From assembly GCA_964578625.1 (NCBI GenBank), contig CAZODQ010000001.1, positions 23,401 through 87,400 of the forward strand: a stretch of DNA of 64,000 bases. The letters are read 5' to 3'. The position numbers were made by a program, and so were the translations under genes. Positions 1 to 64,000 of this stretch are shown in pieces. The notes under the pieces are model-generated. The model saw only the letters and a program-made list of their open reading frames with translations. It did not search any database and had not been told where the DNA came from. The stretch is from an uncultured Actinomycetota bacterium. GTDB taxonomy: Bacteria; Actinomycetota; Humimicrobiia; Humimicrobiales; Humimicrobiaceae. The stretch's first letter is position 1. The number at the start of each line of letters is the position of its first letter.

Positions 1-77
1 AATTTAGCAATTATTTTAATATAAAATCTAAAATATAAAAAACAAAAACCTTTCTAAATAATCACACTCCAGCTTGA

Positions 78-872
78 TCATAAAAATATGCTTTTTATCA
101 CAGCAATAAAAAACCTGAATCCAAGAAGCAGTAACAGCAGCGGCATAAGAACGACCTTCCAGCTATTTTTATAATTCTTCCAGAAAAAGTAAAATACACT
201 TCTCTGCATCCTAAAACTTGCTTTGATCTTCCTTCCTCCGCTGCTCCCTCCTATATGATGCATTACTTCGGAATGCGGGCAGTAATATACCTTCCAGTTC
301 TTCTGCCACATCCTGTAGCAGATATCCAGATCCTCAACATACATAAAATAATTCTCATCGAGAAAGCCGGATTCTTCCAAAGCTTTTCTCCTGACAATCA
401 TACAGGAGCCGGAAACCCAGTCAACTTCAAAAGGACTGTCCTTTTTCGTATCGGCAAGTTTATACTTTCTTGAAAAAGGGTTATGAGGAAAGATATTCGT
501 AAGTACAGTATGAGCTGCAGCATCAAACGCAGAAGGAAATCTTCTGCAGGATAGCTGAATGGTCCCATCTGTGTTTATTATTTTAGGTCCCGCTATTCCC
601 ACTTCGGGATTCTTTTCCATAAATTCCGTTAAATTGTCCAGTGATTTTTTAAAAACGCGGCAATCACTGTTCATCAGAATTATATATTTTGAATCTGACC
701 TCTCAATAGCCCTGTTATTAGCTGCAGCAAAACCAATATTTTTATCATTTGAGATCACTGTCACTTCCGGGTAATTCTCTTTTACAAATTCAACAGTACC
801 GTCGCTGGAAGCATTGTCGACCACTATGATCCCGTAATCCTTTCCAGGCGGGTTTGCCGATATAGAATCCAA
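78..872 (-). CDS. Glycosyltransferase family 2; true start probably upstream (open frame continues to ~974 with no ATG)
   Basis: GT2 motifs seen (GIIVVDNASSDGT, NIGFAAANN, acidic ED near YVEDLDICYR). The frame upstream of the first listed start (TTG at 870-872) stays open to a TAA at 975-977 and encodes ...KKIRDLTISIVSHNSLSFLKECLDSI..., the usual GT2 N-terminal strand. The annotated start is therefore too short and a non-ATG start is likely. Confidence 0.75.
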   Translation of the reverse strand: MDSISANPPGKDYGIIVVDNASSDGTVEFVKENYPEVTVISNDKNIGFAAANNRAIERSDSKYIILMNSDCRVFKKSLDNLTEFMEKNPEVGIAGPKIINTDGTIQLSCRRFPSAFDAAAHTVLTNIFPHNPFSRKYKLADTKKDSPFEVDWVSGSCMIVRRKALEESGFLDENYFMYVEDLDICYRMWQKNWKVYYCPHSEVMHHIGGSSGGRKIKASFRMQRSVFYFFWKNYKNSWKVVLMPLLLLLLGFRFFIAVIKSIFL

Positions 873-1300
873 ACACTCTTTTAAAAAAGACAGGCTATTA
901 TGGCTGACTATACTTATTGTTAAATCTCTAATTTTCTTTACCCTTCTTAAAATCCGGTATCTCTTTAATTTAAATTATACATCTATTAAACTATTTGGAG
1001 ATACTATAAATTATATTATTTTAATATTATATTTAAAAATAATAAAATAAAGGCTCATAAGCTATTAGTAATTGATTTATTTTATGCCTAAAAAACAAAA
1101 CTCTTATCACTATTTTATTTAGGGGCAAGCCTTTAAACATAGATTACCAGACAGGGAGATTTAATCAATCTTATGGTAAATACAGGTATAAGCACAGGTA
1201 TACATCTTTATTACATAGTAAGGTAAATGGGGTACCGGTTAATCCCAGAACATTTTTACCTTAGAATAACTTACCCTCGTATTCAAAATAATATTTTTTA

Positions 1301-1331
1301 TTGACAGGGCAGTAAAAAGTCCAACATAATA
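1301..1331 (+). promoter_or_regulatory. Candidate sigma70-like promoter (TTGACA, ~18 bp spacer, CATAAT) about 90 nt upstream of the 1420 CDS
   Basis: TTGACA at 1301-1306 and CATAAT at 1325-1330 read directly from the sequence. The region is AT-rich, so chance matches are common. Confidence 0.2.
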
Positions 1332-1419
1332 ATGAAAAAGGAAAAAAGTTTATATAGGATTTGTATATCTGTTTATCCAAAGGAAAAAATAAACAACCAG
1401 TGAAAGAAGAAATTAAGAT

Positions 1420-1887
1420 ATGATTACTCTAAAAGATTCAATAGAAATAAAAACAACACCTGATAAGATTTTTAATTGGTTTAAAAATCTCGATAAAAAT
1501 TTTACAAAGTGGCATCCAAATCATAAGAAATTCATAAAAATAACTGGAGGCTTGGATGAAGAAGACATTGTTTACTTTGAGGAATGTGTTGATGAGAAGT
1601 GGTTCAAAATCAAATGTAAAATTACTAATATAGAAAAAAAGAATCGGAGTTGGAGGGCTGATTTTGAATCCGTACATTGGCTTGGTCGAATTATTGGGAC
1701 ACGAATATCATTCATCGGGAAAGCCAAAGGAGACATTTGTATTTTTACCCATATTGAAAGTTTTGGATTTAGAGCAAATATTATCTCAAACTTAATTTTA
1801 AAACTGCTTAAATCCTGGTTTCCTTTAATTAAAAAGGATATGGAAGAAGATAACTTAAATTTAAAAAGGATATTAGAAATTGGTTAA
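1420..1887 (+). CDS. SRPBCC (polyketide cyclase/START-like) family protein
   Basis: 155 aa. The N-terminal pattern IEIKTTPDKIFNWFKNLDKNFTKWHP resembles the Polyketide_cyc2/SRPBCC N-terminal signature, and the size fits. Confidence 0.45.
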   Translation: MITLKDSIEIKTTPDKIFNWFKNLDKNFTKWHPNHKKFIKITGGLDEEDIVYFEECVDEKWFKIKCKITNIEKKNRSWRADFESVHWLGRIIGTRISFIGKAKGDICIFTHIESFGFRANIISNLILKLLKSWFPLIKKDMEEDNLNLKRILEIG

Positions 1888-1986
1888 TAGGGAGACAAAA
1901 CACCACATCATTTTTTAGTGCAGTACTATATTCTGGTAACATTTTATAGTCTTTAGATATAGTTTTTATTTCAAGGGAGGAAGATT

Positions 1987-2598
1987 TTGAAGATCAAGGA
2001 AATCAAAATTGTAAAGTCTGTTTTAAGTAAAGAAATCGGGTGGTTATGGCTTATCCTCTTAACCAGATGCTTGATCAGAAAAAATGCAGTATTTAAAAAA
2101 ACTCACTGGGCAAAAATTAAGAATACCGAAACAGAGCTCTTCAAACGCCTTTCTCTTGTTGCCGCTTCATATATGGGACTTCAGGCAAAATTTGGTAAAG
2201 AAAAGGCTTTCAAGATAATGAGAAAAATAATTGTTCCTATTGGCTGTAATGAACCGATGATACTTCTACAATCCTTAAAGACCTCCGGGAAGAAACCCAT
2301 GGAGTTACTTATAAATTACCTTGATTTAGTGGATAAAAAGGGGATGGGTCGATTTTGCAACAGGAAATATAAAAATCGGAATAATAACATCTGCCATCGT
2401 ATAGTCACTAAATGTCCATTCCATGGTTTCTTTACCGAGACAGGAACTCCAGAATTAACCAGATTATTCTGCGAGGTAGATAAAGAATTTTATTCAAAAG
2501 CTTTCCCGGATCTTAAATTTCACCGTGGTAGCTCGTGGGAAAATACCATTGCCTATGGCAAAGGTCATTGTGATTTTATATTTGAAAAGAAAAAATAA
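1987..2598 (+). CDS. ATC-hydrolase-like (PF14196-like) protein; TTG start
   Basis: 203 aa. The Cys-containing C-terminal region (CHRIVTKCPFHG...FCEVD...GKGHCDF) is reminiscent of the L-2-amino-thiazoline-4-carboxylate hydrolase family. Position 1987-1989 is TTG. The assignment is weak. Confidence 0.3.
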   Translation: MKIKEIKIVKSVLSKEIGWLWLILLTRCLIRKNAVFKKTHWAKIKNTETELFKRLSLVAASYMGLQAKFGKEKAFKIMRKIIVPIGCNEPMILLQSLKTSGKKPMELLINYLDLVDKKGMGRFCNRKYKNRNNNICHRIVTKCPFHGFFTETGTPELTRLFCEVDKEFYSKAFPDLKFHRGSSWENTIAYGKGHCDFIFEKKK

Positions 2599-2667
2599 TT
2601 ATATATTCCAACAAACCTTAATATTAAAAACGCTATTAATTATATAAATATATATTATGTAAAAATC

Positions 2668-3480
2668 TTAAGATTTTAATACTCTGCTGACACCCGACAT
2701 GAAACTCTCTACCTTCTTAATACCCTTTTTTAAATCATCCGTCTCGAGCAGTAAGGACAAGATCTTGCTTCCTATTATGATACCATCGCAGTAGTCCTTA
2801 ATACGGATTATCTGTTCCCTATTGGAAAGACCGAATCCCAACGCAAGCGGAAGACTGGTTATTTTTCTTAAACTGCGAAGGAAAGTCCTTACTTCCGGAT
2901 TTACACTATCTCTTACACCGGTGACTCCTTTTACTGAAACGCAATATACGAATCCTCTGCCTTCTTTTGCGATGATAGATAACCTTTTTTGTGTGGAAGT
3001 CAGAGAAGCAAACATAATATTATCTATATTAGTATTATTAAAATAACTCCTGTAACTTTTGAATTCTTCCAGAGGCAGGTCCGGGATTATGAGGCCGTTT
3101 ACACCTGCATCCTCGGCTTTTTTTAAAAATCTGTTAAAACCATAATGGTAAACAGTATTAAAATAAGTCATGACAGCTATAGGTGTATCACTCCTTTTCC
3201 TTATCTTAAGTATTGAACTAAAAACAATATCAGTATTTATTCCATTTTCCAGGGCAATCTTCGAGGTAGCCTGAATGACTGAGCCGTCAGCCAGCGGATC
3301 CGAAAATGGGATGCCTACTTCGATTATATCTGCTCCATTTCTATCCAGAGTATCAAATAGAGTAAAAAAGCCGTCAAGACTGGGAAATCCGCAGGTTAAA
3401 AATGGGATAAACGCTTTTTGGTTATTTTCCCTTAATCCCTTAAAAACTCCACCTATGTTTCTGCTTTTAAAGTCATTCAC
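2668..3480 (-). CDS. trpA: Tryptophan synthase alpha subunit
   Basis: 270 aa. Shows a TrpA-like pattern (IPFLTCGFPS...GADIIEVGIPFSDPLADGSVIQ) and is the last gene of the trp operon. Confidence 0.93.
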   Translation of the reverse strand: MNDFKSRNIGGVFKGLRENNQKAFIPFLTCGFPSLDGFFTLFDTLDRNGADIIEVGIPFSDPLADGSVIQATSKIALENGINTDIVFSSILKIRKRSDTPIAVMTYFNTVYHYGFNRFLKKAEDAGVNGLIIPDLPLEEFKSYRSYFNNTNIDNIMFASLTSTQKRLSIIAKEGRGFVYCVSVKGVTGVRDSVNPEVRTFLRSLRKITSLPLALGFGLSNREQIIRIKDYCDGIIIGSKILSLLLETDDLKKGIKKVESFMSGVSRVLKS

Positions 3481-3500
3481 TGATCTTCTCCAATTACCTC

Positions 3501-4724
3501 TTACTTATTATCAATATCCTTATCCCCCCGCCCCGACAGATTGACAATGATCACTTTATTACTGTCCAAGGTCGGGGCAAGCTTTGCAGCATAAGCCAGG
3601 GCATGAGCACTTTCATATGCCGGAATTATCCCTTCACATACCGATAATACCTTAAATGCCTCCAGAGCTTCTCTGTCCGATACATGCTCATACTTGACTA
3701 TTTTATTTTCCTTAAAATATGCATGTTCCGGACCGACTCCGGGATAATCAAGCCCTGCAGATACAGAGTATGCTTCCTCTATCTGGCCGTAATCATCCTG
3801 CAGCACATAGCTAAAAGCACCGTGAAAAACACCTTTTTCCCCACAACATAAAGTCGCCCCGTGCTTCTTACTACTGATACCCTTACCTCCTGCTTCTACT
3901 CCTATAAGTTTTACCGAATCTATGTCTTTTAAAAATGGGTAAAATATCCCGATTGAATTGCTCCCTCCGCCGACACAGGCTATGATATAATCAGGAAGTC
4001 TTCCTTCTATATTTAATATCTGCCTTTTAGTCTCCTTACCTATAACTACCTGGAAGTCCCTTACCATGGTTGGATAGGGATGGGGGCCCACCACCGAACC
4101 TAAAACATAATAAGTATCATCCACTCTCGAGACCCAGTAGCGAAGAGCCTCGTTTACTGCATCTTTTAGTGTCTTACTTCCTGATGAGACTTCTATTACC
4201 TCTGCATTCATAAGTTTCATTCTGTAAACATTGGATGACTGCCTCTTGATATCCTTGCTTCCCATAAAAATCTTACAATCCATATTAAACAGCGCTGCTG
4301 CTGCAGCAGTAGCAACACCATGCTGCCCTGCACCGGTCTCCGCTATTATAAACTTCTTCCCCATTTTTTTGGCAAGCAGTACCTGACCTATGGTATTATT
4401 GATCTTATGAGCACCGAGATGACAGAGATCTTCTCTCTTTAAATATATCTTTGCTTTACCCAATCTGTGTGAAAGTCTTTCAGCATAGTACAGGGGTGTC
4501 GGCCTCCCGGCATAATTTTTTAAATAAAATGAAAGTTCTTTTTTAAAACTTTTATCCTTTTTAAACTTAAAGTAACTCTTCTCCAGCTCATCCAATGCGT
4601 TTATTAGTATTTCTGGAACATATCTTCCGCCATAAATTCCGAAATATCCATCCCTGTGACTCTTATAGTTCTTCTGTTTAAAAATACCGCTTGCTTTCTT
4701 TAGTCTTTTTTTATCTTTCTTCAT
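3501..4724 (-). CDS. trpB: Tryptophan synthase beta subunit
   Basis: 407 aa. PLP-lysine motif HLGAHKINN, the [10 protein letters not shown] glycine loop and a GGGSNS-type motif are present. Confidence 0.95.
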
Positions 4725-4744
4725 CTACTGTCAATCTCCATTAA

Positions 4745-5422
4745 CTACCTTAAGGCATTAATAAATCTACTGACTTTGTATACATCCTTTTTACCTGGAT
4801 AAGTCTCTAATTTAGACGAGGCATCGACACCGAAAGGTTTCACTATGTTTACAGCCTGTCTCACATTTTCTGTATCAAGTCCTCCGGATAATATAATAGG
4901 AATTTCACTGAAACAATTTTTTGCAATATTCCAATCAAAAGATATCCCTGTCCCTCCATAAATATTTTCACTGTAGCTATCCAGCAGAATAAAATCTATA
5001 TGCTCTTTTATTTTCTTTATCTCTTTGCTCAGCCCGCCTTTATAAGACTGGCCTCCGCCTTTAATCCTTATAGACTTTATGATCTTTATACCTCTGCGCC
5101 TATCATTCAAATCTTTTAAAAAATGTATATCCTCATCTCCGGAAAGCTGAATGTAATCAAGCTTTAGGTATTCAGAATCCTTAATGACTTTTGAAATCTT
5201 CTCATTTACAAATACGCCCACCATTGAAATCTTTTTATTTTGCTTATTTCTAACAGCTTCAATTATTTTTTTCGCTTTAGAAGCATTTACTTTTCTGGGA
5301 CTGTTGGTAGACAGTATGAAACCCATTGCATCTATATTTAACTTGGATATTTTTTCTGCATCTTCTAAATTAGTGATCCCGCATATTTTTATCCAAACCA
5401 TATTTAAGTTCACCTTATCCAT
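4745..5422 (-). CDS. trpF: Phosphoribosylanthranilate isomerase
   Basis: 225 aa. N-terminus VWIKICGITNLEDA and the IDAMGFIL pattern are typical of PRAI. It lies between trpC and trpB. Confidence 0.85.
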   Translation of the reverse strand: MDKVNLNMVWIKICGITNLEDAEKISKLNIDAMGFILSTNSPRKVNASKAKKIIEAVRNKQNKKISMVGVFVNEKISKVIKDSEYLKLDYIQLSGDEDIHFLKDLNDRRRGIKIIKSIRIKGGGQSYKGGLSKEIKKIKEHIDFILLDSYSENIYGGTGISFDWNIAKNCFSEIPIILSGGLDTENVRQAVNIVKPFGVDASSKLETYPGKKDVYKVSRFINALR

Positions 5423-5457
5423 ATTTATATTCTGTCTTTTAGGACTTCTTTTTTTCT

Positions 5458-6270
5458 TTATATCAATTTTTTATCTCTAAGCTCAAGTTCCATACTCTCA
5501 AGGGTCTTCTTAAGATTTTCACTGGCCATAAAGTATCCACCGATTAGAAAAGTATTCAGACCGCTTGAAAATAGATCTTTAATATATTCAGTATCTTCTA
5601 TTCCACTCTCACAAACAAAAACCTTATCTTTTAAATCCTCTTTTTGCATGTAATCTAAAAAATTGTAAATATTTGTACCATCAACACTCATGTCTTTCAA
5701 ATTACGGTTATTTATACCTATAAATCGTGTACCGGTATCCAGTGCTTTATCTAAATCTTTTATGTTGTGTATCTCAACCAGTACATCCAATCCAAGACTT
5801 ACAGCTAAATCGTAAAGTTTTTTTAACTTCCTCCCCGCTAAAAGTGAGCTGATAAGCAGAATGCAATCAACTCCAAGAGCAGCGCTTTCATAAATCTGTA
5901 TATCACTGAAGATAAAATCTTTTCTCAATACCGGCATATCTGAATTTTCCTTAGCTATCTTTACGTCCTCCGGTTTACCCTTAAAATATAATGACTCTGT
6001 TAGGACAGAAATACCACAAATAAAACTTCTAAACTTATTATAGGTGAGCACAGTCTCTTTGATATCAAGTTGTTTGTTTATAATTCCTTTTGAAGGAGAG
6101 GCTTTTTTAATCTCCGCAATTACATTTATTTTTCCATTTCCGATATTTTTAAAGAAACTCCTCTTATCTCTTACTGTTTCTTTTAGAACAGATTTTATCA
6201 AACTTGAATTTTCTTCTATCTTTTTTATTTCTTCTTTTTTTGAGATTAAAATCTCTTTTATATACTTCAA
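5458..6270 (-). CDS. trpC: Indole-3-glycerol phosphate synthase
   Basis: 270 aa. IAEIKKASPSKG motif and IGINNRNL-type motif of IGPS. Confidence 0.9.
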   Translation of the reverse strand: MKYIKEILISKKEEIKKIEENSSLIKSVLKETVRDKRSFFKNIGNGKINVIAEIKKASPSKGIINKQLDIKETVLTYNKFRSFICGISVLTESLYFKGKPEDVKIAKENSDMPVLRKDFIFSDIQIYESAALGVDCILLISSLLAGRKLKKLYDLAVSLGLDVLVEIHNIKDLDKALDTGTRFIGINNRNLKDMSVDGTNIYNFLDYMQKEDLKDKVFVCESGIEDTEYIKDLFSSGLNTFLIGGYFMASENLKKTLESMELELRDKKLI

Positions 6271-6279
6271 AATTATCCA

Positions 6280-7311
6280 CTACCTTTTCATGCATGTAAA
6301 TTCTATCAATTTTTCCAATTTCTCATATGCTTTTCCACTTTCAATAGAGCTGCAGGCTAGATCCACTGCTTCAGACAATGAGTCGGCTTTTTTCCCTGCA
6401 ACTATAGCAGCTGCCGCATTGATGACAGCAGAATCTTTTTTAGCACCTTTATCGGCTCCGGTAAGGATGTCGATTAAAATTCTGGCATTTACCTTTGCAT
6501 CTCCACCAATAAGATCTGCAATATTTGATCTTTTAAAGCCGAGTTCTTCAGGATCAAAGATATATTTACTGACTTTTCCGTCTCTAAGTTCGGCAACTGA
6601 ACTTTTACCTGAAACAGAAAGTTCATCAAGTCCCTCTTCACTGTTCACCACAAATGCCCTATCCACGCCTAAATTCTTCAGGGTATTTATCATGATATCC
6701 GCTAAACTATTATCAAATATACCCAGGATACGGCCGTTTGCCATTGCCGGATTGGTAATAGGACCTAAAATATTAAAAACGGTTCTTATACCCATATCTT
6801 TTCTTGCCTTTGCTACATGCTTCATAGCCGTATGTGCTTTAGGAGCAAAAATAAAACCTATGCCTACTTCATCCAGACAACTTGAAACTTCGCTGCATTC
6901 AAGATTTATATTTACCCCCAGTTCTTCCAAAACATCAGCACTTCCACTTCTGCTGGATACACTTCTATTGCCATGTTTCGCAACCGGCACACCAGCCCCA
7001 GCAGCTATAAATGCAGCAGTAGTGGAAATATTAAAGGTATTTAAGCCGTCACCACCGGTTCCGCAGGTATCCACTATATTTTTATATTTACTTTTTACTT
7101 TTACAGCTTTATCCAGCATGGCTCTGGAAAAGCCGCTCACTTCATCAGTTGTTTCACCTTTCATTTTCAATGCGACAAGAAAAGCTGCGATTTGACAGTC
7201 ATTAGCATTCCCTTCCATTATAAACTGCATTGCCTTATATGCTTCATCCTGGCTTAGACTTATTCCATTTAAAACCTTCTCTAAAAAATTCTTCATCTTA
7301 TACACCTCCAT
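6280..7311 (-). CDS. trpD: Anthranilate phosphoribosyltransferase
   Basis: 343 aa. GTGGDG motif, KHGNRSVSS...GSADVLE. Confidence 0.93.
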   Translation of the reverse strand: MEVYKMKNFLEKVLNGISLSQDEAYKAMQFIMEGNANDCQIAAFLVALKMKGETTDEVSGFSRAMLDKAVKVKSKYKNIVDTCGTGGDGLNTFNISTTAAFIAAGAGVPVAKHGNRSVSSRSGSADVLEELGVNINLECSEVSSCLDEVGIGFIFAPKAHTAMKHVAKARKDMGIRTVFNILGPITNPAMANGRILGIFDNSLADIMINTLKNLGVDRAFVVNSEEGLDELSVSGKSSVAELRDGKVSKYIFDPEELGFKRSNIADLIGGDAKVNARILIDILTGADKGAKKDSAVINAAAAIVAGKKADSLSEAVDLACSSIESGKAYEKLEKLIEFTCMKR

Positions 7312-7349
7312 ACCCGATCATTACTTTTAATATATTTCCTGCAGCCGGC

Positions 7350-8852
7350 CTATTTAAATAATCCAATAGCCTTAAAAAGAGCAGCTGCCTTATTTACAGT
7401 TTCATTAAATTCGTTTTCAGGCTTGGAATCATATACTATACCGGCACCCGCCTGAATATAAGCTATACTATCTTTTATAATAGCCGTCCTGATAGTGATA
7501 CAGCTGTCAAGATTCCCATCATAACCAAAATATCCTACGGCTCCCCCATAAGGGCCCCGGCTGGTAGGCTCCAGTTCACTTATGATCTGCATTGCCCTTA
7601 TTTTTGGAGCTCCGGACAATGTACCCGCTGGAAATACACTTCTGAGAGCATCATATATTGAATTATTTTTGCTTAAAGTCCCCTCTACCTTTGATACCAG
7701 ATGCATGACATGTGAATATTTCTCCACACTCATATATTTTTTGACCTTCACGCTGCCATACCTGCATACTCTTCCAAGATCATTCCTGGAAAGATCGACC
7801 AGCATATTATGTTCGGCTTTCTCTTTCTTATCATTTAACAGGTCATTTGCCAGATCCCTGTCTTCCTTTAAAGTCCGGCCTCTTCTTCTTGTACCGGCAA
7901 TAGGACAGGTCAGTATTTTTCTGCCGTTTATCTTGATCAAAGGTTCCGGAGAAGCTCCTATGATCTTTATATTACCAAAATTGAAATAATACATATACGG
8001 CGATGGATTTATGGTTCTGAGTCCGCGGTAAATACCAAAGGGGTCGGAAAATTTATCGGTATAAAACCGCTGGGACAGTACTATCTGGAAAGCTTCCCCT
8101 TCAGTGATATATTCTTTTGCCCGTCTTACTGCCATCAGGAACTTTTCCTTTTTAAAGTTGGAATTTAAATTAAAGACTTTAAAAGACGAACTGCTGACAG
8201 CTGCAGAGTCAAAGCTGCTTTTTAAAAAATTTCCATTGGTTGCAATGATCTTCTTTTCCAAACTTTTAATTTTTTCAACCGAAATATCGTAAGTCTTCCC
8301 GGCAGAAACCCTGCTTCCAATTTTTACTGTGGAAACTATTTTCATACGGTTAAGCAGGTGATCAAAAACCACCACCAGATCTGTAAGATAAAGCATAATC
8401 TCAGGTATATGTAACTTATTTTCATAAACAGGGATTTGGTCAAAATATTTAACCAGATCATAACTCAGATAACCTACGGCACCGCCTACGAAATGGCTGA
8501 GCTCCGGATTTTTATACATATTATTTTTTTTCATGATTTTTTCTAATTCCAGAAGCGGGGTTCTCGTATTTATTTTAAATACCTTGTTTTTTCCTGTATT
8601 TAAAGTAAAAACTTCATTATCAAATTTTATTAAATTATCACATCCCACTCCGATAAAAGAATATCTTGACAGGTTTTTTGAACCCTCTATGCTTTCCAAT
8701 AAAAATCCATACCCTTCGAGCCCACCGGTCTTTACAAATATTGAGGCAGGTGTTTCTGTATCTACTATATATTCTTTATATACCGGTATTAAATTATAAT
8801 CTCCTGCAATTTTTAAATATTCGTTTTTAGACGGATAAAACATAAAACCCAC
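7350..8852 (-). CDS. trpE: Anthranilate synthase component I
   Basis: 500 aa. Chorismate-binding domain motifs (LLESIEGS, GGAVGYFGYD, TIRTA). No fused glutamine amidotransferase domain. Confidence 0.93.
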   Translation of the reverse strand: MGFMFYPSKNEYLKIAGDYNLIPVYKEYIVDTETPASIFVKTGGLEGYGFLLESIEGSKNLSRYSFIGVGCDNLIKFDNEVFTLNTGKNKVFKINTRTPLLELEKIMKKNNMYKNPELSHFVGGAVGYLSYDLVKYFDQIPVYENKLHIPEIMLYLTDLVVVFDHLLNRMKIVSTVKIGSRVSAGKTYDISVEKIKSLEKKIIATNGNFLKSSFDSAAVSSSSFKVFNLNSNFKKEKFLMAVRRAKEYITEGEAFQIVLSQRFYTDKFSDPFGIYRGLRTINPSPYMYYFNFGNIKIIGASPEPLIKINGRKILTCPIAGTRRRGRTLKEDRDLANDLLNDKKEKAEHNMLVDLSRNDLGRVCRYGSVKVKKYMSVEKYSHVMHLVSKVEGTLSKNNSIYDALRSVFPAGTLSGAPKIRAMQIISELEPTSRGPYGGAVGYFGYDGNLDSCITIRTAIIKDSIAYIQAGAGIVYDSKPENEFNETVNKAAALFKAIGLFK

Positions 8853-9318
8853 CTTTTAAATCTTTAAACCAATATTCTAACCTGCTAGTAATTGGTTTTA
8901 TCCTTTTATTAATAAAAGCATCCCCATTAAGGATCTCCTATCTTTTAGCTTTGCTTTTATGGAAATACTCTTAAATAGTCAGTTATTTATTAATGTAAAT
9001 TGAATATGTAGAAAAATTTAAATAGAAGCGAGAAATTCCCACAAGCCAAGCTTTTACAAGCTCTGCCAGCAGGAATTATCTTTTAACCAGAGTAACATGC
9101 TTATCAGCTTTTTTGTGTAATTATATTTTCGTATATTAAAAATCATAAATCCAGCTAAAATATTTACCATTAGTCCGTACTTTCAGATTTTCTATATATT
9201 AGCATATTTTTTTATCAAGTCAATGACAATGATTTAACACTTTATATAAAGCAGGGCAGTATAAAAATCTATTGAAGAATCATATATAATTTTATAACAG
9301 TCAATTTCGGCTAGTACA
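8853..9318 (-). promoter_or_regulatory. About 466-nt non-coding leader/promoter region upstream of trpE
   Basis: No ORF of 60 aa or more. It is the only long intergenic gap around the operon. No recognisable T-box core and no (G/U)AG repeat array were seen by eye, so the regulatory mechanism is unassigned. Confidence 0.3.
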
Positions 9319-9537
9319 CTATTTCTTTTTACTTTTTTCGGCAGCTTCAAGCATTTTCTTAGCAATCCTGAGCTCGGTTTTTCTTCTGGTCTCTTCAGTA
9401 TAAACCCTAAGCTCCGCTACCAACCTGTTGTACCTTGTTATAAATATTGTATCGCCTAAATTTTCCGTTAGATACTTTGTGAGGTTAACCCTCAACTCAT
9501 TAGTATCAATTCTTTTAACGTCTTCTTCGTAAGCCAT
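9319..9537 (-). CDS. Small Phd/YefM-like (type II antitoxin fold) protein
   Basis: 72 aa. IDTNELRVNLTKYLTENLGDTIFITRYNRLVAELRVYTEE matches the Phd/YefM pattern (..aR.NL..vl..v..ge.v.ITR.g.p.AVLvs.ee) and is followed by a basic tail. No adjacent toxin ORF of 60 aa or more. Confidence 0.45.
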   Translation of the reverse strand: MAYEEDVKRIDTNELRVNLTKYLTENLGDTIFITRYNRLVAELRVYTEETRRKTELRIAKKMLEAAEKSKKK

Positions 9538-9774
9538 ATCTCACTCCTTCAATACCATCAACTTTACAAAATTTTTATTATTAAATTTGTATTAGTTTCT
9601 AATAATATATTTAATAACTAATTTTTATTATTATCTCATATTTAATTAAAAATTTCTATAATAAAATGATTAAATTTTATATTTTGGATTATATTATAAA
9701 ACAAATTTAAAAATAATTAAATACTTTTTAAAAATACTTCTAAATACTTATTTGAATATTATATTTTTATTGTA

Positions 9775-10851
9775 TTATATTTTCTGAAAGATGCCGTAGA
9801 TATAACCGCATATTTTTGAAAAATCTATTAGCAGAAGTAAAAAAGGTATGGTTGGGATAGATAGGAACTTCTCAAACCTATAAAAAATAAAGCTTCTCTT
9901 ACCATTCCAGTTTCTGACCAGTCTGACATAGGGCTTTAAAATGTAAAGCATGAAAAGGGGTATCAATACAGCCAATATCCATTTACTAAAATAAAACGCA
10001 CTGAACAAAATAATTAAGAAAGCAAGAAATGCAGCAAATCTTATAAGATGGCGGGCCGGATACATATTGCCTACGGCGTCGCCTTTTGCATATCTAAAGA
10101 ACTGCTGGGATATTTGAATAAGGTTCTCCCTCATCCTCCAATAAACCACAGCTTTTGGATTGAACCTTATTTTATAACCGGCAGATTTTATATTAAAATT
10201 AAATCTCATATCTTCTCCGTATTCCATATTTTCGGGATAACCGCCGGCTATAGTCCAGATATCCCTTTTAAAACTAATATTTCTGGACGAAGGCATATAC
10301 CTTTCAGCTTTTATTTCCTTTTCCGCAGGCATGATACATACGGCAAGACATTTCTGTATGAAATTCCGGCATAACGGCAGATTAAGACCTCCGACCACAT
10401 TACATGAACTATCATTATAAAAGGCAGTAATTTCTTTTAGCCAGTTTCTATCTAGAATACAGCCTGCATCACCTACGCATATAATCCTGCCTGACGTGTT
10501 TTTTATGGCATTATTTCTACCCTGTGAAATATTTGCACCTTTTTTTCTTATCAACCTGATATTTATGACATATGTCCCACTTTTATTCTTTTTTATCCTA
10601 CCCCTGTTATTTTCATTTAACACAATATTCAGACCCCTGTGTTTCGGTGAAGCTATATTTTTGAAAAATTTTGAAGTAATACTAAAAGTCTTATCTTCAG
10701 AACCTCCGTCCACTATAACTATTTCCCCAGGAAGACATGTCTGTGCCATTAGACTTTTTAGAAATTCAGAAATATTCCCTTCCTCATTATAAACAGTAGT
10801 TATGAAGCTTATATCCGGAAGTATGATTTTTTTACTATTTTCAACTGTCAT
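9775..10851 (-). CDS. GT2 glycosyltransferase with C-terminal transmembrane helices
   Basis: 358 aa. ISFITTVYNEEG...IVIVDGGSEDKT. The hydrophobic C-terminal third resembles the membrane anchor of polyprenyl-phosphate sugar synthases. Overlaps the next gene by 11 nt. Confidence 0.75.
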   Translation of the reverse strand: MTVENSKKIILPDISFITTVYNEEGNISEFLKSLMAQTCLPGEIVIVDGGSEDKTFSITSKFFKNIASPKHRGLNIVLNENNRGRIKKNKSGTYVINIRLIRKKGANISQGRNNAIKNTSGRIICVGDAGCILDRNWLKEITAFYNDSSCNVVGGLNLPLCRNFIQKCLAVCIMPAEKEIKAERYMPSSRNISFKRDIWTIAGGYPENMEYGEDMRFNFNIKSAGYKIRFNPKAVVYWRMRENLIQISQQFFRYAKGDAVGNMYPARHLIRFAAFLAFLIILFSAFYFSKWILAVLIPLFMLYILKPYVRLVRNWNGKRSFIFYRFEKFLSIPTIPFLLLLIDFSKICGYIYGIFQKI

Positions 10852-11815
10852 ATCCCTGACCTCTGAAGTATGATTTTAAGACCTTAAAATAAATCAAAAG
10901 CTTAGCTCTATTACTTTTGACCGGTTTAAATACAGATAATATTATAAATAACAGTATCCTGTTTATAATTCCTGTTAAATAAATAAAACTTAAAAACTCC
11001 TCATGTGTTTTAGAATAATTTTTCTTAAAATATAATCTTCTGCTTGTCCAGATACCTATTTCCCTTACAGCCATATTCCTGGATGCAATAGCCATGTCAA
11101 CATGCTCTATTATAAAGTATGGAAAATAATAGTTCTTAAAGCCCTTTCTATATAATTTAAGACAAAGATCACTGTCCTCGCTGTATATAAAATAATCCTC
11201 ATCAAACATCCCCACTTCTATAAAGTCATCCTTTTTTATAAACATAAATGAGCCTGTAAGCCAATCCACTTCTCTTTCGCTTTCATGGTCCCACCAGCTC
11301 ATAAAATAAGATCCGAAAATACGGCTTTTTTTAAATATCCTGTATAAAAAATAACTCTCATAAAATTGTCTTGCAAGTGTTGGAAAAGATCTTGAGCTGA
11401 GCTGAAGAGTTCTATCCATATTTAATATTTTTGCTCCTATTACCCCTACCCTGCCGTTTCTATTCCTTTTATTATAAAAAACTATAATATCTTTTAAATC
11501 ACCCTCTAAAAACTTTGTATCAGGATTTAAAAACAGCAGGTATTTACCTTTCGCTTTTGAAGCTCCGATATTGGATGCTCTTGAAAAACCCATATTTTTC
11601 TTATTAGCTATAAAACGGAAAGTATCATTCATTTTGTCCTGTTCTTCCAGATACTCTATACTTCCGTCACCGGATTTATTATCCACAACCAATATCTCAT
11701 AACTTAATTTATTTTTTTTTCTCTTATTTGTTTCAGTGATCTTGCTTATGCTTCCGAGGCAGTCTTTAATAAAACTAAGACTGTTATAATTTACGATTAT
11801 AATACTAATATCCAA
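10841..11815 (-). CDS. GT2 glycosyltransferase
   Basis: 324 aa. IIVNYNS...VVDNKSGDGS...FIYSEDSDLC acidic motif. Confidence 0.8.
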   Translation of the reverse strand: MDISIIIVNYNSLSFIKDCLGSISKITETNKRKKNKLSYEILVVDNKSGDGSIEYLEEQDKMNDTFRFIANKKNMGFSRASNIGASKAKGKYLLFLNPDTKFLEGDLKDIIVFYNKRNRNGRVGVIGAKILNMDRTLQLSSRSFPTLARQFYESYFLYRIFKKSRIFGSYFMSWWDHESEREVDWLTGSFMFIKKDDFIEVGMFDEDYFIYSEDSDLCLKLYRKGFKNYYFPYFIIEHVDMAIASRNMAVREIGIWTSRRLYFKKNYSKTHEEFLSFIYLTGIINRILLFIILSVFKPVKSNRAKLLIYFKVLKSYFRGQGYDS

Positions 11816-11842
11816 TCATACCACCAGTCGACAATCCCTTTG

Positions 11843-13468
11843 CTATTTTTTTAATAAGTCACTGACTATTGAAATCAGGTTCCTTTTAAAATTTATATTT
11901 GAAAATCTTCTGCAGTTTTTAACTGCATTCTTTCTAATTCCTTTTGTATCAATTTCCCCGCGTATTATGCTTAAAGTAATATTTTTAAGTTCCTCCCAGC
12001 TTTCAAATAAAAATCCGTTATACTTGTCATTTATGATCTCCTTTTGACCTCCCTTATTGATAACAACAGGAATACATCCAGCTGCCATTGCCTCTACGGT
12101 AGTTATTCCAAAATGTTCAAATTTCTCAGGATGGATTTTTTCATCTTCATCCATCCCGGAAGCGTGCCAGAAAATATACGATTTTGCAAAAAGTTTTACC
12201 AGTCGCGGCCATTCCATATTAGTAATTACCCTTATGGGGTAATTCTTACTCACTTCCCTTATCTTTTCCACATACTTCAGATGGTCAGGCCTCCTGTCCA
12301 GACCGCCGACCAGATATAGAGTATAACCCTTCATGTCATCAGGATACAGCCTCAGCAGCTCCTTGAATATCTCAGCCAGTTCCAGCTGCTTTTTATTATG
12401 ATGCTCCGGGAAAAATCTACCTACGCTTAAGATAATTTTCTCCTTAATGCCGGATTTAAGATTAGCAATATCTACGGGAGGGAATAAAACAATGCTCTGT
12501 CTGTTCCATAATCTCTTTATCCACTTTTTTGAATATACCGATATGGCAATTATTTTATGGTAGGTCTCCAAAAATTTCAGATCCCTGGGAAAAGTTATCA
12601 GAAATAAAGGGATATACCCTAAAATCTTGAGTATTATTTTTTTATAAAAGTGTATCCTTCTCCGATCATAGACTACTATACCAAGCTTTCTGGAATCCTT
12701 TGAACTTTCACCTGCTTCCAGCGGAATAAAAGTATCGGATGAGATTATGACTTTACAATATTTTTCATCATTACCTAATGGAATTTCAAAAGTACATTTA
12801 ACTCCTCTTCCAAGCCTTATATGTTTATCATATAGAAGTCTCTCCTTTTTTTCTCCAGCCCCGAATACCTTGATATCCACCCCTATTTTACTTAGACTGC
12901 TTGCTTTAGGATTCTTGAAGCCTAGTATCAACGGCTGGTCAGTTTTTTTTACCTTTAAAATTACCCTCCCGCTGCTCCAGCTTCCTCTTCTTAACAGAAA
13001 CCTTTTGGGATCATATAATCCTTCAACTATTTCTATTTCGTTGAAGCTGCACGAGAATCTTTCTGAATATTTAAAAAGCCATAACGCAGGCAATCTGAAA
13101 AAAAACAATAAAAACTTATGAATTAACCGGAAATCCACATCAAAAGGAGTTGGGAAATAACATAAATATATGTTCTTCTTACCATATGCAGGAAGCGAGC
13201 TTAAATAAGTGGCATTTATAAACAGATCATACTTCTTTATGATCCTTTCAGCATAATCCTCTGATATAAAAGGGAATATTTTCAGGTTTACCCTTTCCAG
13301 TTCAAGATTTAACCTGCCGGAAGTCTCTTTTAAATCAGCAAATATATCAGTTATCAGATCTACTTCAAACTCTTTATTTTCAGATAAAACTTCCGCAATC
13401 TTGCAGCTGTACCGTTCTCCGCCGCCAGCCGTCGATAAATATCTATCATAAATAGCTATATTTTTCAT
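11843..13468 (-). CDS. GT4 (Glycos_transf_1) glycosyltransferase with extended N-terminal region
   Basis: 541 aa. The C-terminal GT-B domain shows ...LYLVGGL...FWHASGMDEDEKIHPEKFEHFGITTVEAMAAGCIPVV. Confidence 0.8.
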   Translation of the reverse strand: MKNIAIYDRYLSTAGGGERYSCKIAEVLSENKEFEVDLITDIFADLKETSGRLNLELERVNLKIFPFISEDYAERIIKKYDLFINATYLSSLPAYGKKNIYLCYFPTPFDVDFRLIHKFLLFFFRLPALWLFKYSERFSCSFNEIEIVEGLYDPKRFLLRRGSWSSGRVILKVKKTDQPLILGFKNPKASSLSKIGVDIKVFGAGEKKERLLYDKHIRLGRGVKCTFEIPLGNDEKYCKVIISSDTFIPLEAGESSKDSRKLGIVVYDRRRIHFYKKIILKILGYIPLFLITFPRDLKFLETYHKIIAISVYSKKWIKRLWNRQSIVLFPPVDIANLKSGIKEKIILSVGRFFPEHHNKKQLELAEIFKELLRLYPDDMKGYTLYLVGGLDRRPDHLKYVEKIREVSKNYPIRVITNMEWPRLVKLFAKSYIFWHASGMDEDEKIHPEKFEHFGITTVEAMAAGCIPVVINKGGQKEIINDKYNGFLFESWEELKNITLSIIRGEIDTKGIRKNAVKNCRRFSNINFKRNLISIVSDLLKK

Positions 13469-13479
13469 AAGAAGCCTTG

Positions 13480-14889
13480 CTAAAAATCCCTCATCCAGCT
13501 TTTAATAATTCTATCATGAATTTTCCTGCTGTTTCTTATTCTGATTCTAACCAATAAATTTTTGGGAAGTAAATAAAACAGTTCAAAGAAGACCCTGATC
13601 CTGATTGGAATATCAATTCTTTTCTGCATCTTCCTCCTTAACTTTCCAGCCAGGTAGCTCAAGATATTGATTATATTTGAAAGGATAAATGCCGCGCAAC
13701 TTTTAAAAAATAAAAGCGGCCAGCCGCATTTAAAAATCATAAGCAGCCTATTCCTAACCACATGATATATAAAATTATAAGACCACTCCTTGCTGGTACC
13801 GCAGTGAAAATGTCTTACAATAGATTTGGGAGTAAAGAAATTTTTCCAACCTGCCAATCTGGACCTCCAGAACAAATCAATATCTTCATAGTATGTGAAA
13901 AAGTTATTATCAAAACAACCCATATCTTCAAACATTTTTCTATCCATCATAAAGCTGCTTCCGCTTAAGCCAAAGACCTCCTCAACCCTGCTGTACTGGC
14001 CTTCATCAAAACTTTCAAAACCCCTATCCCTGCTGTAAAAAGATTTATTTATTTTAATACCGCAGCTATTAATAATATCTTTCCTGTGGGTAAAAAGTCT
14101 TCTGGGAATCTTTATTCTAACTGTTTTAGCCCTCCCGGTAACTTTCATATCTTTTACTATTTCTTCGCCTATTACCATTTGTAAATTATTGGGTGAGATA
14201 TATGATAATACTTTAAAGCTTAAATCCAATTCTTTGTTTAGATCCTCAACCGGTACAGCCAGAACTGCGTTACCCTTTGACCAGCAGTAGATTTCCCCAC
14301 TCTCATCTGATTCCTGGGGATAAAAACCATCCATATACTTGATACTCTTATTTAAAATACTCTTTCCGTTGTCTTTTTCTCCAGCACTTCCGACTTTTAT
14401 ATCATATATTTTAACACCAAGCCTTCTTGATCTTTTACTGCTGCGCATGTCTGTTTGACTGATACTGCTTGCAATTAACTGAAGAGGCAGGTAAGGGTAA
14501 TAAAAAACTACTTTGGAACCTACTGCTCCTATTTTCGAATCATCAGTGGATTGCCTGAAGATGGAAAGCATTTCGTACAACCAGTTTTTATCGACCACAC
14601 AATCATTATTAATCAGGGCAATATATTTACCCTTTGAACGGTAAAATCCTTCATTATTACCTCCGGCATAACCTTTGTTTTCATTTAATGCGATTATCTC
14701 TACCTGCGGAAATTCCTTTTTTACAAACTCAACCGAACCATCTGTAGAATTATTATCTACCATTATTATCTGAATTTTTTTAAGTGGATAATTAAGATCG
14801 AGTATAGAATTAAAAAGGTTATATAAAAATCTCTTACCGTTAAAATTTACAGTGATAATTGATATTAAAGGATCATCATCTTGCACCAA
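13480..14889 (-). CDS. GT2 glycosyltransferase (long, with inserted region)
   Basis: 469 aa. ISIITVNFNGKRFL...IIMVDNNSTDGS...NENKGYAGGNN...YYEDIDLF. Confidence 0.8.
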   Translation of the reverse strand: MVQDDDPLISIITVNFNGKRFLYNLFNSILDLNYPLKKIQIIMVDNNSTDGSVEFVKKEFPQVEIIALNENKGYAGGNNEGFYRSKGKYIALINNDCVVDKNWLYEMLSIFRQSTDDSKIGAVGSKVVFYYPYLPLQLIASSISQTDMRSSKRSRRLGVKIYDIKVGSAGEKDNGKSILNKSIKYMDGFYPQESDESGEIYCWSKGNAVLAVPVEDLNKELDLSFKVLSYISPNNLQMVIGEEIVKDMKVTGRAKTVRIKIPRRLFTHRKDIINSCGIKINKSFYSRDRGFESFDEGQYSRVEEVFGLSGSSFMMDRKMFEDMGCFDNNFFTYYEDIDLFWRSRLAGWKNFFTPKSIVRHFHCGTSKEWSYNFIYHVVRNRLLMIFKCGWPLLFFKSCAAFILSNIINILSYLAGKLRRKMQKRIDIPIRIRVFFELFYLLPKNLLVRIRIRNSRKIHDRIIKSWMRDF

Positions 14890-14920
14890 TTAAATATCCC
14901 ACCTTACTTAAACTGAAATG

Positions 14921-15319
14921 TCATCCTCTGGAAATTACAATTACTCCTATAGTTATTATAAGTGCACCTATCCATCGTATTAAGTTTACATCTTCTTTCA
15001 GTATAAACTTTGAAAGAATCAATAACATTACATAAGTAGATCCAATAAACGGATAAGCAAAACTAAGGTCCACAGCAGATAGTACTACAAGCCATATCGC
15101 AGCTGAAATAATATATAAAAATAGACCAGATATTACCAGGGGACTTTTTATTATTCCAAGAAATAATTGACCGAGATAATCAAGCCCGTTTAAACTAACT
15201 ATCCTAATGCGGTTTATACCTATTTTCAATAACATCTGTCCACCCACAGCTATAGAGACGCTTAGTAAAATAAGTAATATTGTACTTACCAGACTCAATT
15301 TATTTCTCTCCTTAATCAT
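14921..15319 (-). CDS. Small 4-TM DMT/SMR-like membrane protein (ArnE/ArnF-like flippase subunit family)
   Basis: 132 aa, four hydrophobic segments, ...KEDVNLIRWIGALIITIGVIVI C-terminal pattern typical of EamA/SMR-type small transporters. Paralogous to 30940..31278 and 31282..31656. Confidence 0.5.
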   Translation of the reverse strand: MIKERNKLSLVSTILLILLSVSIAVGGQMLLKIGINRIRIVSLNGLDYLGQLFLGIIKSPLVISGLFLYIISAAIWLVVLSAVDLSFAYPFIGSTYVMLLILSKFILKEDVNLIRWIGALIITIGVIVISRG

Positions 15320-15352
15320 AGTTACACTATATTTTATTATCAGACTCGACAG

Positions 15353-17665
15353 TTAAGATCTATGTTTTCTTGCCAAATAATATTTGTTAGAGACAGTCAG
15401 GCCCATTATTCTGTCAATATTTTCCAGATCCCTCAGCAATACCTCAAGTTTCTGATCAATATCTATCTTCAGACCTGATTTGCTTTTGGGTTTAAAATTG
15501 CCTAAAACTTCCCTTAAACTACTAATATCATAACCAAGGCTTTTAATTTCTTTATGAAGAGTACGGAATATATCAAAATATATAAGAATCAATCTCTCCC
15601 GGTTCTTTCGATTCAGTTCATTCATTTCTTTATTTATTTGAACCTGAATATTATTATTAATGGCTTTTATCGACTGGTTATAACTCTTCCTTAAATTCTC
15701 AAAATACATACTGGTAAGGAGGTATATATATCTCCTCAGTCTTCCCTTTACATCCTTATCTTTACTCAGCTCTTCAGAATTTAAAATATCAAACCTGCTT
15801 AAAAGCCTTAAATCTTCAAAATTCTCTCTGTCCAGTTTTATCTCGAAAAGTTCAAATAATTCATTCCTGCCATATATCTCACCTATTTCATCTTTATTGC
15901 TATCTATTGTTCTATACTCTATTTCATCCCATATTCCCTTATCCTTGATCTCAAAACCGGCATTTTTTAATATATATTCAATAGTAAAATCATCAATTCT
16001 TACACTGGACCGGCTTCTTCTTGTACCCTCACCAAGAACCTTATAAAGCCCTCTTTCATCAGGAATTGAAAAAAACAGCAAACCATCCACTTTTAACTTT
16101 GATGCAAGTACGTTTATCAGGTCATAGAAAAATTTCGGAGATATTTTATAAAAGACATTATTTAAAATAATACCTTCATATTTGGTCCTTTCAGTTATTT
16201 TAGACTTTAGCATTCCTATTTCATCCAGCTCTTTCTCTTCATCTTCTATAACTGCCAGGCCAACATCCATCTCCATCCAAAATATTCTGCCCACATTAGT
16301 CCCACTTATAGCTTCTTCATCTCTATATTTATTAGAGGTTATATTCAGGACATTGGCACAGCCTTCAAAATTGTCTTTTATGATTTTTGATATTTTACTG
16401 TTCTGCAGATTAACCAACTCGGTGATCTTTTTCTTGTCAACCGCATAATCGGGATTAACACAGTATTTGACAAGCGGTTTGGTCACATTTTCCCAGTAAA
16501 ACCTGGGGGCAATTTTAATTAGATTTTTCCTGTATATCTCTCTTAAGCTTTTATTAGTAGCCATACTCTCCATGACTCTTGCCAGCTGTGCGGTATTTTC
16601 ATACTTTACCACTTCACCTATGTTCTCGGCCTTTACCATCTTCGCTATAGAATCCCCTTCGGTTGTTATAACCGGAAGTCGCGCCCAGATGTAATCTATG
16701 ACCCTCGTCCTATAGGAAAACTCGGTTTCTATCCTTTCTTGATGGATCGACAAGCCCACATCTGCGTCCAGCAGGAATGTCTGTCTTAGGTCGTATGGCG
16801 TCCATTCATTAAAAAATACAAGCTTTTCATACATATCGAGCTCTTTACTCAATTGTATTGCCTCCATGCATTTTTTCATTTCAGGAAGGCTGGAGTCCGG
16901 GTGTTTTATTCCCATAAATATCATTTTTATATTCTTTTTATCCCTGGTAATCTCCCATAATGCTTTAATAGCCGTAATTGGATCGAGCCAGTTCCAGATA
17001 CCACCTCCCCATAGGATTATACTGTCACGTTCATTGATACCCGGGATTCTATCCCCAGTATACGAAGTAGAGCGCTTGGGAGGCTGGGAAGGCATTCCGG
17101 AAGGAACAATATCTATCAGGTTCCTTAAGGTTTTATCGGAATCATAGCTGTACGGATTTATTCTACCCATGGCATTTAACATCCCTACCCAATAGTCCCT
17201 CTGTTTTTCACTTGCACAGATAAAGAAATCTCCTATTGAAAGCTGCATTTTCAATATATTTAAATTATTTTTATCAATTCTGATCCTCTCCGCAATATCA
17301 CTGTCTCTGAACATTTCCAGGCTCTCTAAATTGAAAGGATTATACAGATCTACAATAATCTTGCCTTTAAAGTTTCTGAGGAAAGGAAAATAGTAAAGAA
17401 TATGACCCTGGATCAATATGGTATCCGCCTTATCAATATATCTCTGTAAGCTTTTATAACTTCCTAACTTGTACTGTCTAGCCTTAAAGCCTTCAGTATC
17501 AATATCTATCTTATTGGGAGTAACCAGAGTAACATCCAGGTAATCAGATAAAATTTTTGCAAACTCGTAAAACCTTATACCTGGACCGGCCATATTTCTA
17601 CCAATGATGTCATAACTTATTATACAGATATTCGAAGAACTTTTATTGTTTAATTCGGTATCCAT
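15353..17665 (-). CDS. Multidomain protein: N-terminal GT-B (GT4-like, WGGG-type) glycosyltransferase, degenerate class-I methyltransferase-like domain and C-terminal coiled-coil
   Basis: 770 aa. The GT domain (IILWGGGIWNWLDP...LPVITTEGD) is paralogous to domains in 18850..20319 and 51638..54145. The middle region (KYEGIILNNVFYKISPKFFYDLINVLASKLKVDGLLFFSIPDE) aligns by eye to motifs II-III of the MTase 62433..63650 but has no GxGxG motif I. The C-terminal roughly 200 aa are heptad-rich and charged. Confidence 0.6.
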   Translation of the reverse strand: MDTELNNKSSSNICIISYDIIGRNMAGPGIRFYEFAKILSDYLDVTLVTPNKIDIDTEGFKARQYKLGSYKSLQRYIDKADTILIQGHILYYFPFLRNFKGKIIVDLYNPFNLESLEMFRDSDIAERIRIDKNNLNILKMQLSIGDFFICASEKQRDYWVGMLNAMGRINPYSYDSDKTLRNLIDIVPSGMPSQPPKRSTSYTGDRIPGINERDSIILWGGGIWNWLDPITAIKALWEITRDKKNIKMIFMGIKHPDSSLPEMKKCMEAIQLSKELDMYEKLVFFNEWTPYDLRQTFLLDADVGLSIHQERIETEFSYRTRVIDYIWARLPVITTEGDSIAKMVKAENIGEVVKYENTAQLARVMESMATNKSLREIYRKNLIKIAPRFYWENVTKPLVKYCVNPDYAVDKKKITELVNLQNSKISKIIKDNFEGCANVLNITSNKYRDEEAISGTNVGRIFWMEMDVGLAVIEDEEKELDEIGMLKSKITERTKYEGIILNNVFYKISPKFFYDLINVLASKLKVDGLLFFSIPDERGLYKVLGEGTRRSRSSVRIDDFTIEYILKNAGFEIKDKGIWDEIEYRTIDSNKDEIGEIYGRNELFELFEIKLDRENFEDLRLLSRFDILNSEELSKDKDVKGRLRRYIYLLTSMYFENLRKSYNQSIKAINNNIQVQINKEMNELNRKNRERLILIYFDIFRTLHKEIKSLGYDISSLREVLGNFKPKSKSGLKIDIDQKLEVLLRDLENIDRIMGLTVSNKYYLARKHRS

Positions 17666-17757
17666 TATATCTCTCCATTATGTCTACCATAAATAAAAAT
17701 TAAAATCATAAACAAATCCCAGTGCTCTCAAATAGTCCGGCTAATTTTGAGATGCAA

Positions 17758-18792
17758 TCATTTTAACTCTAATTTATTCAAGATTAAATGATTTTTTAAT
17801 TTAATTACCAAATTATATGGTAAAAATATAAAATTTAAAAAATAAGCATAAAGAATCGGCAAGACCTGGTCAGCTGTAGCACTGTTTTTAAACCAGGCCA
17901 ATTCTGAACAAATAAATTTTCTTAAGAAATTTAAAAATCCCAGATTTATAACTGCGCATCTGATTCTATTTTTATGGTAGTACTTATAAAAATTTTTACT
18001 AAATTTTTTTACAGAAGCACCCTCAAAATGTCTGGCAATAGAATTATAGTTTACAACCACCCGTCTCCCCGTTCTTTTGATTTTAATACAGTAATCAAGC
18101 TCCTCAAAATATAAAGGCCTGTAACCCGAATCAAATCCGCCTAAGGCTTTAAACAGCTGAAATTCAGTAGCCAAAAACGCTCCGGTAATATAATCTGCAT
18201 CTTTTAAATTGCCTGCTAATTCCGGCACATTTTTTTTATTTCCTTTATGTCTATATTCCTGTTTTAGATCATAATAACTTTTCCCGTACCCTATGTGGGA
18301 AGTAATAAAATTGTCCTCAATCCTCCCACCGAGGTGTTGTATGGCATCTTTTTTATAGTCAAGAATAAGTCCGCCTGCGGCTCCAATTTCTTTGAACGGT
18401 TTGCAGTGATTTTCCCCGATTTTGAAAGTCGAAACCAATTTCTGCAACGCGCTTCGCTTTAAACATATATCCGGGTTCAGCAAAATCAGGAATTTTAATT
18501 CTCTTTCCAGATTTTTATTCTCTCCTGATACAAAATTGAATACTGCATAATTGACCGCTCCTGAAAATCCGATATTTTTCCTTAGAGTAATAAGCTTAAA
18601 ACTACTGCTGGTCATACCCCGGTATATATCTCTGAACTCTTTTACCTTTGCTACTGTTTTATCATTTGAATTATTATCTATGACTGTCAGGAACCAGTCA
18701 TTATAACTTTGTTCTGCTACCGAACAGAGACAGTTTTCAATAAAGTCCTGGCTGTTATAGGTTACAATTACTATTAAACTTTTAGTGCCCAT
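17758..18792 (-). CDS. GT2 glycosyltransferase
   Basis: 344 aa. LIVIVTYNSQDFI...LTVIDNNSNDKT...NIGFSGAVN. Confidence 0.8.
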   Translation of the reverse strand: MGTKSLIVIVTYNSQDFIENCLCSVAEQSYNDWFLTVIDNNSNDKTVAKVKEFRDIYRGMTSSSFKLITLRKNIGFSGAVNYAVFNFVSGENKNLERELKFLILLNPDICLKRSALQKLVSTFKIGENHCKPFKEIGAAGGLILDYKKDAIQHLGGRIEDNFITSHIGYGKSYYDLKQEYRHKGNKKNVPELAGNLKDADYITGAFLATEFQLFKALGGFDSGYRPLYFEELDYCIKIKRTGRRVVVNYNSIARHFEGASVKKFSKNFYKYYHKNRIRCAVINLGFLNFLRKFICSELAWFKNSATADQVLPILYAYFLNFIFLPYNLVIKLKNHLILNKLELK

Positions 18793-18849
18793 ATTGCTTC
18801 CTGTTATAATCCGTATAATGCCAAGAGAAGGCAGGAGCGGGATAGAAGG

Positions 18850-20319
18850 TCAACTGGAGATTTTCCTTTTAATAATTCTTAGATACCCGTATATTTTATA
18901 AATCAAACCTTTCTTTACTATCCCTTCAAGCTCTGATATTCGCTTATCTCTCTCTTCTATCATCTTTTTCTGGCGCAGGGTTATTTGTACCAAATTCTTG
19001 ACAGCTTCTTCCCTCTTGAAAAAAAACTTTCTTTTTCTTCCTTTATCGGGGGAACATGAAGGATTACCAGTCCATTCCTGTAATTTCTTGGTAGTCCTTT
19101 TAAAATTAAAATGCTCCAGTCCGTATTTTTTACCGGCATCTGCAGTTTTTTTGACCTCATTCGGGTGATCAGCAAGATAGATCAGTTTACTGCTCAGCTC
19201 CCTATGATCATAAGGTTTAAATGTATATCCGATCTTTTCTTTCTCTATAATATTAGTCAATTCACAAACATTGGATGAAAGTACACAGAGCCCTGCCCTT
19301 AACCAGTCCAGAATACGGTTTTTACTGCCCAACCTTACCTCATAAATATCTCTGTCGATATTTATACCCACATCTGCTTCCATGTAATAATTAGGCACAT
19401 CTTCACCTTTGATCCAGCCTTTCATTATAAATCTGTCCTTATAAGAGCTGCCGTTTATCATAGATAAAAACCTGGGATAAGTCTTTATATCCTGTTCAGG
19501 TATCTCCCCGCCGGTAGATACAAATTTGATCTTTGGATTCTTCTCCATTGCAAGCGCAAGCCCCTTAAATAAAGTATCAACATCAGTCCAGGTATTATAT
19601 CCTCCGGTCCACAGCACTATAAAATCATCCTTTTTTATTCCATTTTTTCCCCGGAGAACATCCCTGGTATATTTGTATTCTTCCAGAGGAACACCGCATG
19701 GAATGACATTGGTAAAATCATAACCCGATGTGTATTTATTAAGTCTGCCGACTGCTCCAAGCTCCCCTATTAGAGCATACTGCTGCCTTGACGACACACA
19801 CGAAAAAATATCTGCATTGGATATAACATTATATTCACTATTCCAGTAATGAAACAGACAGTCGTCATTTTCATCAATACTTGCCCGAGCCTGTGCTTCT
19901 GCCATTACATGCCCAAATAAATCTGCCCAGAAAGGAACGGCACTGTCTTTAAGATAATAAAGCAGCCTGGAGGCGATATAAGAAGGATAAAAAGTGCAGC
20001 CGACTATACAGTCAGGTTTGAAAGATTTAAAAATTTTTAATATTAATTCAATATTTTCAAATTCATCTTTCTTAAGTATATTATAATTAAAATTGTACTT
20101 TAAACTTTTAGCAAAATCCTTTTTAAAACCTGACTTAAAATCATCTGGATATGCCGAGGGTATGGCATAATTACATACACACACCTTAAAATCTTTTTCC
20201 AGCAGAGGCAGTATAAATTGCCACGTTCTGATACCGGTCCCGTATACTTTTTTGTCATTCTCAAATGGTAACGGGCTCATTCCCAGTAAAAATACTTTTT
20301 TCATATCAAATAAAATCAC
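18850..20319 (-). CDS. GT-B glycosyltransferase (GT4-like, WGGG/WTGG-type) with short C-terminal coiled-coil
   Basis: 489 aa. IVLWTGGYNTWTDVDTLFKGL...ADVGINIDRD...AGLCVLSS is paralogous to the GT domains of 15353..17665 and 51638..54145. C-terminus has QKKMIEERDKRISELEGIVKK. Confidence 0.6.
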   Translation of the reverse strand: MILFDMKKVFLLGMSPLPFENDKKVYGTGIRTWQFILPLLEKDFKVCVCNYAIPSAYPDDFKSGFKKDFAKSLKYNFNYNILKKDEFENIELILKIFKSFKPDCIVGCTFYPSYIASRLLYYLKDSAVPFWADLFGHVMAEAQARASIDENDDCLFHYWNSEYNVISNADIFSCVSSRQQYALIGELGAVGRLNKYTSGYDFTNVIPCGVPLEEYKYTRDVLRGKNGIKKDDFIVLWTGGYNTWTDVDTLFKGLALAMEKNPKIKFVSTGGEIPEQDIKTYPRFLSMINGSSYKDRFIMKGWIKGEDVPNYYMEADVGINIDRDIYEVRLGSKNRILDWLRAGLCVLSSNVCELTNIIEKEKIGYTFKPYDHRELSSKLIYLADHPNEVKKTADAGKKYGLEHFNFKRTTKKLQEWTGNPSCSPDKGRKRKFFFKREEAVKNLVQITLRQKKMIEERDKRISELEGIVKKGLIYKIYGYLRIIKRKISS

Positions 20320-20498
20320 CGTGAGATTAAATCTTTTTATTTTACCGATTTTACCTATATAAATGAAATTATAAAATAAAATCGTTTTTCCGGACTAATC
20401 TTATTTTTTTAGCTTTTTTTAATTATAATTGTACTAATAAAAAAACTATACTACCATAGCATAAACGATAGAACACTAAAAACAATTTATTTTGTTTT

Positions 20499-22481
20499 AT
20501 GAAAGTTATATTAATAATACTTATAATTCTATTTCTAGCAATAACATCACTATACGGGATCACTATAATCAACAAAAATAAAAGTATTGACTACGAAGAC
20601 GAATATAGTCTAACAACAGAAGAAAAAAGTGAAGATAGCAAAACAACTTCTCCCGATTCAAAAGTAGAAACTATCGGTGACAATCAGGAAATTCTTAATA
20701 TTGATTTAGATAATATAGGAGCCGATGATGAAGAAAGCAATACTACAGAAGACAAACAGGAAGATTTAACCTCAGACGATGAAAAAACTCCGGAAACTCA
20801 ACAGAACGAGGGGGAGGAAGCTGAAGAAGAAGTTGAGGAAGTTGAAGAAGCCGAGGAAGAAGAATCAGAGGAAGAAGAAAAAATAGAGGATAATACCATC
20901 AGGATCTTCTTAGATGGAGATATGGAGAATGGTATATACCTGGGTGAAACAATATGTGACCAGGAATCAATAGAAGCATATGGTCTTTACGGAGAAGAAT
21001 TTAAAAATACGGGTTTTAAATTTACATGGGAAAATAATGATGTAAATTTCCTTCCAGGTTCAACCCATTATATTTATATATATTTCTATAGTACCGAATT
21101 AGGATGGGACCATATCAGAGAAGAAATAAATTTGCCGGGTGAAAAAGATTGTGAAAGGGACATAATAATCTTTATAGATAAACCACAGGAAAAAACCATT
21201 ACTGAAAGCCTTCAGTTAATTGATGGGTGGACTGTAGACTTGAGAAACGATGAAAGTCCGGGTATAAAAGAAGTAGAGATTTACTTAAACGGACCAAAGG
21301 ATTACGGCAAATCCATAGGCACAATACAGTATGGTATACCAAGATATGATGTAGTAGAATTTTTAAAAAACCAGAGCTATCTTAATAGTGGTTATCGGTT
21401 CGATGAACCAATTGATCTTGAACCCGGGTCCAAGCATACACTATTCATATATGCCTACAGTTCACAAGACAATTCATTCAATTATGAAAAAAGAGAAATT
21501 TACCTGTCAGGAATAAAAGAAGAAAAAGCAATAATTAAAGCTCAAATTAACCAGGAAAAACTCTCTCAAGATAATATCATCGAAGTTACCGGTTGGGCTA
21601 TTAATAAAAAAATTCTAGAGGATTACCTAAAAGAAAAACTAGAGCTTGAGAAGGAAACTACTGAAAGTGAAGATGGATATTCTATAAAAAAGGCAGTATT
21701 TACCTCTAATAGGGACGGTAATAAAAACATTTACAGTATAAATATTGACGGGACAGGAATCACCAGGTTGACCAGTTATTCTGGAAATGATTTTTATCCG
21801 GAGGCATCACAGGACGGACATAAAATTGCCTATGCTTCAGACATTGGAGGCGTATGGCAAATAATGGTCATGGATTGGGATGGGAAAAACAAAAAACAAA
21901 TTACCCATAATAGTTTCCGCTGTGGATATCCCAGCTGGTCTTTCGACGGCAAATATATATATTTTGAAGCTTATATTGACGGAGATTGGGAACTTTTCAG
22001 GATAAACAGCAATGGGACAGGCCAGAAAAGGCTGACCTTTGATTCTAATCACAACGACTGGCATCCAAACGGACATCCATTCAAATATAAAATTATCTAT
22101 GAATCAGGTGTTACCGGACATGAAAACATCTATGTAATGGATCATAATGGTTCAGGAATCAAAAATATATGTGATAGCGGTCCCAGAAGAAGAGTCCCAG
22201 ATGTATCAAACGATGGAAATAAAATAACTTATATGAGGTACTCCGGAGATAATAGTGAAATTTGGATTATGGATTACAGCGGACAAAACGAAACAAGGCT
22301 TACCTCTAATCCCGACTGGGATGGACATCCATCATTTTCCCCGGACGATAAATATATTATTTATGATGAGAAAAAAGGATCTAAAGAAGATTTGATTTTA
22401 ATAGATCTTGCCAGTGGAATAAAGACAAATATAACTAATTCTTCCAGTATTGATGAAGATCCAAGTTTTCTATACCGGTAG
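20499..22481 (+). CDS. Membrane-anchored surface protein: N-terminal TM, poly-Glu/Asp linker, two repeats of an ~85-aa domain, C-terminal TolB-like PD40 beta-propeller
   Basis: 660 aa. N-terminus VILIILIILFLAITSLYGI; acidic low-complexity run EEAEEEVEEVEEAEEEESEEEEK. The C-terminal ~270 aa carry repeated PD40-type blades (FTSNRDGNKNIYSINIDG, ASDIGGVWQIMVMDWDG, FDGKYIYFEA, SNDGNKITYMRYSG, SPDDKYIIYDE). Confidence 0.7.
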   Translation: MKVILIILIILFLAITSLYGITIINKNKSIDYEDEYSLTTEEKSEDSKTTSPDSKVETIGDNQEILNIDLDNIGADDEESNTTEDKQEDLTSDDEKTPETQQNEGEEAEEEVEEVEEAEEEESEEEEKIEDNTIRIFLDGDMENGIYLGETICDQESIEAYGLYGEEFKNTGFKFTWENNDVNFLPGSTHYIYIYFYSTELGWDHIREEINLPGEKDCERDIIIFIDKPQEKTITESLQLIDGWTVDLRNDESPGIKEVEIYLNGPKDYGKSIGTIQYGIPRYDVVEFLKNQSYLNSGYRFDEPIDLEPGSKHTLFIYAYSSQDNSFNYEKREIYLSGIKEEKAIIKAQINQEKLSQDNIIEVTGWAINKKILEDYLKEKLELEKETTESEDGYSIKKAVFTSNRDGNKNIYSINIDGTGITRLTSYSGNDFYPEASQDGHKIAYASDIGGVWQIMVMDWDGKNKKQITHNSFRCGYPSWSFDGKYIYFEAYIDGDWELFRINSNGTGQKRLTFDSNHNDWHPNGHPFKYKIIYESGVTGHENIYVMDHNGSGIKNICDSGPRRRVPDVSNDGNKITYMRYSGDNSEIWIMDYSGQNETRLTSNPDWDGHPSFSPDDKYIIYDEKKGSKEDLILIDLASGIKTNITNSSSIDEDPSFLYR

Positions 22482-22983
22482 TAGACGGCTTTTCCACTTG
22501 GCGTTTAGCTTCATGTTTAAACCTTTTGTATTTTACTGCAAATCTCAACCTAATAGATGAACCAATGGAAATTCCAAGCCATAAAGACCAAATAATATTA
22601 TTGGAAAAGAAATAATAAACAAGGTCTGAGACAGTTAAGTCTGTACCAAAGAACTTAACCGCTATCAGATTAACAGCACCTGTGCCGTTGAGTATTAAAG
22701 CAAGAGCTGGAATAAAACCCACTATTAGAAACACCTTGATATCAAAATAATTCCTTTTAGCTTTGGGTTTCATAGTAAGAATTATTAAAAGCCCGATCAT
22801 AAAACCAATAATAAAAACAATAAAATATCTCAGGAGACTCAAGTAACCAGCAGATATATTATAACCAGCAAAGGCATCCAATATATTATCAAAGTAGGCA
22901 AAGCCCGCATAGTAAAGAATTATGTTTATAAAACTGAATACCGTTAGAAAAACTCTCATTTTCTTCCAGCTGATAATATACAT
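22435..22983 (-). CDS. Small polytopic (about 4-TM) membrane protein of unknown family
   Basis: 182 aa. Paralog of 24939..25418 (shared MR[VI]FL..FSFIN...IIWSLWLGISIGSSIRL-type motifs). Its 3' end overlaps the 3' end of the convergent gene 20499..22481 by 47 nt. Confidence 0.5.
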   Translation of the reverse strand: MYIISWKKMRVFLTVFSFINIILYYAGFAYFDNILDAFAGYNISAGYLSLLRYFIVFIIGFMIGLLIILTMKPKAKRNYFDIKVFLIVGFIPALALILNGTGAVNLIAVKFFGTDLTVSDLVYYFFSNNIIWSLWLGISIGSSIRLRFAVKYKRFKHEAKRQVEKPSTTGIENLDLHQYWKN

Positions 22984-23158
22984 GTATAAATAAACAATTA
23001 GATGTTAGCTCAAAAATATATTAATTTCAATTAACCCTGTAATCTGTTATACTTTTAAACCTGAAAAATATATTTTATTAATTTAATAAATATAATTAAA
23101 TTACTCTTTAATTTTTTAATATTCAAATAAAACCTTTGATATTTAGATATTAATAAGA

Positions 23159-24937
23159 ATGAAAACAGTAACCATAATAACCATAATTTTATTTCTGACA
23201 GCATCAATTTTTCTTGGGATTGTAGTCTTCAAATATATTGGAACTAAAATATTTTCTGATACGGAGATTTCCGAAATAGAGCAAAATATTCCAGAACAGG
23301 ATATTCCGACAGTAGCTGAAGAAAATGAGGAGGAAGTTGAAAAGGAAGTTGAAATAGACACTGAAGATATAGCCGCAGTAGAAATATATCTCGATGGTAA
23401 CAGCGAAAACGGCATCTTTTTAGGAGAGGCATCATACGGAACTACCTCCGAAGAAGCTTCTATTATCTATGGTGAAGACTTTTCAGATTCCGGTTTTCTT
23501 CTTTCTTTAGATAATAAAGGTTATGTTTTTGAACCGGGTTCGATCCACTACCTTTATGTATACACTTCAATACCAAAATATGGGTGGGATTACATCCGTA
23601 AAAAGATTTCGATCCCAGGAGAAACAGACTACGATGATAGTATTCAATTCTCTATAGATGACCCATCACATAATACAATAATAAAAGGAGCCGATAAAGC
23701 CAATATACGTGTATCCGGCTGGTCAGTGGACCTTGATCATTTAGATTCTACCGGTATTGATAGAATAGAAGTATATTTAAACGGGCCAAGGGGCTTTGGA
23801 AAATCCGAAGGTCCTGTGGATTATGGAATTGAACGGTCGGATGTGGCCAATGCATTTCAAAACGCAAATTATACCAATTCGGGTTATTCCCTTTATTTCG
23901 ATGGGAGTCAACTTGAAGACGGGAGCGAAAATACCCTATATATTTATTACTATTCCACCTCTGGTACTTATTCTTTAGCTATGGTGGATTTTAAAATAGA
24001 AGGTGAGGAAAAAGAATCCAATGCTGTAATCTCAATAGAAGATTATGATTTTAATGATCAGATTATAGAAATAATTGGATGGGCTACAAATAAAGATTGG
24101 ATACTGGAAGGTAGACCCCCACGAAGCCTGGACGTAGAATATTCTACTAAAAAAATAGTCTTCACTTCCAATATGAATGGTAATGAAGATATATTCAGTA
24201 TGAATATAGATGGTTCTGAACTTACTCAATTAACAGATTATCCAGGAAAAGATAATTACCCTGCTGTTTCTCCAGATGGGGAAAAAATTGCATATACCTC
24301 GGACATTAACGGCACATGGCAGATCATGGTCATGAACTGGGATGGAACAGAAAAGGTACAGCTTACCCATAATCCCTGGAGAAGCGGATATCCAGCCTGG
24401 TCTTTTGATGGAAGATTTATCTACTTTGAAGCAGCCCCGGAGGGAGATTATGAAATATACAGAATAGACAGCGACGGAAGTAATATGAAACGGCTTACAT
24501 TCAATCCAAACATTGATGACTGGCATCCCTATGGTCATCCTTTCCAATATAAAGTCATTTACGAATCCGGAGCATCAAGAAACGAGGACCTTTACATAAT
24601 GGATTATGATGGTAAAAATATTAAAAGGATTTCTGATATAAATATGAGGAAAAGAGTCCCTGCAATTTCAGTTGATGGAAAATTAATTGTTTTTAGTGAT
24701 AATTCTTCTATCTATACTATGGACAGTAATGGAGAAAATATAAAAAAAATTACCGAAAACCTTGCGAATTGCAGACATCCCGATATCTCACCTGATAATA
24801 ATTATATAACTTTTGAGGGCGGTGCCGAGGGACAGGAAGATATATATATTGTTAATCTTAACGGTTCAAACCCTGTAAAGCTGACTAATTTTCCAGGGAC
24901 TGATTATGATCCCTCTTTTATGTATCAGACACCTTAA
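23159..24937 (+). CDS. Paralogous membrane-anchored TolB-like PD40 beta-propeller surface protein
   Basis: 592 aa. Same architecture as 20499..22481: TM (VTIITIILFLTASIFLGIVVF), short acidic stretch, two ~85-aa repeats (VEIYLDGNSENGIFLGE..., IEVYLNGPRGFGKSEG...), PD40 blades (FTSNMNGNEDIFSMNIDG, TSDINGTWQIMVMNWDG, FDGRFIYFEA, SPDNNYITFEG). Confidence 0.7.
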   Translation: MKTVTIITIILFLTASIFLGIVVFKYIGTKIFSDTEISEIEQNIPEQDIPTVAEENEEEVEKEVEIDTEDIAAVEIYLDGNSENGIFLGEASYGTTSEEASIIYGEDFSDSGFLLSLDNKGYVFEPGSIHYLYVYTSIPKYGWDYIRKKISIPGETDYDDSIQFSIDDPSHNTIIKGADKANIRVSGWSVDLDHLDSTGIDRIEVYLNGPRGFGKSEGPVDYGIERSDVANAFQNANYTNSGYSLYFDGSQLEDGSENTLYIYYYSTSGTYSLAMVDFKIEGEEKESNAVISIEDYDFNDQIIEIIGWATNKDWILEGRPPRSLDVEYSTKKIVFTSNMNGNEDIFSMNIDGSELTQLTDYPGKDNYPAVSPDGEKIAYTSDINGTWQIMVMNWDGTEKVQLTHNPWRSGYPAWSFDGRFIYFEAAPEGDYEIYRIDSDGSNMKRLTFNPNIDDWHPYGHPFQYKVIYESGASRNEDLYIMDYDGKNIKRISDINMRKRVPAISVDGKLIVFSDNSSIYTMDSNGENIKKITENLANCRHPDISPDNNYITFEGGAEGQEDIYIVNLNGSNPVKLTNFPGTDYDPSFMYQTP

Positions 24938-24938
24938 C

Positions 24939-25418
24939 TTACTTGGAATTTTCCTTTTCAGTTTTATCAATTGACATATGCCTGTATACTCTACCAGAAA
25001 AACTGAAGCGTACCGATGAACCTACGGCAAAACCAAACCATAATGACCAGATAGCCTGTCTTGAGAAAAGATAAAACACCATTTCGCTTAACTTTTCACT
25101 TGAGTTGAAAAATTTATTTATAATAAAACCGGTAATAGTACCCTCGGACAGTATAAGACAGATAAACGGAATAATTCCAATAATTATAAGGTTTTTAAAA
25201 CTAAAAAGACTTTTCTCTATATTTAACCGCATTATAAGCATTATACTTACACCCATACAAAATCCGACAATTAAAAGTGCTGTCAGTTTGATATAATTAG
25301 CCGCTGTCGGAGATAAATTCACTGCTCCCAATATTTCCAAAATCTTATCAAAAAAAGAATATATAAGAATATAAAAAATGGTATTAATAAAAGAAAATAT
25401 TATTAAAAAAATCCTCAC
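24939..25418 (-). CDS. Small polytopic membrane protein, paralog of 22435..22983
   Basis: 159 aa. Conserved segments with 22435..22983 (MRIFLIIFSFIN..., AIWSLWFGFAVGSSVRF). Lies 1 nt from the stop of the convergent propeller gene. Confidence 0.5.
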   Translation of the reverse strand: MRIFLIIFSFINTIFYILIYSFFDKILEILGAVNLSPTAANYIKLTALLIVGFCMGVSIMLIMRLNIEKSLFSFKNLIIIGIIPFICLILSEGTITGFIINKFFNSSEKLSEMVFYLFSRQAIWSLWFGFAVGSSVRFSFSGRVYRHMSIDKTEKENSK

Positions 25419-25488
25419 GATCTATCCTTCTCCTCTTATTTAAATACATTTGTCTTTGACATATTAATAAAAATTATATCTAAAATAA

Positions 25489-27309
25489 CTAAAGCCTCTG
25501 TCCAACACTGCCGAGATAATGAGAGACATAACTAAAAACCGTATGGGCAACAACTGAAGCTCCAGCCGGACTGTAATGCATTCCGTCAACAAGATACTCT
25601 CCCGGATTCTGTGACAGCGGAGTCATTACATCTATAACTACCACCCCATGTTTTGCAGCAATCTGTTTAATTATTTCGTTATATTTTGGATATCCTTCTT
25701 TACCAGACCGATATATAGGACCGATAAGATTAATAAATACCCTGGCACCCAGATTCTTTGCCTTAATGATCAAACCTTCAATATTGTGATCAAATCCCGA
25801 ATATCTGGGACCGACATCATTAGTTCCATAGGCAATTATGATTATATCAGGATGGTATACAGATACAGTACTATCAAATCTTTCATAGCCACCACCTGAC
25901 ATCTCGCCACCCTTTCCACTGGCAATGGTATTGTATTCTGCATATGGATAATTAGCCTCCAGGAGCCCGTCAAACGTTTGTACCCAGTTAGACATTTCTA
26001 TTAAAGAATCGCCCATCGCAACAATAGTCAGGTTAACATTTCCTTTGACATTAAGACTTTTAGACGGCAGCTCAATTTCTCCATTGCCGTCTTCAATTTT
26101 AAAATGAGTGGTAATCGTGCCCCCCGTATTGACCAGGTTATCATTTATCTTCATACTGAAAGTTATTTCTTTTTCCTCTCCCATACCCAGATCTTGTAAA
26201 TCCCATATAAGGCCCCTTATGTCATCACTCCATCTAATTCCTTCTGCAGTACCCGACCTGCTAATATAAGTAGCTTCAGCAGGTATGGGACAAATAACTC
26301 TATAATTTTCCTCTTTCTTATCACCAGTATTTCTAACCATAATTTTTACACCTATGGTTTCACCAGGCCAAAGTTCTCTGCCATTTGTATCATATATATA
26401 ATCTTCCGATGTACTTAAATCAGAAAAAAGACTTAACTCTTCCTCTACCGACTTTTCTATAACTGTTGATCCATATTTTAAAGTACCCTGATTAGTTATG
26501 AGTTCATCACCGTTTAAGTCATCTTTTACCTTGACTTCGAAGGAAAAAGTCCTGGGTTTATTTATTTCTATATTATTAACTTTCCATAATACATAATTAT
26601 CCTTATATTCACCTAACCCGGTGATAGAATTTTCAATTATATTCACATATTCCGATAGATCGCTTCTAATTTCTACATCAGAAGCATCCATATCACCGGT
26701 ATTTTCTACTGTCAGATTATATTGTATAACATCACCCAGCATAACAATGTCGCCGTTTTCATCAATAGCTTCTAATTTGAAATTATTTAGATTAGGACTG
26801 CTTTCAATCTTACTGACCAGATCCGCACCAATATCATCATTAAATGAATCTCTCCCCGCTCCGTATCTAAATTTCACTTTATCCAGTTCAATCAAAGTAC
26901 CATTGTCCAGCGGCTTATCCGCCTCCACTATGAAATTAATGCTGTCTCCTTCATTTCTTTTAACATTTCCAATTTCAAAATCCAGAGTTCTATCATCATT
27001 TGTTAAAGTACTGTTATGGTCCGATGATACAAAAAAAGTATTATCCGGTACCTCAAGTTCTATTACCAAATCCTCTATATTTCTGTTTCCTGTATTCTTA
27101 AAGTTTATTGTGTATGTTATTTCCTCACCGGGTTTTAAATATTCACCCTGATCACTGTATATAAAATTAGATTGTCTATCACCAAAAATTGGTTTGGCAA
27201 GATAAATTTTAAAATAATAAAAGACACCAAATGATATCACAATAAATATGACTATAAGATAAATCCATCTTCTATCACTTTTTATATAATTTAAAAATCT
27301 CTTAAACAT
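25489..27309 (-). CDS. Membrane-anchored protein with DUF11/CARDB-like repeats and C-terminal SGNH (GDSL) hydrolase domain
   Basis: 606 aa. N-terminal TM (WIYLIVIFIVISFGVFYYF). Repeats of the type GEEITYTINFKNTGNRNIEDLVIELEVPDNTFF and GDVIQYNLTVENTGDMDASDVEI. The C-terminal region has GDS-block (VAMGDSLIE), GTND block and a DGMHYS DxxH block of SGNH esterases. Confidence 0.65.
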   Translation of the reverse strand: MFKRFLNYIKSDRRWIYLIVIFIVISFGVFYYFKIYLAKPIFGDRQSNFIYSDQGEYLKPGEEITYTINFKNTGNRNIEDLVIELEVPDNTFFVSSDHNSTLTNDDRTLDFEIGNVKRNEGDSINFIVEADKPLDNGTLIELDKVKFRYGAGRDSFNDDIGADLVSKIESSPNLNNFKLEAIDENGDIVMLGDVIQYNLTVENTGDMDASDVEIRSDLSEYVNIIENSITGLGEYKDNYVLWKVNNIEINKPRTFSFEVKVKDDLNGDELITNQGTLKYGSTVIEKSVEEELSLFSDLSTSEDYIYDTNGRELWPGETIGVKIMVRNTGDKKEENYRVICPIPAEATYISRSGTAEGIRWSDDIRGLIWDLQDLGMGEEKEITFSMKINDNLVNTGGTITTHFKIEDGNGEIELPSKSLNVKGNVNLTIVAMGDSLIEMSNWVQTFDGLLEANYPYAEYNTIASGKGGEMSGGGYERFDSTVSVYHPDIIIIAYGTNDVGPRYSGFDHNIEGLIIKAKNLGARVFINLIGPIYRSGKEGYPKYNEIIKQIAAKHGVVVIDVMTPLSQNPGEYLVDGMHYSPAGASVVAHTVFSYVSHYLGSVGQRL

Positions 27310-27399
27310 CTATATTGTCTCAACATTTGTATTTATAAAAAAACAGCTTTATATTATATCAAAAATCTAATATCTAAATAAAGCCCTTTGCTTACAATC

Positions 27400-27780
27400 C
27401 TAATTCTTTATGTTCATTTCAATATCATCACAATCAATATAATTATCACGATAAGTTGCCCTGAACTTTATTAAAGAATTACCGGGAGTGCTGCCCTTAA
27501 GTTTCACAATTAGATTAATCTTACCGTTCCCTTTTATTACATATGAATCACTTACCCACATATATATACCATTACTCAAGCCGGGATACTGATTAATATA
27601 TCCATCAAGGCTTACTCCTTCAAATCCAATATTATCCGGGAGTTCTAATTCGAGAGAACTGATTTTAGCATCATACTCATTGGTGTTTCTTATAATATAT
27701 TCAACAGTAAATTCCTCTCCGATTTCCTTGGTATAATCGTCAACCATATATTCAATTTTGATACTCCTATCCAGATTTAA
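27400..27780. repeat. About 0.38-kb DNA-level repeat (copy 1) encoding the shared DUF11-like C-terminal domain
   Basis: Nucleotide similarity is visible between 27400-27780 and 29013-29395. For example, 27548-27600 cccacatatatataccattactcaagccgggatactgattaatatatccatcaagg matches 29166-29222 cccacatatacataccccggctcaagccaggatcctgatcaatatatccggaagg. Confidence 0.7.
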
Positions 27781-28992
27781 ATAATTAACATATTGATCGG
27801 GTGGAATATAGCTATTAAATTCTACTCTTTTTATGTTATTGAGATTAATCGTTCTCATATCTTCAATTCCGCCCCAGTATCTTACTGCACCCCTATAACC
27901 CGCTTCCGGAATTAAATGCCATTTTGAGGAAGAATTATTATCATAAGGCCATGCAAAAAATAGAACTTCATTTCCCAGGTGTGATTCTATATCCTCCTTT
28001 GATTGGGTGAGTTCATATAAAAACTCATCATCAGTAGCAAGGCCCAATCTTACATGATTTACTGTATGTGATAAAAACTCACATCCATACTCATACATCT
28101 CTTCGATTTCAGGCCATATAAGTATCGGCCTTATTACATCAGTTCTCTTATTAAAATAAGCATTTGTCTTTCTTTCAGCTTCCGTTTCCCCGATTGCTCC
28201 GGTGACCAGAAAAACAGTCATCTTATACCCATACTTTTTAAGAATGGGAAACCCATTGGTGTAAACATCCTGGAATCCATCATCAGAGGTTATGATCACC
28301 GGCCTTTCGGGCAGTGCTTTACCAAAGTCTATATAATTTAAAACATCAGTAAAGGTAATGGTTTCATATCCGTATTCTTTTAATACCTTACACAATCTAT
28401 CGAAATGGCTGGTATACAGTTCTATTGCAGCTCCAATATCATCCTCTATAGCATGTAATCCTATTATTGGAATAAAATTCCCTTCAAAATGCTTAACACC
28501 ATAAACCATTATGCCATAATCAGGACTTGTAAAAGAATCCACTTCGTCTGAAGATATTTCCAGCCTGCACCATGCCAGTATGTCTTCAGTTATCTTATCC
28601 GTTAAAGTCAGAGTGGTATTAAAAGTAATCCTCTCCCCCGCATCCAGAACATCAACATTCCAGCTGGTTTCTTTCCCGTTGGATATAAAGAAATTGTCGT
28701 AAGTAAGGTCGACTTTTACATTGTTTACCTTTATACCGCCGTTATTTAAAACAGTTACATTTACCTCTAATTTTTCACCGGGATATGTGTCACCGCCATT
28801 TATATCCACAAATTCTACAGTGGAACCGGTAAATGACGGAAATAACTCTTCGGCAATACTACTGCTATTATCCCTGCCGCTAATTCCGGCAAGTAAGGAA
28901 CAGCTGACAAGAATCACTAAAATAATTATTATAAAAACGGATAATATAAATATATTAATTCTTTTTTTAGGATTTTTCTTCAGAAACATCAT
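27400..28992 (-). CDS. Polysaccharide deacetylase (CE4/NodB) with N-terminal TM, CARDB-like domain and C-terminal DUF11-like domain
   Basis: 530 aa. CE4 motifs ITSDDGFQD (TFDDG-type) and HTVNH. The C-terminal ~120 aa (GEEFTVEYIIRNTNEYDAKISSLELELPDN...) are about 60% identical to the C-terminus of 29013..30902. Confidence 0.7.
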   Translation of the reverse strand: MMFLKKNPKKRINIFILSVFIIIILVILVSCSLLAGISGRDNSSSIAEELFPSFTGSTVEFVDINGGDTYPGEKLEVNVTVLNNGGIKVNNVKVDLTYDNFFISNGKETSWNVDVLDAGERITFNTTLTLTDKITEDILAWCRLEISSDEVDSFTSPDYGIMVYGVKHFEGNFIPIIGLHAIEDDIGAAIELYTSHFDRLCKVLKEYGYETITFTDVLNYIDFGKALPERPVIITSDDGFQDVYTNGFPILKKYGYKMTVFLVTGAIGETEAERKTNAYFNKRTDVIRPILIWPEIEEMYEYGCEFLSHTVNHVRLGLATDDEFLYELTQSKEDIESHLGNEVLFFAWPYDNNSSSKWHLIPEAGYRGAVRYWGGIEDMRTINLNNIKRVEFNSYIPPDQYVNYLNLDRSIKIEYMVDDYTKEIGEEFTVEYIIRNTNEYDAKISSLELELPDNIGFEGVSLDGYINQYPGLSNGIYMWVSDSYVIKGNGKINLIVKLKGSTPGNSLIKFRATYRDNYIDCDDIEMNIKN

Positions 28993-29012
28993 AGCTTACT
29001 CTTATTTTTAAA

Positions 29013-29395
29013 TTAATCTGTTATTTCCATTTCAATATCATCACAGTTAACATAAACCTCATTTGTAGTCAACCTAAACTTAATAGGTGACTTTCCCGGC
29101 TTGGTACCCCTAAGTTCTACAATTAAATTTATTTCATCTTCTCCCTCAATAACATATGAATCACTGACCCACATATACATACCCCGGCTCAAGCCAGGAT
29201 CCTGATCAATATATCCGGAAGGAATTGTTCCTATAAATTTAATATTATCCGGAAGCTCCAGTTCAAGCGAGCTGATTTTAATGCTTTTTTTATTCTTATT
29301 ACTGATTATATATTCAACGGTAAATTCCTCACCATATTTTCTACTGTAACTATCGCTGTAGTAATCTATTTCCACATTCACGACAGTTTCATTGA
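29013..29395. repeat. About 0.38-kb DNA-level repeat (copy 2) encoding the shared DUF11-like C-terminal domain
   Basis: See copy 1. The encoded peptides share GEEFTVEYII.N.N...KISSLELELPDNI.F....GYI.Q.PGLS.G.YMWVSDSYVI.G...INLIV.L.G..PG.S.IKFR.....Y..CDDIEM.I. Confidence 0.7.
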
Positions 29396-30902
29396 CCTTA
29401 TAAAGTTTTAATGTTTCATCGTATCTATCCCAGGTATAAGTTTTTCCTACCTGTTCGGCATCAAATATGGATAACAATGCATTATTATTGCCTACAAAAT
29501 ATACAGTAATGCCGTCATCCAGAGATTTAATCATATCCTCAACCGTATATTCAGGAACCTTATGAGAAATATACTCTATATTTTTTTCACCATATTCATA
29601 TCGATCTACAAACATTCCTATATTGGTTGATTTCGCCAGAACATATACTTTGGAATTACTCTCCATGTTACTGAAAGCTTCGTCCCAGAATTTGTAAACA
29701 TCCGGGGGCTCCGAAAGATCAAGTTTATTATAATTTTTCATAATAAAGTATAATGGCAGAAAAGTAAAAAATAAGATCAATATGACCATTACAAAATATT
29801 TTAAAAAGTTACTAATTTTCGGGATTTTACTGTTCTTAATCAATTTATCAAAAAGAAATATTGACCTATTTAGTATAAATAACATTCCAAATGCTATATA
29901 AAAAGAAAAAACAATCATGGAATTAAGCAGATAATTACGGAGCGCATGACCTGCGTAAAGAGGTGGTATAATAAAATTTAAAATTACCAGCAAAAATGTA
30001 CAAAGGCTAAACTTTAAATTTTTTCTAATTAAAAAGATAAATCCTATCAACGCTATAATTAGAAGTACGATACCATAACTCTGGTAAACCATATTAAGAT
30101 AATCTTTCAATACCTTGAGGATCAATGAAAGATTTTTATCACCAAAACTTCCTCCATGAAGTTCACCTGTTACTTCCCTCCCCATTATATAATAAAAAAA
30201 TCTCAAAGGAGTGGTTACTCCTCCATAACCTTGAAGGGACCTTATAGGAAGATATAAATATGATAGAAGAGGTAGAATAAAATATAATATACTGAGAAGG
30301 ATTGCCTTAATGCTTTTAAAAATCCGTGGATTTACAATAATTACATATAAAACAATGGCCGGAACCAGAAAAAAAGCAAGAGGATGATTGGTCAAACTTA
30401 AACCGAGACAGAAAGAGAAAAAATATAAATATTTTCTTGTTTTATTTTCTTTATAAATAATTGCCGAAAAAAACAACAAAACTATAAAAAAACTGTTTAA
30501 TGTATCAAATTCCAGCCTATTTGCCACTTCCCAGAAAGGCACAATAAAAGCAAATATCATAGAGCTTATAAAGCTTATAAACTCATTTTTTACCAGTTTA
30601 TTTATTGAAAGAAATAAAAATAATAGGGTAAGCGCACCAAATACTGCAGAAAAAAGATTAAGCCTGTAAGCAAGATCAGCAATAGGTAAAAAAGTGAAAA
30701 GTTTCTCCAATAAGGAGAAGGTCGGATACCCGGTGGGCACCATTAAACTCATTTCAGTAACCTGAAGTGCATACCAGCTGGTATCTCCCCCGATTAATTT
30801 ATGCTCCAATGTGAGTATATAAATAACTAGTGGTATAAGAAAAGAGAAAACCGCAAATATGACTTTTTTCTTACCAATAAGGAATTCTTTGATTTTTTGC
30901 AT
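29013..30902 (-). CDS. GT-C superfamily integral membrane glycosyltransferase (ArnT/PMT-like or DUF2723-like) with C-terminal extracytoplasmic DUF11-like domain
   Basis: 629 aa. About 11 hydrophobic segments in the first ~400 aa, with an early Asp-containing loop (IGGDTSWY) as in GT-C enzymes that use polyprenyl-phosphate sugar donors. The C-terminal soluble domain is shared with the CE4 protein. Confidence 0.5.
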   Translation of the reverse strand: MQKIKEFLIGKKKVIFAVFSFLIPLVIYILTLEHKLIGGDTSWYALQVTEMSLMVPTGYPTFSLLEKLFTFLPIADLAYRLNLFSAVFGALTLLFLFLSINKLVKNEFISFISSMIFAFIVPFWEVANRLEFDTLNSFFIVLLFFSAIIYKENKTRKYLYFFSFCLGLSLTNHPLAFFLVPAIVLYVIIVNPRIFKSIKAILLSILYFILPLLSYLYLPIRSLQGYGGVTTPLRFFYYIMGREVTGELHGGSFGDKNLSLILKVLKDYLNMVYQSYGIVLLIIALIGFIFLIRKNLKFSLCTFLLVILNFIIPPLYAGHALRNYLLNSMIVFSFYIAFGMLFILNRSIFLFDKLIKNSKIPKISNFLKYFVMVILILFFTFLPLYFIMKNYNKLDLSEPPDVYKFWDEAFSNMESNSKVYVLAKSTNIGMFVDRYEYGEKNIEYISHKVPEYTVEDMIKSLDDGITVYFVGNNNALLSIFDAEQVGKTYTWDRYDETLKLYKVNETVVNVEIDYYSDSYSRKYGEEFTVEYIISNKNKKSIKISSLELELPDNIKFIGTIPSGYIDQDPGLSRGMYMWVSDSYVIEGEDEINLIVELRGTKPGKSPIKFRLTTNEVYVNCDDIEMEITD

Positions 30903-30939
30903 ATATACTCCTTAAAACAATTTCTTTTATCAAAGCAAC

Positions 30940-31278
30940 CTATAAATTAAATATTATGACTCCTGCAATAACCAAAATATTTCCTAAAACCCTTAATCTG
31001 TCAACATCTTCTTTAAGAACTCTCCATGAAAACAACATAACAAAAAAGTAGCTTAATGCAGTAAAAGAATAAAAATTTGAAAAATCAATCACTCTCATAG
31101 TGATTATGGAAAGTATTGGAACCAGTAAAAATAAAAATATGCTTATCAATAGATATTTATTCTTAAAATTATAAATTAAAGGCTTTTTAAAATCTAACCT
31201 GATAGCTCCCATTTTAAGAATAACCTGAGCCAGAGCGACCAGTAACTGGATAGTGACTGCTAAAAAAATATAAAGCAT
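30940..31278 (-). CDS. Small 4-TM DMT/SMR-like membrane protein (ArnE/ArnF-like)
   Basis: 112 aa. ...WRVLKEDVDRLRVLGNILVIAGVIIF. Adjacent to a second paralog and to GT-C and GT2 genes. Confidence 0.5.
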   Translation of the reverse strand: MLYIFLAVTIQLLVALAQVILKMGAIRLDFKKPLIYNFKNKYLLISIFLFLLVPILSIITMRVIDFSNFYSFTALSYFFVMLFSWRVLKEDVDRLRVLGNILVIAGVIIFNL

Positions 31279-31281
31279 ATA

Positions 31282-31656
31282 TCAGACTCCTTCCAGCTTT
31301 TTACTGGACATGGTTATAATAATAACTCCGGACACTATTACAGCGGAACCTATTATTTTCATTAAAGTGATGTCTTCCCCAAATAAAATCTTCCCCAAAA
31401 ACAATGAAAAAAAGTAATTTAAACTTAAGAACGGATATATAAAAGACAGCTGAAATTTTCTATGCAGAATAAGCCAGAATGTAAATTTCAAACCGTAGGT
31501 CAGTATAAGAACAGATAACCAAAGGATAAAAATACTTGAGATATTAAGATTTATACCAATATATTTACCCGCTATTATACTTAATAAACTAATGCTGATA
31601 TTAAGGATGATTATAAGGATATAAAAAAATTTTTTACTGGTGTCTCTAAATTTCAT
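31282..31656 (-). CDS. Small 4-TM DMT/SMR-like membrane protein (ArnE/ArnF-like)
   Basis: 124 aa. ...ILFGEDITLMKIIGSAVIVSGVIIITMS. Forms a pair with 30940..31278, like ArnE/ArnF heterodimers. Confidence 0.5.
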   Translation of the reverse strand: MKFRDTSKKFFYILIIILNISISLLSIIAGKYIGINLNISSIFILWLSVLILTYGLKFTFWLILHRKFQLSFIYPFLSLNYFFSLFLGKILFGEDITLMKIIGSAVIVSGVIIITMSSKKLEGV

Positions 31657-31901
31657 CTTTTATTTTTTAATGATTTAAATCAAATAAACATCGTGAAACA
31701 CATTTTATATCAGAATTAATTAAATTATAAGTTTTTTTTATAGTGTATATAAAAGCATAAAAAAATCTTAAAGCCTATTATTTTTTGTGTTATAGTTATA
31801 AAATTATTTAAATTGAACAACAGTAAAATATCTTACATACGGACAATCTTTTATTCAATTGTAACTGAGTTATAAATAAGAGTCTTGATAACAAAATTAA
31901 T

Positions 31902-32858
31902 ATGATAAAGAAATTATTAGTGGCAATTCCTGCCTACAATGAAGAAGAAAAAATAGGTGAAGTAATACAAAACACCCCAAAAAAAATTGAAGGTGTATCT
32001 AAAGTCCATATACTGGTTATTGATGATGGCAGCACAGATAAAACTGTAAAAATTGCCAGGGGTTTACGTGCAGAAGTTATAAAAAATTATCACAATATGG
32101 GATACGGAGTAGCGTTTGGCAAAGCCCTGCAATATGCAGTGGATCATGACTTTGATTTAATGGTCAGTATTGACGGAGATGCTCAATTTGATCCAAAAGA
32201 TATTCCCAAACTTATTAGTCCGATTATAAAAGATGAAGCCGATCTGGTAACTGCATCAAGATTTATCAATAAAAGCTATTACCCTAAAATGCCTTTATCC
32301 AAATTCTGGGGGAATAAGTTAATGTCAATTTTAATCAGTAAACTGATCGGTAAAAAATTTTATGACGTCTCATGCGGATTCAGAGCATACTCACAAAAAA
32401 CTCTGCTTTCGCTAAATCTTCATGGAAAATTTACTTTTTCTCAAGAAACCTTTATTGACCTGTCATTCAAAGGGCTGAAGATCCTGGAAATCCCTATAAA
32501 GGTCAGATACTTTCCTTCACGAGTTTCAAAAATTTCCTCTAATCTTTTCACATATGGAATAAATGCTCTTAAAATTATTATTGAGACTTACCGTGACTAT
32601 AAGCCGTTTACTTTTTTTTCCTATATTGCCCTCTTCTTTTTTATAATAAGTATCTTTTTCGGATCAATTTTACTGTATACATATATTTCAATAGGATCAT
32701 TCCATCCAAATGTCTGGTCAGGATTTGTGGGAGGTACTTTCCTTTTTATCTCCATTATTTTTTTTATAGTCGGCATATCAGCAGATATAATCAAAAGAAT
32801 AAGAGTTAACCAGGAAGAAATTTTATATCTCTTAAAAAGAAATTCTCAAAGAAAATAA
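31902..32858 (+). CDS. GT2 polyprenyl-phosphate sugar synthase (ArnC/DPM1/GtrB-like) with C-terminal TM helices
   Basis: 318 aa. LVAIPAYNEEEKI...VIDDGSTDKT...DGDAQFD and two C-terminal TM helices (FFSYIALFFFIISIFFGSILLY; FLFISIIFFIVGISADI), the ArnC/GtrB architecture. Confidence 0.75.
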   Translation: MIKKLLVAIPAYNEEEKIGEVIQNTPKKIEGVSKVHILVIDDGSTDKTVKIARGLRAEVIKNYHNMGYGVAFGKALQYAVDHDFDLMVSIDGDAQFDPKDIPKLISPIIKDEADLVTASRFINKSYYPKMPLSKFWGNKLMSILISKLIGKKFYDVSCGFRAYSQKTLLSLNLHGKFTFSQETFIDLSFKGLKILEIPIKVRYFPSRVSKISSNLFTYGINALKIIIETYRDYKPFTFFSYIALFFFIISIFFGSILLYTYISIGSFHPNVWSGFVGGTFLFISIIFFIVGISADIIKRIRVNQEEILYLLKRNSQRK

Positions 32859-33155
32859 TTTAATAATACAACTTATACTTAAGATAATTTAAGTCAAATA
32901 AAATAAAAAATAGTATAATATTAAAAATGAAAAGAATTTTGTTTATAAAAATACTATATTACCTTTTTTATACATCTGTCTTTCTACTTGCATTAATCGT
33001 TTTCTTAGAAATTACAAAATTTAATTTCTATAATAATTACCTGAAAGATTTTTTTAATAAAATTTTTAGTATCTTAAATTTCTAATATTATTCTTATCCT
33101 GTTTTCTTAAATAAAGACATTTACAAATTTATTTTTAATGAAATAATACCAGTTT

Positions 33156-34553
33156 ATGAAGATATTTCTTTTATTTACTGAGATAAATCAAAAATTCGGA
33201 CCTTTATACTATCAGCATGGGCTGGCTTCTATTTCAGCCTTACTTAAAAAAAATGGAGTCCGATCCATCTCTCTAATACACTTTACCAGGGAACCCAATC
33301 TTAAAAAATGGGAGTCGCATATTAAGGAACAAAAACCAGACTTAATAGGTATTTATTCGACAACAGAGCAGTTTCACTTCATAAAGGGACTTGTCGGTAA
33401 AGTCCCCCGGGGCATATTTACAATTTGCGGAGGACCACACCCCACCTCTTATCCAATGTGCATTGAAGATATTCCACGATTGGATGCAATTTGTATAGGA
33501 GAGGGAGAGTATCCCGTATTAGAACTGGTAAATTCTTTAAAAGAAGGCAGAGATTATAGCAAGATAAAGAATCTATGGGTCAGAAAAGATGGGAATATTA
33601 TAAGGAATAAAACAAGACCGTTTATAACTGATTTAAATGAACTCCCATTTGAAGACCGTGAACTTTTCAATCACCAGAAATCGATTGACAAGTATGGTTT
33701 TGCACAGGTGCGGGTATTAACAACCAGAGGCTGCCCATACCAATGTACTTATTGTGCAAACAGGCAGATAAGTAAATCTCAGCCCGGAAGTTATGTCCGC
33801 TTCCGTTCTGCTGTACATATCATGGATGAGTTAAATTACCTTAATAGAAAGTATAAGTTCAAGGAAATCTTCTTTGATGACGATATTTTTATGATGAATA
33901 GAACAATCCGCAAGAAATTTTGTGAAAGATATCCAATGGAAATTGGCAAACCTTTCGTTTTCAGCGGATATATTAATATTTGCAATGAAGAAATGCTAAA
34001 AGAACTGAGAGAAGCAGGCGGGCGTAGAATCGATTTTGGTGTAGAATCCGGTAATGAGGAACTGCGGCAAAAAATCTTAAAGAGGAATATGACAGACATA
34101 CAAATTTTAGAAACTGCAAACATGGCCAGGAGAATCGGATTTCAGATTAAAACTCTGAACATGGTCGGGCTTCCCGGAGAAACCATTGAGAAACATCTGG
34201 ACACTGTAAATCTGAACAATGAAATAAAACCGGACGTAGCAAGCATATTCATATTCTATCCTTATCCCGGTACAGAATTATATGAATATTGTATCAAAAA
34301 GGGATATTTTAATCCTGATGAACCTCTGCCCAAAGGGTATATTTCACGGAGAAATTCATTACTTGATCTTCCTGATTTTTCTAGAAATGATATCGCGAAA
34401 TGTTTCCAGAGATTTGGGTTCCGTGTTTTTAAGAAGATTTCTGTAATGAAAGCTATTGAATATGCTGTCATATATTCTAAACATGGTGAACTTATTATGA
34501 GGATTACTTCAAAGCTTCGGAATATAATCATTAAGTTACTGCCAGGATTTTAA
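33156..34553 (+). CDS. B12-binding domain radical SAM protein (class B radical SAM)
   Basis: 465 aa. N-terminal cobalamin-binding-like Rossmann region (IGIYSTTEQF...ICGGPHPTSYP...DAICIGEGE) followed by the radical SAM cluster motif CPYQCTYC. Confidence 0.75.
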   Translation: MKIFLLFTEINQKFGPLYYQHGLASISALLKKNGVRSISLIHFTREPNLKKWESHIKEQKPDLIGIYSTTEQFHFIKGLVGKVPRGIFTICGGPHPTSYPMCIEDIPRLDAICIGEGEYPVLELVNSLKEGRDYSKIKNLWVRKDGNIIRNKTRPFITDLNELPFEDRELFNHQKSIDKYGFAQVRVLTTRGCPYQCTYCANRQISKSQPGSYVRFRSAVHIMDELNYLNRKYKFKEIFFDDDIFMMNRTIRKKFCERYPMEIGKPFVFSGYINICNEEMLKELREAGGRRIDFGVESGNEELRQKILKRNMTDIQILETANMARRIGFQIKTLNMVGLPGETIEKHLDTVNLNNEIKPDVASIFIFYPYPGTELYEYCIKKGYFNPDEPLPKGYISRRNSLLDLPDFSRNDIAKCFQRFGFRVFKKISVMKAIEYAVIYSKHGELIMRITSKLRNIIIKLLPGF

Positions 34554-34602
34554 TTTCTTCCCTGATTTAAAATAACTACCTGGTGAGATTTTTTATAGAA
34601 CA

Positions 34603-35643
34603 TCAAATATTTTGATTTTTATGATCATTTGATATTTCCGGTTTTATTCTTTTAGACCTGCCTTCAAAATAGGGTCTTGCAGTATATATAATTCCCCCCA
34701 GTACTCCCATTAGAACTATCATAAACAATATCAGAAGAGAACATAAAGCAGCTTTCTCGTTAGTAACCCCCATAGCTACCAGAATAAAGACCAGAGAATT
34801 TTCCCTCAATCCGATACCGCCAATGGAAATGGGGATCATGGCTATTATTGCCACTATCGGCACAATAAAAATAAATGCGGTCAAGCTTAGGTTTATTCCT
34901 AGGGCTCTGGCTGCTAAAAACCAGTTAAGTATAACTGAAAACTGAAGAAGAAAACTGAATACCAGCACTACGACAAGAGCTTCCTTATACTTTTTAAAAC
35001 TCAACAGGGTCTTATAAACATTAGACAGCTTTTCATTTATTTTACGCATAAATTTAAACTTATTGGAAATCTTACCCAATCCGAAAAAAGAAGGATTGAT
35101 AATAAGGAAAGCTATGATCACAGTTATTACGAAAAATATGACAATTGGAATTATTACCGACCGGTGGCCGATAGCCGTAAATCCTAAAAATAAAGCTATA
35201 ACCGCATAAATAGCTGCGCTTACCACTCCGGAAAATCTTTCAACTATGATCACTGAAACAGATTTTCCCATAGGAATGTCAGCTTTTTTTGAAGCATCAT
35301 AACTCCTGAATACATCTCCTCCTATACTGGTAGGTAAAAAATTATTAAAAAAAGAGCCAATAAGAACTGTAACACTCAATGAAGCAGTACTTAATCTTAC
35401 ATCCTGCGTATTTAAAAGAACCTTCCATCTCACAGCAGTTATATAGGTCCCCAGAGCATGAGTGGAGAGCGAAAGTAAAAGTAAGACTTTATTTGATGAT
35501 TTCAAAATCTCAATTATACTGGAGAAATCTTTCATTTGTGTCTTAACCAGAAAAGCAATAAGGGAAGCACTGATTATGACTCTGGCTAAAAGAAGTATTA
35601 TCTTCTTATTTTTTATGTAAAAAGAGACGATCCTATTTTTCAT
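34603..35643 (-). CDS. Flippase-like polytopic membrane protein (LPG_synthase_TM / PF03706-like)
   Basis: 346 aa, about 8 TM. Central NFLPTSIGGDVFRSY motif characteristic of this family. Paralogs at 41009..42025 and 50496..51581. Confidence 0.55.
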   Translation of the reverse strand: MKNRIVSFYIKNKKIILLLARVIISASLIAFLVKTQMKDFSSIIEILKSSNKVLLLLSLSTHALGTYITAVRWKVLLNTQDVRLSTASLSVTVLIGSFFNNFLPTSIGGDVFRSYDASKKADIPMGKSVSVIIVERFSGVVSAAIYAVIALFLGFTAIGHRSVIIPIVIFFVITVIIAFLIINPSFFGLGKISNKFKFMRKINEKLSNVYKTLLSFKKYKEALVVVLVFSFLLQFSVILNWFLAARALGINLSLTAFIFIVPIVAIIAMIPISIGGIGLRENSLVFILVAMGVTNEKAALCSLLILFMIVLMGVLGGIIYTARPYFEGRSKRIKPEISNDHKNQNI

Positions 35644-35666
35644 TTTTAATCGAATCAGCTGTTTAA

Positions 35667-36410
35667 TTATTTTCTAAATTTGGCAACTCTTGCGGGTACT
35701 CCTGCAGCTATAGAGAAAGGCGGAATATCTTTTGAAACTACAGCGCCTGCTGCAATAATGGTATCTTTTCCAATAATAATACCGTCAAAAATCAAAGCGC
35801 CTGCACCTATCCAGCAATTCTTTTTTATCTTTATGCCATAAGAAGGCTTTTCCTGCTCAGATATGGGAACATCTATTCTGGAATACTCATGTCCACCACC
35901 AATAATATAAACATATGCGGAAATTAATGTATTTTCACCAATGGTTACATTACTTGCCGAAATTATCTCACAGTTAAATCCTATAACTACATTTTTTTCC
36001 AGTACTATATCGCCATTTTTACAGCTTAATATACTGCCTCTGCCTATAAAAATATTTCTTCCTATGCTAATTCCATTGTTGTCCAGTCCTTTGGCATCGA
36101 GAACACAATAATCATCTATTACTACATTATCTTCAATGGATATTTTATGAGGATGCCTTATAGTTACAGACTTCCCAAAACTGACTCCCTTCCCTACTTT
36201 CTTAAAAAGCAAGGGAAAGAATAAATTTCTAAAAAAGATACCAATAGCTCCAGGCATGTCCTGAAACAGTGTAATTATCAATTCATATTTCAGTAAACTA
36301 AAAAAACCTTTTTTCCCTACAAATAAATCTATATATTTGGCAATTTTTGACCTATCTCTGGCAAAAAGCGTTTTCTGTATCTTGTCTTCATATTTTTCTA
36401 TTTCAATCAA
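35667..36410 (-). CDS. Hexapeptide-repeat (left-handed beta-helix) sugar O-/N-acetyltransferase
   Basis: 247 aa. Tandem hexapeptide repeats (IGRNIFIGRGSILSC, VVIGFNCEIISASNVTIGENTLISAYVYIIGG, IGAGALIFDGIIIGKDTIIAAGAVV). Confidence 0.75.
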   Translation of the reverse strand: MIEIEKYEDKIQKTLFARDRSKIAKYIDLFVGKKGFFSLLKYELIITLFQDMPGAIGIFFRNLFFPLLFKKVGKGVSFGKSVTIRHPHKISIEDNVVIDDYCVLDAKGLDNNGISIGRNIFIGRGSILSCKNGDIVLEKNVVIGFNCEIISASNVTIGENTLISAYVYIIGGGHEYSRIDVPISEQEKPSYGIKIKKNCWIGAGALIFDGIIIGKDTIIAAGAVVSKDIPPFSIAAGVPARVAKFRK

Positions 36411-36536
36411 CTCCTTTTCCGATAATAAAGAATAAGCTCTAAAAAATTAAATAAAACACTTCTTTCCAGGACGAGTAAAACTGCAATCGGTTTAATAAAT
36501 TAAAGCTGCCTTCTTCTTTAGCTGAAATATCTTTTC

Positions 36537-37535
36537 TTAGTTTCTTAAATGATCCCTTATAAAAATTCCAAGATATTCTAAAGGAATACCCAAAAAAGAT
36601 TTCCTCCCGATCCTATCGCAATCCCTGCAGGGAACTATATTATCAATTATACTAGATTTAAATGCTTTTCTTATACTCCTTATAATTTCATTATTAAAAA
36701 TTTCATCAATCCTGCTTTCATTAATATCCCCCAGACAGATTTTACCCTCAAAATCCTGGGGACATAAGAATACCCTTCCATCATAAAATATAGTCAGCGA
36801 GTACCACGGAAAAGTGCAGGAAGTGACTTTTTTATCTTTAATTTTTTTATCAATTCCGCCTGTTTTAAACAGGCCCCCCCAATTATGAGGGGCTCTTGTT
36901 ACCATTTTATCCAGAGGAAGATCCTTAAAATTCTTTAAAAAATTTTTCTTTTGTTCTGCCAACTTTTTTTTAGATGGTCCTGACTCATTCTGTATGACCT
37001 GGATAACTGTATACGGCTTTTTTGATTTTAACTGTTTTTTTATTTTAAGAAAATCAATTATATTGGTTAAACTCTCATCAAACCTTGCACCAGACCTGTT
37101 TCTTTCATACACTTCTTTGGTATAACCATCAAATGAGAACGAAATAAAGTCCAGGCCTGCTAATATCATGTCTTTGCCAAGTTCTTTATCCAAAAGAGTA
37201 GCATTGGTATGAATTCTGGTTTTAACTCCACTTTTACCGGCATAAGCGATCATTGGTATTATATTGTTATTGAGCAGCGGCTCTCCTCTATGAAATAAAT
37301 TGACATCTTGGACTTTCCCCGCGATTTCATCGATTATTCTTTTATAAAGATCGAAACTCATATCCCCTTTTTGATATGGCAGAAGGTTTTTATTCACGCA
37401 AAACCGGCACTTTAAATTACATCTGCTTGATAATTCTATCCATATTCTGATGGGATGATAATTACAATTCGTCTTTTTAAAATAGTAATTTATATAAATC
37501 CTAAGCAGATCAAGAACACGATTTAACTTACTCAT
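36537..37535 (-). CDS. Radical SAM / SPASM-domain protein
   Basis: 332 aa. CNLKCRFC CxxxCxxC motif near the N-terminus. Cys-rich C-terminal region (TSCTFPW...LCPQD...VPCRDCDR) consistent with an auxiliary Fe-S (SPASM/twitch) domain. Confidence 0.75.
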   Translation of the reverse strand: MSKLNRVLDLLRIYINYYFKKTNCNYHPIRIWIELSSRCNLKCRFCVNKNLLPYQKGDMSFDLYKRIIDEIAGKVQDVNLFHRGEPLLNNNIIPMIAYAGKSGVKTRIHTNATLLDKELGKDMILAGLDFISFSFDGYTKEVYERNRSGARFDESLTNIIDFLKIKKQLKSKKPYTVIQVIQNESGPSKKKLAEQKKNFLKNFKDLPLDKMVTRAPHNWGGLFKTGGIDKKIKDKKVTSCTFPWYSLTIFYDGRVFLCPQDFEGKICLGDINESRIDEIFNNEIIRSIRKAFKSSIIDNIVPCRDCDRIGRKSFLGIPLEYLGIFIRDHLRN

Positions 37536-37548
37536 TATAAGTTCATAT

Positions 37549-38523
37549 TTACTTTAGAATCATTTCCTTTACCACGTATGTAGATCTATTTCGAACTTCA
37601 TGATGTACCCGCATAAGCACTTCTGCAAGAAGCCCCATAGTAATAAGCTGGATTCCTATAAAAATCATAAATATTGACAGGATAAATAACGGTCTCTCCG
37701 AAAGGGGTTGATTGAAAAATATCCTCATTATAATCAGGTAAGCAGTCATGATAAAACCAGCAGTAGCTGAAAATAATCCCAGCACTCCGAATATCTGGAT
37801 CGGACTCTGCGAATAACTTAAAAGAAATTTTACTGTGATTATATCAAGAATCACCTTTATAGTCCTGGATACTCCATATTTGGATCTTCCATACTTTCTG
37901 CTGTGATGTCTCACAGGAACCTCCGCCACCCTTACTCCCATCCAGCTTGCTATGGCAGGAATATATCGATGCATTTCACCATACAGGTCAATATTTTTTA
38001 TCACTTCTCTCTTGTATGCCTTTAGGGTGCACCCATAATCATGAAGATAAACTCCGGTAAGCTTTGATATTATTCTATTTGCAATAATTGAGGGGAACCT
38101 CCTGGTAATAGCTTTATCTTTTCTATTCACACGCCATCCGCTTACAATATCATAACCTTCATTTAACTTCTCCAGTAGAAGTGGTATATCACGTGGATCA
38201 TTTTGTAAATCTGCATCCAGAGTTATTATGACTTTGCCCTCTGCAAAATCAAAACCTGCGCTAATAGCTGATGTCTGTCCGAAATTTTTTCTAAAACTGA
38301 TGATTTTAAACAATTTATTTTCATTATTGACGTTTACAAGTTCATTAAAAGTGCCATCTGTACTTCCATCATCTATTAGCAGCACTTCATACTTCAAAGT
38401 CATCCCGGAGAGAGTTTTATAAAGTTCTTTATAAAGTTTTAAAATACTTTCTTTTTCATTATAAATAGGAATGACAATAGATAGATCAATGTCAGATTTA
38501 AGTTTTTTTGAAACTTTATTCAT
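37549..38523 (-). CDS. GT2 polyprenyl-phosphate sugar synthase (ArnC/DPM1-like) with C-terminal TM helices
   Basis: 324 aa. LSIVIPIYNEKESI...LLIDDGSTDGT...DADLQNDP, then two C-terminal TM segments. Overlaps the downstream SDR gene by 8 nt. Confidence 0.8.
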   Translation of the reverse strand: MNKVSKKLKSDIDLSIVIPIYNEKESILKLYKELYKTLSGMTLKYEVLLIDDGSTDGTFNELVNVNNENKLFKIISFRKNFGQTSAISAGFDFAEGKVIITLDADLQNDPRDIPLLLEKLNEGYDIVSGWRVNRKDKAITRRFPSIIANRIISKLTGVYLHDYGCTLKAYKREVIKNIDLYGEMHRYIPAIASWMGVRVAEVPVRHHSRKYGRSKYGVSRTIKVILDIITVKFLLSYSQSPIQIFGVLGLFSATAGFIMTAYLIIMRIFFNQPLSERPLFILSIFMIFIGIQLITMGLLAEVLMRVHHEVRNRSTYVVKEMILK

Positions 38524-39493
38524 TTAAAAAGCCTTTTTCTTTTTTTTCTTTATACCATCTTATGAATTTGGTCAAACCCTCATTAATATTAGTCTCAGGA
38601 AAATATTTTAACATTTTTCTTGCTTTTCTAATATCTGCATAAGTCATAAAGACATCACCCGGCTGTCTGTTTATAAACTTTAAGTTTGCTTTTTCTCCTG
38701 TGACAGTTTCGATTAATCTCACCAGATCTATTAATTTAATGGTGTTTGAATTTCCCAAATTGATAATTTCAAAACCTTTTATTCTGTCCAGACTGTTAAC
38801 CACACCGGAAATTACATCATCAATATAAGTATAATCCCGTGAAGAAGAACCGTTGCCATATATTTCTATCTGCTCTCCGTTCAGTATCTGCCGGGTAAAT
38901 TTATGTATAGCCATCTCCGGCCTCTGCCGCGGGCCGTAGACCGTAAAAAATCTAAAACAGAAAATTGATATCTTATACAGACTGTGATAGGTGTAACAGA
39001 TCAGCTCTCCTGCTTTTTTAGTGGCAGCATATGGAGATACGGGATGGTCAACATTATCATCTTCTGAAAAAGGGATTTTCTTGCTCTCGCCATAGACAGA
39101 AGACGACGAAGCAAAGATAAATTTTGGAATATTATATTTTTTACAGCATTCCAGTAAATTCATAGTCCCAAGAACATTTACCTTCTGGTATAAAAGAGGA
39201 CTTTTTATCGATGGCCTCACACCGGCCTTTGCTGCCAGATGAATCACCATTCCTATATCATTTTTTAAAAATATTTTTTCCAGTTGGTCCAGATTACAGA
39301 TATCCAAGCGATAAAGCTTGAAATTATTGTTATTAATAACTCCCCGGATGTTGTCTTCTTTTATTTCAGGGCTGTAAAAGTCATCAAAGTTGTCAATACA
39401 GATTATTTTAAATCCCAGATTTATTAATTTTTCACAGAGATAAGATCCAATAAATCCTGCTCCGCCGGTTACTATAATATTCATTATTTTCAA
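38516..39493 (-). CDS. NAD-dependent nucleotide-sugar epimerase/dehydratase (SDR extended family)
   Basis: 325 aa. TGGAGFIGS Rossmann motif, YAATK YxxxK catalytic motif. Confidence 0.8.
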   Translation of the reverse strand: MKIMNIIVTGGAGFIGSYLCEKLINLGFKIICIDNFDDFYSPEIKEDNIRGVINNNNFKLYRLDICNLDQLEKIFLKNDIGMVIHLAAKAGVRPSIKSPLLYQKVNVLGTMNLLECCKKYNIPKFIFASSSSVYGESKKIPFSEDDNVDHPVSPYAATKKAGELICYTYHSLYKISIFCFRFFTVYGPRQRPEMAIHKFTRQILNGEQIEIYGNGSSSRDYTYIDDVISGVVNSLDRIKGFEIINLGNSNTIKLIDLVRLIETVTGEKANLKFINRQPGDVFMTYADIRKARKMLKYFPETNINEGLTKFIRWYKEKKEKGFLNE

Positions 39494-39888
39494 TCTTTAC
39501 ATTTCCTTTATTTTAAAACGGGATAAATAAAAATTTTTAACTAATTATACACAAAAAAAAATATTTTATTAATTACAAATAAAATAATAAGACCCGGATA
39601 AAAAGAATCGAAGACTCATGAAAGACAGGTTCGCGGTTATGAAAAAAACTCTTATATTTTGATAATTGATGAAGTCGGGAAATAGGTTATTTTTGATAGA
39701 AATACTATTATTAGATATACTAATAAAATACAAATCCTGAATAATGCAATATTTAATTATGACTTCATTTTAAAGGTTAAAAGTAACAGCAAATAAAACA
39801 ATTGTCACAAGAGAGCAAGAGAAAGTATAATTGATGGGATAATAATCCTACTGTCTAAATTATAGAAGAGATAAAGGAAAATTATGAT

Positions 39889-41004
39889 ATGAAGATAGGA
39901 ATTATGTTAAGGCATATAAACGAATTAGGAGGAATAGCAGTCTACACTAAAAATCTTATTGGAAAACTGCTGGAGATCGATAAAAGGAATGAATATGTTT
40001 TTTTATATAATACTTATTCTCTGGTAGGCACTTATTCTAAATATAAAAATGTTAAAGAAGTAGTCATAGATACACCGAATAAACTGCTCTGGGATCAAAT
40101 CGGAGTGCCCAAGGTGGTCAAATCAGAGAATATTGATATAATATTTAATCCAAAATTATCCATTCCGGTGTTTACTCCTTCTAAAAAGGTATTCACTCTT
40201 CCCGGATTAGAACAGTTTGCCTTACCCAATGTGTTCAAATGGTACGATCATATATATTTTCGCATAATGATACCTCTCTATTGCCATCGTTCAAATGCAA
40301 TTATTGTTATGACAAACACAGGCAAGAACGATTTAATGAAATATATCAATGTAAATAGGAATAAAATAGAGGTTATATACGGGTCTTGTCATAAGAGATT
40401 CAGATTCACAAAACAAATAAAAAATATCCTTAGGATAAAGAAAAAATATAATCTCCCTGATAAATATATACTTTTTGTAGGTGGAATAACCCCGCTGAAA
40501 AATTTTTCAAATATTATTAGAGCATTTAACATAATAAAGAACAAAATTTCCATCAAATTAATTGTAGTCGGATTCAAAAGATGGAAATATGCTAAAGACA
40601 TATGCTTAATAAATAAACTCGATTTACAAAACGATATAATAACTCTTGGATTTATTTCGGATGATGATCTTCCTTATCTTTACAATTCAGCTCAGTGTCT
40701 TGCATTGCCCTCTCTATATGAAGGTTTTGGCATACCTATACTGGAAGCTCAGGCCTGCGGATGTCCGGTTATTTGTTCAAAAACAGGATGTGCCCCGGAA
40801 GTTTCCGGCGGAGCAGCATTATTGGTAGATCCATATAACTATAAAGAAATAGCACAGGTAATGTATGATGTTTTAAGTGATATAGATCTAAGAAAGAAGC
40901 TTATAGCAGCCGGATTGGAAAATGTAAAAAATTTCAGCTGGTTGAAAGCTGCTGAGCAAACTTTACAATTATTTAAAAAAATTTCTCAATCTAAATCTGT
41001 TTAA
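39889..41004 (+). CDS. GT4 (Glycos_transf_1) glycosyltransferase
   Basis: 371 aa. LPSLYEGFGIPILEAQACGCPVICS E-x7-E-type motif. Confidence 0.8.
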   Translation: MKIGIMLRHINELGGIAVYTKNLIGKLLEIDKRNEYVFLYNTYSLVGTYSKYKNVKEVVIDTPNKLLWDQIGVPKVVKSENIDIIFNPKLSIPVFTPSKKVFTLPGLEQFALPNVFKWYDHIYFRIMIPLYCHRSNAIIVMTNTGKNDLMKYINVNRNKIEVIYGSCHKRFRFTKQIKNILRIKKKYNLPDKYILFVGGITPLKNFSNIIRAFNIIKNKISIKLIVVGFKRWKYAKDICLINKLDLQNDIITLGFISDDDLPYLYNSAQCLALPSLYEGFGIPILEAQACGCPVICSKTGCAPEVSGGAALLVDPYNYKEIAQVMYDVLSDIDLRKKLIAAGLENVKNFSWLKAAEQTLQLFKKISQSKSV

Positions 41005-41008
41005 CTTT

Positions 41009-42025
41009 ATGAAACGTAGATTTAATTTTATTTTCAAAAGACCCCTTGAATTTTTAAAACGCAGGAAACGCATATTTAATTTCATTATCCAATTAGTAGT
41101 CAGCATTATACTGATAACTCTATTATTGCGCTGGGTAAATATTGGTGATATGATCTCCCTTTTTAAAAATATAAATATTTACTATTTCATTCTTCTTTTA
41201 GCCCTTGTTACCCTTGATAGAATCTTCATGGCATATAAATGGCACCTGTTGCTTAAGATAAAAGATACAAGTATTTCTTTAGTAAGTGCTATAAGGACCT
41301 ACTACATAGGAACATTCATAGGTTCTTTTCTACCCACTACAGTCGGCGGAGATATAGTTCGGGTCTTAAAATTGCATAGTGAAAAACGAAAAGGGACTGA
41401 CGTATTATCTTCTGTAATACTGGAAAGGATGTTAGGTTTTATAGCCTCCGCCGTTTTAGCTCCAATTGCAGCTTTGTTTTTAATATCTTTTTTTAAACTG
41501 AATATAGGGCGTTTTCTGGGAATAGCAGGAGTATTATTATTTCTCTTTATCATATTAATGTTAATTCCATTTAGCGAAGCTATATTCCGGAAAATAGATA
41601 AAAACGAGAAGTTATCCAGAAATTTTTTATTTAATAAATTTAGAAATCTTTATCTATCCTATGCGAAATATAAAAATAATAAAAATATACTCATCCTGTT
41701 TTTAGCTCTATCTATTTTGGAACAGTTGGTACCGGTAATCGGTAACTACCTGGCTAGCCGAGCATTAAACCTATCCATACCATTTGTATACTTTCTACTT
41801 ATAGTCCCCCTGGTGCAGCTTATCTCAAGAATTCCTATTTCCTTCGAGGGATTTGGAGTCAATGAAGGACTTCTGGTATACTTTTTCTCTTTGCTGGGCC
41901 TTTCCAAAACAGGTGCTTTTACTATAGGGCTGCTTGGCCATATTGCAATTATTATTGCTACCCTACCAGCTTTGTTCTTCTATTTTAAAGATATTAAAAC
42001 TTCTTTCGATCAGGTCAAGCATTAA
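41009..42025 (+). CDS. Flippase-like polytopic membrane protein (PF03706-like)
   Basis: 338 aa. GSFLPTTVGGDIVRVLK motif. Paralog of 34603..35643 and 50496..51581. Confidence 0.55.
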   Translation: MKRRFNFIFKRPLEFLKRRKRIFNFIIQLVVSIILITLLLRWVNIGDMISLFKNINIYYFILLLALVTLDRIFMAYKWHLLLKIKDTSISLVSAIRTYYIGTFIGSFLPTTVGGDIVRVLKLHSEKRKGTDVLSSVILERMLGFIASAVLAPIAALFLISFFKLNIGRFLGIAGVLLFLFIILMLIPFSEAIFRKIDKNEKLSRNFLFNKFRNLYLSYAKYKNNKNILILFLALSILEQLVPVIGNYLASRALNLSIPFVYFLLIVPLVQLISRIPISFEGFGVNEGLLVYFFSLLGLSKTGAFTIGLLGHIAIIIATLPALFFYFKDIKTSFDQVKH

Positions 42026-42156
42026 TATTAAGCAGACATAGAATATAAATTGAAAACAATAGAATTTAAGTTAAATTTAATGTATATTTACATAAATAAT
42101 TACTAGTAAACTGGAATATTTTCTAACAATAATTACATCATTATAATTTAAAAGAG

Positions 42157-43476
42157 ATGGAAATTAAAAATCTGTTTGAATATCTAAAAAGCAAGGAAAA
42201 AAAAATCGCCGTAGTTGGCCTTGGTTATGTGGGTTTACCTCTTCTCGTAGCATTCAGTAAATATTTTAAGGTTATTGGTTTTGACATAAACAGCGAAAAA
42301 ATAACTAATTTAAAAAACGGAATAGATGAAAATAATGAAGTTAAAACCAGTAAACTATCCTCAATAGATTGCATTCTAACCAGTAATGCTAATGATTTAA
42401 AAAACATAAATTTTTTTATAATAACAGTTCCTACACCTATTGATATTTATAAAAACCCTGATTTAAGCCATGTTGAAAAAGCAACAAGGCTGGTAGGACA
42501 AAATATGCCAAAAGGTTCAATAATAGTTTATGAATCTACAGTTTATCCTGGAGTAACTGAAGAATTCTGCATTCCACTACTTGAAAAAGAATCAAAACTT
42601 ATAAACAAAAAAGATTTTTATGCAGGCTACTCCCCTGAAAGAATAAACCCAGGAGATAAAGAACATTCAATAGAAAATATAATAAAGGTCGTCTCAGCGC
42701 AGGATGAAGATTCCCTGGAAATAATAAGTAAAGTTTATAGTAAAGTAGTTAAAGCCGGAATATTTAAAGCAAAAAGTATAAAAATAGCTGAAGCAGCAAA
42801 GGTAATTGAAAATATACAAAGGGATATAAACGTGGCTCTTATTAATGAAATAGCCATTTTATTTTCTAAGTTAGGAATTGATACAAAAGAAGTTATTGAA
42901 GCTGCTAGAACCAAATGGAATTTTTTAGATTTTAGACCAGGCTTGGTAGGAGGCCACTGTATTGGAGTTGACCCTTATTATTTATCTTTTAAAGCTAAAG
43001 AGGTTAATTACTATCCCGAAATAATTAACACTGGCCGAAAACTAAATGATAATATGGGTTTTTTTATTGGAGAACAGATAATTAAAACACTACTTAGCAA
43101 TCACAATAAAAAAACAAACTTTAAGGTTGTCCTGTTTGGAATATCTTTTAAAGAAAATGTAGCAGATCCTAGAAACTCAAGAGTAATTGATATATACAAT
43201 TATCTAATCCAGCACAATATTGACGTTCAGATATTTGATCCTATTGTAAACACTATAGAAGTTAAGGAAACTTACGGAATTGACCTTATAAAATTTGGAG
43301 AAATAAATAACATTGACGCTGCTGTCTTCTGTGTGGCACATAACTATTTTAAAAAAACGAACCTTATAGAATTAAAATCAAAAATGACTAGAGACAATCC
43401 ATTTGTATTTGATATAAAATGGATCTTCGATAAAGAAAATATTGAAAAACTGGGCTTCAGATACTGGAGAATTTAG
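42157..43476 (+). CDS. Nucleotide-sugar dehydrogenase (UDP-GlcNAc 6-dehydrogenase TviB/WbpO/WecC-like)
   Basis: 439 aa. N-terminal VVGLGYVGLP NAD motif and catalytic-Cys motif GGHCIGVDPYY. The size and the immediately following 4-epimerase-like gene resemble TviB-TviC / WbpO-WbpP pairs. Confidence 0.8.
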   Translation: MEIKNLFEYLKSKEKKIAVVGLGYVGLPLLVAFSKYFKVIGFDINSEKITNLKNGIDENNEVKTSKLSSIDCILTSNANDLKNINFFIITVPTPIDIYKNPDLSHVEKATRLVGQNMPKGSIIVYESTVYPGVTEEFCIPLLEKESKLINKKDFYAGYSPERINPGDKEHSIENIIKVVSAQDEDSLEIISKVYSKVVKAGIFKAKSIKIAEAAKVIENIQRDINVALINEIAILFSKLGIDTKEVIEAARTKWNFLDFRPGLVGGHCIGVDPYYLSFKAKEVNYYPEIINTGRKLNDNMGFFIGEQIIKTLLSNHNKKTNFKVVLFGISFKENVADPRNSRVIDIYNYLIQHNIDVQIFDPIVNTIEVKETYGIDLIKFGEINNIDAAVFCVAHNYFKKTNLIELKSKMTRDNPFVFDIKWIFDKENIEKLGFRYWRI

Positions 43477-43478
43477 CA

Positions 43479-44468
43479 TTGGATTTAGAGAAATTAACTA
43501 TAGATAAAGATAAAAAAATTCTAATTACAGGCTGTGCAGGATTTATTGGCTCTCATCTTACCGAATTCTTTCTTAAAAAAGGAGCACTGGTAAAAGGGCT
43601 TGATAATCTGTCTACAGGCTTTAAGAAAAACATTAACGATGCATTATCCAATGCTTCAAGAGAAAATGAAAACATTTATTTTGAATTTATAAATGGTGAT
43701 ATAACAGATTATAATGAATGTCTTACAAATACAAAAAGTATTGATATTGTCCTGCACCAGGCAGCTTTAGGTTCCGTACAGAGGTCTATAGAAAAACCAC
43801 TTGATTCTAACGCTGCCAATATAGAAGGGACCTTAAATTTACTGAAAGCTTCTGTAGAGAATAAAGTAAAAAGATTTATATACGCATCATCCTCATCCAT
43901 TTACGGGGATTCGGAAAAACTTCCTAAAGATGAATCTATGCCGCCCAATCCAAAATCAATTTATGCGGTGACCAAATTAACCGCAGAATATTACTGCAGA
44001 TTATTTTATAAATTATATGGTCTTAAGACCATTTCCCTGCGTTATTTTAATGTTTTTGGCGGAAGGCAAAATCCTGATTCAATTTATTCTGCAGTCATTC
44101 CCATTTTTTTAAAAAAAATAACAGCCAACAAATCTCCAGTTATATACGGTGATGGAAACCAGACCAGGGATTTCACTTATATAGATAATGTAATTTACGC
44201 AAATTACCTGGCCGCTTTTATTGAAAATGAAAATATATATGGAAATTACTATAATGTCGCATGCGGACAGAATATCAGCTTAAATAAAATTATTACCCTA
44301 TTAGCAAAATACTTTAAAAAGGAAATAAAACCGATATATACAAAAGAAAGAATCGGGGATATAAAACACAGCTTAGCATCAATAGAAAAAATAAAAAAGG
44401 ACATTAACTACACCCCCATAATTAAATTCAATGAAGGCCTGGAAAAGCTGGTTTTTCAACAGCAATAA
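43479..44468 (+). CDS. NAD-dependent UDP-sugar 4-epimerase (WbpP/TviC-like SDR)
   Basis: 329 aa. ITGCAGFIGSH, YAVTK YxxxK. Start is 3 nt after the dehydrogenase stop. Confidence 0.7.
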   Translation: MDLEKLTIDKDKKILITGCAGFIGSHLTEFFLKKGALVKGLDNLSTGFKKNINDALSNASRENENIYFEFINGDITDYNECLTNTKSIDIVLHQAALGSVQRSIEKPLDSNAANIEGTLNLLKASVENKVKRFIYASSSSIYGDSEKLPKDESMPPNPKSIYAVTKLTAEYYCRLFYKLYGLKTISLRYFNVFGGRQNPDSIYSAVIPIFLKKITANKSPVIYGDGNQTRDFTYIDNVIYANYLAAFIENENIYGNYYNVACGQNISLNKIITLLAKYFKKEIKPIYTKERIGDIKHSLASIEKIKKDINYTPIIKFNEGLEKLVFQQQ

Positions 44469-44630
44469 AAAATAATTTTACATGTTTTTCCGGCAGAAAT
44501 CTTTCCTATTAATACTAAATGTTATAAAATATCGGAAACGATTTCGTGAGAATTTTTAATAGTTTGAAAAATTACTTTATCATTTAAACTGGTTAACTGC
44601 TATTAAATTCTTTAAGGAAAGGAAGAAAAA

Positions 44631-45614
44631 TTGAAATTATTAGTAACAGGTGGGACCGGTTTCACAGGAAGCAGGCTGGTAGAATATTTAATAAACAAAG
44701 GACACAACGTTTCGGCATTGGATAATCAAAAAGGCATTCTATATGACCATCTTATAAAAAAAGGAGCAAACATTACTCTGGGATCGGTTACTGATAGAGA
44801 AACAGTAAAAAAATCTTTAGATGGCATACAAGGTGTTTTTCACCTTGCCGCAGCCTTCAGGCAGATTAATGCTACGAAAAAAACTTACTTGAACGTCAAT
44901 GTGGAAGGAACCCGTATTCTTTGTGAAGAAGCGCTTAAAAAGCCCCTAAAGAAATTTGTTTATTGTTCAACCCAGGGTGTGCATGGAGATATTAAAAATC
45001 CACCTGGCGACGAAGATTCTCCAATAGTACCGGTTGATTATTATCAATATACTAAATACGAAGGTGAAAAAGTGGTAAAGGAGTTTACCGCAAAGGGACT
45101 TAAGAGTGTCATTATAAGACCAACCGCTATATACGGTCCCGGTGATCCTGAAAGATTTTTTTATCTATTTCGATTTGCTAAAAAAGGTAAATTTTATATG
45201 TTCGGAAACGGAAAAGCTTTATACCATCCCGTATATATAGATAATCTTAATGATGGGTTCTATGCAGCCTGGGAAAGTAACAAAATCAACGCCGAAACTT
45301 ACATTATTGCTGACCAGCAGTATTTTACAATTAAAAAACTGGTTAAAAAAATCGGCCAGTCGATGGGCATAAAAGTAAAATTTATTCAACTGCCCTTTTT
45401 CCCTTTATACATAGCAGCCTGTTTATGCGAATTCATCTGTATGCCCTTTAAAATATCCCCTCCTCTATTCAGGCGGCGGGTTGATTGGTACAGACAGAAC
45501 CGGGCTTTTAAAATTGACAAAGCCAGAAGAGAAATAAACTATAATCCACGAGTAGGGATCGAAGAAGGCTTAAAAAGAACAGCAAAGTGGTATAAAGATA
45601 ACAATTATCTCTAA
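44631..45614 (+). CDS. NAD-dependent epimerase/dehydratase family protein
   Basis: 327 aa. VTGGTGFTGS Rossmann motif, YQYTK catalytic motif. Confidence 0.7.
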   Translation: MKLLVTGGTGFTGSRLVEYLINKGHNVSALDNQKGILYDHLIKKGANITLGSVTDRETVKKSLDGIQGVFHLAAAFRQINATKKTYLNVNVEGTRILCEEALKKPLKKFVYCSTQGVHGDIKNPPGDEDSPIVPVDYYQYTKYEGEKVVKEFTAKGLKSVIIRPTAIYGPGDPERFFYLFRFAKKGKFYMFGNGKALYHPVYIDNLNDGFYAAWESNKINAETYIIADQQYFTIKKLVKKIGQSMGIKVKFIQLPFFPLYIAACLCEFICMPFKISPPLFRRRVDWYRQNRAFKIDKARREINYNPRVGIEEGLKRTAKWYKDNNYL

Positions 45615-45687
45615 AAATAGATAACCAATATTCAAATTTTTATATCAGTAAGTAAAATTTATAAAATAATATTCAGGAATTAATATT

Positions 45688-47553
45688 ATGTGTGGAATCT
45701 GCGGTTTTAACTGGGATGACGAAAAACTCATTCAAAAAATGGTCCAAAAAATTCACCACAGAGGACCGGATGCCAGCGGCACAAAGACTTTTCCTTCATT
45801 ATCCATGGGAAATGCTCGTTTGAGTATCATTGACCTTTCCGTTAAGGGAAACCAACCGATGTCCGATAGAAATGGAAAGCTATGGATTGTTTACAACGGT
45901 GAAGTATATAACTTCCCTGATATAAAAAAAGAACTAATTGCAAGAGGTTATAAGTTTAACAGCCATACCGATACTGAAGTAGTTTTAAAAAGCTATGAAG
46001 AATTTGGCCCTAAGTGCCTTGAAAAATTTAACGGTATGTTTGCCTTCGCCATATGGGACGAAGAAAAAAAGGAACTTTTTTTGGCCAGGGATAGAATTGG
46101 GATCAAACCTTTATATTATTACTTAAAAGATGGGAAATTAATCTTCGGCTCAGAAATAAAAAGCATACTTGAAGCAGATTGTGTAAAAAGGGAGGTGAAC
46201 CTCCAATCCATGTATTATTACCTGGGATATGAATTCGTTCCTGCTCCGGATACCATGTTCAAGAACATCTACAAACTCCGGCAGGGACATTACGCCATTT
46301 TTAAAAACGGTGACCTGCAAATCACAAAATACTGGGAATTAAAATTCAAACCAGAAATATCTAATGAAGAAGAAGCAGCGGACAGGATATTTGCTGCTCT
46401 GGAAAAATCCGTAAAAAGACGTTTGATCAGTGATGTTCCTTTGGGTGTTTTTTTATCCGGAGGGCTCGATTCCAGCACTGTTGTAGGTTTTGTTTCCAGA
46501 CTATATCCAAATAAGGTCCGGACCTTTTCCATAGGATATAAAGATAAAACTTTTTCAGAGCTTCCTTATGCTAAAATAGTCTCCGATTTTTTTCATACCG
46601 AACATAATGTATTGATGATCGATCCGGTCTCACCGGAAGATATCGAAAGAAGCCTTTATCATTTAGACGAACCTATGACCGACCTTTCCACTATTCCTTT
46701 TTACCTTATTAGCTGTAAAGCAAGAGAAAAAGTAAAAGTGTGTCTTAGCGGAGAAGGAGGAGACGAAATATTCCTGGGATATGACAGGTTTAAAGCAGCA
46801 AAAATAAACCGCTACTATAATATTTTTCCGTCTTTTATTAGAAAAAAGATCTTATCACCACTCGTCCTTAAGCTGCCTGACCAGCCCCAAAAAAAAGGTG
46901 CTATTAACATGCTTAAGCGCTATATGGAAGGAACACTTTATCCTGAAGAAGCAGGAGCTATGCGCTGGCAGTACTTCCTGAATCCAAAAATAGAACAAAA
47001 TATCCTTAATAAACATTCTCAAGGTAACATATCTTTTACCCCTTTTATTCCTATATATTATTTTTCGAAGATCTGCAATTCTGTAAATCAAATAGACAGG
47101 GATATTTTTGTGGATATAAAACTCACTATGGCCGATAGTGTCCTTATGAAAATTGACAAAATGAGTATGGCTACTTCTTTAGAGGTAAGAGTTCCCTTCC
47201 TGGATCATGAAGTCGTGGAACTCTGCGCTTCTATTCCGGCCGGCTTGAAACTTAATAAACTGACTACCAAATATATTTTCAGAAAAACTCTAAAAAAATA
47301 CAACTTCCTGCCGGAAAGCATCATCTACAGGGGTAAACAGGGTTACAGCCTGCCTGTTAAAAATTGGCTAAGAGAAGAATTAAAAGATTATATGACAGAC
47401 CTCTTTAGAAAATCGCCTATTATCAGAGAGAATTTCAATAGTCCATATTTATCACTTCTTATAAAGGAACATTCGGAATTAAAGCACAACTATAATCATA
47501 TTCTATGGGCCCTGGTAAATTTAAGTTTGTGGTATAAAAAATTTTTTCTTTAG
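45688..47553 (+). CDS. Asparagine synthase-like glutamine amidotransferase (AsnB/WbpS-like)
   Basis: 621 aa. N-terminal MCGICGF class-II GATase nucleophile and SGGLDSS PP-loop motif. Confidence 0.85.
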   Translation: MCGICGFNWDDEKLIQKMVQKIHHRGPDASGTKTFPSLSMGNARLSIIDLSVKGNQPMSDRNGKLWIVYNGEVYNFPDIKKELIARGYKFNSHTDTEVVLKSYEEFGPKCLEKFNGMFAFAIWDEEKKELFLARDRIGIKPLYYYLKDGKLIFGSEIKSILEADCVKREVNLQSMYYYLGYEFVPAPDTMFKNIYKLRQGHYAIFKNGDLQITKYWELKFKPEISNEEEAADRIFAALEKSVKRRLISDVPLGVFLSGGLDSSTVVGFVSRLYPNKVRTFSIGYKDKTFSELPYAKIVSDFFHTEHNVLMIDPVSPEDIERSLYHLDEPMTDLSTIPFYLISCKAREKVKVCLSGEGGDEIFLGYDRFKAAKINRYYNIFPSFIRKKILSPLVLKLPDQPQKKGAINMLKRYMEGTLYPEEAGAMRWQYFLNPKIEQNILNKHSQGNISFTPFIPIYYFSKICNSVNQIDRDIFVDIKLTMADSVLMKIDKMSMATSLEVRVPFLDHEVVELCASIPAGLKLNKLTTKYIFRKTLKKYNFLPESIIYRGKQGYSLPVKNWLREELKDYMTDLFRKSPIIRENFNSPYLSLLIKEHSELKHNYNHILWALVNLSLWYKKFFL

Positions 47554-47555
47554 AC

Positions 47556-48425
47556 TTATCTGTTTCTGCTCTTAATATAATCTTTCAGTGCTTCCTTCCA
47601 GTTTTTTAAATCAGACAGTCCGATTTTCCTCAAATTAAAGTTATCCAGAACAGAATAATACGGCCTTCTTGCTTTTGCTCCAAACTGTTCAGTAGTGATG
47701 GGTATCACCTTTGTATTTAATTTCATAAGCCTGGATATTTCACAGGCAAACTCATACCATGAACAGATCCCGGTATTTGTCATATGGTAAATACCATATT
47801 TTCCGGTTTGTATCAACTCAAAAAGCTTTTCTGAAACATCCAGAGTGCTGGTCGGGGTAAGTATTTGATCATTTACTATTCTTATTTCCCCTTTCTCTTC
47901 AGCTAATTTTATTACCGACTCTACAAAATTAGTGCTCCCTTTGCCGACACATCCTGCATGGCCGTAAAGCCCGCTTAACCTTACTATATAATACTTATCA
48001 AGGATATACCGTATTACCTGCTCTCCCGCCAGTTTGGATATTCCATACAGGCTGAGCGGTCTGGCGCAATCATCCTCTACATAAGGTACATTTTTTTTAC
48101 CATCAAATATGTAATCAGTACTGAAATGTACAAGCGGGATATCAATCTCCCTGCATATCAATGCCAGATTTTTAACTCCTATTACATTTACTTTAAAAGC
48201 AGAAAGGGCCTCTTCTTCACAAAGGTCTACATCATGAAAGGCAGCCGTATTTATAACTATATCAGGCCTGACCTTTTTTAAAACACTTTCACTTACCTTA
48301 TAATCACAAACATCAATATCCTTTAAACCCACCAGTCCCGTAATTTCAATACCTTTCTTTTTAAAATGACTATTGATATCAGTTCCAAGCTGGCCGTCGA
48401 CTCCTATTAATACAATTTTTCCCAT
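47556..48425 (-). CDS. RmlD-like NAD(P)H-dependent sugar 4-ketoreductase (dTDP-4-dehydrorhamnose reductase family)
   Basis: 289 aa. IVINTAAFHDVDLCEE and FSTDYIFDG...YGISKLAGE match the RmlD family pattern. No rmlABC in the window, so the substrate is uncertain. Confidence 0.6.
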   Translation of the reverse strand: MGKIVLIGVDGQLGTDINSHFKKKGIEITGLVGLKDIDVCDYKVSESVLKKVRPDIVINTAAFHDVDLCEEEALSAFKVNVIGVKNLALICREIDIPLVHFSTDYIFDGKKNVPYVEDDCARPLSLYGISKLAGEQVIRYILDKYYIVRLSGLYGHAGCVGKGSTNFVESVIKLAEEKGEIRIVNDQILTPTSTLDVSEKLFELIQTGKYGIYHMTNTGICSWYEFACEISRLMKLNTKVIPITTEQFGAKARRPYYSVLDNFNLRKIGLSDLKNWKEALKDYIKSRNR

Positions 48426-48434
48426 AAAATCCCC

Positions 48435-49148
48435 TTAAGCTCCAGACAGGACTAAAAATCTTAAAATAAAGTAAATGCAAATCTCGATTACAGCCAGTGC
48501 CGTATAGGAAACTGCGATCCATATGATTTTTCTTTTTCTTCCGGCAATAACTGTTACTCTTAAAATCTCTATGATTATTATGCCCAGTATAAACAGATAT
48601 AAAAATGTGAAGTATTTATTTGAATACAACTTATAAAAGAATTCGGAAAATGGATGCTTACTATACCAGGGTTTCATTTCAAGCTGGCTGAAATAATCTT
48701 TTTCTATCCTGAATACATTATCCCCAGGATTCTCTAAAAAGCCACCTATATTTATTCTGGAAAGATCATATCCATCGTTGATTTTTAAATCAAATTCCAG
48801 GTAAGTGTAATCACTAGGAGTAAAACTAAAACCGTCCGAGTAGTCATTCTCGTTTAAAGTGGCAGAAAATTCTATTTTATCCCTCCCGACATAGATTACA
48901 TCATTTTCTTCCTCCAGTCCTCTTAAGCTGTATTTGGTTATCTTGCCATCGGTAGAAATTACACCATCAAACTTCGTTTCTTTAAGGTCTACACTCCACT
49001 CTACGAATATGCTGCCGTCCTCTTCCCATATAAAATAACCATAGCTGGCACCTGGAATATAAAAAATTCCTGTACATCCAGTAAGAAGCATTAAAATCAA
49101 TACCGCTACAAGAAAGAGTATAATAATTTTATTAGTTACTTTTATCAT
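48435..49148 (-). CDS. Hypothetical lipoprotein-like membrane protein (N-terminal signal/lipobox LLTGC, C-terminal TM helices)
   Basis: 237 aa. The order is hydrophobic N-terminus, soluble middle and two C-terminal hydrophobic segments. No recognisable family. Confidence 0.3.
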   Translation of the reverse strand: MIKVTNKIIILFLVAVLILMLLTGCTGIFYIPGASYGYFIWEEDGSIFVEWSVDLKETKFDGVISTDGKITKYSLRGLEEENDVIYVGRDKIEFSATLNENDYSDGFSFTPSDYTYLEFDLKINDGYDLSRINIGGFLENPGDNVFRIEKDYFSQLEMKPWYSKHPFSEFFYKLYSNKYFTFLYLFILGIIIIEILRVTVIAGRKRKIIWIAVSYTALAVIEICIYFILRFLVLSGA

Positions 49149-49155
49149 TTTTTCC

Positions 49156-50472
49156 TTAAATCCCGTTATTACCTGATTTATTTTCTATCAGTTTCTTATT
49201 GTCTTTATGGATAAGATAAATCATCCATAACGATACCCCCGTAAAAACACTTCTGAATATATTTACGAATTTGGCAGAATCGTAAAAACGCTCGATAACA
49301 GGGATAATACCTGTCAGATATATAAAATATTTATAATCTATAGGCGCGAAAACAAATTTAGTCACAAGATCTCCCCAATATATCAATATCACCATAAGCA
49401 AAAAAAATTGGATCCAGTGATAGTATAAAAGCGATCTTCTCCTTATGAAAATAATTATAAGAAAAGGAACCGTCCACAATACATACTGGGGATGGAAGTA
49501 ACAGATGCCCACATAAGCCAGGAATACAATTGCCCCGTAATTTAAAAGTAAATCGAAACTTTTCCTTCTGATATGTAAAAAACTAAGGATTATAAATACA
49601 TACACTGCAATAAAAACAAAAATGCTGCTGTGAGACCCGCCTACGAGATCAAACTTCGTGGAAAGGAGATACTCGAAATGCTTGGTTTGAAGCAGTGGTA
49701 TTATAACACTCTTGCCAAAAATAAAGCGGCATAAAAGTTCCACTGCCGCCATACCGGAAAATCCTGCCAGAGGTAATAAAATATAATCCTTTTTGGTACG
49801 CGCCAGATATAACACCAGAAGAGGAAGTATCATTATGGGGAAAAACCTCAGAGCTATGGCAACTGCAAGTGCTAGAATTGCCCAATATTTCCTATCTTTT
49901 TTCGCCAGAAGCAGTGCAATAAGAGTAACAAACACCGCAATGATATCGTGCCTGGCAAAGATATATACCACAAATAATAATATGGGATTAAATATCCAGA
50001 ATTTAAAAACCCGCAGTTTATTTTTGGGCTCCCCATCGAAGGAAATCCTCAGGATCAAAAACATGCATACTATATCGAAAAGAAGATATAATATTTTAAA
50101 AAGGGTCAGCACGGTAAATACATTATAACTGCTGTTGAACTGTATCCAGGATATCCAGGTATCCTTCTCCAGCAGAATGGGAAATAACTTATTTATTGCC
50201 GGAAATATTGATTTTATTATAAACAGATACGTAGTATGAATCATATTGGTAATTATCTGCAGGTTATCTAATCCCAGATTTTTGGTAGAAATTGTTTCAG
50301 CAGCTCTCTGATAGGTTGAAAGCAGGTCTCTCTGAAAAAAAAACGGCAGAAAAATGAACCTTACCAGCAGGCCTATCATGAAGTATTTATAAAGGGTTCT
50401 CAGCGACTTTTTGTCCTCGAAAATCTCTTTAGTAACTATTAAACTTCCTATCTTATCGAAAAATTTTTTCAT
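49156..50472 (-). CDS. Polytopic membrane protein, possible GT-C-type glycosyltransferase (DUF2029/GT87-like)
   Basis: 438 aa, 10 or more hydrophobic segments, sits in the glycan locus. The family assignment is tentative. Confidence 0.3.
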   Translation of the reverse strand: MKKFFDKIGSLIVTKEIFEDKKSLRTLYKYFMIGLLVRFIFLPFFFQRDLLSTYQRAAETISTKNLGLDNLQIITNMIHTTYLFIIKSIFPAINKLFPILLEKDTWISWIQFNSSYNVFTVLTLFKILYLLFDIVCMFLILRISFDGEPKNKLRVFKFWIFNPILLFVVYIFARHDIIAVFVTLIALLLAKKDRKYWAILALAVAIALRFFPIMILPLLVLYLARTKKDYILLPLAGFSGMAAVELLCRFIFGKSVIIPLLQTKHFEYLLSTKFDLVGGSHSSIFVFIAVYVFIILSFLHIRRKSFDLLLNYGAIVFLAYVGICYFHPQYVLWTVPFLIIIFIRRRSLLYYHWIQFFLLMVILIYWGDLVTKFVFAPIDYKYFIYLTGIIPVIERFYDSAKFVNIFRSVFTGVSLWMIYLIHKDNKKLIENKSGNNGI

Positions 50473-50495
50473 TTTTTAATAGAATAATCCTGCTT

Positions 50496-51581
50496 TTAAT
50501 TTTTTAAAATTTGCGTTTTATTATTTCCTTTTACTTTATAAAACGGCATACTTAGTATAATTGTGGCTATAACTCCCAGAGTAACGATAAATGCCAGTGT
50601 AATTATATGATAACCAAATGCAACTGCCTCCCATGTAATTCCGGTTATTTTAAATCCCAGTATACCAAGCACCAGCAAAAAAGCTCCTTCATAAGTCCCG
50701 AAGCCCGCAAGAGCATGAGTGGGAAGCACGGCAGATATCTCCGCAGCCACTACAGCCAGAAATATTATCCAGAAATTCAGCTCTGCAAAAGTGTATCCCT
50801 CCGGCTTCAATATAGCATAAATCATCATATAATATGAACCGAATTTCAAAACTCTTATTGCAATCGAAGAAAGATATACTTTCCAGTATATTCTTCTTTT
50901 TTGTATTATTTCAATATTTTTATTTATATCAACCATTTTTTTATAGATGATCCGTACTACTCTGTTTTTACCGATCCTGTATCTGGATAGAATCTTATCT
51001 ATAATCATAAGTAAAAATCCGATTACTTTTGAAAAATAAAATAAAACCAGAAGAAGAACGATAAGAAGTACCGCAGCTATAAGGACAACCGCCAGGTAGG
51101 AACCCGAAAATTTATTGATTAGAACTACGATGACGGAAATTACGATAAGCGAAAAAACAATTACTAGGTCAAATATCAGCACTATCATCAAAGTGGATAC
51201 GCCGATTTCCAGGGGAAACTTGAACTTTCTCTGAAGCACATAAACATAGGATAATTCGCCGGTCCTCGCGGGAAGCACCATATTAAAAGCATTCCTGACA
51301 AGGACTACCAGAAACATATCCGCCATACTGACCCTCTTGGATCCAACCAGTATATTCTTACGGTATGTCCTGATAAAAATGCTTACTGACAATACGACCA
51401 GGGCTATTATAACAGAAAGTCTATCTACTTCCGTAATTGCATCCTTTATCTGCCCAATACTTATTTTACCCAGAAGATAATAAACCAGAAATGCCCCAAA
51501 ACCTACCACAATAACAATATTTATGATTCTTAGTATAAGTCCTCTTTTACTTGACTTCCTATTCTGGTTTTTTATATCCAT
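50496..51581 (-). CDS. Flippase-like polytopic membrane protein (PF03706-like)
   Basis: 361 aa. NMVLPARTGELSYVYVLQ motif region. Third paralog. Confidence 0.5.
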   Translation of the reverse strand: MDIKNQNRKSSKRGLILRIINIVIVVGFGAFLVYYLLGKISIGQIKDAITEVDRLSVIIALVVLSVSIFIRTYRKNILVGSKRVSMADMFLVVLVRNAFNMVLPARTGELSYVYVLQRKFKFPLEIGVSTLMIVLIFDLVIVFSLIVISVIVVLINKFSGSYLAVVLIAAVLLIVLLLVLFYFSKVIGFLLMIIDKILSRYRIGKNRVVRIIYKKMVDINKNIEIIQKRRIYWKVYLSSIAIRVLKFGSYYMMIYAILKPEGYTFAELNFWIIFLAVVAAEISAVLPTHALAGFGTYEGAFLLVLGILGFKITGITWEAVAFGYHIITLAFIVTLGVIATIILSMPFYKVKGNNKTQILKN

Positions 51582-51637
51582 TTCTAAAATACTATCTATC
51601 TTCTATTTTTATTTTAAGAACCTCTCTAAATCCTTCT

Positions 51638-54145
51638 TTATCTACTTTTCAAGTAGTTAGATATAAATCTTGAAGTCTGCCTTGGACCACTTCTGAAGAA
51701 GTGATAAAAAAATCTCTTTATGAGATAAGAGCTGCCTTTCCCTGACGATTTGATTTTTTTAGCTGATAAGTCACTATTTCCATTGCTGTTTATACTATCA
51801 GATTTCCTATCTTTAAGGGCACTTGATACCGGATCCCGGCAAAAGTCTATAATGGGTCGGCATATCTTTTCCCAGTTATAACCTTCTGCCAATTTCTCTA
51901 TATTTTCTACGCATCGATTATAAAATTGTTTGTCATCAGCAAGCTTTATAACAGCATTAACAATTCCCTGGACATCACCATCTCCTGCAGTTATACCAAG
52001 ACCTTTTCTCTCAACCAGATCGCTCAGGTAATCACCTCTGGTTGAAATTACCGGCAAACCTGCCCAGAGGTAATCTAGTATTCTGGTTCTAAATGAAAAT
52101 CTGGTCTCAATATGTTCCGGATGAGTTATTATTCCTGCATCCGATTCCAGCAGATAATTCTGCCTGTCATTATAGTCAACCCACCCAAAGTTAAAAAAGA
52201 CATTTTTATCATACACATTTAATTTCCTGGCAAGACTAACCGTATCATTTACCAGCCGGAGTTCCTTGACTTCAGGGTTGGGATGCCTTATACCCATAAA
52301 GAACAATTTTATGTCATCTCTCATCTTTGCTATTTCTGCCATTGCTTTGATCAAGGTCAGTGGATCGAACCAGTTATAGATCCCTCCTCCCCAGATAATC
52401 ACAAAATCGTCCTTGTTTATACCACTTATCTTGCCTTTTAATACACCGGTGGTATGAACAGGCTTTGCAGATGGAAGACCGAACGGAACTATATCTATCA
52501 TTTTTTTCAGAGTAGGATCTTGATTGTAAGAGTATGGATTAACCCGGTTTAACGCCGCCAGCATGCCAAGCCAGAAATCCCTCTGCCTCTCTGAAGCACA
52601 TATAAAGAAATCTCCGTAGTAAAACTGCTCATTGAAAATATTATGTATAGATTTATGTATTTCCAGCCTCTTTTTTATAGGTTCGGAGCTGTATTCGGCA
52701 AGTGTCGCCAGATTATAAGGGTCATAAATGTCTATGATCAAATACTTTCCCGAATCTTTTATACTTCTGTATTTAGCAAAAGCCATCCCCCCGCTTAGTA
52801 TAATATCAGCCTGCTCTATAATCCCTTTTAACTTGCTGTCATCTGTAAACTGAATTATTTTAAAATTTTGTTCAGGCAGATCGACTTTATTTGGAACAGC
52901 CAGTATGACTTCCATGTACTGGGATAGAACCTGAGCAAAATTCCAAACCCTTATCGCTGGGCCTGCCATTTCCCCGGAGACGACTTCGCTTGATATTATA
53001 AGAAGTTTTCTTTTTATCTCTTTTTCAAAAACTCCATAAATACCCAGGGATTTTAAAAGATTTATTTGTTTTTCCTGGTAATCTTTGTCAGGTGAAACTG
53101 CCAGGAATTGCCCTTTGAAATAAGAGAAGATTGCTTTATCATCCCTTTTTCTTTTTTCCTGTATATTTTTCCTCTTCCTGGTAAGCTCCGGCAATTCATC
53201 CAGGAAATTCTTTACAGCCATAAGTGAACTTAATGGTTCATACTTTATTGCCCGGGGAGTAATCTTTCTCTGGTCACCAGCGCTGATACTCAGATCATAA
53301 TAGTTTTTATAATCAAATTTAAAATCCGTAAAGATACGGTTAAAAACATTTGCCAGAGAACCAGAAAGCACTCTGGCAAGATTGCTATCATCATAATTTT
53401 TAAAAACAGAATAAAGAGAATTTCTTTCCTTTAAAAATCTAAGCCTATCTTCACTAAAAGCTCTTGAAGTCCCGTGATGATGATGGTAGACAATAGATTG
53501 CGGGGCAAATACAACCTTGTAACCCAGCACCCAGAGCCTCCAGCCCAGGTCAACATCTTCATAATAAGCAAAAAAATCCTGGTCAAAACCACCGGCATCA
53601 AGAAAAACTTTCCTGTTTATCATCATTGACCCGCCGTTTACAAAGGGAAGAAACATGTATCTGTCATGGTTATCATTTTCTACCGGTGTGCCGTAATCAA
53701 TCTGGAAACCTTTTCCCTCAAAATTTATCATACCGCCTATAAAATCTATTTTCTTTCCATCTATAGAAAGAACTTTTGAACCTGAAGCTACAATCTCTTT
53801 ATCTTTATAAATAGGTCTTAAGAGTTCAATCAGCCAGTTTTTATCAACCCTGGTGTCATTATTTAAAAAAGCTATATATTCACCTTCAGCGGCTTTTGCA
53901 GCCTGATTATTTGCATAAGCAAAACCTATATTCCTGCTGTTTTCAATTATCTTCACATTGGGATAATTCTGCTTTATTAAAACCAGGGATCTGTCAGTTG
54001 AACCATTATCCACTACTATGACTTCCAGTTTATCCTGAGGGTAGTTCAAATCTTTTAAGCTATTAAGACACTCTTTTAAATATTTTTCTCCGTTAAGATT
54101 AACAATCAATACTGAAGCCTTGGGGAAAGTAAGAATATCTTTCAT
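51638..54145 (-). CDS. Dual-domain glycosyltransferase: N-terminal GT2 and C-terminal GT-B (WGGG-type GT4-like)
   Basis: 835 aa. GT2: VLIVNLNGEKYL...VIVVDNGSTDRS...NIGFAYANN...YYEDVDLGWR. GT-B: VIIWGGGIYNWFDP...LPVISTRGD, paralogous to 15353..17665 and 18850..20319. Confidence 0.75.
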   Translation of the reverse strand: MKDILTFPKASVLIVNLNGEKYLKECLNSLKDLNYPQDKLEVIVVDNGSTDRSLVLIKQNYPNVKIIENSRNIGFAYANNQAAKAAEGEYIAFLNNDTRVDKNWLIELLRPIYKDKEIVASGSKVLSIDGKKIDFIGGMINFEGKGFQIDYGTPVENDNHDRYMFLPFVNGGSMMINRKVFLDAGGFDQDFFAYYEDVDLGWRLWVLGYKVVFAPQSIVYHHHHGTSRAFSEDRLRFLKERNSLYSVFKNYDDSNLARVLSGSLANVFNRIFTDFKFDYKNYYDLSISAGDQRKITPRAIKYEPLSSLMAVKNFLDELPELTRKRKNIQEKRKRDDKAIFSYFKGQFLAVSPDKDYQEKQINLLKSLGIYGVFEKEIKRKLLIISSEVVSGEMAGPAIRVWNFAQVLSQYMEVILAVPNKVDLPEQNFKIIQFTDDSKLKGIIEQADIILSGGMAFAKYRSIKDSGKYLIIDIYDPYNLATLAEYSSEPIKKRLEIHKSIHNIFNEQFYYGDFFICASERQRDFWLGMLAALNRVNPYSYNQDPTLKKMIDIVPFGLPSAKPVHTTGVLKGKISGINKDDFVIIWGGGIYNWFDPLTLIKAMAEIAKMRDDIKLFFMGIRHPNPEVKELRLVNDTVSLARKLNVYDKNVFFNFGWVDYNDRQNYLLESDAGIITHPEHIETRFSFRTRILDYLWAGLPVISTRGDYLSDLVERKGLGITAGDGDVQGIVNAVIKLADDKQFYNRCVENIEKLAEGYNWEKICRPIIDFCRDPVSSALKDRKSDSINSNGNSDLSAKKIKSSGKGSSYLIKRFFYHFFRSGPRQTSRFISNYLKSR

Positions 54146-54408
54146 AAAAATTAATCTCCTAAAATTTATATCTTAAAACATTAGACAGATTAGAGTAAAT
54201 TATAACAGACAATTTATTTTTTTACATAAAATCTATCCATAAGTAAACCAGGATGTAATCCATATCATAATAAAAACAATAAAATGGTTTTTACAATTTG
54301 CCTCGTTTATAAATATTTTCCTTTATAATTGATATAATGATAAAATTTAATTTATAATTTTAAGCTTTAGAATCGTATTTATCATAAAATATAAAAAAGT
54401 TTTAAAAC

Positions 54409-56775
54409 ATGAAACAAATAAATATAGCTTTTATAACCGACAGAATGATAAAAGGCCATGGTGTTGACTTGGTAGTAGACAGGCTGGCAGACGGCCTGGC
54501 AAAAATAGGCTATGATTGTAAAGTTTACTGCAATTACTTCGATGAGACTTTTATAAACCGAAAGTCATACAATATAGAGAAATTCCACTACTTCAAACCT
54601 GATGTAAATCCGATAGTTTATGAAAGAAGAATTAGAAAATTAGTCCCTTACCTTAACAGCAAAGATATTGACCTTTTTATTATACAGTCATTTCCTTTCT
54701 ATAGTTTAATACCAAAATTAAGCAAACCGGTTTTAGTGGTTGACCATGGAATAATATCAGTCAGCGGACTGCCGTCAAAAAGAAGATTGAGATATAAATA
54801 TATGGAGATAAGCCAGAATATCTCATATTTTAAAAAAGCAAATAAAATTGTGACTGTCTCCAAATATTTATTAAATTGCCTGTCCAAAAATCTACAGGAA
54901 AAAGCTTCTTTTATCTACAATGGCTGTGACCATTACCAGCAAAAGACGATCGGCATGGAAAAGATCAAGAACTTCAGAAACGAGATAGGGGCAGGCCCGG
55001 AAGACATACTTCTCCTGTTTGTAGGAAGATTAAACCTTACCAATCAGCCTTATAAAGGATTGTCAGAACTTATTGGCATCTATCAAAACATTTCAAACAA
55101 ATATAAAAATGTAAAACTTCTTGCAGTGGGATATGGCACAAAAAATGATGAAGAACTGCTCAAGAACCAGGGAGTATTATCTATAAGCAACGCTCCGGAA
55201 GAACTTATGCCTTTAATATACAAATCCTGTGATATTTATACTACCTGTTCACACTGGGAAGGATTTGACCTGCCTATTGCAGAAGCTCACAGTTTCCAGA
55301 GACCGACCCTTTGCTATGATATCGGTGCCCACTCCGAAATCTCCAGAAACGGGAAGACAGGATTTGTAGTAAAGAACCGGAGTGAATTTACAAAGAAATT
55401 AGAGAACCTTATTAAAAATCCAAAGCTGAGAATAGAAATGGGAAAAAATGCCTTAGAATATGCCAAAAAATTTACCTGGGAGAATAGTGTAAAAAAATAT
55501 CACAGGATAATTAAAAAAATGCTTAATATAGCTGATTCGGATATCAAAGCCAAACCTTCTATCGACAGACACAAACCATTGTGGGGTAAAGATGTGTCAG
55601 TAATCATTGTCAACTACAACTCAAGTTATCCTGTACTGAAAGAATGCCTGGATTCTATTAAGAACCAATCATTCAAGAACATTGATATCATTATTTTTGA
55701 CAATAACTCCACCATTAATGTTCTTGAGGATATAAAAAGAGAATTTAAAGATATAAAGATAATATTTTCAAAAAAGAATCTCGGCCTGGGAGAAGGTATA
55801 AACCAGGCCCTAAAATATGCCGGCTCGGATCTGGTCTTAATATCAAATTTTGATCTGATATACAATCACGATGCTGTCGAACAAATGGTAAACTACATTA
55901 ACAGTCTTGAAAGCACATATTTAGGTGTAGCTCCAAAAATCAAACTTTACTACCAGAAAGATTTTTTAGAAAGTACGGGCATCTATATTGATGAAAATTT
56001 TTATATAGGCCATTACGGACTGGGGCAGTTAGATCTAAGCCAGTACAATAAAGAAGAAGATATCTTTGGAGTATCTTTTGTATCCTGCCTGATAAAACGC
56101 GATGCTTTTCTTGAAAATAAGGTTGGGCTAATCGACCCTACTTTATTCTTATTTTATGAAGACGTTGACTTCTGCTACAGGGCAAATCTTCATGGATACA
56201 GATTCCGGTCCTGTTCCCCTGCCATATGTTATCATAAATATGCATACAGCTTTAGAGATGAAGCTACTGCTTTTCAGACAAAATATTATTACCAGAAGCT
56301 GAATCTTTTAAAAACAGCCTATAAAAATGCGGAACTGCATAACCTTAATAGAATCATTTCAAATGAACTTAATATCCAGAAACAGAACTTAAAAGACATC
56401 AACCTTAAAGCAACTGCCAAGAAAATAATAAGTGAGTTTAAAAAAAGTATAAGATATCTTAAGAACAAAAGACAGTTTATCCAGTTCTCCAGACAGATAT
56501 TTGATACCGATATTATAAGATACAGCTGGGGAGAGGAAGTTTATTTCGATATCGTAAAAAATGAACCAGTTTATTCCATAGATAATCTTTATCAGTCTTA
56601 CCGCAGGTTATTTTCCCTTATGGGAAATGAAAGATATGGATTATATGTTAATTATCTGATGAACCTGAAAGACACTAAATTTAAAACTGAAACCAGCTTG
56701 TTTAAAAATATTCTTCATAGTAAATTAGAATATGAACCCACTTCAGTCCATAAATTTATAGATAAACTACAATGA
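54409..56775 (+). CDS. Dual-domain glycosyltransferase: N-terminal GT4 and C-terminal GT2
   Basis: 788 aa. GT4: CSHWEGFDLPIAEAHSFQRPTLCYDIG. GT2: VSVIIVNYNSSYPVL...IIIFDNNST...FYEDVDFCYR. Confidence 0.75.
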   Translation: MKQINIAFITDRMIKGHGVDLVVDRLADGLAKIGYDCKVYCNYFDETFINRKSYNIEKFHYFKPDVNPIVYERRIRKLVPYLNSKDIDLFIIQSFPFYSLIPKLSKPVLVVDHGIISVSGLPSKRRLRYKYMEISQNISYFKKANKIVTVSKYLLNCLSKNLQEKASFIYNGCDHYQQKTIGMEKIKNFRNEIGAGPEDILLLFVGRLNLTNQPYKGLSELIGIYQNISNKYKNVKLLAVGYGTKNDEELLKNQGVLSISNAPEELMPLIYKSCDIYTTCSHWEGFDLPIAEAHSFQRPTLCYDIGAHSEISRNGKTGFVVKNRSEFTKKLENLIKNPKLRIEMGKNALEYAKKFTWENSVKKYHRIIKKMLNIADSDIKAKPSIDRHKPLWGKDVSVIIVNYNSSYPVLKECLDSIKNQSFKNIDIIIFDNNSTINVLEDIKREFKDIKIIFSKKNLGLGEGINQALKYAGSDLVLISNFDLIYNHDAVEQMVNYINSLESTYLGVAPKIKLYYQKDFLESTGIYIDENFYIGHYGLGQLDLSQYNKEEDIFGVSFVSCLIKRDAFLENKVGLIDPTLFLFYEDVDFCYRANLHGYRFRSCSPAICYHKYAYSFRDEATAFQTKYYYQKLNLLKTAYKNAELHNLNRIISNELNIQKQNLKDINLKATAKKIISEFKKSIRYLKNKRQFIQFSRQIFDTDIIRYSWGEEVYFDIVKNEPVYSIDNLYQSYRRLFSLMGNERYGLYVNYLMNLKDTKFKTETSLFKNILHSKLEYEPTSVHKFIDKLQ

Positions 56776-57941
56776 CAGATAAAATTTTAAGAATCGGAAT
56801 CGATATATCAACCCTGCTAAATCATGGCCCGGATATCGGTGCCGGCAGATACATAATAAACCTTGTAAAAAACTTACTTAAAATCGATAAAAAAAATATC
56901 TATATTCTTACCGGAAGGTATACTTTAGAAACACATATCGAGATTGTATATAACATAAAAAAGGATTTTAAAAAAAGCAGGGTTGAACTGAAATTATATA
57001 AAACTTCCCAAAAAAACCTTGGTCTGTGGGACAGATTCGGATTCCCTCCCATTGAATTTCTAGGCTTTAAAGCAGATATACTGCACTGCCCCGATTATCT
57101 CATTCCCCCTACTCTAAATAAGAATATAATCCTGACAATTCATGATCTGGCCTTCATAAGGTTTCCGGAATTTAATTTTGAGTGGTTCATAAAAAAATAT
57201 ACAAGAGACGTCAGGAGAAATGCACATATCTCAAAGAAGATAATCGCTGATTCAAAAAGCACCAAAAATGATATTGTAAAATTCTTTAAAATAGATCCTC
57301 GTAAAGTGGATGTGGTCTATCTTGCCTCAGACAGGACATTTAAAATTCTGACTTCAAACAAGATCGATAAAAACATACTTAAAAAGTACAAAATAGATAA
57401 GAAATATATACTTTCAGTAGGGACTATTGAGCCCAGAAAAAATTTTATAACACTGATCAAATCTTTCAATCAATTAAAACAGAAAAGCACCGGCTTCGAT
57501 TATAAGCTTGTAATAGCGGGCAGGACCGGCTGGAAGAGTGAAGCCACTTACGAGGAGAGAGATAAGAGCCCTTACAAGGAAGATATCTTGTTTATAGGAA
57601 GAGTCCCGGACTTTGATCTTGTACAGATATACAACCAGGCTGAGCTCTTTGTTTACTCTTCTCTTTTTGAAGGTTTTGGCCTGCCTCCTCTGGAAGCGAT
57701 GAGCTGTGGACTCCCATTAATAACATCAAACAACTCAGCCTTAAAAGAAGTGATTGGTAATGCCGGAATAGCCGTTCCACCGAAAAATTATAATGAATTT
57801 CAAAAACAAATATTATATATACTCCAAAACAACAATATAAAAGATAGACTTAAGAAAAAATCACTAATGCAGGCAAAGAAATTCAACTGGACAAATACAG
57901 CCGGAAAAACTTTAGAAATTTATAAAAAACTATGCTGTTAA
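56772..57941 (+). CDS. GT4 (Glycos_transf_1) glycosyltransferase
   Basis: 389 aa. VYSSLFEGFGLPPLEAMSCGLPLITS. A 4-nt ATGA overlap couples it to the upstream gene. Confidence 0.8.
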   Translation: MTDKILRIGIDISTLLNHGPDIGAGRYIINLVKNLLKIDKKNIYILTGRYTLETHIEIVYNIKKDFKKSRVELKLYKTSQKNLGLWDRFGFPPIEFLGFKADILHCPDYLIPPTLNKNIILTIHDLAFIRFPEFNFEWFIKKYTRDVRRNAHISKKIIADSKSTKNDIVKFFKIDPRKVDVVYLASDRTFKILTSNKIDKNILKKYKIDKKYILSVGTIEPRKNFITLIKSFNQLKQKSTGFDYKLVIAGRTGWKSEATYEERDKSPYKEDILFIGRVPDFDLVQIYNQAELFVYSSLFEGFGLPPLEAMSCGLPLITSNNSALKEVIGNAGIAVPPKNYNEFQKQILYILQNNNIKDRLKKKSLMQAKKFNWTNTAGKTLEIYKKLCC

Positions 57942-57946
57942 GAAAT

Positions 57947-59332
57947 TTATCTGCCGGTATCATTTTTTATTTCTATTCTTGAATTTAAATCTGCAACACC
58001 TTCAGCTATTTTTCTGCTTATAACATTTATTGTAAACATATCATTTACCCAATCACAGTAGGTCATATTGTCCTTATATGCTACGGCAGATGAAATAAGA
58101 TACTCTCCGCCTATCAAAGGAATCTTCTGGTTAAAAATTACCTTTATCAAATCGTCCTTTTTAAATGTCCCTGTTTTTATATTATTCAATCTTGTATTGG
58201 TCCCGTATACAACATTGCCCCTGAAGTCTTTAATCCTTATCCCAAACACAGGTTCCTCAATTTTTTTCTTGAACAGCACCTCATAAACTATTTTAACATT
58301 ATCTCCATACTCACAAAAATCAATCTCTCTGTCCTTGCTGTCCAGGAGCTTTATATTTTGAATCTCGGCATCCCCGCTTCCAAATCTTTTAATAGTTTCT
58401 CCGCTTACACTCGAGTCAGCCAGTTTTATTATTTCTTCTCCATTGACTATTTTTCTGTTGCGTTCTATCACAGTCTTGAATATTTTCTTTCTTTCTATGC
58501 TCTGCTGTTCAATAATTCTCTTTTTCTCCAGCTCTTCAATATAAGCTCTATATTTCACTACTATATTTAATGGCTTGCCCATATCTACTATCTTTCCATC
58601 CTTTAAAAATATTACCTTGTTGCATAAATCAGAAATAGTATCCAGGTCATGCGAAACTATTATTATCGTCTTACCCTTTTTCATGAAATTATAAATGACT
58701 TTATAGCACTTTGCCTGGAAAGCCTGGTCTCCCACAGCCAAGACTTCATCAACAAGCAGAATATCCGGATTGACATTAATTGCAACAGAAAATCCCAGTC
58801 TCATATACATACCTGATGAATAATTCTTGACCGGCGTATCAATAAATTTGGCAAGTTCCGAAAATTCTATGATCTTGTCCATTTTTTTATCGACTTCTTT
58901 CTTCCTCATACCAAGAATCGCTGCATTTATATAAACATTTTCTCTTCCAGTAAGATCAGGGTGAAATCCTGCTCCCAATTCCAGAAGTGCCGACATCGAT
59001 CCATTCACAATAACTTCCCCGCTGGTAGGCTGAAGAATATTTGCCATTAGTTTAAGCAGGGTGCTCTTTCCCGAACCGTTCGGTCCGATTATACCCAGCG
59101 TCTGCCCGTGGTCTACTGTGAAAGATACATCATCCAGAGCCAGGAACTCTTCAAACGTTGTACGATTTCTCCTGAGAATGGTATTTTTCAGGCTTGGGAT
59201 CTTTTCATGGTAAATCCTGTACCTTTTAAATACAGACCTTATATCAACAGCCGCATCATTTCCAGGATCCTTAATCCCTTTCCCCATGTACTTATTCTCT
59301 TTTTTGTTCATTTGATTAGATTTCCTCTGCAA
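57947..59332 (-). CDS. wzt: Polysaccharide ABC exporter ATP-binding protein Wzt/TagH-like with C-terminal (Wzt_C-like) extension
   Basis: 461 aa. Walker A GPNGSGKST, ABC signature YSSGM, Walker B ILLVDEVLAVGD. About 190 additional C-terminal residues follow the NBD, as in Wzt proteins that bind capped glycan termini. Confidence 0.85.
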   Translation of the reverse strand: MQRKSNQMNKKENKYMGKGIKDPGNDAAVDIRSVFKRYRIYHEKIPSLKNTILRRNRTTFEEFLALDDVSFTVDHGQTLGIIGPNGSGKSTLLKLMANILQPTSGEVIVNGSMSALLELGAGFHPDLTGRENVYINAAILGMRKKEVDKKMDKIIEFSELAKFIDTPVKNYSSGMYMRLGFSVAINVNPDILLVDEVLAVGDQAFQAKCYKVIYNFMKKGKTIIIVSHDLDTISDLCNKVIFLKDGKIVDMGKPLNIVVKYRAYIEELEKKRIIEQQSIERKKIFKTVIERNRKIVNGEEIIKLADSSVSGETIKRFGSGDAEIQNIKLLDSKDREIDFCEYGDNVKIVYEVLFKKKIEEPVFGIRIKDFRGNVVYGTNTRLNNIKTGTFKKDDLIKVIFNQKIPLIGGEYLISSAVAYKDNMTYCDWVNDMFTINVISRKIAEGVADLNSRIEIKNDTGR

Positions 59333-60149
59333 ATCTGGGTTCTAATTTTTTAAAAACAAAATAACCTACAAAAAATATAAGCAGTGTTATCCCAAGAGCA
59401 ATCAAAGTCTCCATAGTGCTGGGGAAACCTGCACCTTCCGGATATTTTATATAATAGAAAATATTCCTGTAGTAAGCAGCATACACTGTCATCGGATTTA
59501 GTTTTATTATAAATTGAAATCTTTCCGGGACCATCTGCAAAGGATAGATAATAGGGGTACCGAAAAACCATACCATCATGATGATAGTTATCAGATGCTG
59601 AAGATCCCTGAAAAACACATTTAAGGCCGATACCAGCAGAGTCATGCCCACGACCAGGAAGAACTGTATAAATATCAATATGGGTAATACATAAAGAAAT
59701 AAATAGAATCTATATCCAAGAACAGCAAGCGCAATAAATAAGGCAACAAGCTCCAAAAGAAAGTTAAAAAGGTTGGCAAACACAATAGACAGAGGAAGTA
59801 TTTCTCTGGGAAAATAAATTTTATTCACAAGATTGCTATTGGAAATAATACTTCCCGTACTATAGTTGACTGAATTAGAAAGAAAATTAAATGGAAGCAA
59901 GGCACAGATTAAAAAAATTGCAAATTCTTCTATTCCTGCCCGCAGCACAATTGAAAAAACGAAAGTATATACCAGCATGGTCAGTATAGGATTTAAAAGG
60001 GACCAGAAAAAGCCTAAAACCGACCCCCTATATTTAACCTTAAGCTCTTTCTTTGTAAGACTAAAAAGAAGCTCTCTGTATGAAAAAAGTATTTTAAAAT
60101 TTTTTATCATCTTTATTCTTAAGCTCCAACCAGATTTTACAGAATCCAA
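59316..60149 (-). CDS. wzm: ABC-2 type polysaccharide exporter permease (Wzm/KpsM/TagG-like)
   Basis: 277 aa. KELKVKYRGSVLGFFWSLLNP ABC-2 signature and 6 TM segments. Overlaps wzt by 17 nt. Confidence 0.85.
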   Translation of the reverse strand: MDSVKSGWSLRIKMIKNFKILFSYRELLFSLTKKELKVKYRGSVLGFFWSLLNPILTMLVYTFVFSIVLRAGIEEFAIFLICALLPFNFLSNSVNYSTGSIISNSNLVNKIYFPREILPLSIVFANLFNFLLELVALFIALAVLGYRFYLFLYVLPILIFIQFFLVVGMTLLVSALNVFFRDLQHLITIIMMVWFFGTPIIYPLQMVPERFQFIIKLNPMTVYAAYYRNIFYYIKYPEGAGFPSTMETLIALGITLLIFFVGYFVFKKLEPRFAEEI

Positions 60150-60178
60150 TCTAATACTAAAATATTTATTTTATAAAC

Positions 60179-61345
60179 CTAATCAATAGCTTCAATCTGA
60201 CTTTTAAGTTTAGTAAATATATTTTTTATATCATAGTTCTTCACAACATACTCCCTGCCTCTCTCCCCCATTTTACCAGCTTCACTTTTATTTTTTAAAA
60301 GATAATCAATACCTTTCTTAAAACTATTATAATCATGATAAAGCAGCCCTCCACCACTTCTTCTTATATGTTCGACTATAACCTCCGAACCGTTACTTGC
60401 CAGTATAGAAGTCTTTTGAGCCATTGCTTCAAGAGTGACTATACTAAAACTTTCATTGGGGGACGGCATAATAAAGATATCAGCTCCACTCATTAATCTA
60501 AATTTTTCTCCCTCAGATACATTGCCCTTAAATATAATATCCCTGCTTGATAGGATTTTAATCTTATTATCTCCAGTCAATATTAAATGTAAATTAGATG
60601 GGTTATCCTTTTTATATTTTAAAAAGTAATCGACTAGTTGGTTGCAACCTTTATTTATATCAATTCTCCCACAATATAATATATAGGGAAAATTTAAATT
60701 GGCAGGAGGAAACTTTTTTGTTTCTACTCCCATGCCAATTACACAGCCTGGTAATTCTCCCCATAACGACTTGCCAAAATGATACTCACTCTCTGTATTC
60801 CATAGAATAATTCTCGTTCTCTTAGCCATATATTTATAAACGGAAAGATAAGCCGATGGCTCATCATGCAAGGTCGGTACAAATAAAATCTTATGCCGTG
60901 GAACATTAAACATCCCAAAATAAGTTGTGGGATAAAGATAGGTCAGAAATATCACAGCTTTGTATTGCCAGCTTTTTTCAGATAAAAAATTCATTAAATC
61001 ATTTGAGTATGGCCCCTGTTTATATATGAATTCTTCCTGAAGAGGAGCAGGCCATTCAATGAGTCTCTTCGTATTTCCAAATTCTTCTAAAAGCCGTCTA
61101 TGAATCTCTTCCCAATAGTCTGCTCTACCCTGTGAAACCTTAAATCTTTTAATACATATCCCATGTATGATTTCATCACCTTCATCCAGCACATTTTTCC
61201 ATTTTTCAAAATCTACTGCAGTTGTGGTTAGAATGTGAACCTCATAACTTTTTTTTAACAAATTCCCGTAATGCCATGCTTCAGCTTCAGAACCACCAAC
61301 AATTTTTTCATGACATCTTTGAACAACAATAGCCAATTTTCTCAT
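60179..61345 (-). CDS. GT-B glycosyltransferase (GT4-like)
   Basis: 388 aa. C-terminal ...FIMPSPNESFSIVTLEAMAQKTSILAS E-x7-E-like motif. Confidence 0.6.
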   Translation of the reverse strand: MRKLAIVVQRCHEKIVGGSEAEAWHYGNLLKKSYEVHILTTTAVDFEKWKNVLDEGDEIIHGICIKRFKVSQGRADYWEEIHRRLLEEFGNTKRLIEWPAPLQEEFIYKQGPYSNDLMNFLSEKSWQYKAVIFLTYLYPTTYFGMFNVPRHKILFVPTLHDEPSAYLSVYKYMAKRTRIILWNTESEYHFGKSLWGELPGCVIGMGVETKKFPPANLNFPYILYCGRIDINKGCNQLVDYFLKYKKDNPSNLHLILTGDNKIKILSSRDIIFKGNVSEGEKFRLMSGADIFIMPSPNESFSIVTLEAMAQKTSILASNGSEVIVEHIRRSGGGLLYHDYNSFKKGIDYLLKNKSEAGKMGERGREYVVKNYDIKNIFTKLKSQIEAID

Positions 61346-62436
61346 AGGTACTTACCAATAATATTTAAAAATTTCTGTTTAATTATTTTATTTGTAAAAT
61401 TATTTTTATATCTTCTCCAACCTGCTTCTCCCAGGAAAAAATAATCATTTCCACTGGTAACGATTTTATCAATTGTAGCGGTAATTAGGTTAATGTCTAA
61501 ATCCTCCCATACTATTCCACCATCACCAACCGTATCGGCAACTGCGGTTGAACCATAAGTTACAACAGGAATTTTCATACTCATAGCTTCAACCAAAGGC
61601 AAACAAAAACCTTCGTGATAGCTTGTCAGGACAAAAACTCTGGAAACAAGAAAATACGATTTCAATTGCTCATCACTGACTTTACCGGTAAATATGACAG
61701 AATTGTCGAGGTTCATATATCTTACTTTATAATCCAAATAATCAATATAAGCAGATAGCCATTGATGTCTATTACCCACTATGATCAATCTACTTTCTTT
61801 ATTAAAATGCTCGTTATATAAGGCAAAAGCGTCAATAAGTTCTGAAAATCCTTTATTAGGAACTACTCTACCCACAGATAAAATATTCACTTTATTATCA
61901 TTATATTTGTCTATTATGTTAAAATCAGGTTTAAGGTTTTTTAATTCCCCTATAGTATTAAACGGGGGGATAATAAAACACTTCGAGGCTTTGGCACCCT
62001 CGGAGATCATGCCTAACATATTAAACCTGGAATCACTTAAATAAATTTCTAAATCCAAATTAGCAATAATATTTAACTGTTCTATACCACCTCTACAAGT
62101 CTCGGCATGATTCGAGCTAAATCCATAGAAATAATAAGGTGGAGTTATATTATGGTATTTTATAATTTTTTTACAATCCAGCCTGGTCAATATATCCATA
62201 CCTTTAAACCACCCGGCAGACAGGTGGTATATTATTACATCTTCATTATGTTTAATAAAATTACCAATACAATCAATACTTTTTACTATCTTATACTTAT
62301 CCGAAATAAAGATGTTTTCTGCAAAAATGTTTACGTTAAGATTCTGCTTACTGAGGACGTCAAACATGCCTAGAACGTCGTTGCTTACTGCATCACCATT
62401 AGAAACCACTGAAGTACAAATAGCTATATTCTTCAT
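61342..62436 (-). CDS. GT4 (Glycos_transf_1) glycosyltransferase
   Basis: 364 aa. VFVLTSYHEGFCLPLVEAMSMKIPVV. Confidence 0.8.
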   Translation of the reverse strand: MKNIAICTSVVSNGDAVSNDVLGMFDVLSKQNLNVNIFAENIFISDKYKIVKSIDCIGNFIKHNEDVIIYHLSAGWFKGMDILTRLDCKKIIKYHNITPPYYFYGFSSNHAETCRGGIEQLNIIANLDLEIYLSDSRFNMLGMISEGAKASKCFIIPPFNTIGELKNLKPDFNIIDKYNDNKVNILSVGRVVPNKGFSELIDAFALYNEHFNKESRLIIVGNRHQWLSAYIDYLDYKVRYMNLDNSVIFTGKVSDEQLKSYFLVSRVFVLTSYHEGFCLPLVEAMSMKIPVVTYGSTAVADTVGDGGIVWEDLDINLITATIDKIVTSGNDYFFLGEAGWRRYKNNFTNKIIKQKFLNIIGKYL

Positions 62437-63650
62437 ATTTTATAACCTACTACTGCATAATCTTGAGGTCCGTAAAAATAATCATTGAACCGCTTTGAAG
62501 TCTCCGAATCATCTTCCTTTAATTTAAGATCATCATTATAGGGATTGATATCAATAACCTCTATATTAATAAAACCTCGGGATTCTAAAGCCAATTTAAC
62601 CAACAAGCTTGGCAATGGCTTATTATGGGTAGGATCCAGATAAAAACTGTAACTGCCTACCAAAACATTGCCAGGATTTGGAGTTTCCAATATTACCAGT
62701 CCACCTGGTTTCAATACACGCAATATTTCGTCCAGCAGTTTAATTAAAAAATCAAATCCATAATGCTCAATAAGGTGAAATCCGGTAACAGCGCCAAGAC
62801 TGTCATTGGAAACAGATTTCATAAAAGAAAACACTTCGGCTTCTATAACATCAAGTCCTCTTTCCTTGCAAATCTCCACCATGACTTTATTTGGATCCAA
62901 TCCTCTAGCATGTAAATTTGCTTCCTTTAACAATTCCAACCACTCGCCACGGCCGCAGCCTATATCCAGTACGGAAGAGTCTTTCGTCCCGACATTTGCC
63001 TTTTTTATAATAGGAATATAAACATTTAGGCGCTCTTTTATTTCCTTACGGCTGCCTCTTAAATTATCTTCCAAAAAAACATAAAGAGAATCCAGGCTGT
63101 GATCGATCTCTCTAGTTAAATTTTGCAATCTAGCTTTACCCATTTTTCTGGTATCCTTTCCTACACTTCCAGAAAGATTTTTTATTCCTTTCTCCAGTTG
63201 GATTAAATTATTCTTCAGATAATTTATTATATTATTAAGTTTATTAATCTCGATGTCCTTCTCTTCCAGTTTATTTTTTAGTTCCATAATTTTAGTATCA
63301 GACTGGGTCTTGTATTCAGCAAATCTGAACTTAAGTTTGTTGCAATCATCGATAATACTTCTCAGGGCATCAAGTATAGACAAGTTAAACTGCCTCTGGT
63401 TTATAGTGATTATCTTTAAAACCTTAATAAGAATCCTGCCAGCCCACCTGTAAATTATCCTTTTTGGAATAGACAAACTACTAAAAGAAGGTACATCTAA
63501 ACCAATTCTTGCATTTCTCTCTGCCCAATCCAAATAATCATAGATACTATTCTTTTCTTTATCCCTGCAATAAACCTCTGTTTCTTTTCTAATTTTTTTC
63601 TTTAAATCTTTAATATATTTTTTTGTATCATCCGAGCCAACCATAATCAC
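62433..63650 (-). CDS. Class-I SAM-dependent methyltransferase with N-terminal coiled-coil (candidate chain-terminating capping enzyme, WbdD-analogous)
   Basis: 405 aa. VLDIGCGRGEW motif I, DVIEAEV post-I acidic residue, LRVLKPGGLVILETPNP motif III. The N-terminal ~200 aa are heptad-like and charged (KIMELKNKLEEKDIEINKLNNIINYLKNNLIQLEKGIKNL). Confidence 0.75.
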   Translation of the reverse strand: MIMVGSDDTKKYIKDLKKKIRKETEVYCRDKEKNSIYDYLDWAERNARIGLDVPSFSSLSIPKRIIYRWAGRILIKVLKIITINQRQFNLSILDALRSIIDDCNKLKFRFAEYKTQSDTKIMELKNKLEEKDIEINKLNNIINYLKNNLIQLEKGIKNLSGSVGKDTRKMGKARLQNLTREIDHSLDSLYVFLEDNLRGSRKEIKERLNVYIPIIKKANVGTKDSSVLDIGCGRGEWLELLKEANLHARGLDPNKVMVEICKERGLDVIEAEVFSFMKSVSNDSLGAVTGFHLIEHYGFDFLIKLLDEILRVLKPGGLVILETPNPGNVLVGSYSFYLDPTHNKPLPSLLVKLALESRGFINIEVIDINPYNDDLKLKEDDSETSKRFNDYFYGPQDYAVVGYKI

Positions 63651-63657
63651 TCATCCC

Positions 63658-64000
63658 TCAATAAGCTCCCCTTCCAAACAGTATTACAGGAATAGTCTTT
63701 AAAATTATTTTAATATCCAGCTCAATAGACCAGTTTTGTATATAATATAGATCCAGCCTTGCCATCTCTTCAAAAGATAGTTCACTTCTTCCACTTATCT
63801 GCCACAATCCTGTACAACCCTGCTTAACCCCCATCCTTCTCAGCTCCCATTCGTCATATTTTTCAACTTCAACCGGAAGCGGCGGCCGAGGCCCTACCAG
63901 GCTTAGTTCCCCTTTTAAAACGTTTATAATCTGAGGTAATTCATCAATCGAAAATTTTCTTAATATTTTTCCAACCCGAGTAACTCTCGGATCATTTCTA
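63658..64000 (-). CDS. Polyprenyl-phosphate sugar phosphotransferase (bacterial sugar transferase family, WbaP/PglC-like); C-terminal part only, gene runs off the window
   Basis: Manual translation of the minus strand gives ...KFSIDELPQIINVLKGELSLVGPRPPLP...GLWQISGRSELSFEEMARLDLYYIQNWSIELDIKIILKTIP...*. This carries the hallmark DELPQ...LVGPRP motif of PF02397. Stop at 63658-63660. Absent from the ORF track because the N-terminus lies beyond 64000. Confidence 0.85.
   Translation of the reverse strand, partial: RNDPRVTRVGKILRKFSIDELPQIINVLKGELSLVGPRPPLPVEVEKYDEWELRRMGVKQGCTGLWQISGRSELSFEEMARLDLYYIQNWSIELDIKIILKTIPVILFGRGAY

Follow-up and report, generated by a model that had tools for sequence, protein, structure and literature searches.

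The closest described systems for decorating envelope glycans through a lipid carrier are GacI/J/K/L, which provides the GlcNAc side chain of the group A carbohydrate, PpgS/Rv3632/Rv3779, which places galactosamine on mycobacterial arabinogalactan, and the Arn pathway of lipid A aminoarabinose modification (ArnC, ArnD, ArnE/F, and ArnT). In the Gac and PpgS routes, a GT2 makes polyprenyl-P-HexNAc with the help of a DUF2304 protein, a flippase follows, and a GT-C transfers the sugar outside; in Arn, the GT2 works on undecaprenyl phosphate, the CE4-family deacylase ArnD takes the N-acyl group off a lipid-linked amino sugar, and a half-size EamA pair and a GT-C complete the set. The mycobacterial galactosamine route requires deacetylation "by as yet unidentified factors" (PMC9671496). 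The nearest deacetylase is PplD of Streptococcus pyogenes (PDB 6DQ3), a membrane-tethered enzyme with an extracellular catalytic domain that de-N-acetylates GlcNAc in the rhamnopolysaccharide-peptidoglycan linkage unit, followed by PgaB, IcaB, and BpsB, which partially de-N-acetylate a secreted polymer of GlcNAc. [quoted passage not shown]

We compared these systems with a locus in a 64,000-nt window, the whole stretch of DNA analyzed here, from a Candidatus Humimicrobiia-like Actinomycetota genome. It lies in an island of ~54 kb for a Wzm/Wzt-type glycan, which also encodes Wzm/Wzt with Wzt_C, RmlD, GT2-GT4 fusions, and a coiled-coil methyltransferase. The relevant genes are as follows:

25489..27309 (-): predicted stalked SGNH esterase, 606 aa (ORF list, Pfam, AF2 model)
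27400..28992 (-): predicted CE4 de-N-acetylase, 530 aa (ORF list, Pfam, model, homologue alignment)
29013..30902 (-): TMEM260-like/PMT_2 GT-C, 629 aa (PF11028, 82 bits; multiple TM segments)
30940..31656 (-): two half-size EamA proteins, 112 and 124 aa (PF00892)
31902..32858 (+), divergent: GT2 with C-terminal TM segments (PF00535)
34603..35643 (-): LPG_synthase_TM flippase-like protein, after the LbH gene (linked context, separate operon)
35667..36410 (-): LbH (hexapeptide) acetyltransferase (WcaF/WbbJ/LacA-like matches, below cut-off)

The minus-strand run proceeds from the ArnE/F-like half-transporters through the GT-C to CE4 and finally SGNH, with operon-like intergenic gaps of 3, 37, 20 (GT-C to CE4), and 90 nt on one strand; promoter and terminator scans rendered chance-level signals only and lent no support to cotranscription. 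Both ORFs of the pair are real as the first-pass annotation had delimited them. The same annotation had mentioned GT-C enzymes nearby, of which one is verified in the window while the plural is not, and a hexapeptide acetyltransferase gene next to the pair, which actually lies 6.7 kb off with seven genes between.

The divergent GT2 is a candidate polyprenyl-phosphate sugar synthase and the EamA pair a candidate ArnE/ArnF-like flippase for its product. Top NCBIfam matches of the former are AglJ, dolichyl-P hexose transferase, PpgS (68 bits; cut-off, 370), and ArnC, and the latter matches solely the ArnE/ArnF models, but all these proteins fall below every equivalog cut-off and the sugar assignment is not fixed by these matches. 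With respect to the Gac and PpgS routes, the window GT2 is thus weakly PpgS-like, the GT-C is TMEM260/PMT_2-like where those routes use Rv3779 or GacL, and the flippase candidates are ArnE/F-like instead of Wzx-like as GacK. A DUF2304 partner and an aminotransferase are absent from the window. In contrast to the mycobacterial route, a deacetylase gene is present in the operon. As for Arn, ArnD is a deformylase at the cytoplasmic face, whereas the CE4 protein carries an export signal and matched no ArnD model in NCBIfam; scanned window ORFs include no ArnA or ArnB equivalents, and the host phylum is Gram-positive-type, without lipid A.

The CE4 protein is arranged as follows:

28900..28992 (-): signal peptide with lipobox L28-V29-S30-C31 (sequence; Cys31 conservation)
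28504..28821 (-): N-terminal CARDB-like beta-sandwich, aa 58-163 (PF07705; model strands 58-163, pLDDT >90)
27778..28482 (-): PplD/PgaB-type catalytic barrel, aa 171-405 (homologue residue counts, structure matches)
27403..27765 (-): C-terminal beta-sandwich module, aa 410-530, motif YMWVSDSY (61% identity to the GT-C C terminus)

Pfam identified Polysacc_deac_1 (PF01522; 81.3 bits, E 8e-23, residues 226-368) and CARDB (PF07705; 25.6 bits versus a cut-off of 22.7, residues 67-131). The barrel contains H180, D237, D238, H309, and H313, the last four within the T235-S-D237-D238-G and H309-T-V-N-H313 motifs noticed at first reading, and alignment of 100 full-length homologues revealed invariant catalytic residues, with no loss of the metal triad. 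PplD was the best match by both sequence and structure (6dq3; profile E 5e-19, Foldseek E 5e-15, target TM 0.86), followed by PgaB, BpsB, and IcaB. His180 on the first strand aligns with the catalytic His of PplD/PgaB (H105 in PplD), the Asp-Asp pair with D167/D168, and the His-x3-His pair with H223/H227. W348-P-Y stands where the canonical Arg motif is expected, R389 is invariant, and, as in PplD, MT4 is absent. MT3 without Arg, here AWPYD, is a trait of the PplD/PgaB/IcaB subgroup, whose members take off the ordinary N-acetyl group of GlcNAc (PMC8807736). Sequence and model comparisons thus place the domain in this subgroup of extracytoplasmic GlcNAc de-N-acetylases, and a metal-dependent de-N-acetylase activity is predicted.

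PplD also resembles the CE4 protein in its membrane tether, in the extracellular location predicted here, and in its Wzm/Wzt-type (ABC-transporter-dependent) wall polysaccharide context. However, identity is about 23%, a lipobox replaces the TM helix, the CARDB-like domain and the GT-C-like C-terminal beta-sandwich are additional, and the gene lies within a glycan decoration operon. PgaB, IcaB, and BpsB share the permuted CE4 arrangement, and PgaB is a lipoprotein as well, but the CE4 protein scores far below the equivalog cut-offs (72 versus 322 bits), is accompanied by no PgaC/IcaA synthase in the window, lacks the glycoside-hydrolase-like C terminus of PgaB, and has other accessory domains. 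Since the lipobox cysteine, Cys31, is kept in 99/100 homologues, a lipoprotein is likelier for CE4 than a simple TM anchor.

The SGNH protein is divided into three parts:

27202..27273 (-): signal-anchor helix, about aa 13-36 (hydropathy scan; model helix 13-36)
26047..27165 (-): stalk of three CLIPPER/DUF11 repeats, aa 49-168, 178-292, and 302-421 (PF01345, TIGR01451)
25516..26037 (-): SGNH catalytic domain, aa 425-598 (residue counts, Foldseek, PDB profile search)

PF01345 (93.8 bits, E 1e-26) and TIGR01451 each match in three stretches, which are all-beta segments in the AF2 model (pLDDT 88.6 for the protein) and retrieve integrin legs and antigen I/II C123 stalks in Foldseek. The catalytic domain matches Lipase_GDSL_2 (PF13472; 63.6 bits, E 4e-17, residues 431-584) and Lipase_GDSL (PF00657; 51 bits). 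As for CE4, these matches exceed the gathering scores and are thus far beyond chance. S435, G468, N497, D575, and H578, arranged in G433-D434-S435, G495-T-N497-D498, and D575-G-M-H578 blocks as initially read, are invariant in 108 full-length homologues, with no loss of the Ser-His pair. The best 120 of 142 homologues (42-100% identity) have nearly all equal length and an equal Pfam domain set. By fold and profile, the domain appears nearest to small TesA-like and acetyl-xylan-type esterases; its closest solved relatives are all hydrolases (9otv, 1yzf, TesA, 7ddy at TM 0.75-0.78 in Foldseek, and Axe2), so that hydrolase rather than transferase chemistry is probable. Unlike these free enzymes, the domain is the tip of an anchored stalk encoded at a glycan biosynthesis locus, and unlike adhesin stalks, this one has three repeats only and ends in an enzyme.

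Each protein has a single N-terminal hydrophobic segment preceded by Lys/Arg (K3, R4, K10, R13, and R14 in SGNH), from which we infer an N-in/C-out topology of SGNH by the positive-inside rule. The first-pass annotation had assigned both a TM or signal anchor and DUF11/CARDB-like repeats. The single segment was confirmed, with the lipobox qualification for CE4, and the repeats hold for SGNH, whereas CE4 has one CARDB-like domain and a separate C-terminal beta-sandwich. Paired, intact, predicted extracytoplasmic enzymes of carbohydrate-esterase type are thus supported by domains, export signals, and invariant catalytic residues.

Conservation was scored in the 25 species-representative loci that could be assessed. 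CE4 occurs in the SGNH flank in 24 of them, directly upstream in 22, and the GT-C in 23; pairing of CE4 with SGNH is not accidental. In some relatives, a PpgS/GacI-like GT2 and DUF2304 lie between both genes; in L036, L038, L008, and L006/L046, a PpgS-like GT2 (up to 209 bits) and DUF2304 come directly after CE4, a pair of the kind represented by the HexNAc-P-polyprenol synthases GacI/GacJ and PpgS/Rv3632. The window GT2 is 35% identical to that of L008. L021 has the SGNH gene, the GT-C, and the PpgS-like pair with no CE4 within 10 kb, and CE4 is likewise absent from L047. Given this conserved pairing and the placement in an envelope-glycan locus after the GT-C and flippase-like pair, de-O/N-acetylation of the own surface polymer, as first proposed, is the best reading. 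Specifically, we assign a probability of roughly 55% to CE4 and SGNH being extracytoplasmic tailoring enzymes for the own cell wall glycan, downstream of a lipid-carrier decoration route.

Points against this reading are the sub-cut-off GT2 and ArnE/F-like scores, the missing DUF2304 partner and aminotransferase, the relatives without CE4, and the chance-level promoter and terminator scans; moreover, an SGNH domain may have transferase activity, and CE4 might act on peptidoglycan instead. Membrane-anchored extracytoplasmic SGNH domains work as transferases in PatB, OatA, AlgX/AlgJ, and DltD. A PatA/PatB-, OatA-, or DltB/DltD-like relay from different membrane parts would have LbH acetylate a lipid-linked intermediate, the LPG_synthase_TM protein move it outward, and SGNH acylate the polymer. 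LbH and the flippase-like gene adjoin each other in all related loci where they occur, the two lie within 10 kb of SGNH in 19/25 loci, and both genes are directly beside SGNH and convergent in at least 9 (L021, L022, L033, L035, L040, L042, L043, and L049 are those named). Nevertheless, convergent genes are not cotranscribed, the full hydrolase set (Ser, block II Gly, block III Asn, Asp-x-x-His) is invariant, window ORFs of at least 112 aa include no MBOAT or AT3 partner, and PatB, OatA, AlgX, and DltD do not appear among the PDB profile relatives at E <= 0.01, which makes this relay rather unlikely. The LbH-SGNH link is a conserved neighborhood alone; in the window, LbH belongs to another operon (epimerase, ArnC-like GT2, rSAM/SPASM, LbH, flippase-like protein). 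The programmed acetylation/deacetylation cycle involving this enzyme suggested by the first-pass annotation is plausible but was not substantiated, because the CE4 subgroup removes the ordinary N-acetyl group of GlcNAc, not an acetyl put on by the hexapeptide transferase. The outcomes that the annotation named, lysozyme resistance, phage receptor masking, and S-layer anchoring, would be analogies to other systems. CE4 acting apart from the GT-C route on peptidoglycan or a PNAG-like exopolysaccharide, modeled on PgdA, PgaB, or IcaB and serving lysozyme resistance or biofilm-matrix maturation, is unlikely. The fold with its intact metal triad, the sub-cut-off PgaB and IcaB matches, and a structural match to the Bacillus anthracis peptidoglycan deacetylase (6go1) speak for it. 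However, window GT2s match the PgaC/IcaA model weakly, PgdA-type enzymes have a nonpermuted motif order and PplD is distant from PgdA, and near-universal linkage of CE4 to a GT-C bearing the same module points to a target that both enzymes share.

Feeding on acetylated environmental polysaccharides (acetyl-xylan, chitin) by CE3/CE4-type surface esterases would fit the acetyl xylan esterases among the best SGNH structural matches, the JGI label of homologues ("peptidoglycan/xylan/chitin deacetylase"), and the CE4 family at large, which includes acetyl-xylan esterases and chitin deacetylases. It is nonetheless highly improbable: the whole 54 kb is biosynthetic, with no glycoside hydrolase, sugar ABC importer, or regulator nearby, the operon place after the flippase-like pair and GT-C is kept across species, CE4 is of the PplD/PgaB and not the xylan-esterase type, and its C-terminal module also occurs on the biosynthetic GT-C. 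By analogy, the PF11028 match could make the GT-C a protein O-glycosyltransferase, with CE4/SGNH editing or carrying protein-linked glycans on Ig-like modules; eukaryotic TMEM260 mannosylates beta-sandwich IPT domains (PMC10214176), and all three consecutive proteins bear DUF11-like beta-sandwiches. The complete polysaccharide pathway in the island would, however, supply a glycan acceptor, which leaves this pure analogy with the eukaryotic enzyme very unlikely.

In the preferred envelope-tailoring reading, the GT2 would load a sugar, most likely HexNAc, on polyprenyl phosphate, the ArnE/F-like pair would flip it across the membrane, and the GT-C would move it onto an acceptor outside, for which the polysaccharide that this island makes and exports by Wzm/Wzt is the probable candidate. 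The CE4 lipoprotein may then turn HexNAc into a free-amine sugar, while it is still lipid-linked or post-transfer, and SGNH, further from the membrane on its three-domain stalk, would de-esterify the mature polymer by removing O-acyl (probably O-acetyl) groups. Genes inside a conserved operon decorating the own wall polysaccharide make this a well-supported if rather conventional envelope-tailoring module, whose unusual feature is the domain common to the deacetylase and the neighboring sugar transferase. It comprises the last about 120 aa of the GT-C (29016..29378), shows 55-62% identity between the CE4 and GT-C copies in three genomes, and could bring both enzymes to one ligand or to each other. 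The module is rare: 1.84 billion proteins contain it in just 43 cluster representatives, and of the 10 scanned, seven were TMEM260-like GT-Cs or CE4s, whereas the remaining three, of 334-484 aa, matched no Pfam family.

The first-pass annotation had placed a paired surface esterase and deacetylase in ORFs 25489..27309 and 27400..28992, and both are present at exactly these coordinates on the minus strand, with products of 606 aa (the SGNH protein) and 530 aa (the CE4 protein). The window has ~33% G+C, and its trp operon (2.7-8.9 kb) is followed by a glycan island of ~54 kb. The two genes lie at the downstream end of a minus-strand run in the order EamA, EamA, GT-C, CE4, SGNH, with gaps of 3, 37, 20, and 90 nt. 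The relevant features of the island are as follows.

31902..32858, plus strand, divergent GT2 glycosyltransferase passing PF00535, with NCBIfam matches of the polyprenyl-phosphate sugar synthase type
31282..31656 and 30940..31278, minus strand, half-size EamA proteins whose sole NCBIfam matches are ArnE and ArnF
29013..30902, minus strand, TMEM260-like/PMT_2 GT-C (PF11028, 82 bits versus 24.2; PMT_2, 31 versus 26.1)
27400..28992, minus strand, CE4 protein
25489..27309, minus strand, SGNH protein
34603..39493, minus strand, second lipid-sugar operon: SDR epimerase/dehydratase, ArnC-like GT2, radical SAM/SPASM enzyme, hexapeptide (LbH) acetyltransferase, LPG_synthase_TM flippase-like protein
47556..63650, right end of the window: RmlD, GT2-GT4 fusions (835 and 788 aa), Wzm, Wzt with a Wzt_C domain, coiled-coil methyltransferase

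RmlD is a true equivalog (295 versus 224 bits), and the right-end segment carries the components expected for an end-capped polysaccharide whose export depends on an ABC transporter. The GT-C scores above its family thresholds, has multiple hydrophobic segments between residues 7 and 391, and is a predicted transferase with an extracytoplasmic active site. NCBIfam scores for the EamA pair (ArnE, 38 versus 92 bits; ArnF, 34 and 25 versus 99 bits), for the divergent GT2 (best matches AglJ 120, DPhHxTase 86, PpgS 68, and ArnC 61 bits) and for the ArnC-like GT2 (250 bits on the ArnC model) all fall below the respective cut-offs. Scans of 24.5-33.2 kb for promoter and terminator consensus sequences returned counts equal to those of shuffled controls; operon boundaries therefore rest on strand and spacing only. 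Searches of the window for tRNA genes and Rfam elements came back empty.

The Pfam assignment of the CE4 protein agreed with the expected polysaccharide deacetylase: Polysacc_deac_1 (PF01522) scored 81.3 bits over residues 226-368 and CARDB (PF07705) 25.6 bits over residues 67-131, both above the cut-off. The closest solved relative of the catalytic domain is 6DQ3 (phmmer E 1e-11, profile E 5e-19, Foldseek E 5e-15, target TM 0.86), followed by the PNAG de-N-acetylases PgaB, BpsB, Aggregatibacter PgaB, and IcaB; the distorted (beta/alpha) barrel of the model superimposes accordingly (Foldseek TM 0.86 for 6dq3, 0.73-0.76 for 3vus, 0.74 for 4u10, and 0.76 for 4wcj). 6DQ3 is PplD of Streptococcus pyogenes, a membrane-tethered extracellular de-N-acetylase of the GlcNAc that joins the group A rhamnopolysaccharide to peptidoglycan, and the PplD-PgaB-IcaB subgroup is marked by a catalytic His preceding the DD pair, an MT3 motif without Arg, absence of MT4, and an Arg from another part of the protein that holds the catalytic Asp (PMC8807736). 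Across 100 full-length homologues, H180, the MT1 residues T235-S-D237-D238 (catalytic and metal-binding Asp) and the metal-binding H309 of MT2 are invariant, while H313 is kept in 99, so that the catalytic and metal-binding set, on which the first-pass reading depended, has not decayed. MT1 aligns with the TFDD of PplD and PgaB, MT2 with the HTVNH of PplD, and H180, N-terminal of MT1 and hence in permuted motif order, with the His of PplD "YHAI" (H105) and PgaB "SWHNV" (H55); D237/D238 correspond to D167/D168, and H309/H313 to H223/H227, of PplD. MT3 reads A-W-P-Y-D, without the canonical Arg. The invariant R389, which the last barrel strand carries, could fill the role of PplD R302, but the alignments end short of R302. 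Equivalog assignments were rejected for PgaB (72 versus a cut-off of 322 bits) and IcaB (44.5 versus 248 bits), and no ArnD model matched at E <= 0.01. Judged by its sequence and structure matches, the CE4 protein is thus a member of the PplD/PgaB/IcaB subgroup outside the named families PgaB, IcaB, and ArnD.

The SGNH protein was likewise recognized by PF13472 (63.6 bits, residues 431-584) and PF00657 (51 bits), both above the gathering score. Three stretches on its N-terminal side match CLIPPER/DUF11 (PF01345; 93.8 bits versus a gathering score of 24.6) and TIGR01451, the DUF11-type repeat of NCBIfam (70 bits versus a cut-off of 24). The isopeptide bond (Lys-Asn, with a catalytic Asp) is absent from some DUF11 domains (PMC12617251). 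The structural models (from AF2 for the SGNH protein) divide both proteins as follows.

CE4 protein, aa 30-48, low-confidence linker
CE4 protein, aa 58-163, CARDB-like sandwich
CE4 protein, aa 171-405, catalytic barrel
CE4 protein, aa 410-530, C-terminal sandwich
SGNH protein, aa ~49-168, 178-292, and 302-421, three beta-sandwich repeats
SGNH protein, aa 425-598, compact alpha/beta domain

With a mean pLDDT of 87.6 and a pTM of 0.77, the three domains of the CE4 protein are predicted to pack in a defined way, and the pattern of the SGNH protein (mean pLDDT 88.6, pTM 0.52) fits folded beads on a flexible string. The first-pass annotation had given both proteins a single N-terminal transmembrane or signal anchor. 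This stood for the SGNH protein, in which K3, R4, K10, R13, and R14 accompany a single hydrophobic helix (~13-36 in sequence and model); by the positive-inside rule, the bulk of this protein would lie outside the cell. The CE4 protein carries a lipobox instead of a plain transmembrane anchor: K5, K6, K9, K10, and R11 are followed by a hydrophobic stretch (12-30) and by L28-V29-S30-C31, identified with the pattern [LVI][ASTVI][GAS]C after a positive n-region and a hydrophobic h-region. Because this lipobox is of the textbook type and its Cys is kept in 99 of 100 full-length homologues (with G, S, or A at -1 in 78 and N in 17), we read the protein as a predicted lipoprotein rather than as a plainly membrane-anchored one.

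Strands and helices alternate across residues 425-596 of the SGNH domain in a three-layer alpha/beta/alpha fold. In Foldseek, most matches of the full-length model were stalks of the integrin-leg or adhesin kind: its stalk resembles integrin legs and the C123 stalk of streptococcal antigen I/II, and its tip the acetyl xylan esterase 7ddy (target TM 0.75-0.78, rmsd 2.1-2.9 A). The catalytic domain was therefore compared by a separate sequence profile. Its PDB matches are hydrolases only: the lysophospholipase L1-like 9otv (E 4e-13), 1yzf, TesA 4jgg, 3hp4, 7ddy, Axe2 3w7v, and E. coli TAP. All 108 full-length homologues retain the nucleophile Ser in block I (G433-D434-S435-L436), G495 and N497 of block III (GxND), and D575 and H578 of the block V DxxH (triad acid and base); G468 of block II, which with the block III Asn makes up the oxyanion hole, is found in 106. 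With S435, N497, D575, and H578 kept throughout, decay of the active site is not seen here either. The domain is predicted to act as a hydrolytic esterase on O-acyl sugars. Four Actinomycetota metagenome-assembled loci (L052-L055) encode proteins that match the SGNH catalytic domain only (46-48% identity); these lack the CLIPPER stalk, and no CE4, GT-C, or LbH genes lie beside them. The domain thus occurs in another context too.

Homologues carry names such as Actinomycetota bacterium, Candidatus Humimicrobiaceae, Candidatus Hydromicrobium, and Candidatus Humimicrobium oleiphilum UBA1414 (class Candidatus Humimicrobiia), and all genomes bearing them are metagenome assembled. Scanning a single genome for each GTDB species gave 45 loci; the 25 with 3 kb or more of upstream sequence and a catalytic domain of 50% identity or higher were counted. 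A CE4 gene flanks the SGNH gene in 24 of the 25, lying directly upstream on the same strand in 22; GT-C and LbH genes occur in the flank in 23 and 19 loci, respectively. The order GT2 / ArnE ArnF GT-C CE4 SGNH recurs down to ~45-50% protein identity. Three related loci (L008, L036, and L038) show the order CE4, a GT2 of 228-235 aa, DUF2304, SGNH, and three others (L006, L007, and L046) keep CE4, GT2, and DUF2304 as one unit beside GT-C and SGNH. GacJ, which assists the GlcNAc-P-undecaprenol synthase GacI, and Rv3632, which assists the GalNAc-P-polyprenol synthase PpgS, are both DUF2304 proteins (bioRxiv 10.1101/180810). The DUF2304-paired GT2 of the relatives scores 209 bits on the PpgS model, below its cut-off of 370. 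Its position beside CE4 is the strongest, though indirect, hint that the delivered sugar may be a HexNAc, the kind of sugar on which this CE4 subgroup acts. No DUF2304/GacJ-like partner was found in the window, where the 318-aa GT2 at 31902 comes closest to the PpgS-like GT2.

A second link between neighbors emerged from the C-terminal sandwich of the CE4 protein: the final 120 residues of this protein and of the upstream GT-C align with 61% identity (E 4e-43). The corresponding values in two other genomes are 55% and 45%; in the comparison made to test for gene conversion, copies within a genome share 55-62% identity and orthologous copies 67-68%. Orthologues being closer than within-genome paralogues, we rejected gene conversion as the source of this likeness, which points to an old, constrained duplication. 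All six copies contain the motif [YF]MWVSDxY. The module resembles the first DUF11 repeat of the SGNH protein only weakly (30% over 111 aa, E 1e-3), and it is rare: of 1.84 billion cluster representatives, searched exhaustively with HMMER, just 43 matched. It is C-terminal in the top-ranked of these and internal only in the weakest (E > 1e-10), which are long multirepeat proteins. Seven of 10 representatives scanned are TMEM260-like GT-Cs or CE4 deacetylases, and the other three (334-484 aa) have no Pfam match. The C-terminal domains of GT-Cs such as ArnT, PMT, and TMEM260 are extracytoplasmic, which, given the common module, supports an outside location for the CE4 protein. So rare a module on two adjoining enzymes suggests that CE4 and GT-C meet the same ligand or each other, and it may couple the GT-C with its editing enzyme.

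We favor, with a probability of about 0.55, a system that tailors the cell's own wall glycan. The GT2 would load a sugar, probably a HexNAc, onto polyprenyl phosphate; the ArnE/F-like pair would flip the product; and the GT-C would pass the sugar to an outside acceptor, for which the Wzm/Wzt-exported polymer encoded in this island is the simplest choice. The CE4 lipoprotein, held near the membrane on its short linker and drawn to the GT-C site by the common module, would then take off the N-acetyl group and so produce a cationic amine, using the Zn/His mechanism reported for PplD and IcaB, and the SGNH esterase, further out on its three-domain stalk, would strip O-acyl groups from the mature polymer. 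We infer the substrates, step order, and topology, the first three steps from family-level similarity and gene order and the last two from intact catalytic machinery, subgroup membership, and conserved linkage. The WcaF/WbbJ-like LbH protein of the neighboring operon is a plausible source of the O-acetyl groups. The core of the first-pass interpretation, a glycan de-N/de-O-acetylation module on the cell's own surface polymer, has good support; the "programmed cycle" that would involve the hexapeptide transferase is a plausible extension of it, and the physiological roles named there (lysozyme resistance, phage receptor masking, or S-layer anchoring) would be analogies. More tentatively, CE4 could be a deacetylase that serves a lipid-carrier amino-sugar decoration route specifically, docked to the GT-C by the common module and converting flipped polyprenyl-P-HexNAc or freshly transferred HexNAc to the free amine.

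Other assignments of the two enzymes appear less probable. That CE4 targets peptidoglycan or a PNAG-like polymer is unlikely, given that the window has no PgaC/IcaA synthase and that the module and the conserved linkage point to the GT-C. Quite unlikely, too, is a role of the SGNH protein as an O-acyltransferase supplied by LbH and the flippase-like protein: its hydrolase motif set is complete, the relatives found are hydrolases only, the gene orientation is convergent, and the window ORFs scanned (those of at least 112 aa) include no MBOAT/AT3 partner of the kind that a PatB/OatA-type relay would require. By analogy with TMEM260, the GT-C might glycosylate beta-sandwich proteins and the esterases might edit protein glycans, a scheme to which we give little credence. 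Least credible of all is nutrient scavenging by the two esterases, against which stand an entirely biosynthetic neighborhood and a conserved operon position.

Tailoring of the wall glycan would matter for the cell surface, whose charge is set by the free-amine sugars and O-acetyl patterns of wall polysaccharides. In the PplD, PgdA, and mycobacterial GalN cases, these features also influence how susceptible the cell is to cationic antimicrobials and lysozyme, how phages adsorb, and how the immune system recognizes it. Singly, SGNH and CE4 are ordinary members of large families, already annotated generically in public records; what is new here is their operon-level coupling with a GT-C, the rare common module, and the enzyme on a CLIPPER stalk. 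The locus would share its lipid-carrier decoration logic with Gtr, GacIJKL, PpgS/Rv3632/Rv3779, and Arn and add a PplD-type deacetylase. An Arn system proper was rejected: ArnA and ArnB are absent from the window, the CE4 protein is predicted to be exported and is not ArnD, and scores stay below the equivalog cut-offs; nor do the window ORFs scanned (those of at least 112 aa) include an aminotransferase such as an Arn-like amino-sugar route would need. The closest conceptual match within the phylum is the mycobacterial galactosamine route, in which the deacetylation step of the arabinogalactan pathway is still without an assigned enzyme (PMC9671496), and among the papers searched, we found no later identification of a mycobacterial GalNAc deacetylase. 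Since this compact, conserved set encodes a predicted deacetylase together with a candidate synthase, a candidate flippase, and a GT-C, it offers a concrete candidate enzyme type for that step in actinobacteria. Were CE4 indeed the dedicated deacetylase, it would represent the enzyme type lacking assignment there, and the module would be a new targeting or docking domain pairing a glycosyltransferase with an editing enzyme. The literature search returned nothing on the envelope of Candidatus Humimicrobiia, and the locus is a first handle on the envelope chemistry of this uncultured class.

Several further genes of the window deserve mention. Two paralogous convergent pairs (20499..22983 and 23159..25418) each combine a TolB/PD40 beta-propeller protein with an N-terminal transmembrane segment (660 and 592 aa) and a multi-TM protein of 159-182 aa without a Pfam family, flanking or overlapping tail to tail; the pairing is kept in four related loci (L002, L004, L006, and L008). 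The 159-aa membrane protein (24939..25418) was rejected as part of the esterase-deacetylase set: in relatives it accompanies the propeller gene, even across CE4, and it has a paralogue beside the second propeller gene of the window. Just after the GT2, a 52-aa hydrophobic micro-ORF (32927..33082, plus strand) without a Pfam family is 65% identical to a 52-aa ORF that follows the SGNH gene in L005, L007, L008, and L009; this type of ORF is conserved, its place within the cluster varying. The radical SAM/SPASM enzyme is unusual within a sugar-carrier operon and is kept in all relatives examined. Three stand-alone LPG_synthase_TM paralogues resembling the MprF flippase domain (34603..35643, 41009..42025, and 50496..51581) each adjoin glycosyltransferase genes and may be lipid-linked sugar flippases. 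Two consecutive proteins without a Pfam family (438 and 237 aa; 48435..50472, minus strand) come after an LPG_synthase_TM gene, a trio kept in L006 and L009. Also inside the island, a B12-binding radical SAM protein (33156..34553, plus strand) has HpnJ as its best, subthreshold NCBIfam match, and an SDR (44631..45614, plus strand) best matches HpnA, the hopanoid-associated sugar epimerase; both likenesses are probably class level only. Toward the right end, the Wzt_C domain of Wzt is carbohydrate binding, and the coiled-coil methyltransferase (62433..63650) resembles a WbdD-type chain terminator. Finally, a UDP-sugar dehydrogenase, two SDR epimerases, and an asparagine-synthase-type amidotransferase (42157..47553, plus strand) suggest an amidated uronic acid in the glycan.

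Follow-up and report, generated by a model that had tools for sequence, protein, structure and literature searches.

A C-terminal Ig-like module shared by a TMEM260-like GT-C glycosyltransferase and the adjacent CE4 deacetylase in uncultured Actinomycetota

Introduction

The locus described here raises the question of why a deacetylase and the glycosyltransferase encoded next to it, two enzymes with unrelated catalytic folds, end in similar tails. The CE4 deacetylase (27400..28992, reverse strand, 530 amino acids) and the GT-C glycosyltransferase (29013..30902, reverse strand, 629 amino acids) are encoded in a window, meaning the whole stretch of DNA analysed, of 64,000 nucleotides from an uncultured Actinomycetota bacterium. 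An earlier note on this DNA regarded the tails as a DUF11-like domain that suggests a common target for the two enzymes, and that may also have arisen by recent domain shuffling.

Almost nothing is assigned as a function to the TMEM260-like (DUF2723) GT-C enzymes of bacteria, and in the library searched the one listed paper that mentions DUF2723 concerns the human enzyme. A non-catalytic domain that such an enzyme shares only with a neighbouring deacetylase offers an experimental route to bacterial DUF2723 function: the 120-residue module, once isolated, could serve to pull down the acceptor of both enzymes in this uncultured actinobacterial class. The analysis further delimits a domain family that lacks annotation and would be a candidate for Pfam. 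It clearly illustrates how an accessory domain can be duplicated between genes of one operon, here those of a polytopic transferase and a lipoprotein hydrolase. In conceptual terms the step is modest, because it is well known that enzymes working on one substrate can share a binding module (CBMs, SLH domains, cohesin-dockerin).

Results and Discussion

Two unrelated enzymes carry one C-terminal module

The features of the locus, in window coordinates, are as follows.

25489..27309 (-), downstream: SGNH/GDSL hydrolase, TM-anchored, containing three repeats of DUF11 (CLIPPER) (Pfam, NCBIfam)
27403..27777 (-): CE4 C-terminal beta-sandwich module, aa 406-530 (BLAST similarity over aa 410-530, 27403..27765)
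27778..28500 (-): CE4 catalytic domain, aa 165-405, PgaB/IcaB/PplD type (PF01522)
28591..28794 (-): CE4 N-terminal CARDB/DUF11-type Ig domain, aa 67-134, other than the shared module (Pfam, hhalign)
28900..28992 (-): predicted CE4 lipoprotein-type signal peptide, aa 1-31, lipobox LVS-C31 (sequence pattern)
29016..29390 (-): GT-C C-terminal beta-sandwich module, aa 505-629 (BLAST similarity over aa 509-629, 29016..29378)
29388..29705 (-): GT-C extracytoplasmic alpha/beta (Rossmann-like) domain, aa 400-505, following TM11 and preceding the module (AF2)
29724..30902 (-): GT-C transmembrane core, aa 1-393, about 11 TM helices, invariant GGD loop with D39 (Pfam TMEM260-like/PMT_2)
30940..31278 and 31282..31656, together 30940..31656 (-): two half-size EamA-type membrane proteins (Pfam EamA)
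31902..32858 (+): GT2 with C-terminal TM segments (PF00535)

BLASTP aligns the two tails without gaps, with 74 of 121 residues identical (61%) and 77% positives (E = 4e-43), and one HMM matches both (E about 1e-50). The note's estimate by eye of about 60% identity over about 120 amino acids is thereby borne out, as is its motif string for the C-termini, which agrees with this alignment. Outside the tails, BLASTP reveals no similarity between the two proteins (next best E = 0.59). The resemblance that had been reported at the DNA level amounts to 68-72% identity: the codon alignment of 27403..27765 with 29016..29378 is 67.8% identical over 363 nt (73, 78 and 53% at codon positions 1, 2 and 3), and blastn yields 72% over 315 nt (pairwise E = 1.4e-44). 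Because the similarity starts where the predicted sandwich starts (GT-C strand 509-515), and on two unrelated catalytic folds, these findings support the view that the tail segment is a discrete, separable domain.

The GT-C protein matches Pfam families PF11028 (TMEM260-like) and PF13231 (PMT_2), and its PF11028 score of 82.0 bits over aa 42-190 (cutoff 24.2) makes it a member of that family. Among solved structures, its sole relative by sequence is human TMEM260 (9RQL, E 8.4e-22). The HMM alignment between them spans aa 26-240 and pairs TMEM260 D52 with D39 of the GGD motif, which is conserved at at least 95% in 65 GT-C orthologs. A full-length AF2 model (pLDDT 89) predicts 11 TM helices, an alpha/beta domain with the order beta-alpha-beta-alpha-beta-alpha-beta-beta, and the sandwich. 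Foldseek matches of this model are STT3, PglB, ArnT, ALG9/12, DPY19 and PMT, and TMEM260 is absent among the matches listed.

In the CE4 protein, PF01522 covers aa 226-368 (81.3 bits), and the NodB domain has the Asp-His-His metal triad and the catalytic Asp/His motifs. The TSDDG, SHxVNH, IIGLH and GYRGAVRY motifs are conserved at at least 95% in 62 CE4 orthologs. Judged by their sequences, both enzymes have intact catalytic motifs. The closest solved relatives of the CE4 core are PplD (6DQ3), then PgaB, BpsB and IcaB. The protein is not an equivalog of PgaB (72 bits against an NCBIfam cutoff of 322) or of IcaB (44 against 248), and is best classified as a member of the PgaB/IcaB subgroup, not an ortholog. 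The C-terminal domain of PgaB has a beta/alpha-barrel fold, unlike the C-terminal sandwich of CE4. Because CE4 has a lipoprotein-type signal, in which a hydrophobic stretch, an [ASG]-like residue and a Cys recur in 20 of the 20 orthologs examined, it is predicted to reside outside the membrane. The earlier description of these enzymes as periplasmic is better replaced by extracytoplasmic, since the relatives of the window are Actinomycetota.

Fold of the module and its relation to DUF11

AF2 predicts that the GT-C module is an all-beta, 11-stranded domain (pLDDT 91.6) with an E-set-type Ig-like sandwich fold, and in the full-length model it forms a discrete sandwich with strands in 509-627. 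Its structural neighbours (MG domains, cohesins, TRAP-beta, CLIPPER, CBM2-type) are all alike in score, so the fold would suit a module that binds sugar or protein as well as one that is purely structural.

The module had been credited with the hallmarks of DUF11, a wording that does not hold, as neither window protein yields a Pfam match to the module at E <= 1. Sub-threshold DUF11 matches are found in 10 of 44 module copies (best E 0.0025; the PF01345 gathering score is 24.6 bits). With hhalign, the module matches DUF11 repeat 1 of the SGNH protein at 50% probability (E 1.7e-4), and repeats 2 and 3 and the CE4 N-terminal domain at less than 6%, whereas the genuine DUF11 repeats of the locus match each other at 97-98%. 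The CE4 N-terminal domain (Pfam CARDB 1.5e-5, DUF11 5e-4) matches SGNH repeat 2 at 97.7% (E 1.7e-12). Library-wide matches of the module to DUF11/CARDB repeat proteins range from E 3e-5 to 9e-4. What stands of the term 'DUF11-like' is the Ig-like E-set sandwich and a marginal profile signal; the genuine DUF11 repeats of the locus recognise the module at best marginally. The module is a previously unnamed domain belonging to no Pfam or NCBIfam family, and this marginal homology signal suggests that it branched off very remotely from the DUF11/CLIPPER-CARDB (E-set) group.

Distribution and gene neighbourhood

The module family is rare, with 55 members among 1.84 billion (1.84e9) representatives. 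In 163 copies (46 + 117) from 105 loci, the module is always C-terminal and occurs once per protein. Every classifiable carrier is a TMEM260-like GT-C or a PgaB/PplD-like CE4 lipoprotein. For 70 module-bearing GT-C genes the downstream region is long enough to judge: the next gene is a CE4 with the module in 50 cases and a CE4 lacking it in none; three more have a CE4 gene elsewhere in the locus, and 17 have none in the fetched locus. This strongly conserved adjacency backs the functional link that the earlier note drew between the two enzymes. Thirty module positions are conserved at at least 85% with the same residue in both carrier classes, and no fixed class-specific differences were found between CE4-type and GT-C-type modules. 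The conserved stretch reads GYIxQxPGxSxGxYMWVSDxY.

Relatives of the window are uncultured Actinomycetota related to Ca. Hydromicrobium, and the operon is conserved among them: an AglJ/PpgS/ArnC-class GT2, an ArnE/F-like pair, GT-C, CE4 and SGNH-DUF11. The EamA-type pair, whose position directly upstream of GT-C is kept in relatives, matches ArnF (2e-5) and ArnE (1.2e-9) of NCBIfam below cutoff and is a candidate ArnE/ArnF-like lipid-linked sugar flippase. The GT2 gene is transcribed divergently from GT-C/CE4, and its orthologs (78-87% identical) occupy the same position in relatives. Its best NCBIfam models are AglJ, dolichyl-phosphate hexose transferase, PpgS (a weak match, 1e-18) and ArnC, all below cutoff, which makes it a candidate polyprenyl-phosphate sugar synthase. 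The GT2, candidate small flippase and GT-C classes are all present and syntenic in relatives, with GT2 and flippase matches below family cutoffs. The operon reads as a putative pathway for decoration from a polyprenyl-phosphate sugar, with a subsequent de-N-acetylation step on the outer side of the membrane.

The SGNH-DUF11 gene adjoins CE4 in relatives too. As the earlier note stated, its product contains multiple DUF11 copies (Pfam DUF11 1.1e-26 in three stretches, Lipase_GDSL_2 4e-17; NCBIfam DUF11-type repeat). The locus is rich in Ig-like domains.

Possible roles of the module

We hypothesize that the common module is an acceptor- or envelope-recognition domain that directs both enzymes to the same target, and that it was duplicated from GT-C to CE4 within a decoration pathway. 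We give this explanation, with its inferred targeting role, about an even chance of being correct. The module would be ancestral as the C-terminal part of one TMEM260-like GT-C subfamily of uncultured Actinomycetota. One copy would have been duplicated long ago onto the C-terminus of the next gene, encoding the CE4 lipoprotein, and both copies would since have been held by purifying selection with the same conserved residues. The GT2 would charge polyprenyl phosphate with a sugar that is probably an N-acetylhexosamine, the ArnE/F-like pair would flip the lipid-linked sugar, GT-C would transfer the sugar to an extracytoplasmic acceptor (a wall glycopolymer or surface protein), and CE4 would then remove the N-acetyl group from the transferred sugar. 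If the module on both enzymes binds the same acceptor or envelope feature, as we propose, it would follow that both work on the same molecule.

An unlikely alternative is that the module is a protein-protein association device, with the sandwiches pairing with each other or via a common partner (SGNH-DUF11 or PD40 proteins) to form an extracytoplasmic GT-C/CE4 complex in which the sugar is deacetylated at once. Such a device would fit the tight gene adjacency, the same conserved residues in both carrier classes, and the presence of protein-binding sandwiches (cohesins and MG domains) among the best structural matches. One contig (L019) carries GT-C plus module fused in frame to a CE4 core, a possible Rosetta-stone; however, this fusion was seen once, on a contig of 1.9 kb, and was not refound in the protein database or metagenomes. 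Moreover, the modules of GT-C genes with no nearby CE4 (the 17 of 70) retain 24 of the 30 conserved positions, including the hallmark stretch, and for the genome-derived solo cases a pattern-limited scan of the same assemblies, which are incomplete MAGs, revealed no second module locus.

It is improbable that the module is a passive structural cap or spacer that has no specific ligand and is kept on both proteins simply because its folding outside the cell is good. The fold is generic, and Ig-like domains, including DUF11/CLIPPER, are commonly surface-protein stalks (PMC12617251). However, the module lies at the extreme C-terminus, not between membrane anchor and catalytic domain, and in CE4 the N-terminal CARDB-like domain already fills the spacer position and has changed more quickly (50-67% identity among close relatives, compared with 77-89% for the CE4 core). 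Conservation of the 30 positions across both paralog classes, including the long loop-plus-strand motif, and a dN/dS of 0.16-0.3 likewise argue against a passive element. Many but not all DUF11/CLIPPER members form a Lys-Asn intramolecular isopeptide bond with a catalytic Asp/Glu (PMC12617251), and because no Lys is conserved at at least 90% anywhere in 44 module copies, the module does not have the makings of this stabilising bond.

Human TMEM260 O-mannosylates IPT (Ig-like) domains (PMC10214176), and by analogy the module itself might be a substrate, with GT-C glycosylating a conserved Ser/Thr of the module, of the DUF11 repeats, or of each. This we consider very improbable. Ig-like domains are abundant at the locus and the Ser in the PGxSxG loop is nearly invariant, but the support is purely analogical, and the sequon proposed for TMEM260 (P-x5-P-x3-G-P-x2-G/A-G-G-x2-T/S) cannot be made out in the consensus of the module. 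His67 of TMEM260, which contacts mannose, is Val in the window GT-C, and the adjacent CE4 points to an N-acetylated glycan sugar rather than protein O-mannose; on whether GT-C has the activity of TMEM260, with a Dol-P/polyprenyl-P-mannose donor and a protein Ser/Thr acceptor, these two observations bear indirectly.

Age of the duplication

The dS estimate that the earlier note called for was made in two ways. NG86 yields a dN of 0.28 and a dS of 1.8 for the module pair, and LWL85 a dS of 0.84, with synonymous sites near saturation. Identical residues use the same codon in 44 cases, compared with 35.5 expected from codon usage. Among close relatives of the window, CE4-type and GT-C-type copies form separate clades (NJ tree, root uncertain). 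Because of the near-saturated dS, the dN/dS of 0.16-0.3 and the separate clades, we judge that the duplication is old and has been under purifying selection since. Divergence is greater among GT-C carriers, whose TM cores fall to 31% identity, than among CE4 carriers (at least 49%), and parsimony suggests that the module moved from GT-C to CE4, subject to the uncertain root of the NJ tree. Recent domain shuffling, as had been entertained, or ongoing gene conversion would suit adjacent genes on the same strand whose tails have detectable DNA similarity, but is effectively refuted by the dS of 0.84-1.8, the lack of a megablast match between the tails, the presence of the arrangement in dozens of species-level genomes, the separate clades, and a cross-class identity that is barely higher within a genome (0.61) than between genomes (0.57).

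Comparison with known systems

Relative to DUF11/CLIPPER (PF01345; PDB 9IFR) and CARDB (PF07705) of the E-set clan, the module falls below every Pfam threshold and is found singly, at the C-terminus of enzymes, whereas DUF11 forms tandem stalk repeats in adhesins. It also has a family-specific, highly conserved GYIxQxPGxSxG loop and lacks a conserved Lys for the isopeptide bond (PMC12617251).

CE4 shares its metal and catalytic motifs with the extracytoplasmic polysaccharide de-N-acetylases PplD, PgaB and IcaB, none of which is described with this C-terminal sandwich or with the N-terminal CARDB-like domain. PplD, whose CE4 domain is extracellular and anchored to the membrane, removes acetyl groups from GlcNAc in the linkage unit of a wall polysaccharide (PMC8807736).

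GT-C and human TMEM260 (PF11028; PDB 9RQL/9RQM/9RQN) have a like plan, with about 11 TM helices, an extramembrane alpha/beta domain and a distal non-catalytic domain, and share the GGD Asp (D52 = D39). The alpha/beta domain matches the TMEM260 Rl 'palm' in position only. TMEM260 consists of 11 TM helices, Rl and TPR; its TPR 'fingers' recruit the acceptor, and mutation of the TPR asparagine ladder reduces activity to about 10% (bioRxiv 10.64898/2026.03.17.711096). In the GT-C model the module occupies the place of this TPR domain, a correspondence that is positional only. The proteins differ in the distal domain, which in GT-C is a beta-sandwich instead of a TPR, and in that GT-C has Val in place of His67; no GT-C residue could be matched to D441, the catalytic base on the luminal side, and TMEM260 has no counterpart of the deacetylase operon partner.

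The Arn pathway for lipid A aminoarabinose clusters the same four classes: ArnC (GT2), ArnD (CE4 deformylase), ArnE/ArnF and ArnT (GT-C). The EamA pair matches ArnE/ArnF and the GT2 matches ArnC, all below cutoff, and ArnT is among the GT-C Foldseek matches, although the GT-C family differs from ArnT. ArnD works in the cytoplasm-facing part of the pathway, ahead of the flipping step, whereas the window CE4 is of PgaB/PplD type and is predicted from its lipoprotein signal to be extracytoplasmic. The acceptor differs too, since the relatives are Actinomycetota, which to our knowledge have no lipid A.

Arabinogalactan GalN decoration (PpgS GT2, Rv3779/Cgp_0658 GT-C) occurs in the same phylum and follows the same logic, and the likeness to the Rv3779/Cgp_0658 GT-C is one of pathway logic. 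In this mycobacterial and corynebacterial route, a GT2 makes polyprenyl-P-HexNAc, flipping and deacetylation follow, and GT-C transfers the sugar to a polymer of the wall (PMC9671496). That route is not described with a shared module, and no flippase or deacetylase is assigned in it, whereas here candidates for both adjoin GT-C. In a tentative reading that we consider less likely than not, the locus may represent a bacterial TMEM260-type branch in which the TPR 'fingers' were replaced by a dedicated Ig-like recognition domain that CE4 then borrowed, allowing CE4 to act on the acceptor after the transferase. Together with the GT2 and the ArnE/F-like pair, this branch would form a complete, compact pathway in which HexNAc is added outside the membrane and de-N-acetylated to leave an amino sugar on a component of the actinobacterial envelope. 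If true, it would point to the types of deacetylase and flippase still missing from the mycobacterial arabinogalactan-GalN pathway.

A C-terminal module is common to a deacetylase and an adjacent glycosyltransferase

A polysaccharide deacetylase gene (CE4; 27400..28992, - strand) and a TMEM260-like glycosyltransferase gene (GT-C; 29013..30902, - strand) were described in an earlier note as encoding C-termini that are about 60% identical. Both open reading frames (ORFs) were recovered with the coordinates and layout reported there, and BLASTP aligns CE4 residues 410–530 with GT-C residues 509–629 without gaps (74/121 identities, 61%, E = 4e-43). The same comparison found no other similar region between the two proteins, and the view of this segment as a separable module is upheld. 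Likeness at the DNA level is also evident, in that 27403..27765 and 29016..29378 are 67.8% identical, with identities of 73, 78 and 53% at codon positions 1, 2 and 3. Sensitive blastn aligns the two module DNAs at 72% over 315 nucleotides, and megablast gives no match between them. When all six frames of the 64-kb window were searched, no third module copy came up, and a weak match (31% over 94 amino acids, E = 7e-4) was detected between the GT-C module and the first DUF11 repeat of a neighbouring SGNH hydrolase.

The module is a distant relative of DUF11 domains

On our reading, the module would represent an undescribed domain family that is a remote derivative of the DUF11/CARDB group. The earlier designation of 'DUF11-like' thus holds as a remote relationship and is overstated as a claim of family membership. 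Pfam gave nothing at E <= 1 for the module of either window protein, and a scan of 44 module copies at E <= 10 produced sub-threshold DUF11 matches in 10 and above-threshold matches in none. Profile-profile comparison of the module with SGNH repeat 1 returned 50% probability (E 1.7e-4, 92 columns), and comparisons with SGNH repeats 2 and 3 and with the CE4 N-terminal domain each returned less than 6%. Across 1.84 billion representatives, exhaustive HMM searching recovered only 55 proteins at E <= 0.001, whose weak tail (E 3e-5 to 9e-4) consists mainly of DUF11/CARDB repeat proteins; in those checked, the match falls on their DUF11 or CARDB domains. Against PDB sequences, the module profile produced only spurious polyubiquitin matches.

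AlphaFold2 predicts the module, from a 12-sequence alignment, to be all-beta with 11 strands (pLDDT 91.6). A Lys-Asn isopeptide bond is typical of many CLIPPER (DUF11, PF01345) domains (PMC12617251). No Lys is conserved at 90% or above in the module copies, and therefore a bond of this type is unlikely.

CE4 also carries an N-terminal CARDB/DUF11-type Ig domain (28591..28794, - strand; amino acids 67–134) that was absent from the earlier account, and this separate domain is the source of the protein's CARDB/DUF11 Pfam match. It and the SGNH DUF11 repeats mostly match one another in profile-profile comparisons at ~97% probability (E 1e-10 to 1e-12), including 97.7% by hhalign for SGNH repeat 2; the pairing with SGNH repeat 1 is weaker (75.5%, E 2.4e-5). 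Judged by these profiles, the true DUF11 link between CE4 and the SGNH protein is the N-terminal domain rather than the C-terminal module.

The module duplication is old

Recent domain shuffling had been offered as one origin of the module pair, and this suggestion did not survive. Divergence estimates are dN = 0.28 and dS = 1.8 (NG86) or dS = 0.84 (LWL85). The same codon is used at 44 of the 74 identical residues, where codon usage alone predicts 35.5, and third-position identity is 0.53, where composition alone predicts 0.31. These figures indicate that synonymous sites are near saturation and that the module protein evolves under purifying selection.

A genome scan identified 26 loci, nearly all in Actinomycetota metagenome-assembled genomes (MAGs), most of which have both genes with a module on each. 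In a neighbour-joining tree, CE4-type and GT-C-type copies form separate clades among the close relatives of the window, and copies from the three most divergent genomes (L021, L022 and L024) likewise split by carrier, with an uncertain root. Mean identity between paralogs in one genome is 0.61, compared with 0.57 for cross-class pairs between genomes. Recent shuffling, or gene conversion between the CE4 and GT-C genes, is effectively excluded by the dS values, the carrier-wise clades and these identities, and the pair is, on such comparisons, a single old duplication that has been retained. Parsimony suggests that the common ancestor of this GT-C subfamily already had the module and that CE4 received a copy afterwards, because GT-C carriers are far more divergent (the transmembrane (TM) core falls to 31% identity to the window, versus at least 49% for CE4 carriers) and because solo GT-C lineages exist.

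The gene neighbourhood resembles lipid-linked glycosylation systems in predicted enzyme class

The neighbourhood of GT-C and CE4 is kept in relatives in the following order.

Conserved gene order around the module-bearing genes
31902..32858, + strand: GT2, divergently transcribed; best models AglJ, dolichyl-phosphate hexose transferase, PpgS and ArnC
30940..31278 and 31282..31656, - strand: two half-size EamA proteins; ArnE and ArnF models
29013..30902, - strand: GT-C with module
27400..28992, - strand: CE4 with module
25489..27309, - strand: SGNH hydrolase with three DUF11 repeats
24939..25418, - strand: small multi-TM protein, no family match, convergent
23159..24937, + strand: TolB-like PD40 beta-propeller with N-terminal TM segment and acidic linker
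22435..22983, - strand: small multi-TM protein, no family match, convergent, 47-nt overlap with PD40 gene
20499..22481, + strand: TolB-like PD40 beta-propeller with N-terminal TM segment and acidic linker

NCBIfam matches across the neighbourhood all fall below cutoffs and hence indicate enzyme class, not orthology. By predicted class, the gene set follows the established scheme of lipid-linked extracytoplasmic glycosylation, of which Arn is one example. Conservation extends to additional envelope-glycan genes next to the operon (33156..39493), among them a B12-binding radical SAM protein (HpnJ-like), a membrane protein with an MprF-type flippase-like domain, a WcaF-like acetyltransferase, a radical SAM/SPASM protein, an SDR epimerase/dehydratase and a second GT2 that is a far better ArnC match than the first (250 bits, cutoff 529). 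These genes suggest an unusual modified sugar. An Rfam scan of the window gave nothing.

The PD40 and multi-TM genes form a two-gene unit that is tandemly duplicated (20499..25418), and both units adjoin the SGNH gene in several relatives (L002, L004, L008, L014 and L016).

Both module carriers are predicted to be membrane-anchored

The full-length GT-C model (pLDDT 89.2, pTM 0.80) contains ~11 TM helices (up to residue 393), then an alpha/beta domain (400–505) and lastly the sandwich (509–627). Its Foldseek matches include STT3/PglB, ArnT, ALG9/12, DPY19, Emb and Pmt; NCBIfam assigns no family, and human TMEM260 is the only solved sequence relative (E = 8.4e-22). The donor-aligning D52 of TMEM260 corresponds to D39, the invariant Asp of the GGD motif, and the mannose-contacting H67 aligns with a Val (amino acid 54, about 30741..30743, - strand). 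Because His is replaced while Asp is invariant, the alignment offers a hint that the donor sugar is not mannose.

The NodB motifs of CE4 are intact in 62 orthologs, and among solved structures the protein is most closely related to PplD (6DQ3) and PgaB/BpsB/IcaB. PplD is an extracellular, membrane-anchored enzyme that de-N-acetylates the linkage unit of a wall polysaccharide (PMC8807736). A lipobox-like motif ending in Cys (28900..28992, - strand; amino acids 1–31, Cys31) is present in 20/20 orthologs examined, so that CE4 is probably an outward-facing lipoprotein of the membrane rather than TM-anchored. A role for the module as a C-terminal secretion or sorting signal was considered and rejected, on the reasoning that an 11-TM protein and a lipoprotein would already be membrane-anchored.

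The module was found only on GT-C and CE4 proteins

A word-indexed search for the module by itself found just 10 fragments, a misleading guide to rarity that was corrected by full-length GT-C and exhaustive profile searches. All classifiable strong matches of the exhaustive search are TMEM260-like GT-C or CE4 proteins. Scanning metagenomes yielded a further 77 loci holding 117 module copies, of which GT-Cs account for 63, CE4s for 50 and contig-end fragments for four. All of these copies are C-terminal, no protein has more than one, and no third architecture was found among them. Occurrence on other envelope enzymes, a point raised previously, was thereby examined, and GT-C and CE4 are the sole carriers among the classifiable proteins of these searches.

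The functional link proposed between the two enzymes is supported by gene order. Among 70 GT-C genes with the module and at least 1.8 kb of downstream sequence, a module-bearing CE4 gene is next downstream in 50 and a module-less one in none; CE4 lies elsewhere in the locus in three, and no CE4 is present within the fetched locus in 17.

At thirty module positions both classes share one residue, conserved at 85% or above, and no fixed difference separates the classes. The most striking conserved stretch is SLELELP...GYIxQxPGxSxGxYMWVSDxY...INL...FR. In GT-C copies without a nearby CE4, 24 of the 30 shared positions are still conserved.

Relatives of the window proteins are labelled Actinomycetota or Ca. 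Hydromicrobium. The same locus type occurs in a MAG labelled Pirellulales (L024, CAYNXW010000173.1) and a carrier protein (P0111) is labelled Chloroflexi, in an otherwise uniformly Actinomycetota distribution. These labels are probably binning or labelling noise, and horizontal transfer may instead lie behind them. On a 158-kb contig with this locus (L028:4500-9500, ERZ25039515 contig_48798), GT2, GT-C and CE4 are each split into several short ORFs, which looks like uncorrected assembly indel errors rather than pseudogenisation.

One contig (L019:2-1888, JACIXO010000314.1) carries a single ORF that runs from GT-C through the module and a few-residue linker to the CE4 catalytic core from ~amino acid 165, so that the signal peptide and CARDB domain of CE4 are missing. 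It would be either a natural fusion or an assembly artefact. No junction-spanning protein was found in the protein database, and the junction has no match in metagenomes. A candidate second fusion (P0190, 78% coverage) proved to be a regular CE4 represented by its N-terminal half, from a contig riddled with frameshifts.

The module may direct both enzymes to one acceptor

We hypothesize that the module serves recognition or targeting in both proteins and would bring the transferase and the deacetylase to the same acceptor. This is the most likely reading, and we give it about an even chance. It is favoured because both classes retain identical conserved residues, because these persist without a nearby CE4, and because the module occupies the place of the acceptor-binding domain of TMEM260, a correspondence of position. 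The main rival, which we regard as possible though rather unlikely, is that the module joins GT-C and CE4 into one complex. The in-frame ORF on L019 would fit such an arrangement; however, it lacks a second example in the protein database, the metagenomes and the 77 further loci. A passive structural element is improbable, because neither the conserved motif nor the location at the C-terminus fits it well.

A shared recognition domain would follow a familiar principle, in which an accessory binding domain is common to enzymes that work on a single substrate. The novelty lies in the domain family and in its being shared exclusively between a polytopic TMEM260-type GT-C and a CE4 lipoprotein. 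Cryo-EM of TMEM260 revealed 11 TM helices, a luminal Rossmann-like 'palm' and TPR 'fingers' that grip the acceptor peptide, with finger mutations reducing activity to ~10% (bioRxiv 10.64898/2026.03.17.711096). Also new, as a positional correspondence only, is that the module of GT-C stands in the same place in the layout as this acceptor-recruiting TPR domain.

Follow-up and report, generated by a model that had tools for sequence, protein, structure and literature searches.

A putative three-component transmembrane glycosylation module with a TMEM260-like GT-C transferase in an uncultured actinobacterium

Gram-positive wall polysaccharides are exported first and decorated afterwards (PMC8035078), and two protein pairs, GacI/GacJ and PpgS/Rv3632, have been shown experimentally to be polyprenyl-phosphate-sugar synthases (bioRxiv 10.1101/180810). 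TMEM260, the sole characterised member of its family, glycosylates proteins and not polysaccharides (PMC10214176; bioRxiv 10.64898/2026.03.17.711096); in the searchable literature we found no biochemical data for any bacterial DUF2723 protein. Among SMR proteins, opposite charge biases are the signature of antiparallel heterodimers of fixed topology, proton-coupled exporters need a Glu in TM1, and lipid-type members have Asn instead (review PMC9574504). Here, we analysed a stretch of 64,000 nucleotides (the window) from an uncultured Actinomycetota bacterium. Four of its genes most likely follow an overall scheme that is already well known; the departure is the final enzyme, which is TMEM260-like instead of ArnT. 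All four reading frames lie exactly where a sequence-only reading had placed them. They and their neighbours are as follows:

25489..27309, minus strand: membrane-anchored DUF11/CLIPPER + SGNH/GDSL protein, 606 aa
27400..28992, minus strand: membrane-anchored CE4 polysaccharide deacetylase, 530 aa (PF01522 7.6e-23; N-terminal CARDB-like domain)
27403-27762, minus strand: copy of Cdom in the CE4 deacetylase, from sequence identity to the GT-C Cdom
29013..30902, minus strand: GT-C transferase, 629 aa
29016..29375, minus strand: GT-C C-terminal beta-sandwich (Cdom), residues 510-629, CLIPPER/DUF11-like fold
29376..29720, minus strand: GT-C extracytoplasmic alpha/beta domain, residues 395-509, from AF2 secondary structure
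29721..30902, minus strand: GT-C transmembrane core, residues 1-394, about 11 TM helices and the first external loop
30940..31278, minus strand: smaller 4-TM SMR/DMT-like subunit, 112 aa, putative partner of the 124-aa protein
31282..31656, minus strand: larger 4-TM SMR/DMT-like protein, candidate flippase subunit, 124 aa
31657..31901, no strand: AT-rich divergent intergenic region (245 bp) between the GT2 gene and the apparent small-protein/GT-C operon
31902..32858, plus strand: GT2, putative polyprenyl-phosphate glycosyltransferase, GT-A fold, 318 aa

The minus-strand gaps are 3 bp within the small pair, 37 bp to the GT-C gene, 20 bp from the GT-C stop to the start of the CE4 gene and 90 bp to the GDSL gene, and are thus consistent with a single operon continuing into the last two genes. 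Promoter-like matches in 31657..31901 were no commoner than in shuffled sequence; hence, we claim no promoter there.

We consider it probable that the four genes form a multi-component (three-component) transmembrane glycosylation module, with wall polysaccharide as the most likely acceptor. The GT2 would move one sugar, possibly a hexose, from a nucleotide sugar to polyprenyl monophosphate at the cytoplasmic face. The two 4-TM proteins, inserted oppositely, would pair as an antiparallel heterodimer, like paired SMR proteins and ArnE/ArnF, and carry the polyprenyl-phosphate-sugar to the outer leaflet, where the 11-TM GT-C would pass the sugar on to an external acceptor, most likely the Wzm/Wzt-exported cell-wall polysaccharide of the surrounding 50-kb cluster. 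We infer each enzymatic step from families, folds, linkage, the catalytic-loop Asp and charge biases. Glycosylation at the outer membrane face after export had already been proposed from the letters, and this functional reading is supported: a putative synthase, a flippase candidate and a GT-C.

The putative synthase matches PF00535 (87 bits, 1.9e-24), carries a DxD motif at D91-G-D93 and has two C-terminal TM helices by hydropathy (about 242-260 and 279-297), its catalytic domain being predicted to be cytoplasmic. Its best NCBIfam matches are AglJ (120 bits), Dol-P-hexose transferase (86), PpgS (68) and ArnC (61), all under the model cut-offs. Residues 2-292 align end to end with solved ArnC (9hwj, 7e-17), DPMS aligns as well (5mlz, 1e-10) and GtrB-type 5ekp is a distant match (E 5e-4). 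Judged by sequence, the architecture is of the ArnC/DPMS/AglJ type, in agreement with the ArnC/GtrB/DPM1-type GT2 with two C-terminal helices originally noted. The closest gene to the ArnC model in the window is another GT2, at 37549-38523. Since this second polyprenyl-P-type GT2 and three MprF-type flippase-like genes share the window, the pairing of donor and transferase is not unique.

The small proteins had been described as SMR/DMT-like with four TM helices, and this description held: hydropathy gives four hydrophobic segments in each, and their only named relatives are ArnE, ArnF, EamA and, weakly, EmrE, rather than any unrelated family. Against the EamA cut-off of 28.2 bits, the 124-aa protein falls short (24.2) and the 112-aa protein barely passes (29.6). 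In NCBIfam, the best-matching names are ArnE and ArnF (E 1e-9 to 2e-5), with scores that stay far under equivalog cut-offs: ArnE 38 bits (E 1.2e-9) and ArnF 34 for the former, ArnF 25 and ArnE 18.5 for the latter, whose family profile has EmrE as its sole PDB match (E 0.017). The two are paralogous (hhalign 91%). Their K+R biases are opposite, +6 for the 124-aa protein (median +5 in 28 homologues) and -9 for the 112-aa protein (median -9 in 29), with predicted N-in/C-in and N-out/C-out orientations, respectively; being conserved among homologues, such biases look like the signature of an antiparallel heterodimer. In TM1 the 124-aa family has Asn in place of Glu (N23 in 27 of 28 homologues, N19 in the window protein) and the 112-aa protein an invariant Q18. 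The pair is thus a candidate flippase by analogy.

The third component was only partly anticipated. A GT-C membrane transferase with the ArnT fold is indeed present, ArnT being its top Foldseek match, with AftA, AftB, AftD and PimE also among the fold matches; yet its sequence has no ArnT-family match and places it in PF11028, TMEM260-like/DUF2723 (82 bits, cut-off 24.2; PMT_2, 31 bits). Human TMEM260 is its sole significant sequence match among solved structures. Hydropathy and the AF2 model give about 11 TM helices and then a 240-aa extracytoplasmic tail. The first external loop does carry the expected conserved acidic residue: G38-G39-D40 is invariant, and D40 (codon 30783-30785) aligns with TMEM260 D52, which corresponds to PMT1 D77. 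Model confidence is lowest in this loop, where pLDDT drops to <50 over residues 36-39 and 48-57. R242 is TMEM260 R264, the conserved DLL Arg. The sugar-contacting H67 of TMEM260 aligns with Val55, so TMEM260 donor chemistry is not transferable to this enzyme. Residues 395-509 occupy the place of the Rossmann-like 'palm' of TMEM260, helices and strands alternating over 401-506 (pLDDT about 85-95), and no sequence alignment with TMEM260 was obtained for this domain. The similarity is limited to TMH1-7, the donor-binding GT-C core, and Cdom sits at the C-terminal position held by the TPR domain in TMEM260.

The surrounding genes are those for a glycan exported by Wzm/Wzt: besides Wzm itself, a Wzt that has a Wzt_C domain and a coiled-coil methyltransferase, they specify an RmlD equivalog, a pair resembling TviB/TviC and many GT2/GT4 enzymes. 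Cdom is a rare domain of 120 aa, present only on GT-Cs and CE4s, and the GT-C copy shares 62% identity with the CE4 deacetylase C-terminus. The CE4 gene, whose product matches PgaB/IcaB models under their cut-offs, comes next after the GT-C gene in about 25 loci. Downstream of it is kept the SGNH/GDSL gene, with which the conserved part of the apparent operon ends; it encodes three DUF11/CLIPPER repeats (DUF11 1.1e-26 over three stretches) and then a C-terminal SGNH/GDSL esterase (Lipase_GDSL_2 4.3e-17). Both products are extracytoplasmic, and Cdom would hold the GT-C and the CE4 on one polymer or envelope layer. These partners, the restriction of Cdom to GT-Cs and CE4s and an export cluster matching the published scheme (PMC8035078) lead us to favour an exported polysaccharide as the probable acceptor.

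The same machinery might instead O-glycosylate Ser/Thr of surface proteins, whether secreted or anchored in the membrane; an S-layer protein would be one example, and the enzymes with DUF11/CLIPPER and CARDB domains encoded next door would be others. This would parallel the O-mannosylation of Ig-like IPT domains by TMEM260. We find this unlikely: the peptide-recognition TPR is absent and the Cdom of a polysaccharide deacetylase takes its place, the co-transcribed partners are carbohydrate-active enzymes within a polysaccharide export cluster, and the shared donor-binding core does not predict the type of acceptor.

Actinobacteria build lipoglycans via polyprenyl-P-sugar-dependent GT-Cs. A membrane lipid or lipid-anchored glycan (lipoglycan, lipoteichoic-acid-like polymer, or lipid-linked precursor modified before ligation) is accordingly an acceptor to weigh, and a quite unlikely one, modelled on LTA glycosylation by CsbB/GtcA/YfhO or mycobacterial LM/LAM mannosylation. 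It would fit the modification of LTA by similar Gram-positive systems (PMC8035078), the Aft and PimE fold matches and one related locus, L031, where the GT-C module lies amid housekeeping genes and not in a polysaccharide cluster. Yet no gene in the window was recognised as encoding a lipoglycan or LTA synthase, and the tight CE4 and SGNH linkage and common Cdom point to a polymer substrate.

The four genes could also belong to different pathways, with the small EamA-like proteins forming a drug or metabolite exporter unrelated to the rest, and the GT2 serving another transferase. The weak scores of the small proteins against every named family, and the other partners in the window (the second GT2, the three MprF-like proteins and a 9-TM protein that lacks a Pfam match), leave some room for this, but we judge it improbable. 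The order GT2, small, small, GT-C recurs in about 26 loci of related MAGs, all Actinomycetota (Ca. Humimicrobiia), at GT-C identities of 53-80%, and persists where flanking genes differ, as in L003 with its rearranged flanks; the arrangement therefore exceeds chance. TM1 also lacks the Glu that a proton-coupled SMR exporter would need. In 11 other loci (L054, L031 and L055 among them), a related GT-C (44-62% identity; 62% in L054) adjoins a short GacI-like GT2 and a GacJ-like DUF2304 protein, the counterparts of GacI/GacJ and PpgS/Rv3632, accompanied in L054 by an MprF-type 'flippase-like' protein. The small pair and DUF2304 never occur together: a different set for lipid-sugar synthesis stands in for the whole pair there, and this swap to a GacI/GacJ-type set lends independent support to a lipid-sugar module. 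Against the module, in L021 and L031 the GT-C is found without the small pair, or outside a glycan cluster.

Lipid A is not an expected product of Actinomycetota. A genuine Arn (Ara4N-lipid A) system, suggested by the ArnC, ArnE/ArnF and ArnT names among the matched models and structures, has next to no chance of being right: equivalog scores are far under cut-offs (ArnC 61 vs 529, ArnE 38 vs 92, ArnF 25 vs 99), a search of the window found no ArnA, ArnB, ArnD, aminotransferase or formyltransferase (its SDRs reach 49-64 bits against the ArnA cut-off of 777), and relatives are all Actinomycetota.

Set beside known systems, the proposed lipid-sugar module has the three roles and mechanism of the Arn system, as had been noted, including a flippase kind made of two adjacent small 4-TM paralogues, a GT2 alignable along its length with ArnC and a GT-C of ArnT fold; it departs from it in GT-C sequence and in having no component at equivalog level. 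Since the host is an actinobacterium, the analogy concerns mechanism only and the sugar is not expected to be Ara4N. The resemblance to GtrA/GtrB/GtrC O-antigen glucosylation likewise stood for the three-step logic and the distantly GtrB-type GT2, but not for the rest: the GtrA family (PF04138) has no member here, and by sequence the GT-C has no kinship with the serotype-specific transferases of Gtr systems. With TMEM260 the GT-C shares 11 TM helices, the GGD motif with its essential Asp, the equivalent Arg and a luminal or extracytoplasmic alpha/beta domain after TM11; it differs in the His-to-Val change and in a CLIPPER-like beta-sandwich replacing the TPR acceptor-recognition domain. TMEM260 works in the ER, where it O-mannosylates IPT domains of proteins using dolichyl-P, whereas the context here points to a polysaccharide acceptor and a bacterial polyprenyl-P donor is expected.

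As with GacI/GacJ/GacK/GacL of Streptococcus pyogenes and PpgS/Rv3632/Rv3779 of M. tuberculosis, an ABC-exported rhamnose-type polysaccharide would be decorated outside by a GT-C drawing on a polyprenyl-P-monosaccharide; here the synthase is a lone TM-anchored GT2 without a DUF2304 helper, the flippase candidate an SMR-like pair and not Wzx, and the GT-C of another family. The CsbB/GtcA/YfhO, GtlA/GtcA/GtlB and CsdAB+CflA systems likewise combine a membrane-linked GT-A/GT2 making C55-P-sugar, a small multi-TM flippase that works as a dimer and, for extracellular sugar transfer, a GT-C whose external loop bears an acidic residue; their genes lie within wall-polysaccharide clusters that have ABC export, or close to them (PMC8035078). 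Relative to these, the candidate for the flippase is an SMR/DMT heterodimer of ArnE/ArnF-like kind rather than GtrA-type or Wzx, and the GT-C is TMEM260-like/DUF2723 rather than YfhO or generic PMT_2, with an extra Cdom in common with a CE4 deacetylase.

The four open reading frames proposed by the sequence-only reading, encoding 629, 112, 124 and 318 aa, are all present, and the genes around them in the window are arranged as follows.

25489-27309, minus strand: GDSL protein with three DUF11 repeats, 90 bp past the CE4 gene
27400-28992, minus strand: CE4 deacetylase gene, 20 bp past the GT-C gene
29013-30902, minus strand: GT-C transferase, 629 aa
30940-31278, minus strand: small protein, 112 aa
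31282-31656, minus strand: small protein, 124 aa
31902-32858, plus strand: GT2, divergent, 318 aa
33156-34553, plus strand: B12-binding radical-SAM enzyme, 298 bp downstream of the GT2 gene on the same strand

The gaps between the minus-strand genes are short (3 and 37 bp between the small genes and the GT-C, then 20 and 90 bp), and the apparent operon is therefore of five genes. It is separated from the GT2 by an AT-rich divergent intergenic region of 245 bp. When 24.8-34.8 kb was scanned for promoters and terminators, matches were as many as in shuffled sequence, and promoter-like matches in the divergent region itself were no commoner than in shuffled sequence; hence, we make no regulatory claim. 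A tRNA scan found no tRNA. The radical-SAM protein has its best match to an HpnJ-like model, at 155 bits and under cut-off, and roughly half the close relatives keep its gene 3' of the GT2, others, for example four related loci (L010-L013), having none.

We showed that the GT-C is ArnT-like at the level of the fold only, since its sequence matches PF11028 and TMEM260 and Foldseek alone ranks ArnT first. Pfam scores it at 82 bits against a gathering score of 24.2 for PF11028 (TMEM260-like, 5.7e-23), with PMT_2 second (3e-7), and it has no match in NCBIfam. Among all PDB sequences, human TMEM260 (9rql) is the sole significant match, at 6.6e-20 with the single sequence and 2.9e-22 with a 37-member profile, and the match covers TMH1-7. 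The AF2 model (pLDDT 85, pTM 0.73) has about 11 transmembrane helices up to residue 394, an alpha/beta domain at 395-509 and a beta-sandwich at 510-629. Foldseek places ArnT at the top (E 1.5e-6, TM 0.47/0.53), followed by STT3/PglB, ALG9/12, DPY19 and PMT, and 9rql is absent from the matches of both fold searches. The proposal of an ArnT-like GT-C thus holds for the fold and the acidic loop residue, but does not extend to membership of the ArnT family (GT83), as the protein falls in PF11028 instead.

The TMEM260 structure paper, from which we take the roles of D52 and R264, reports D52, H67, R264, Y267, R355 and D441 as essential. D40 of the window GT-C, in a GGD motif, aligns with D52 and is invariant in 37 homologues, so that the loop acidic residue, whose loss would have spoken against the proposed function, is kept. 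R242 aligns with R264, the DLL arginine, and is at least 90% conserved. The mannose-contacting H67 aligns with V55, itself nearly invariant in the clade of the window GT-C, and for Y267, R355 and D441 no aligned position was obtained. According to the same paper, the catalytic base D441 is carried by the luminal Rossmann-like (Rl) domain; a sequence alignment of this domain with the extracytoplasmic alpha/beta domain of the GT-C (395-509) was not obtained. The homologues, one of which (P0001) is 100% identical to the window GT-C, are named 'DUF2723 domain-containing protein' in public sources. We found no characterised bacterial DUF2723 protein in the searchable literature, and the human TMEM260 paper, alone among the papers listed in mentioning DUF2723, only remarks on 'distant homologs in bacteria'.

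The divergent gene was proposed to encode an ArnC/GtrB/DPM1-type GT2 with two C-terminal transmembrane helices, and this was borne out. The protein matches PF00535 at 1.9e-24 in Pfam and, in NCBIfam, AglJ (120 bits), a haloarchaeal Dol-P-hexose transferase (86), PpgS (68) and ArnC (61), all far under the equivalog cut-offs. Its residues 2-292 align with Pyrococcus DPMS (1e-10) and with the sequences of three solved ArnC structures (about 1e-16). The aligned stretch takes in the membrane region as well as D91-G-D93, the DxD motif, and hydropathy places two transmembrane helices at the C-terminus. Given these matches, alignments and helices, it is probably a polyprenyl-phosphate glycosyltransferase with the architecture of the DPM1/ArnC/GtrB class.

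The two small proteins are paralogues (BLASTP 1e-7; hhalign 91%) whose best named models are ArnE and ArnF (E 1e-9 to 2e-5), with scores far under the cut-offs of 92 and 99 bits. EamA scores are 29.6 bits for the 112-aa protein and 24.2 bits for the 124-aa protein, for a gathering score of 28.2. Pfam finds no PF00893 (SMR) match in the pair, and profiles searched against PDB sequences give only weak in-register matches to EmrE (E 0.017 and 2.3); since these are too weak, we do not claim SMR membership. Adjacent SMR genes of opposite charge bias (centred on +4 and -4) are known to encode antiparallel heterodimers of fixed topology (PMC9574504). We computed the Lys+Arg bias as that of the termini and loop 2 minus that of loops 1 and 3, with loop boundaries from alignments of 28-29 sequences, and obtained +6 for the 124-aa protein (median +5 in 28 homologues) and -9 for the 112-aa protein (median -9 in 29 homologues). 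The window thus holds adjacent genes for proteins of about 110 aa with four transmembrane helices and opposite bias, as described for paired SMRs (PMC9574504). The lipid-flipping ArnE/ArnF subtype often has Asn in place of the central TM1 Glu (PMC9574504); N23 is found in TM1 in 27 of the 28 homologues of the 124-aa protein, and Gln18 is invariant in TM1 of its partner. All this fits a lipid-type SMR/DMT heterodimer that would not be proton-coupled. In the 124-aa protein of the window itself, residue 23 is Ser, and Asn stands at position 19, where most homologues have Thr, the polar residue having apparently shifted by one helical turn. The sequence-only reading of the pair as an ArnE/F-like flippase hence gains from the best named matches, the paralogy and the opposite bias, but the scores remain under the ArnE/ArnF cut-offs and PF00893 is not matched. 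A third small EamA/ArnF-like protein of 132 aa (14921-15319, minus strand; ArnF model 46 bits, E 7e-12) is a singleton adjoining a 469-aa GT2 (13480-14889), and may be another lipid-sugar flippase.

To place the set among its relatives we scanned one genome per species, which gave 52 loci, with synteny followed through two relatives (P0046 and P0076) and taxonomy taken from homologue and locus titles. Homologue titles name Actinomycetota and Candidatus Hydromicrobium MAGs. The loci are all from Actinomycetota MAGs, including Ca. Humimicrobiaceae and Ca. Humimicrobium oleiphilum UBA1414, except for a few labelled 'bacterium' and one Pirellulales. The 318-aa GT2, the 124-aa and 112-aa proteins and the GT-C occur in the same order in about 26 loci (GT-C 53-80% identical), and five further short contigs carry the small gene(s), the GT2 region lying beyond the contig end. 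The set persists in L003 and L004, two loci whose flanking genes differ. These two 62%-identity relatives also carry, between the GT2 and the small genes, a 254-aa nucleotide-sugar dehydrogenase (L003 8286-9050; L004 2135-2899) that has no C-terminal UDP-binding domain; its gene may have been truncated, or it may give a clue to which sugar is donated.

Eleven other loci (L054 at 4646-6743, L023, L030, L031, L034, L036, L037, L039, L044, L052 and L055; GT-C 44-62% identical) have neither the small pair nor the 318-aa GT2. They carry instead a soluble GT2 of 228-242 aa followed by a DUF2304 protein, i.e. a GacI-like short GT2 and a GacJ-like partner, joined in L054 (GT-C 62% identical) by an MprF-type LPG_synthase_TM 'flippase-like' protein. 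Across 55 loci the small pair and DUF2304 are mutually exclusive, and one MAG has two GT-Cs, 73% and 45% identical to that of the window (L056 and L042). DUF2304 is the GacJ/Rv3632 family, which activates the polyprenyl-phosphate-sugar synthases GacI and PpgS, whose products are used by GT-Cs on streptococcal rhamnan and mycobacterial arabinogalactan (bioRxiv 10.1101/180810). The transmembrane domain family of MprF is a predicted glycosylation-pathway flippase found beside GT-C and AglD-like genes (PMC5898192). The swap of one module for the other, never the two together, therefore supports a GT-C that consumes a polyprenyl-phosphate-monosaccharide and a small pair that acts on the supply side of the pathway, in synthesis and flipping.

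The metazoan TMEM260 has a C-terminal TPR domain for acceptor recognition. This is absent from the window GT-C, which has the beta-sandwich at residues 510-629 (Cdom). These residues share 62% identity (E 5e-43) with the last 120 residues of the adjacent CE4 deacetylase, and the two copies are encoded as follows.

27403-27762, minus strand: Cdom copy of the CE4 deacetylase
29016-29375, minus strand: Cdom copy of the GT-C

The AF2 model and a fold search make Cdom an all-beta sandwich with a CLIPPER/cohesin-like fold; no Pfam model matches it at E<=1, and it is weakly similar to one DUF11 repeat of the GDSL protein. A word-indexed search with the 120-aa domain returned 10 fragments only, and we used instead an exhaustive HMM search, which found only 58 matches in 1.84 billion cluster representatives. 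The domain is C-terminal in nearly all matches below 1e-10. Ten longer matches scanned with Pfam comprise three CE4 enzymes (531-557 aa), three DUF2723 GT-Cs (617-711 aa) and four proteins without Pfam match, so that all those which Pfam could type are CE4 or DUF2723 GT-C proteins. Because it is confined, among these typed matches, to two extracytoplasmic carbohydrate-active enzymes whose genes lie side by side, the most plausible role for Cdom is that of a module, common to both, for substrate binding or localisation. At another locus (L046, 3934-7755), a short GT2 is followed downstream by two tandem DUF2723-Cdom GT-Cs, 43% and 41% identical to the window GT-C, a sign that the transferase has expanded into paralogues.

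The set lies within one glycan region, from about 9.7 to 63.6 kb of the window, with the following groups of genes in and beside it.

2668-8852, minus strand: ordinary tryptophan operon (trpE, trpD, trpC, trpF, trpB, trpA), immediately upstream of the region
20499-22481 and 23159-24937, within 20499-25418: PD40/Tricorn-like beta-propellers with N-terminal anchors
34603-39493, minus strand: second Arn-like operon (SDR epimerase/dehydratase, GT2, radical-SAM/SPASM, WcaF-like acetyltransferase, LPG_synthase_TM 'flippase-like' protein)
42157-47553, plus strand: TviB-like UDP-GlcNAc 6-dehydrogenase (452 bits), TviC-like 4-epimerase, SDR, AsnB-type amidotransferase
47556-51581, minus strand: conserved block of LPG_synthase_TM (361 aa), a 438-aa protein, a 237-aa protein and RmlD
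57947-63650, minus strand: Wzt with Wzt_C domain, Wzm, two GT4, 405-aa coiled-coil-like and methyltransferase protein

The region holds many GT2 and GT4 genes, some of them for two-domain polymerase-like proteins. It also encodes an RmlD equivalog (295 bits for a cut-off of 224), a WcaF-like acetyltransferase, two radical-SAM enzymes, a coiled-coil methyltransferase, Wzm, and a Wzt that bears a Wzt_C domain. Such a gene content is the hallmark of a polysaccharide that leaves through an ABC transporter once its chain end has been capped and recognised. The 405-aa protein resembles a WbdD-type chain terminator. Taken together, the TviB-like, TviC-like, SDR and AsnB-type genes suggest that the polymer contains an amidated N-acetyl-hexosaminuronic acid, and such a residue fits the presence of the CE4 deacetylase. 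The second Arn-like operon, conserved in relatives and containing the GT2 nearest to ArnC in the window (37549-38523, 250 bits for a cut-off of 529), may supply a second lipid-linked sugar. In the 47556-51581 block, the 438-aa protein (about 9 transmembrane helices, no Pfam match at E<=1) might be a GT-C that has escaped recognition, or else a polymerase/ligase; the 237-aa membrane protein has no Pfam match. The block recurs at L003 3286-7271 and L021 630-3567, in the latter directly followed by a DUF2723 GT-C. Each beta-propeller gene is followed by a convergent gene for a small 3-TM protein without Pfam match (22435-22983 and 24939-25418), an arrangement conserved in a related locus (L001).

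We propose that the GT2 would make a polyprenyl-phosphate-sugar at the inner leaflet, that the 124/112 pair would flip it as an antiparallel heterodimer, and that the GT-C, with D40 and R242 in donor binding, would pass the sugar to an extracytoplasmic acceptor. Further tailoring of the same polymer might then fall to the CE4 and SGNH enzymes, with Cdom co-localising GT-C and CE4. The context that bears on acceptor and sugar consists of these two enzymes in the operon, the Wzm/Wzt cluster and RmlD. One might speculate that the bacterial TMEM260 homologue is a protein O-glycosyltransferase acting on Ig-like (CLIPPER/DUF11/CARDB) envelope domains, its own C-terminal Ig-like domain serving in docking or templating. 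We regard this as improbable. If true, it would be the prokaryotic counterpart, and possibly the evolutionary source, of metazoan IPT-domain O-mannosylation, and the first such system with an ArnE/F-type flippase.

Our preferred reading, transfer of a flipped lipid-linked sugar to an exported polysaccharide, follows a glycosylation logic that is already known. It confirms rather than overturns current understanding, since extracytoplasmic glycosylation from polyprenyl-phosphate-sugars is well described. What is new is the GT-C family, the ArnE/F-like pair in an actinobacterial wall-glycan context and the shared C-terminal domain. Bacterial DUF2723/TMEM260-like GT-Cs, from a family whose sole characterised member is a human disease gene, gain a clear setting within an operon, and with it a function that can be tested. 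A candidate ArnE/ArnF-type heterodimer is found outside the Arn pathway, in a deep-branching actinobacterial class, and its swap for a GacI/GacJ-like pair (with an MprF-type protein in L054) bears on the poorly proven flippase assignments of both families. Cdom may serve to bind the acceptor or to co-localise the enzymes, as has been proposed, with little documentation, for GT-C systems. The envelope glycan biosynthesis of the uncultured Ca. Humimicrobiia is thereby sketched.

The set was said to mirror the Arn and GtrABC systems. It works alike in the predicted roles of its parts, yet its components stay under the Arn equivalog cut-offs. The GT-C lies outside the ArnT family, the GT2 scores 61 bits for NF007986 (ArnC; cut-off 529), and the 124-aa and 112-aa proteins score 38 bits for ArnE (cut-off 92) and 25 bits for ArnF (cut-off 99). 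A search for ArnA/ArnB-like genes came back empty, with no aminotransferase, formyltransferase or ArnD-type enzyme among the scanned window ORFs, all 100 aa or longer, and with SDRs that reach only 49-64 bits for the ArnA model (cut-off 777). As every equivalog test fails, we reject membership of the Arn system. The likeness to GtrABC is also one of arrangement, but neither small protein matches the GtrA family (PF04138) in Pfam. With TMEM260, the GT-C, a member of PF11028, shares the counterparts of D52 and of the DLL arginine R264, but not H67 or the TPR domain. Finally, the arrangement works in the same way as multi-component (three-component) transmembrane glycosylation systems (PMC8035078): the window has a membrane-associated GT-A/GT2 of polyprenyl-phosphate type, as in such systems, a small multi-TM candidate flippase encoded with the transferases as two adjacent 4-TM paralogues, and a GT-C fold in which an extracytoplasmic loop carries an acidic residue, and the genetic linkage of these components is conserved in the roughly 26 loci with all four genes.
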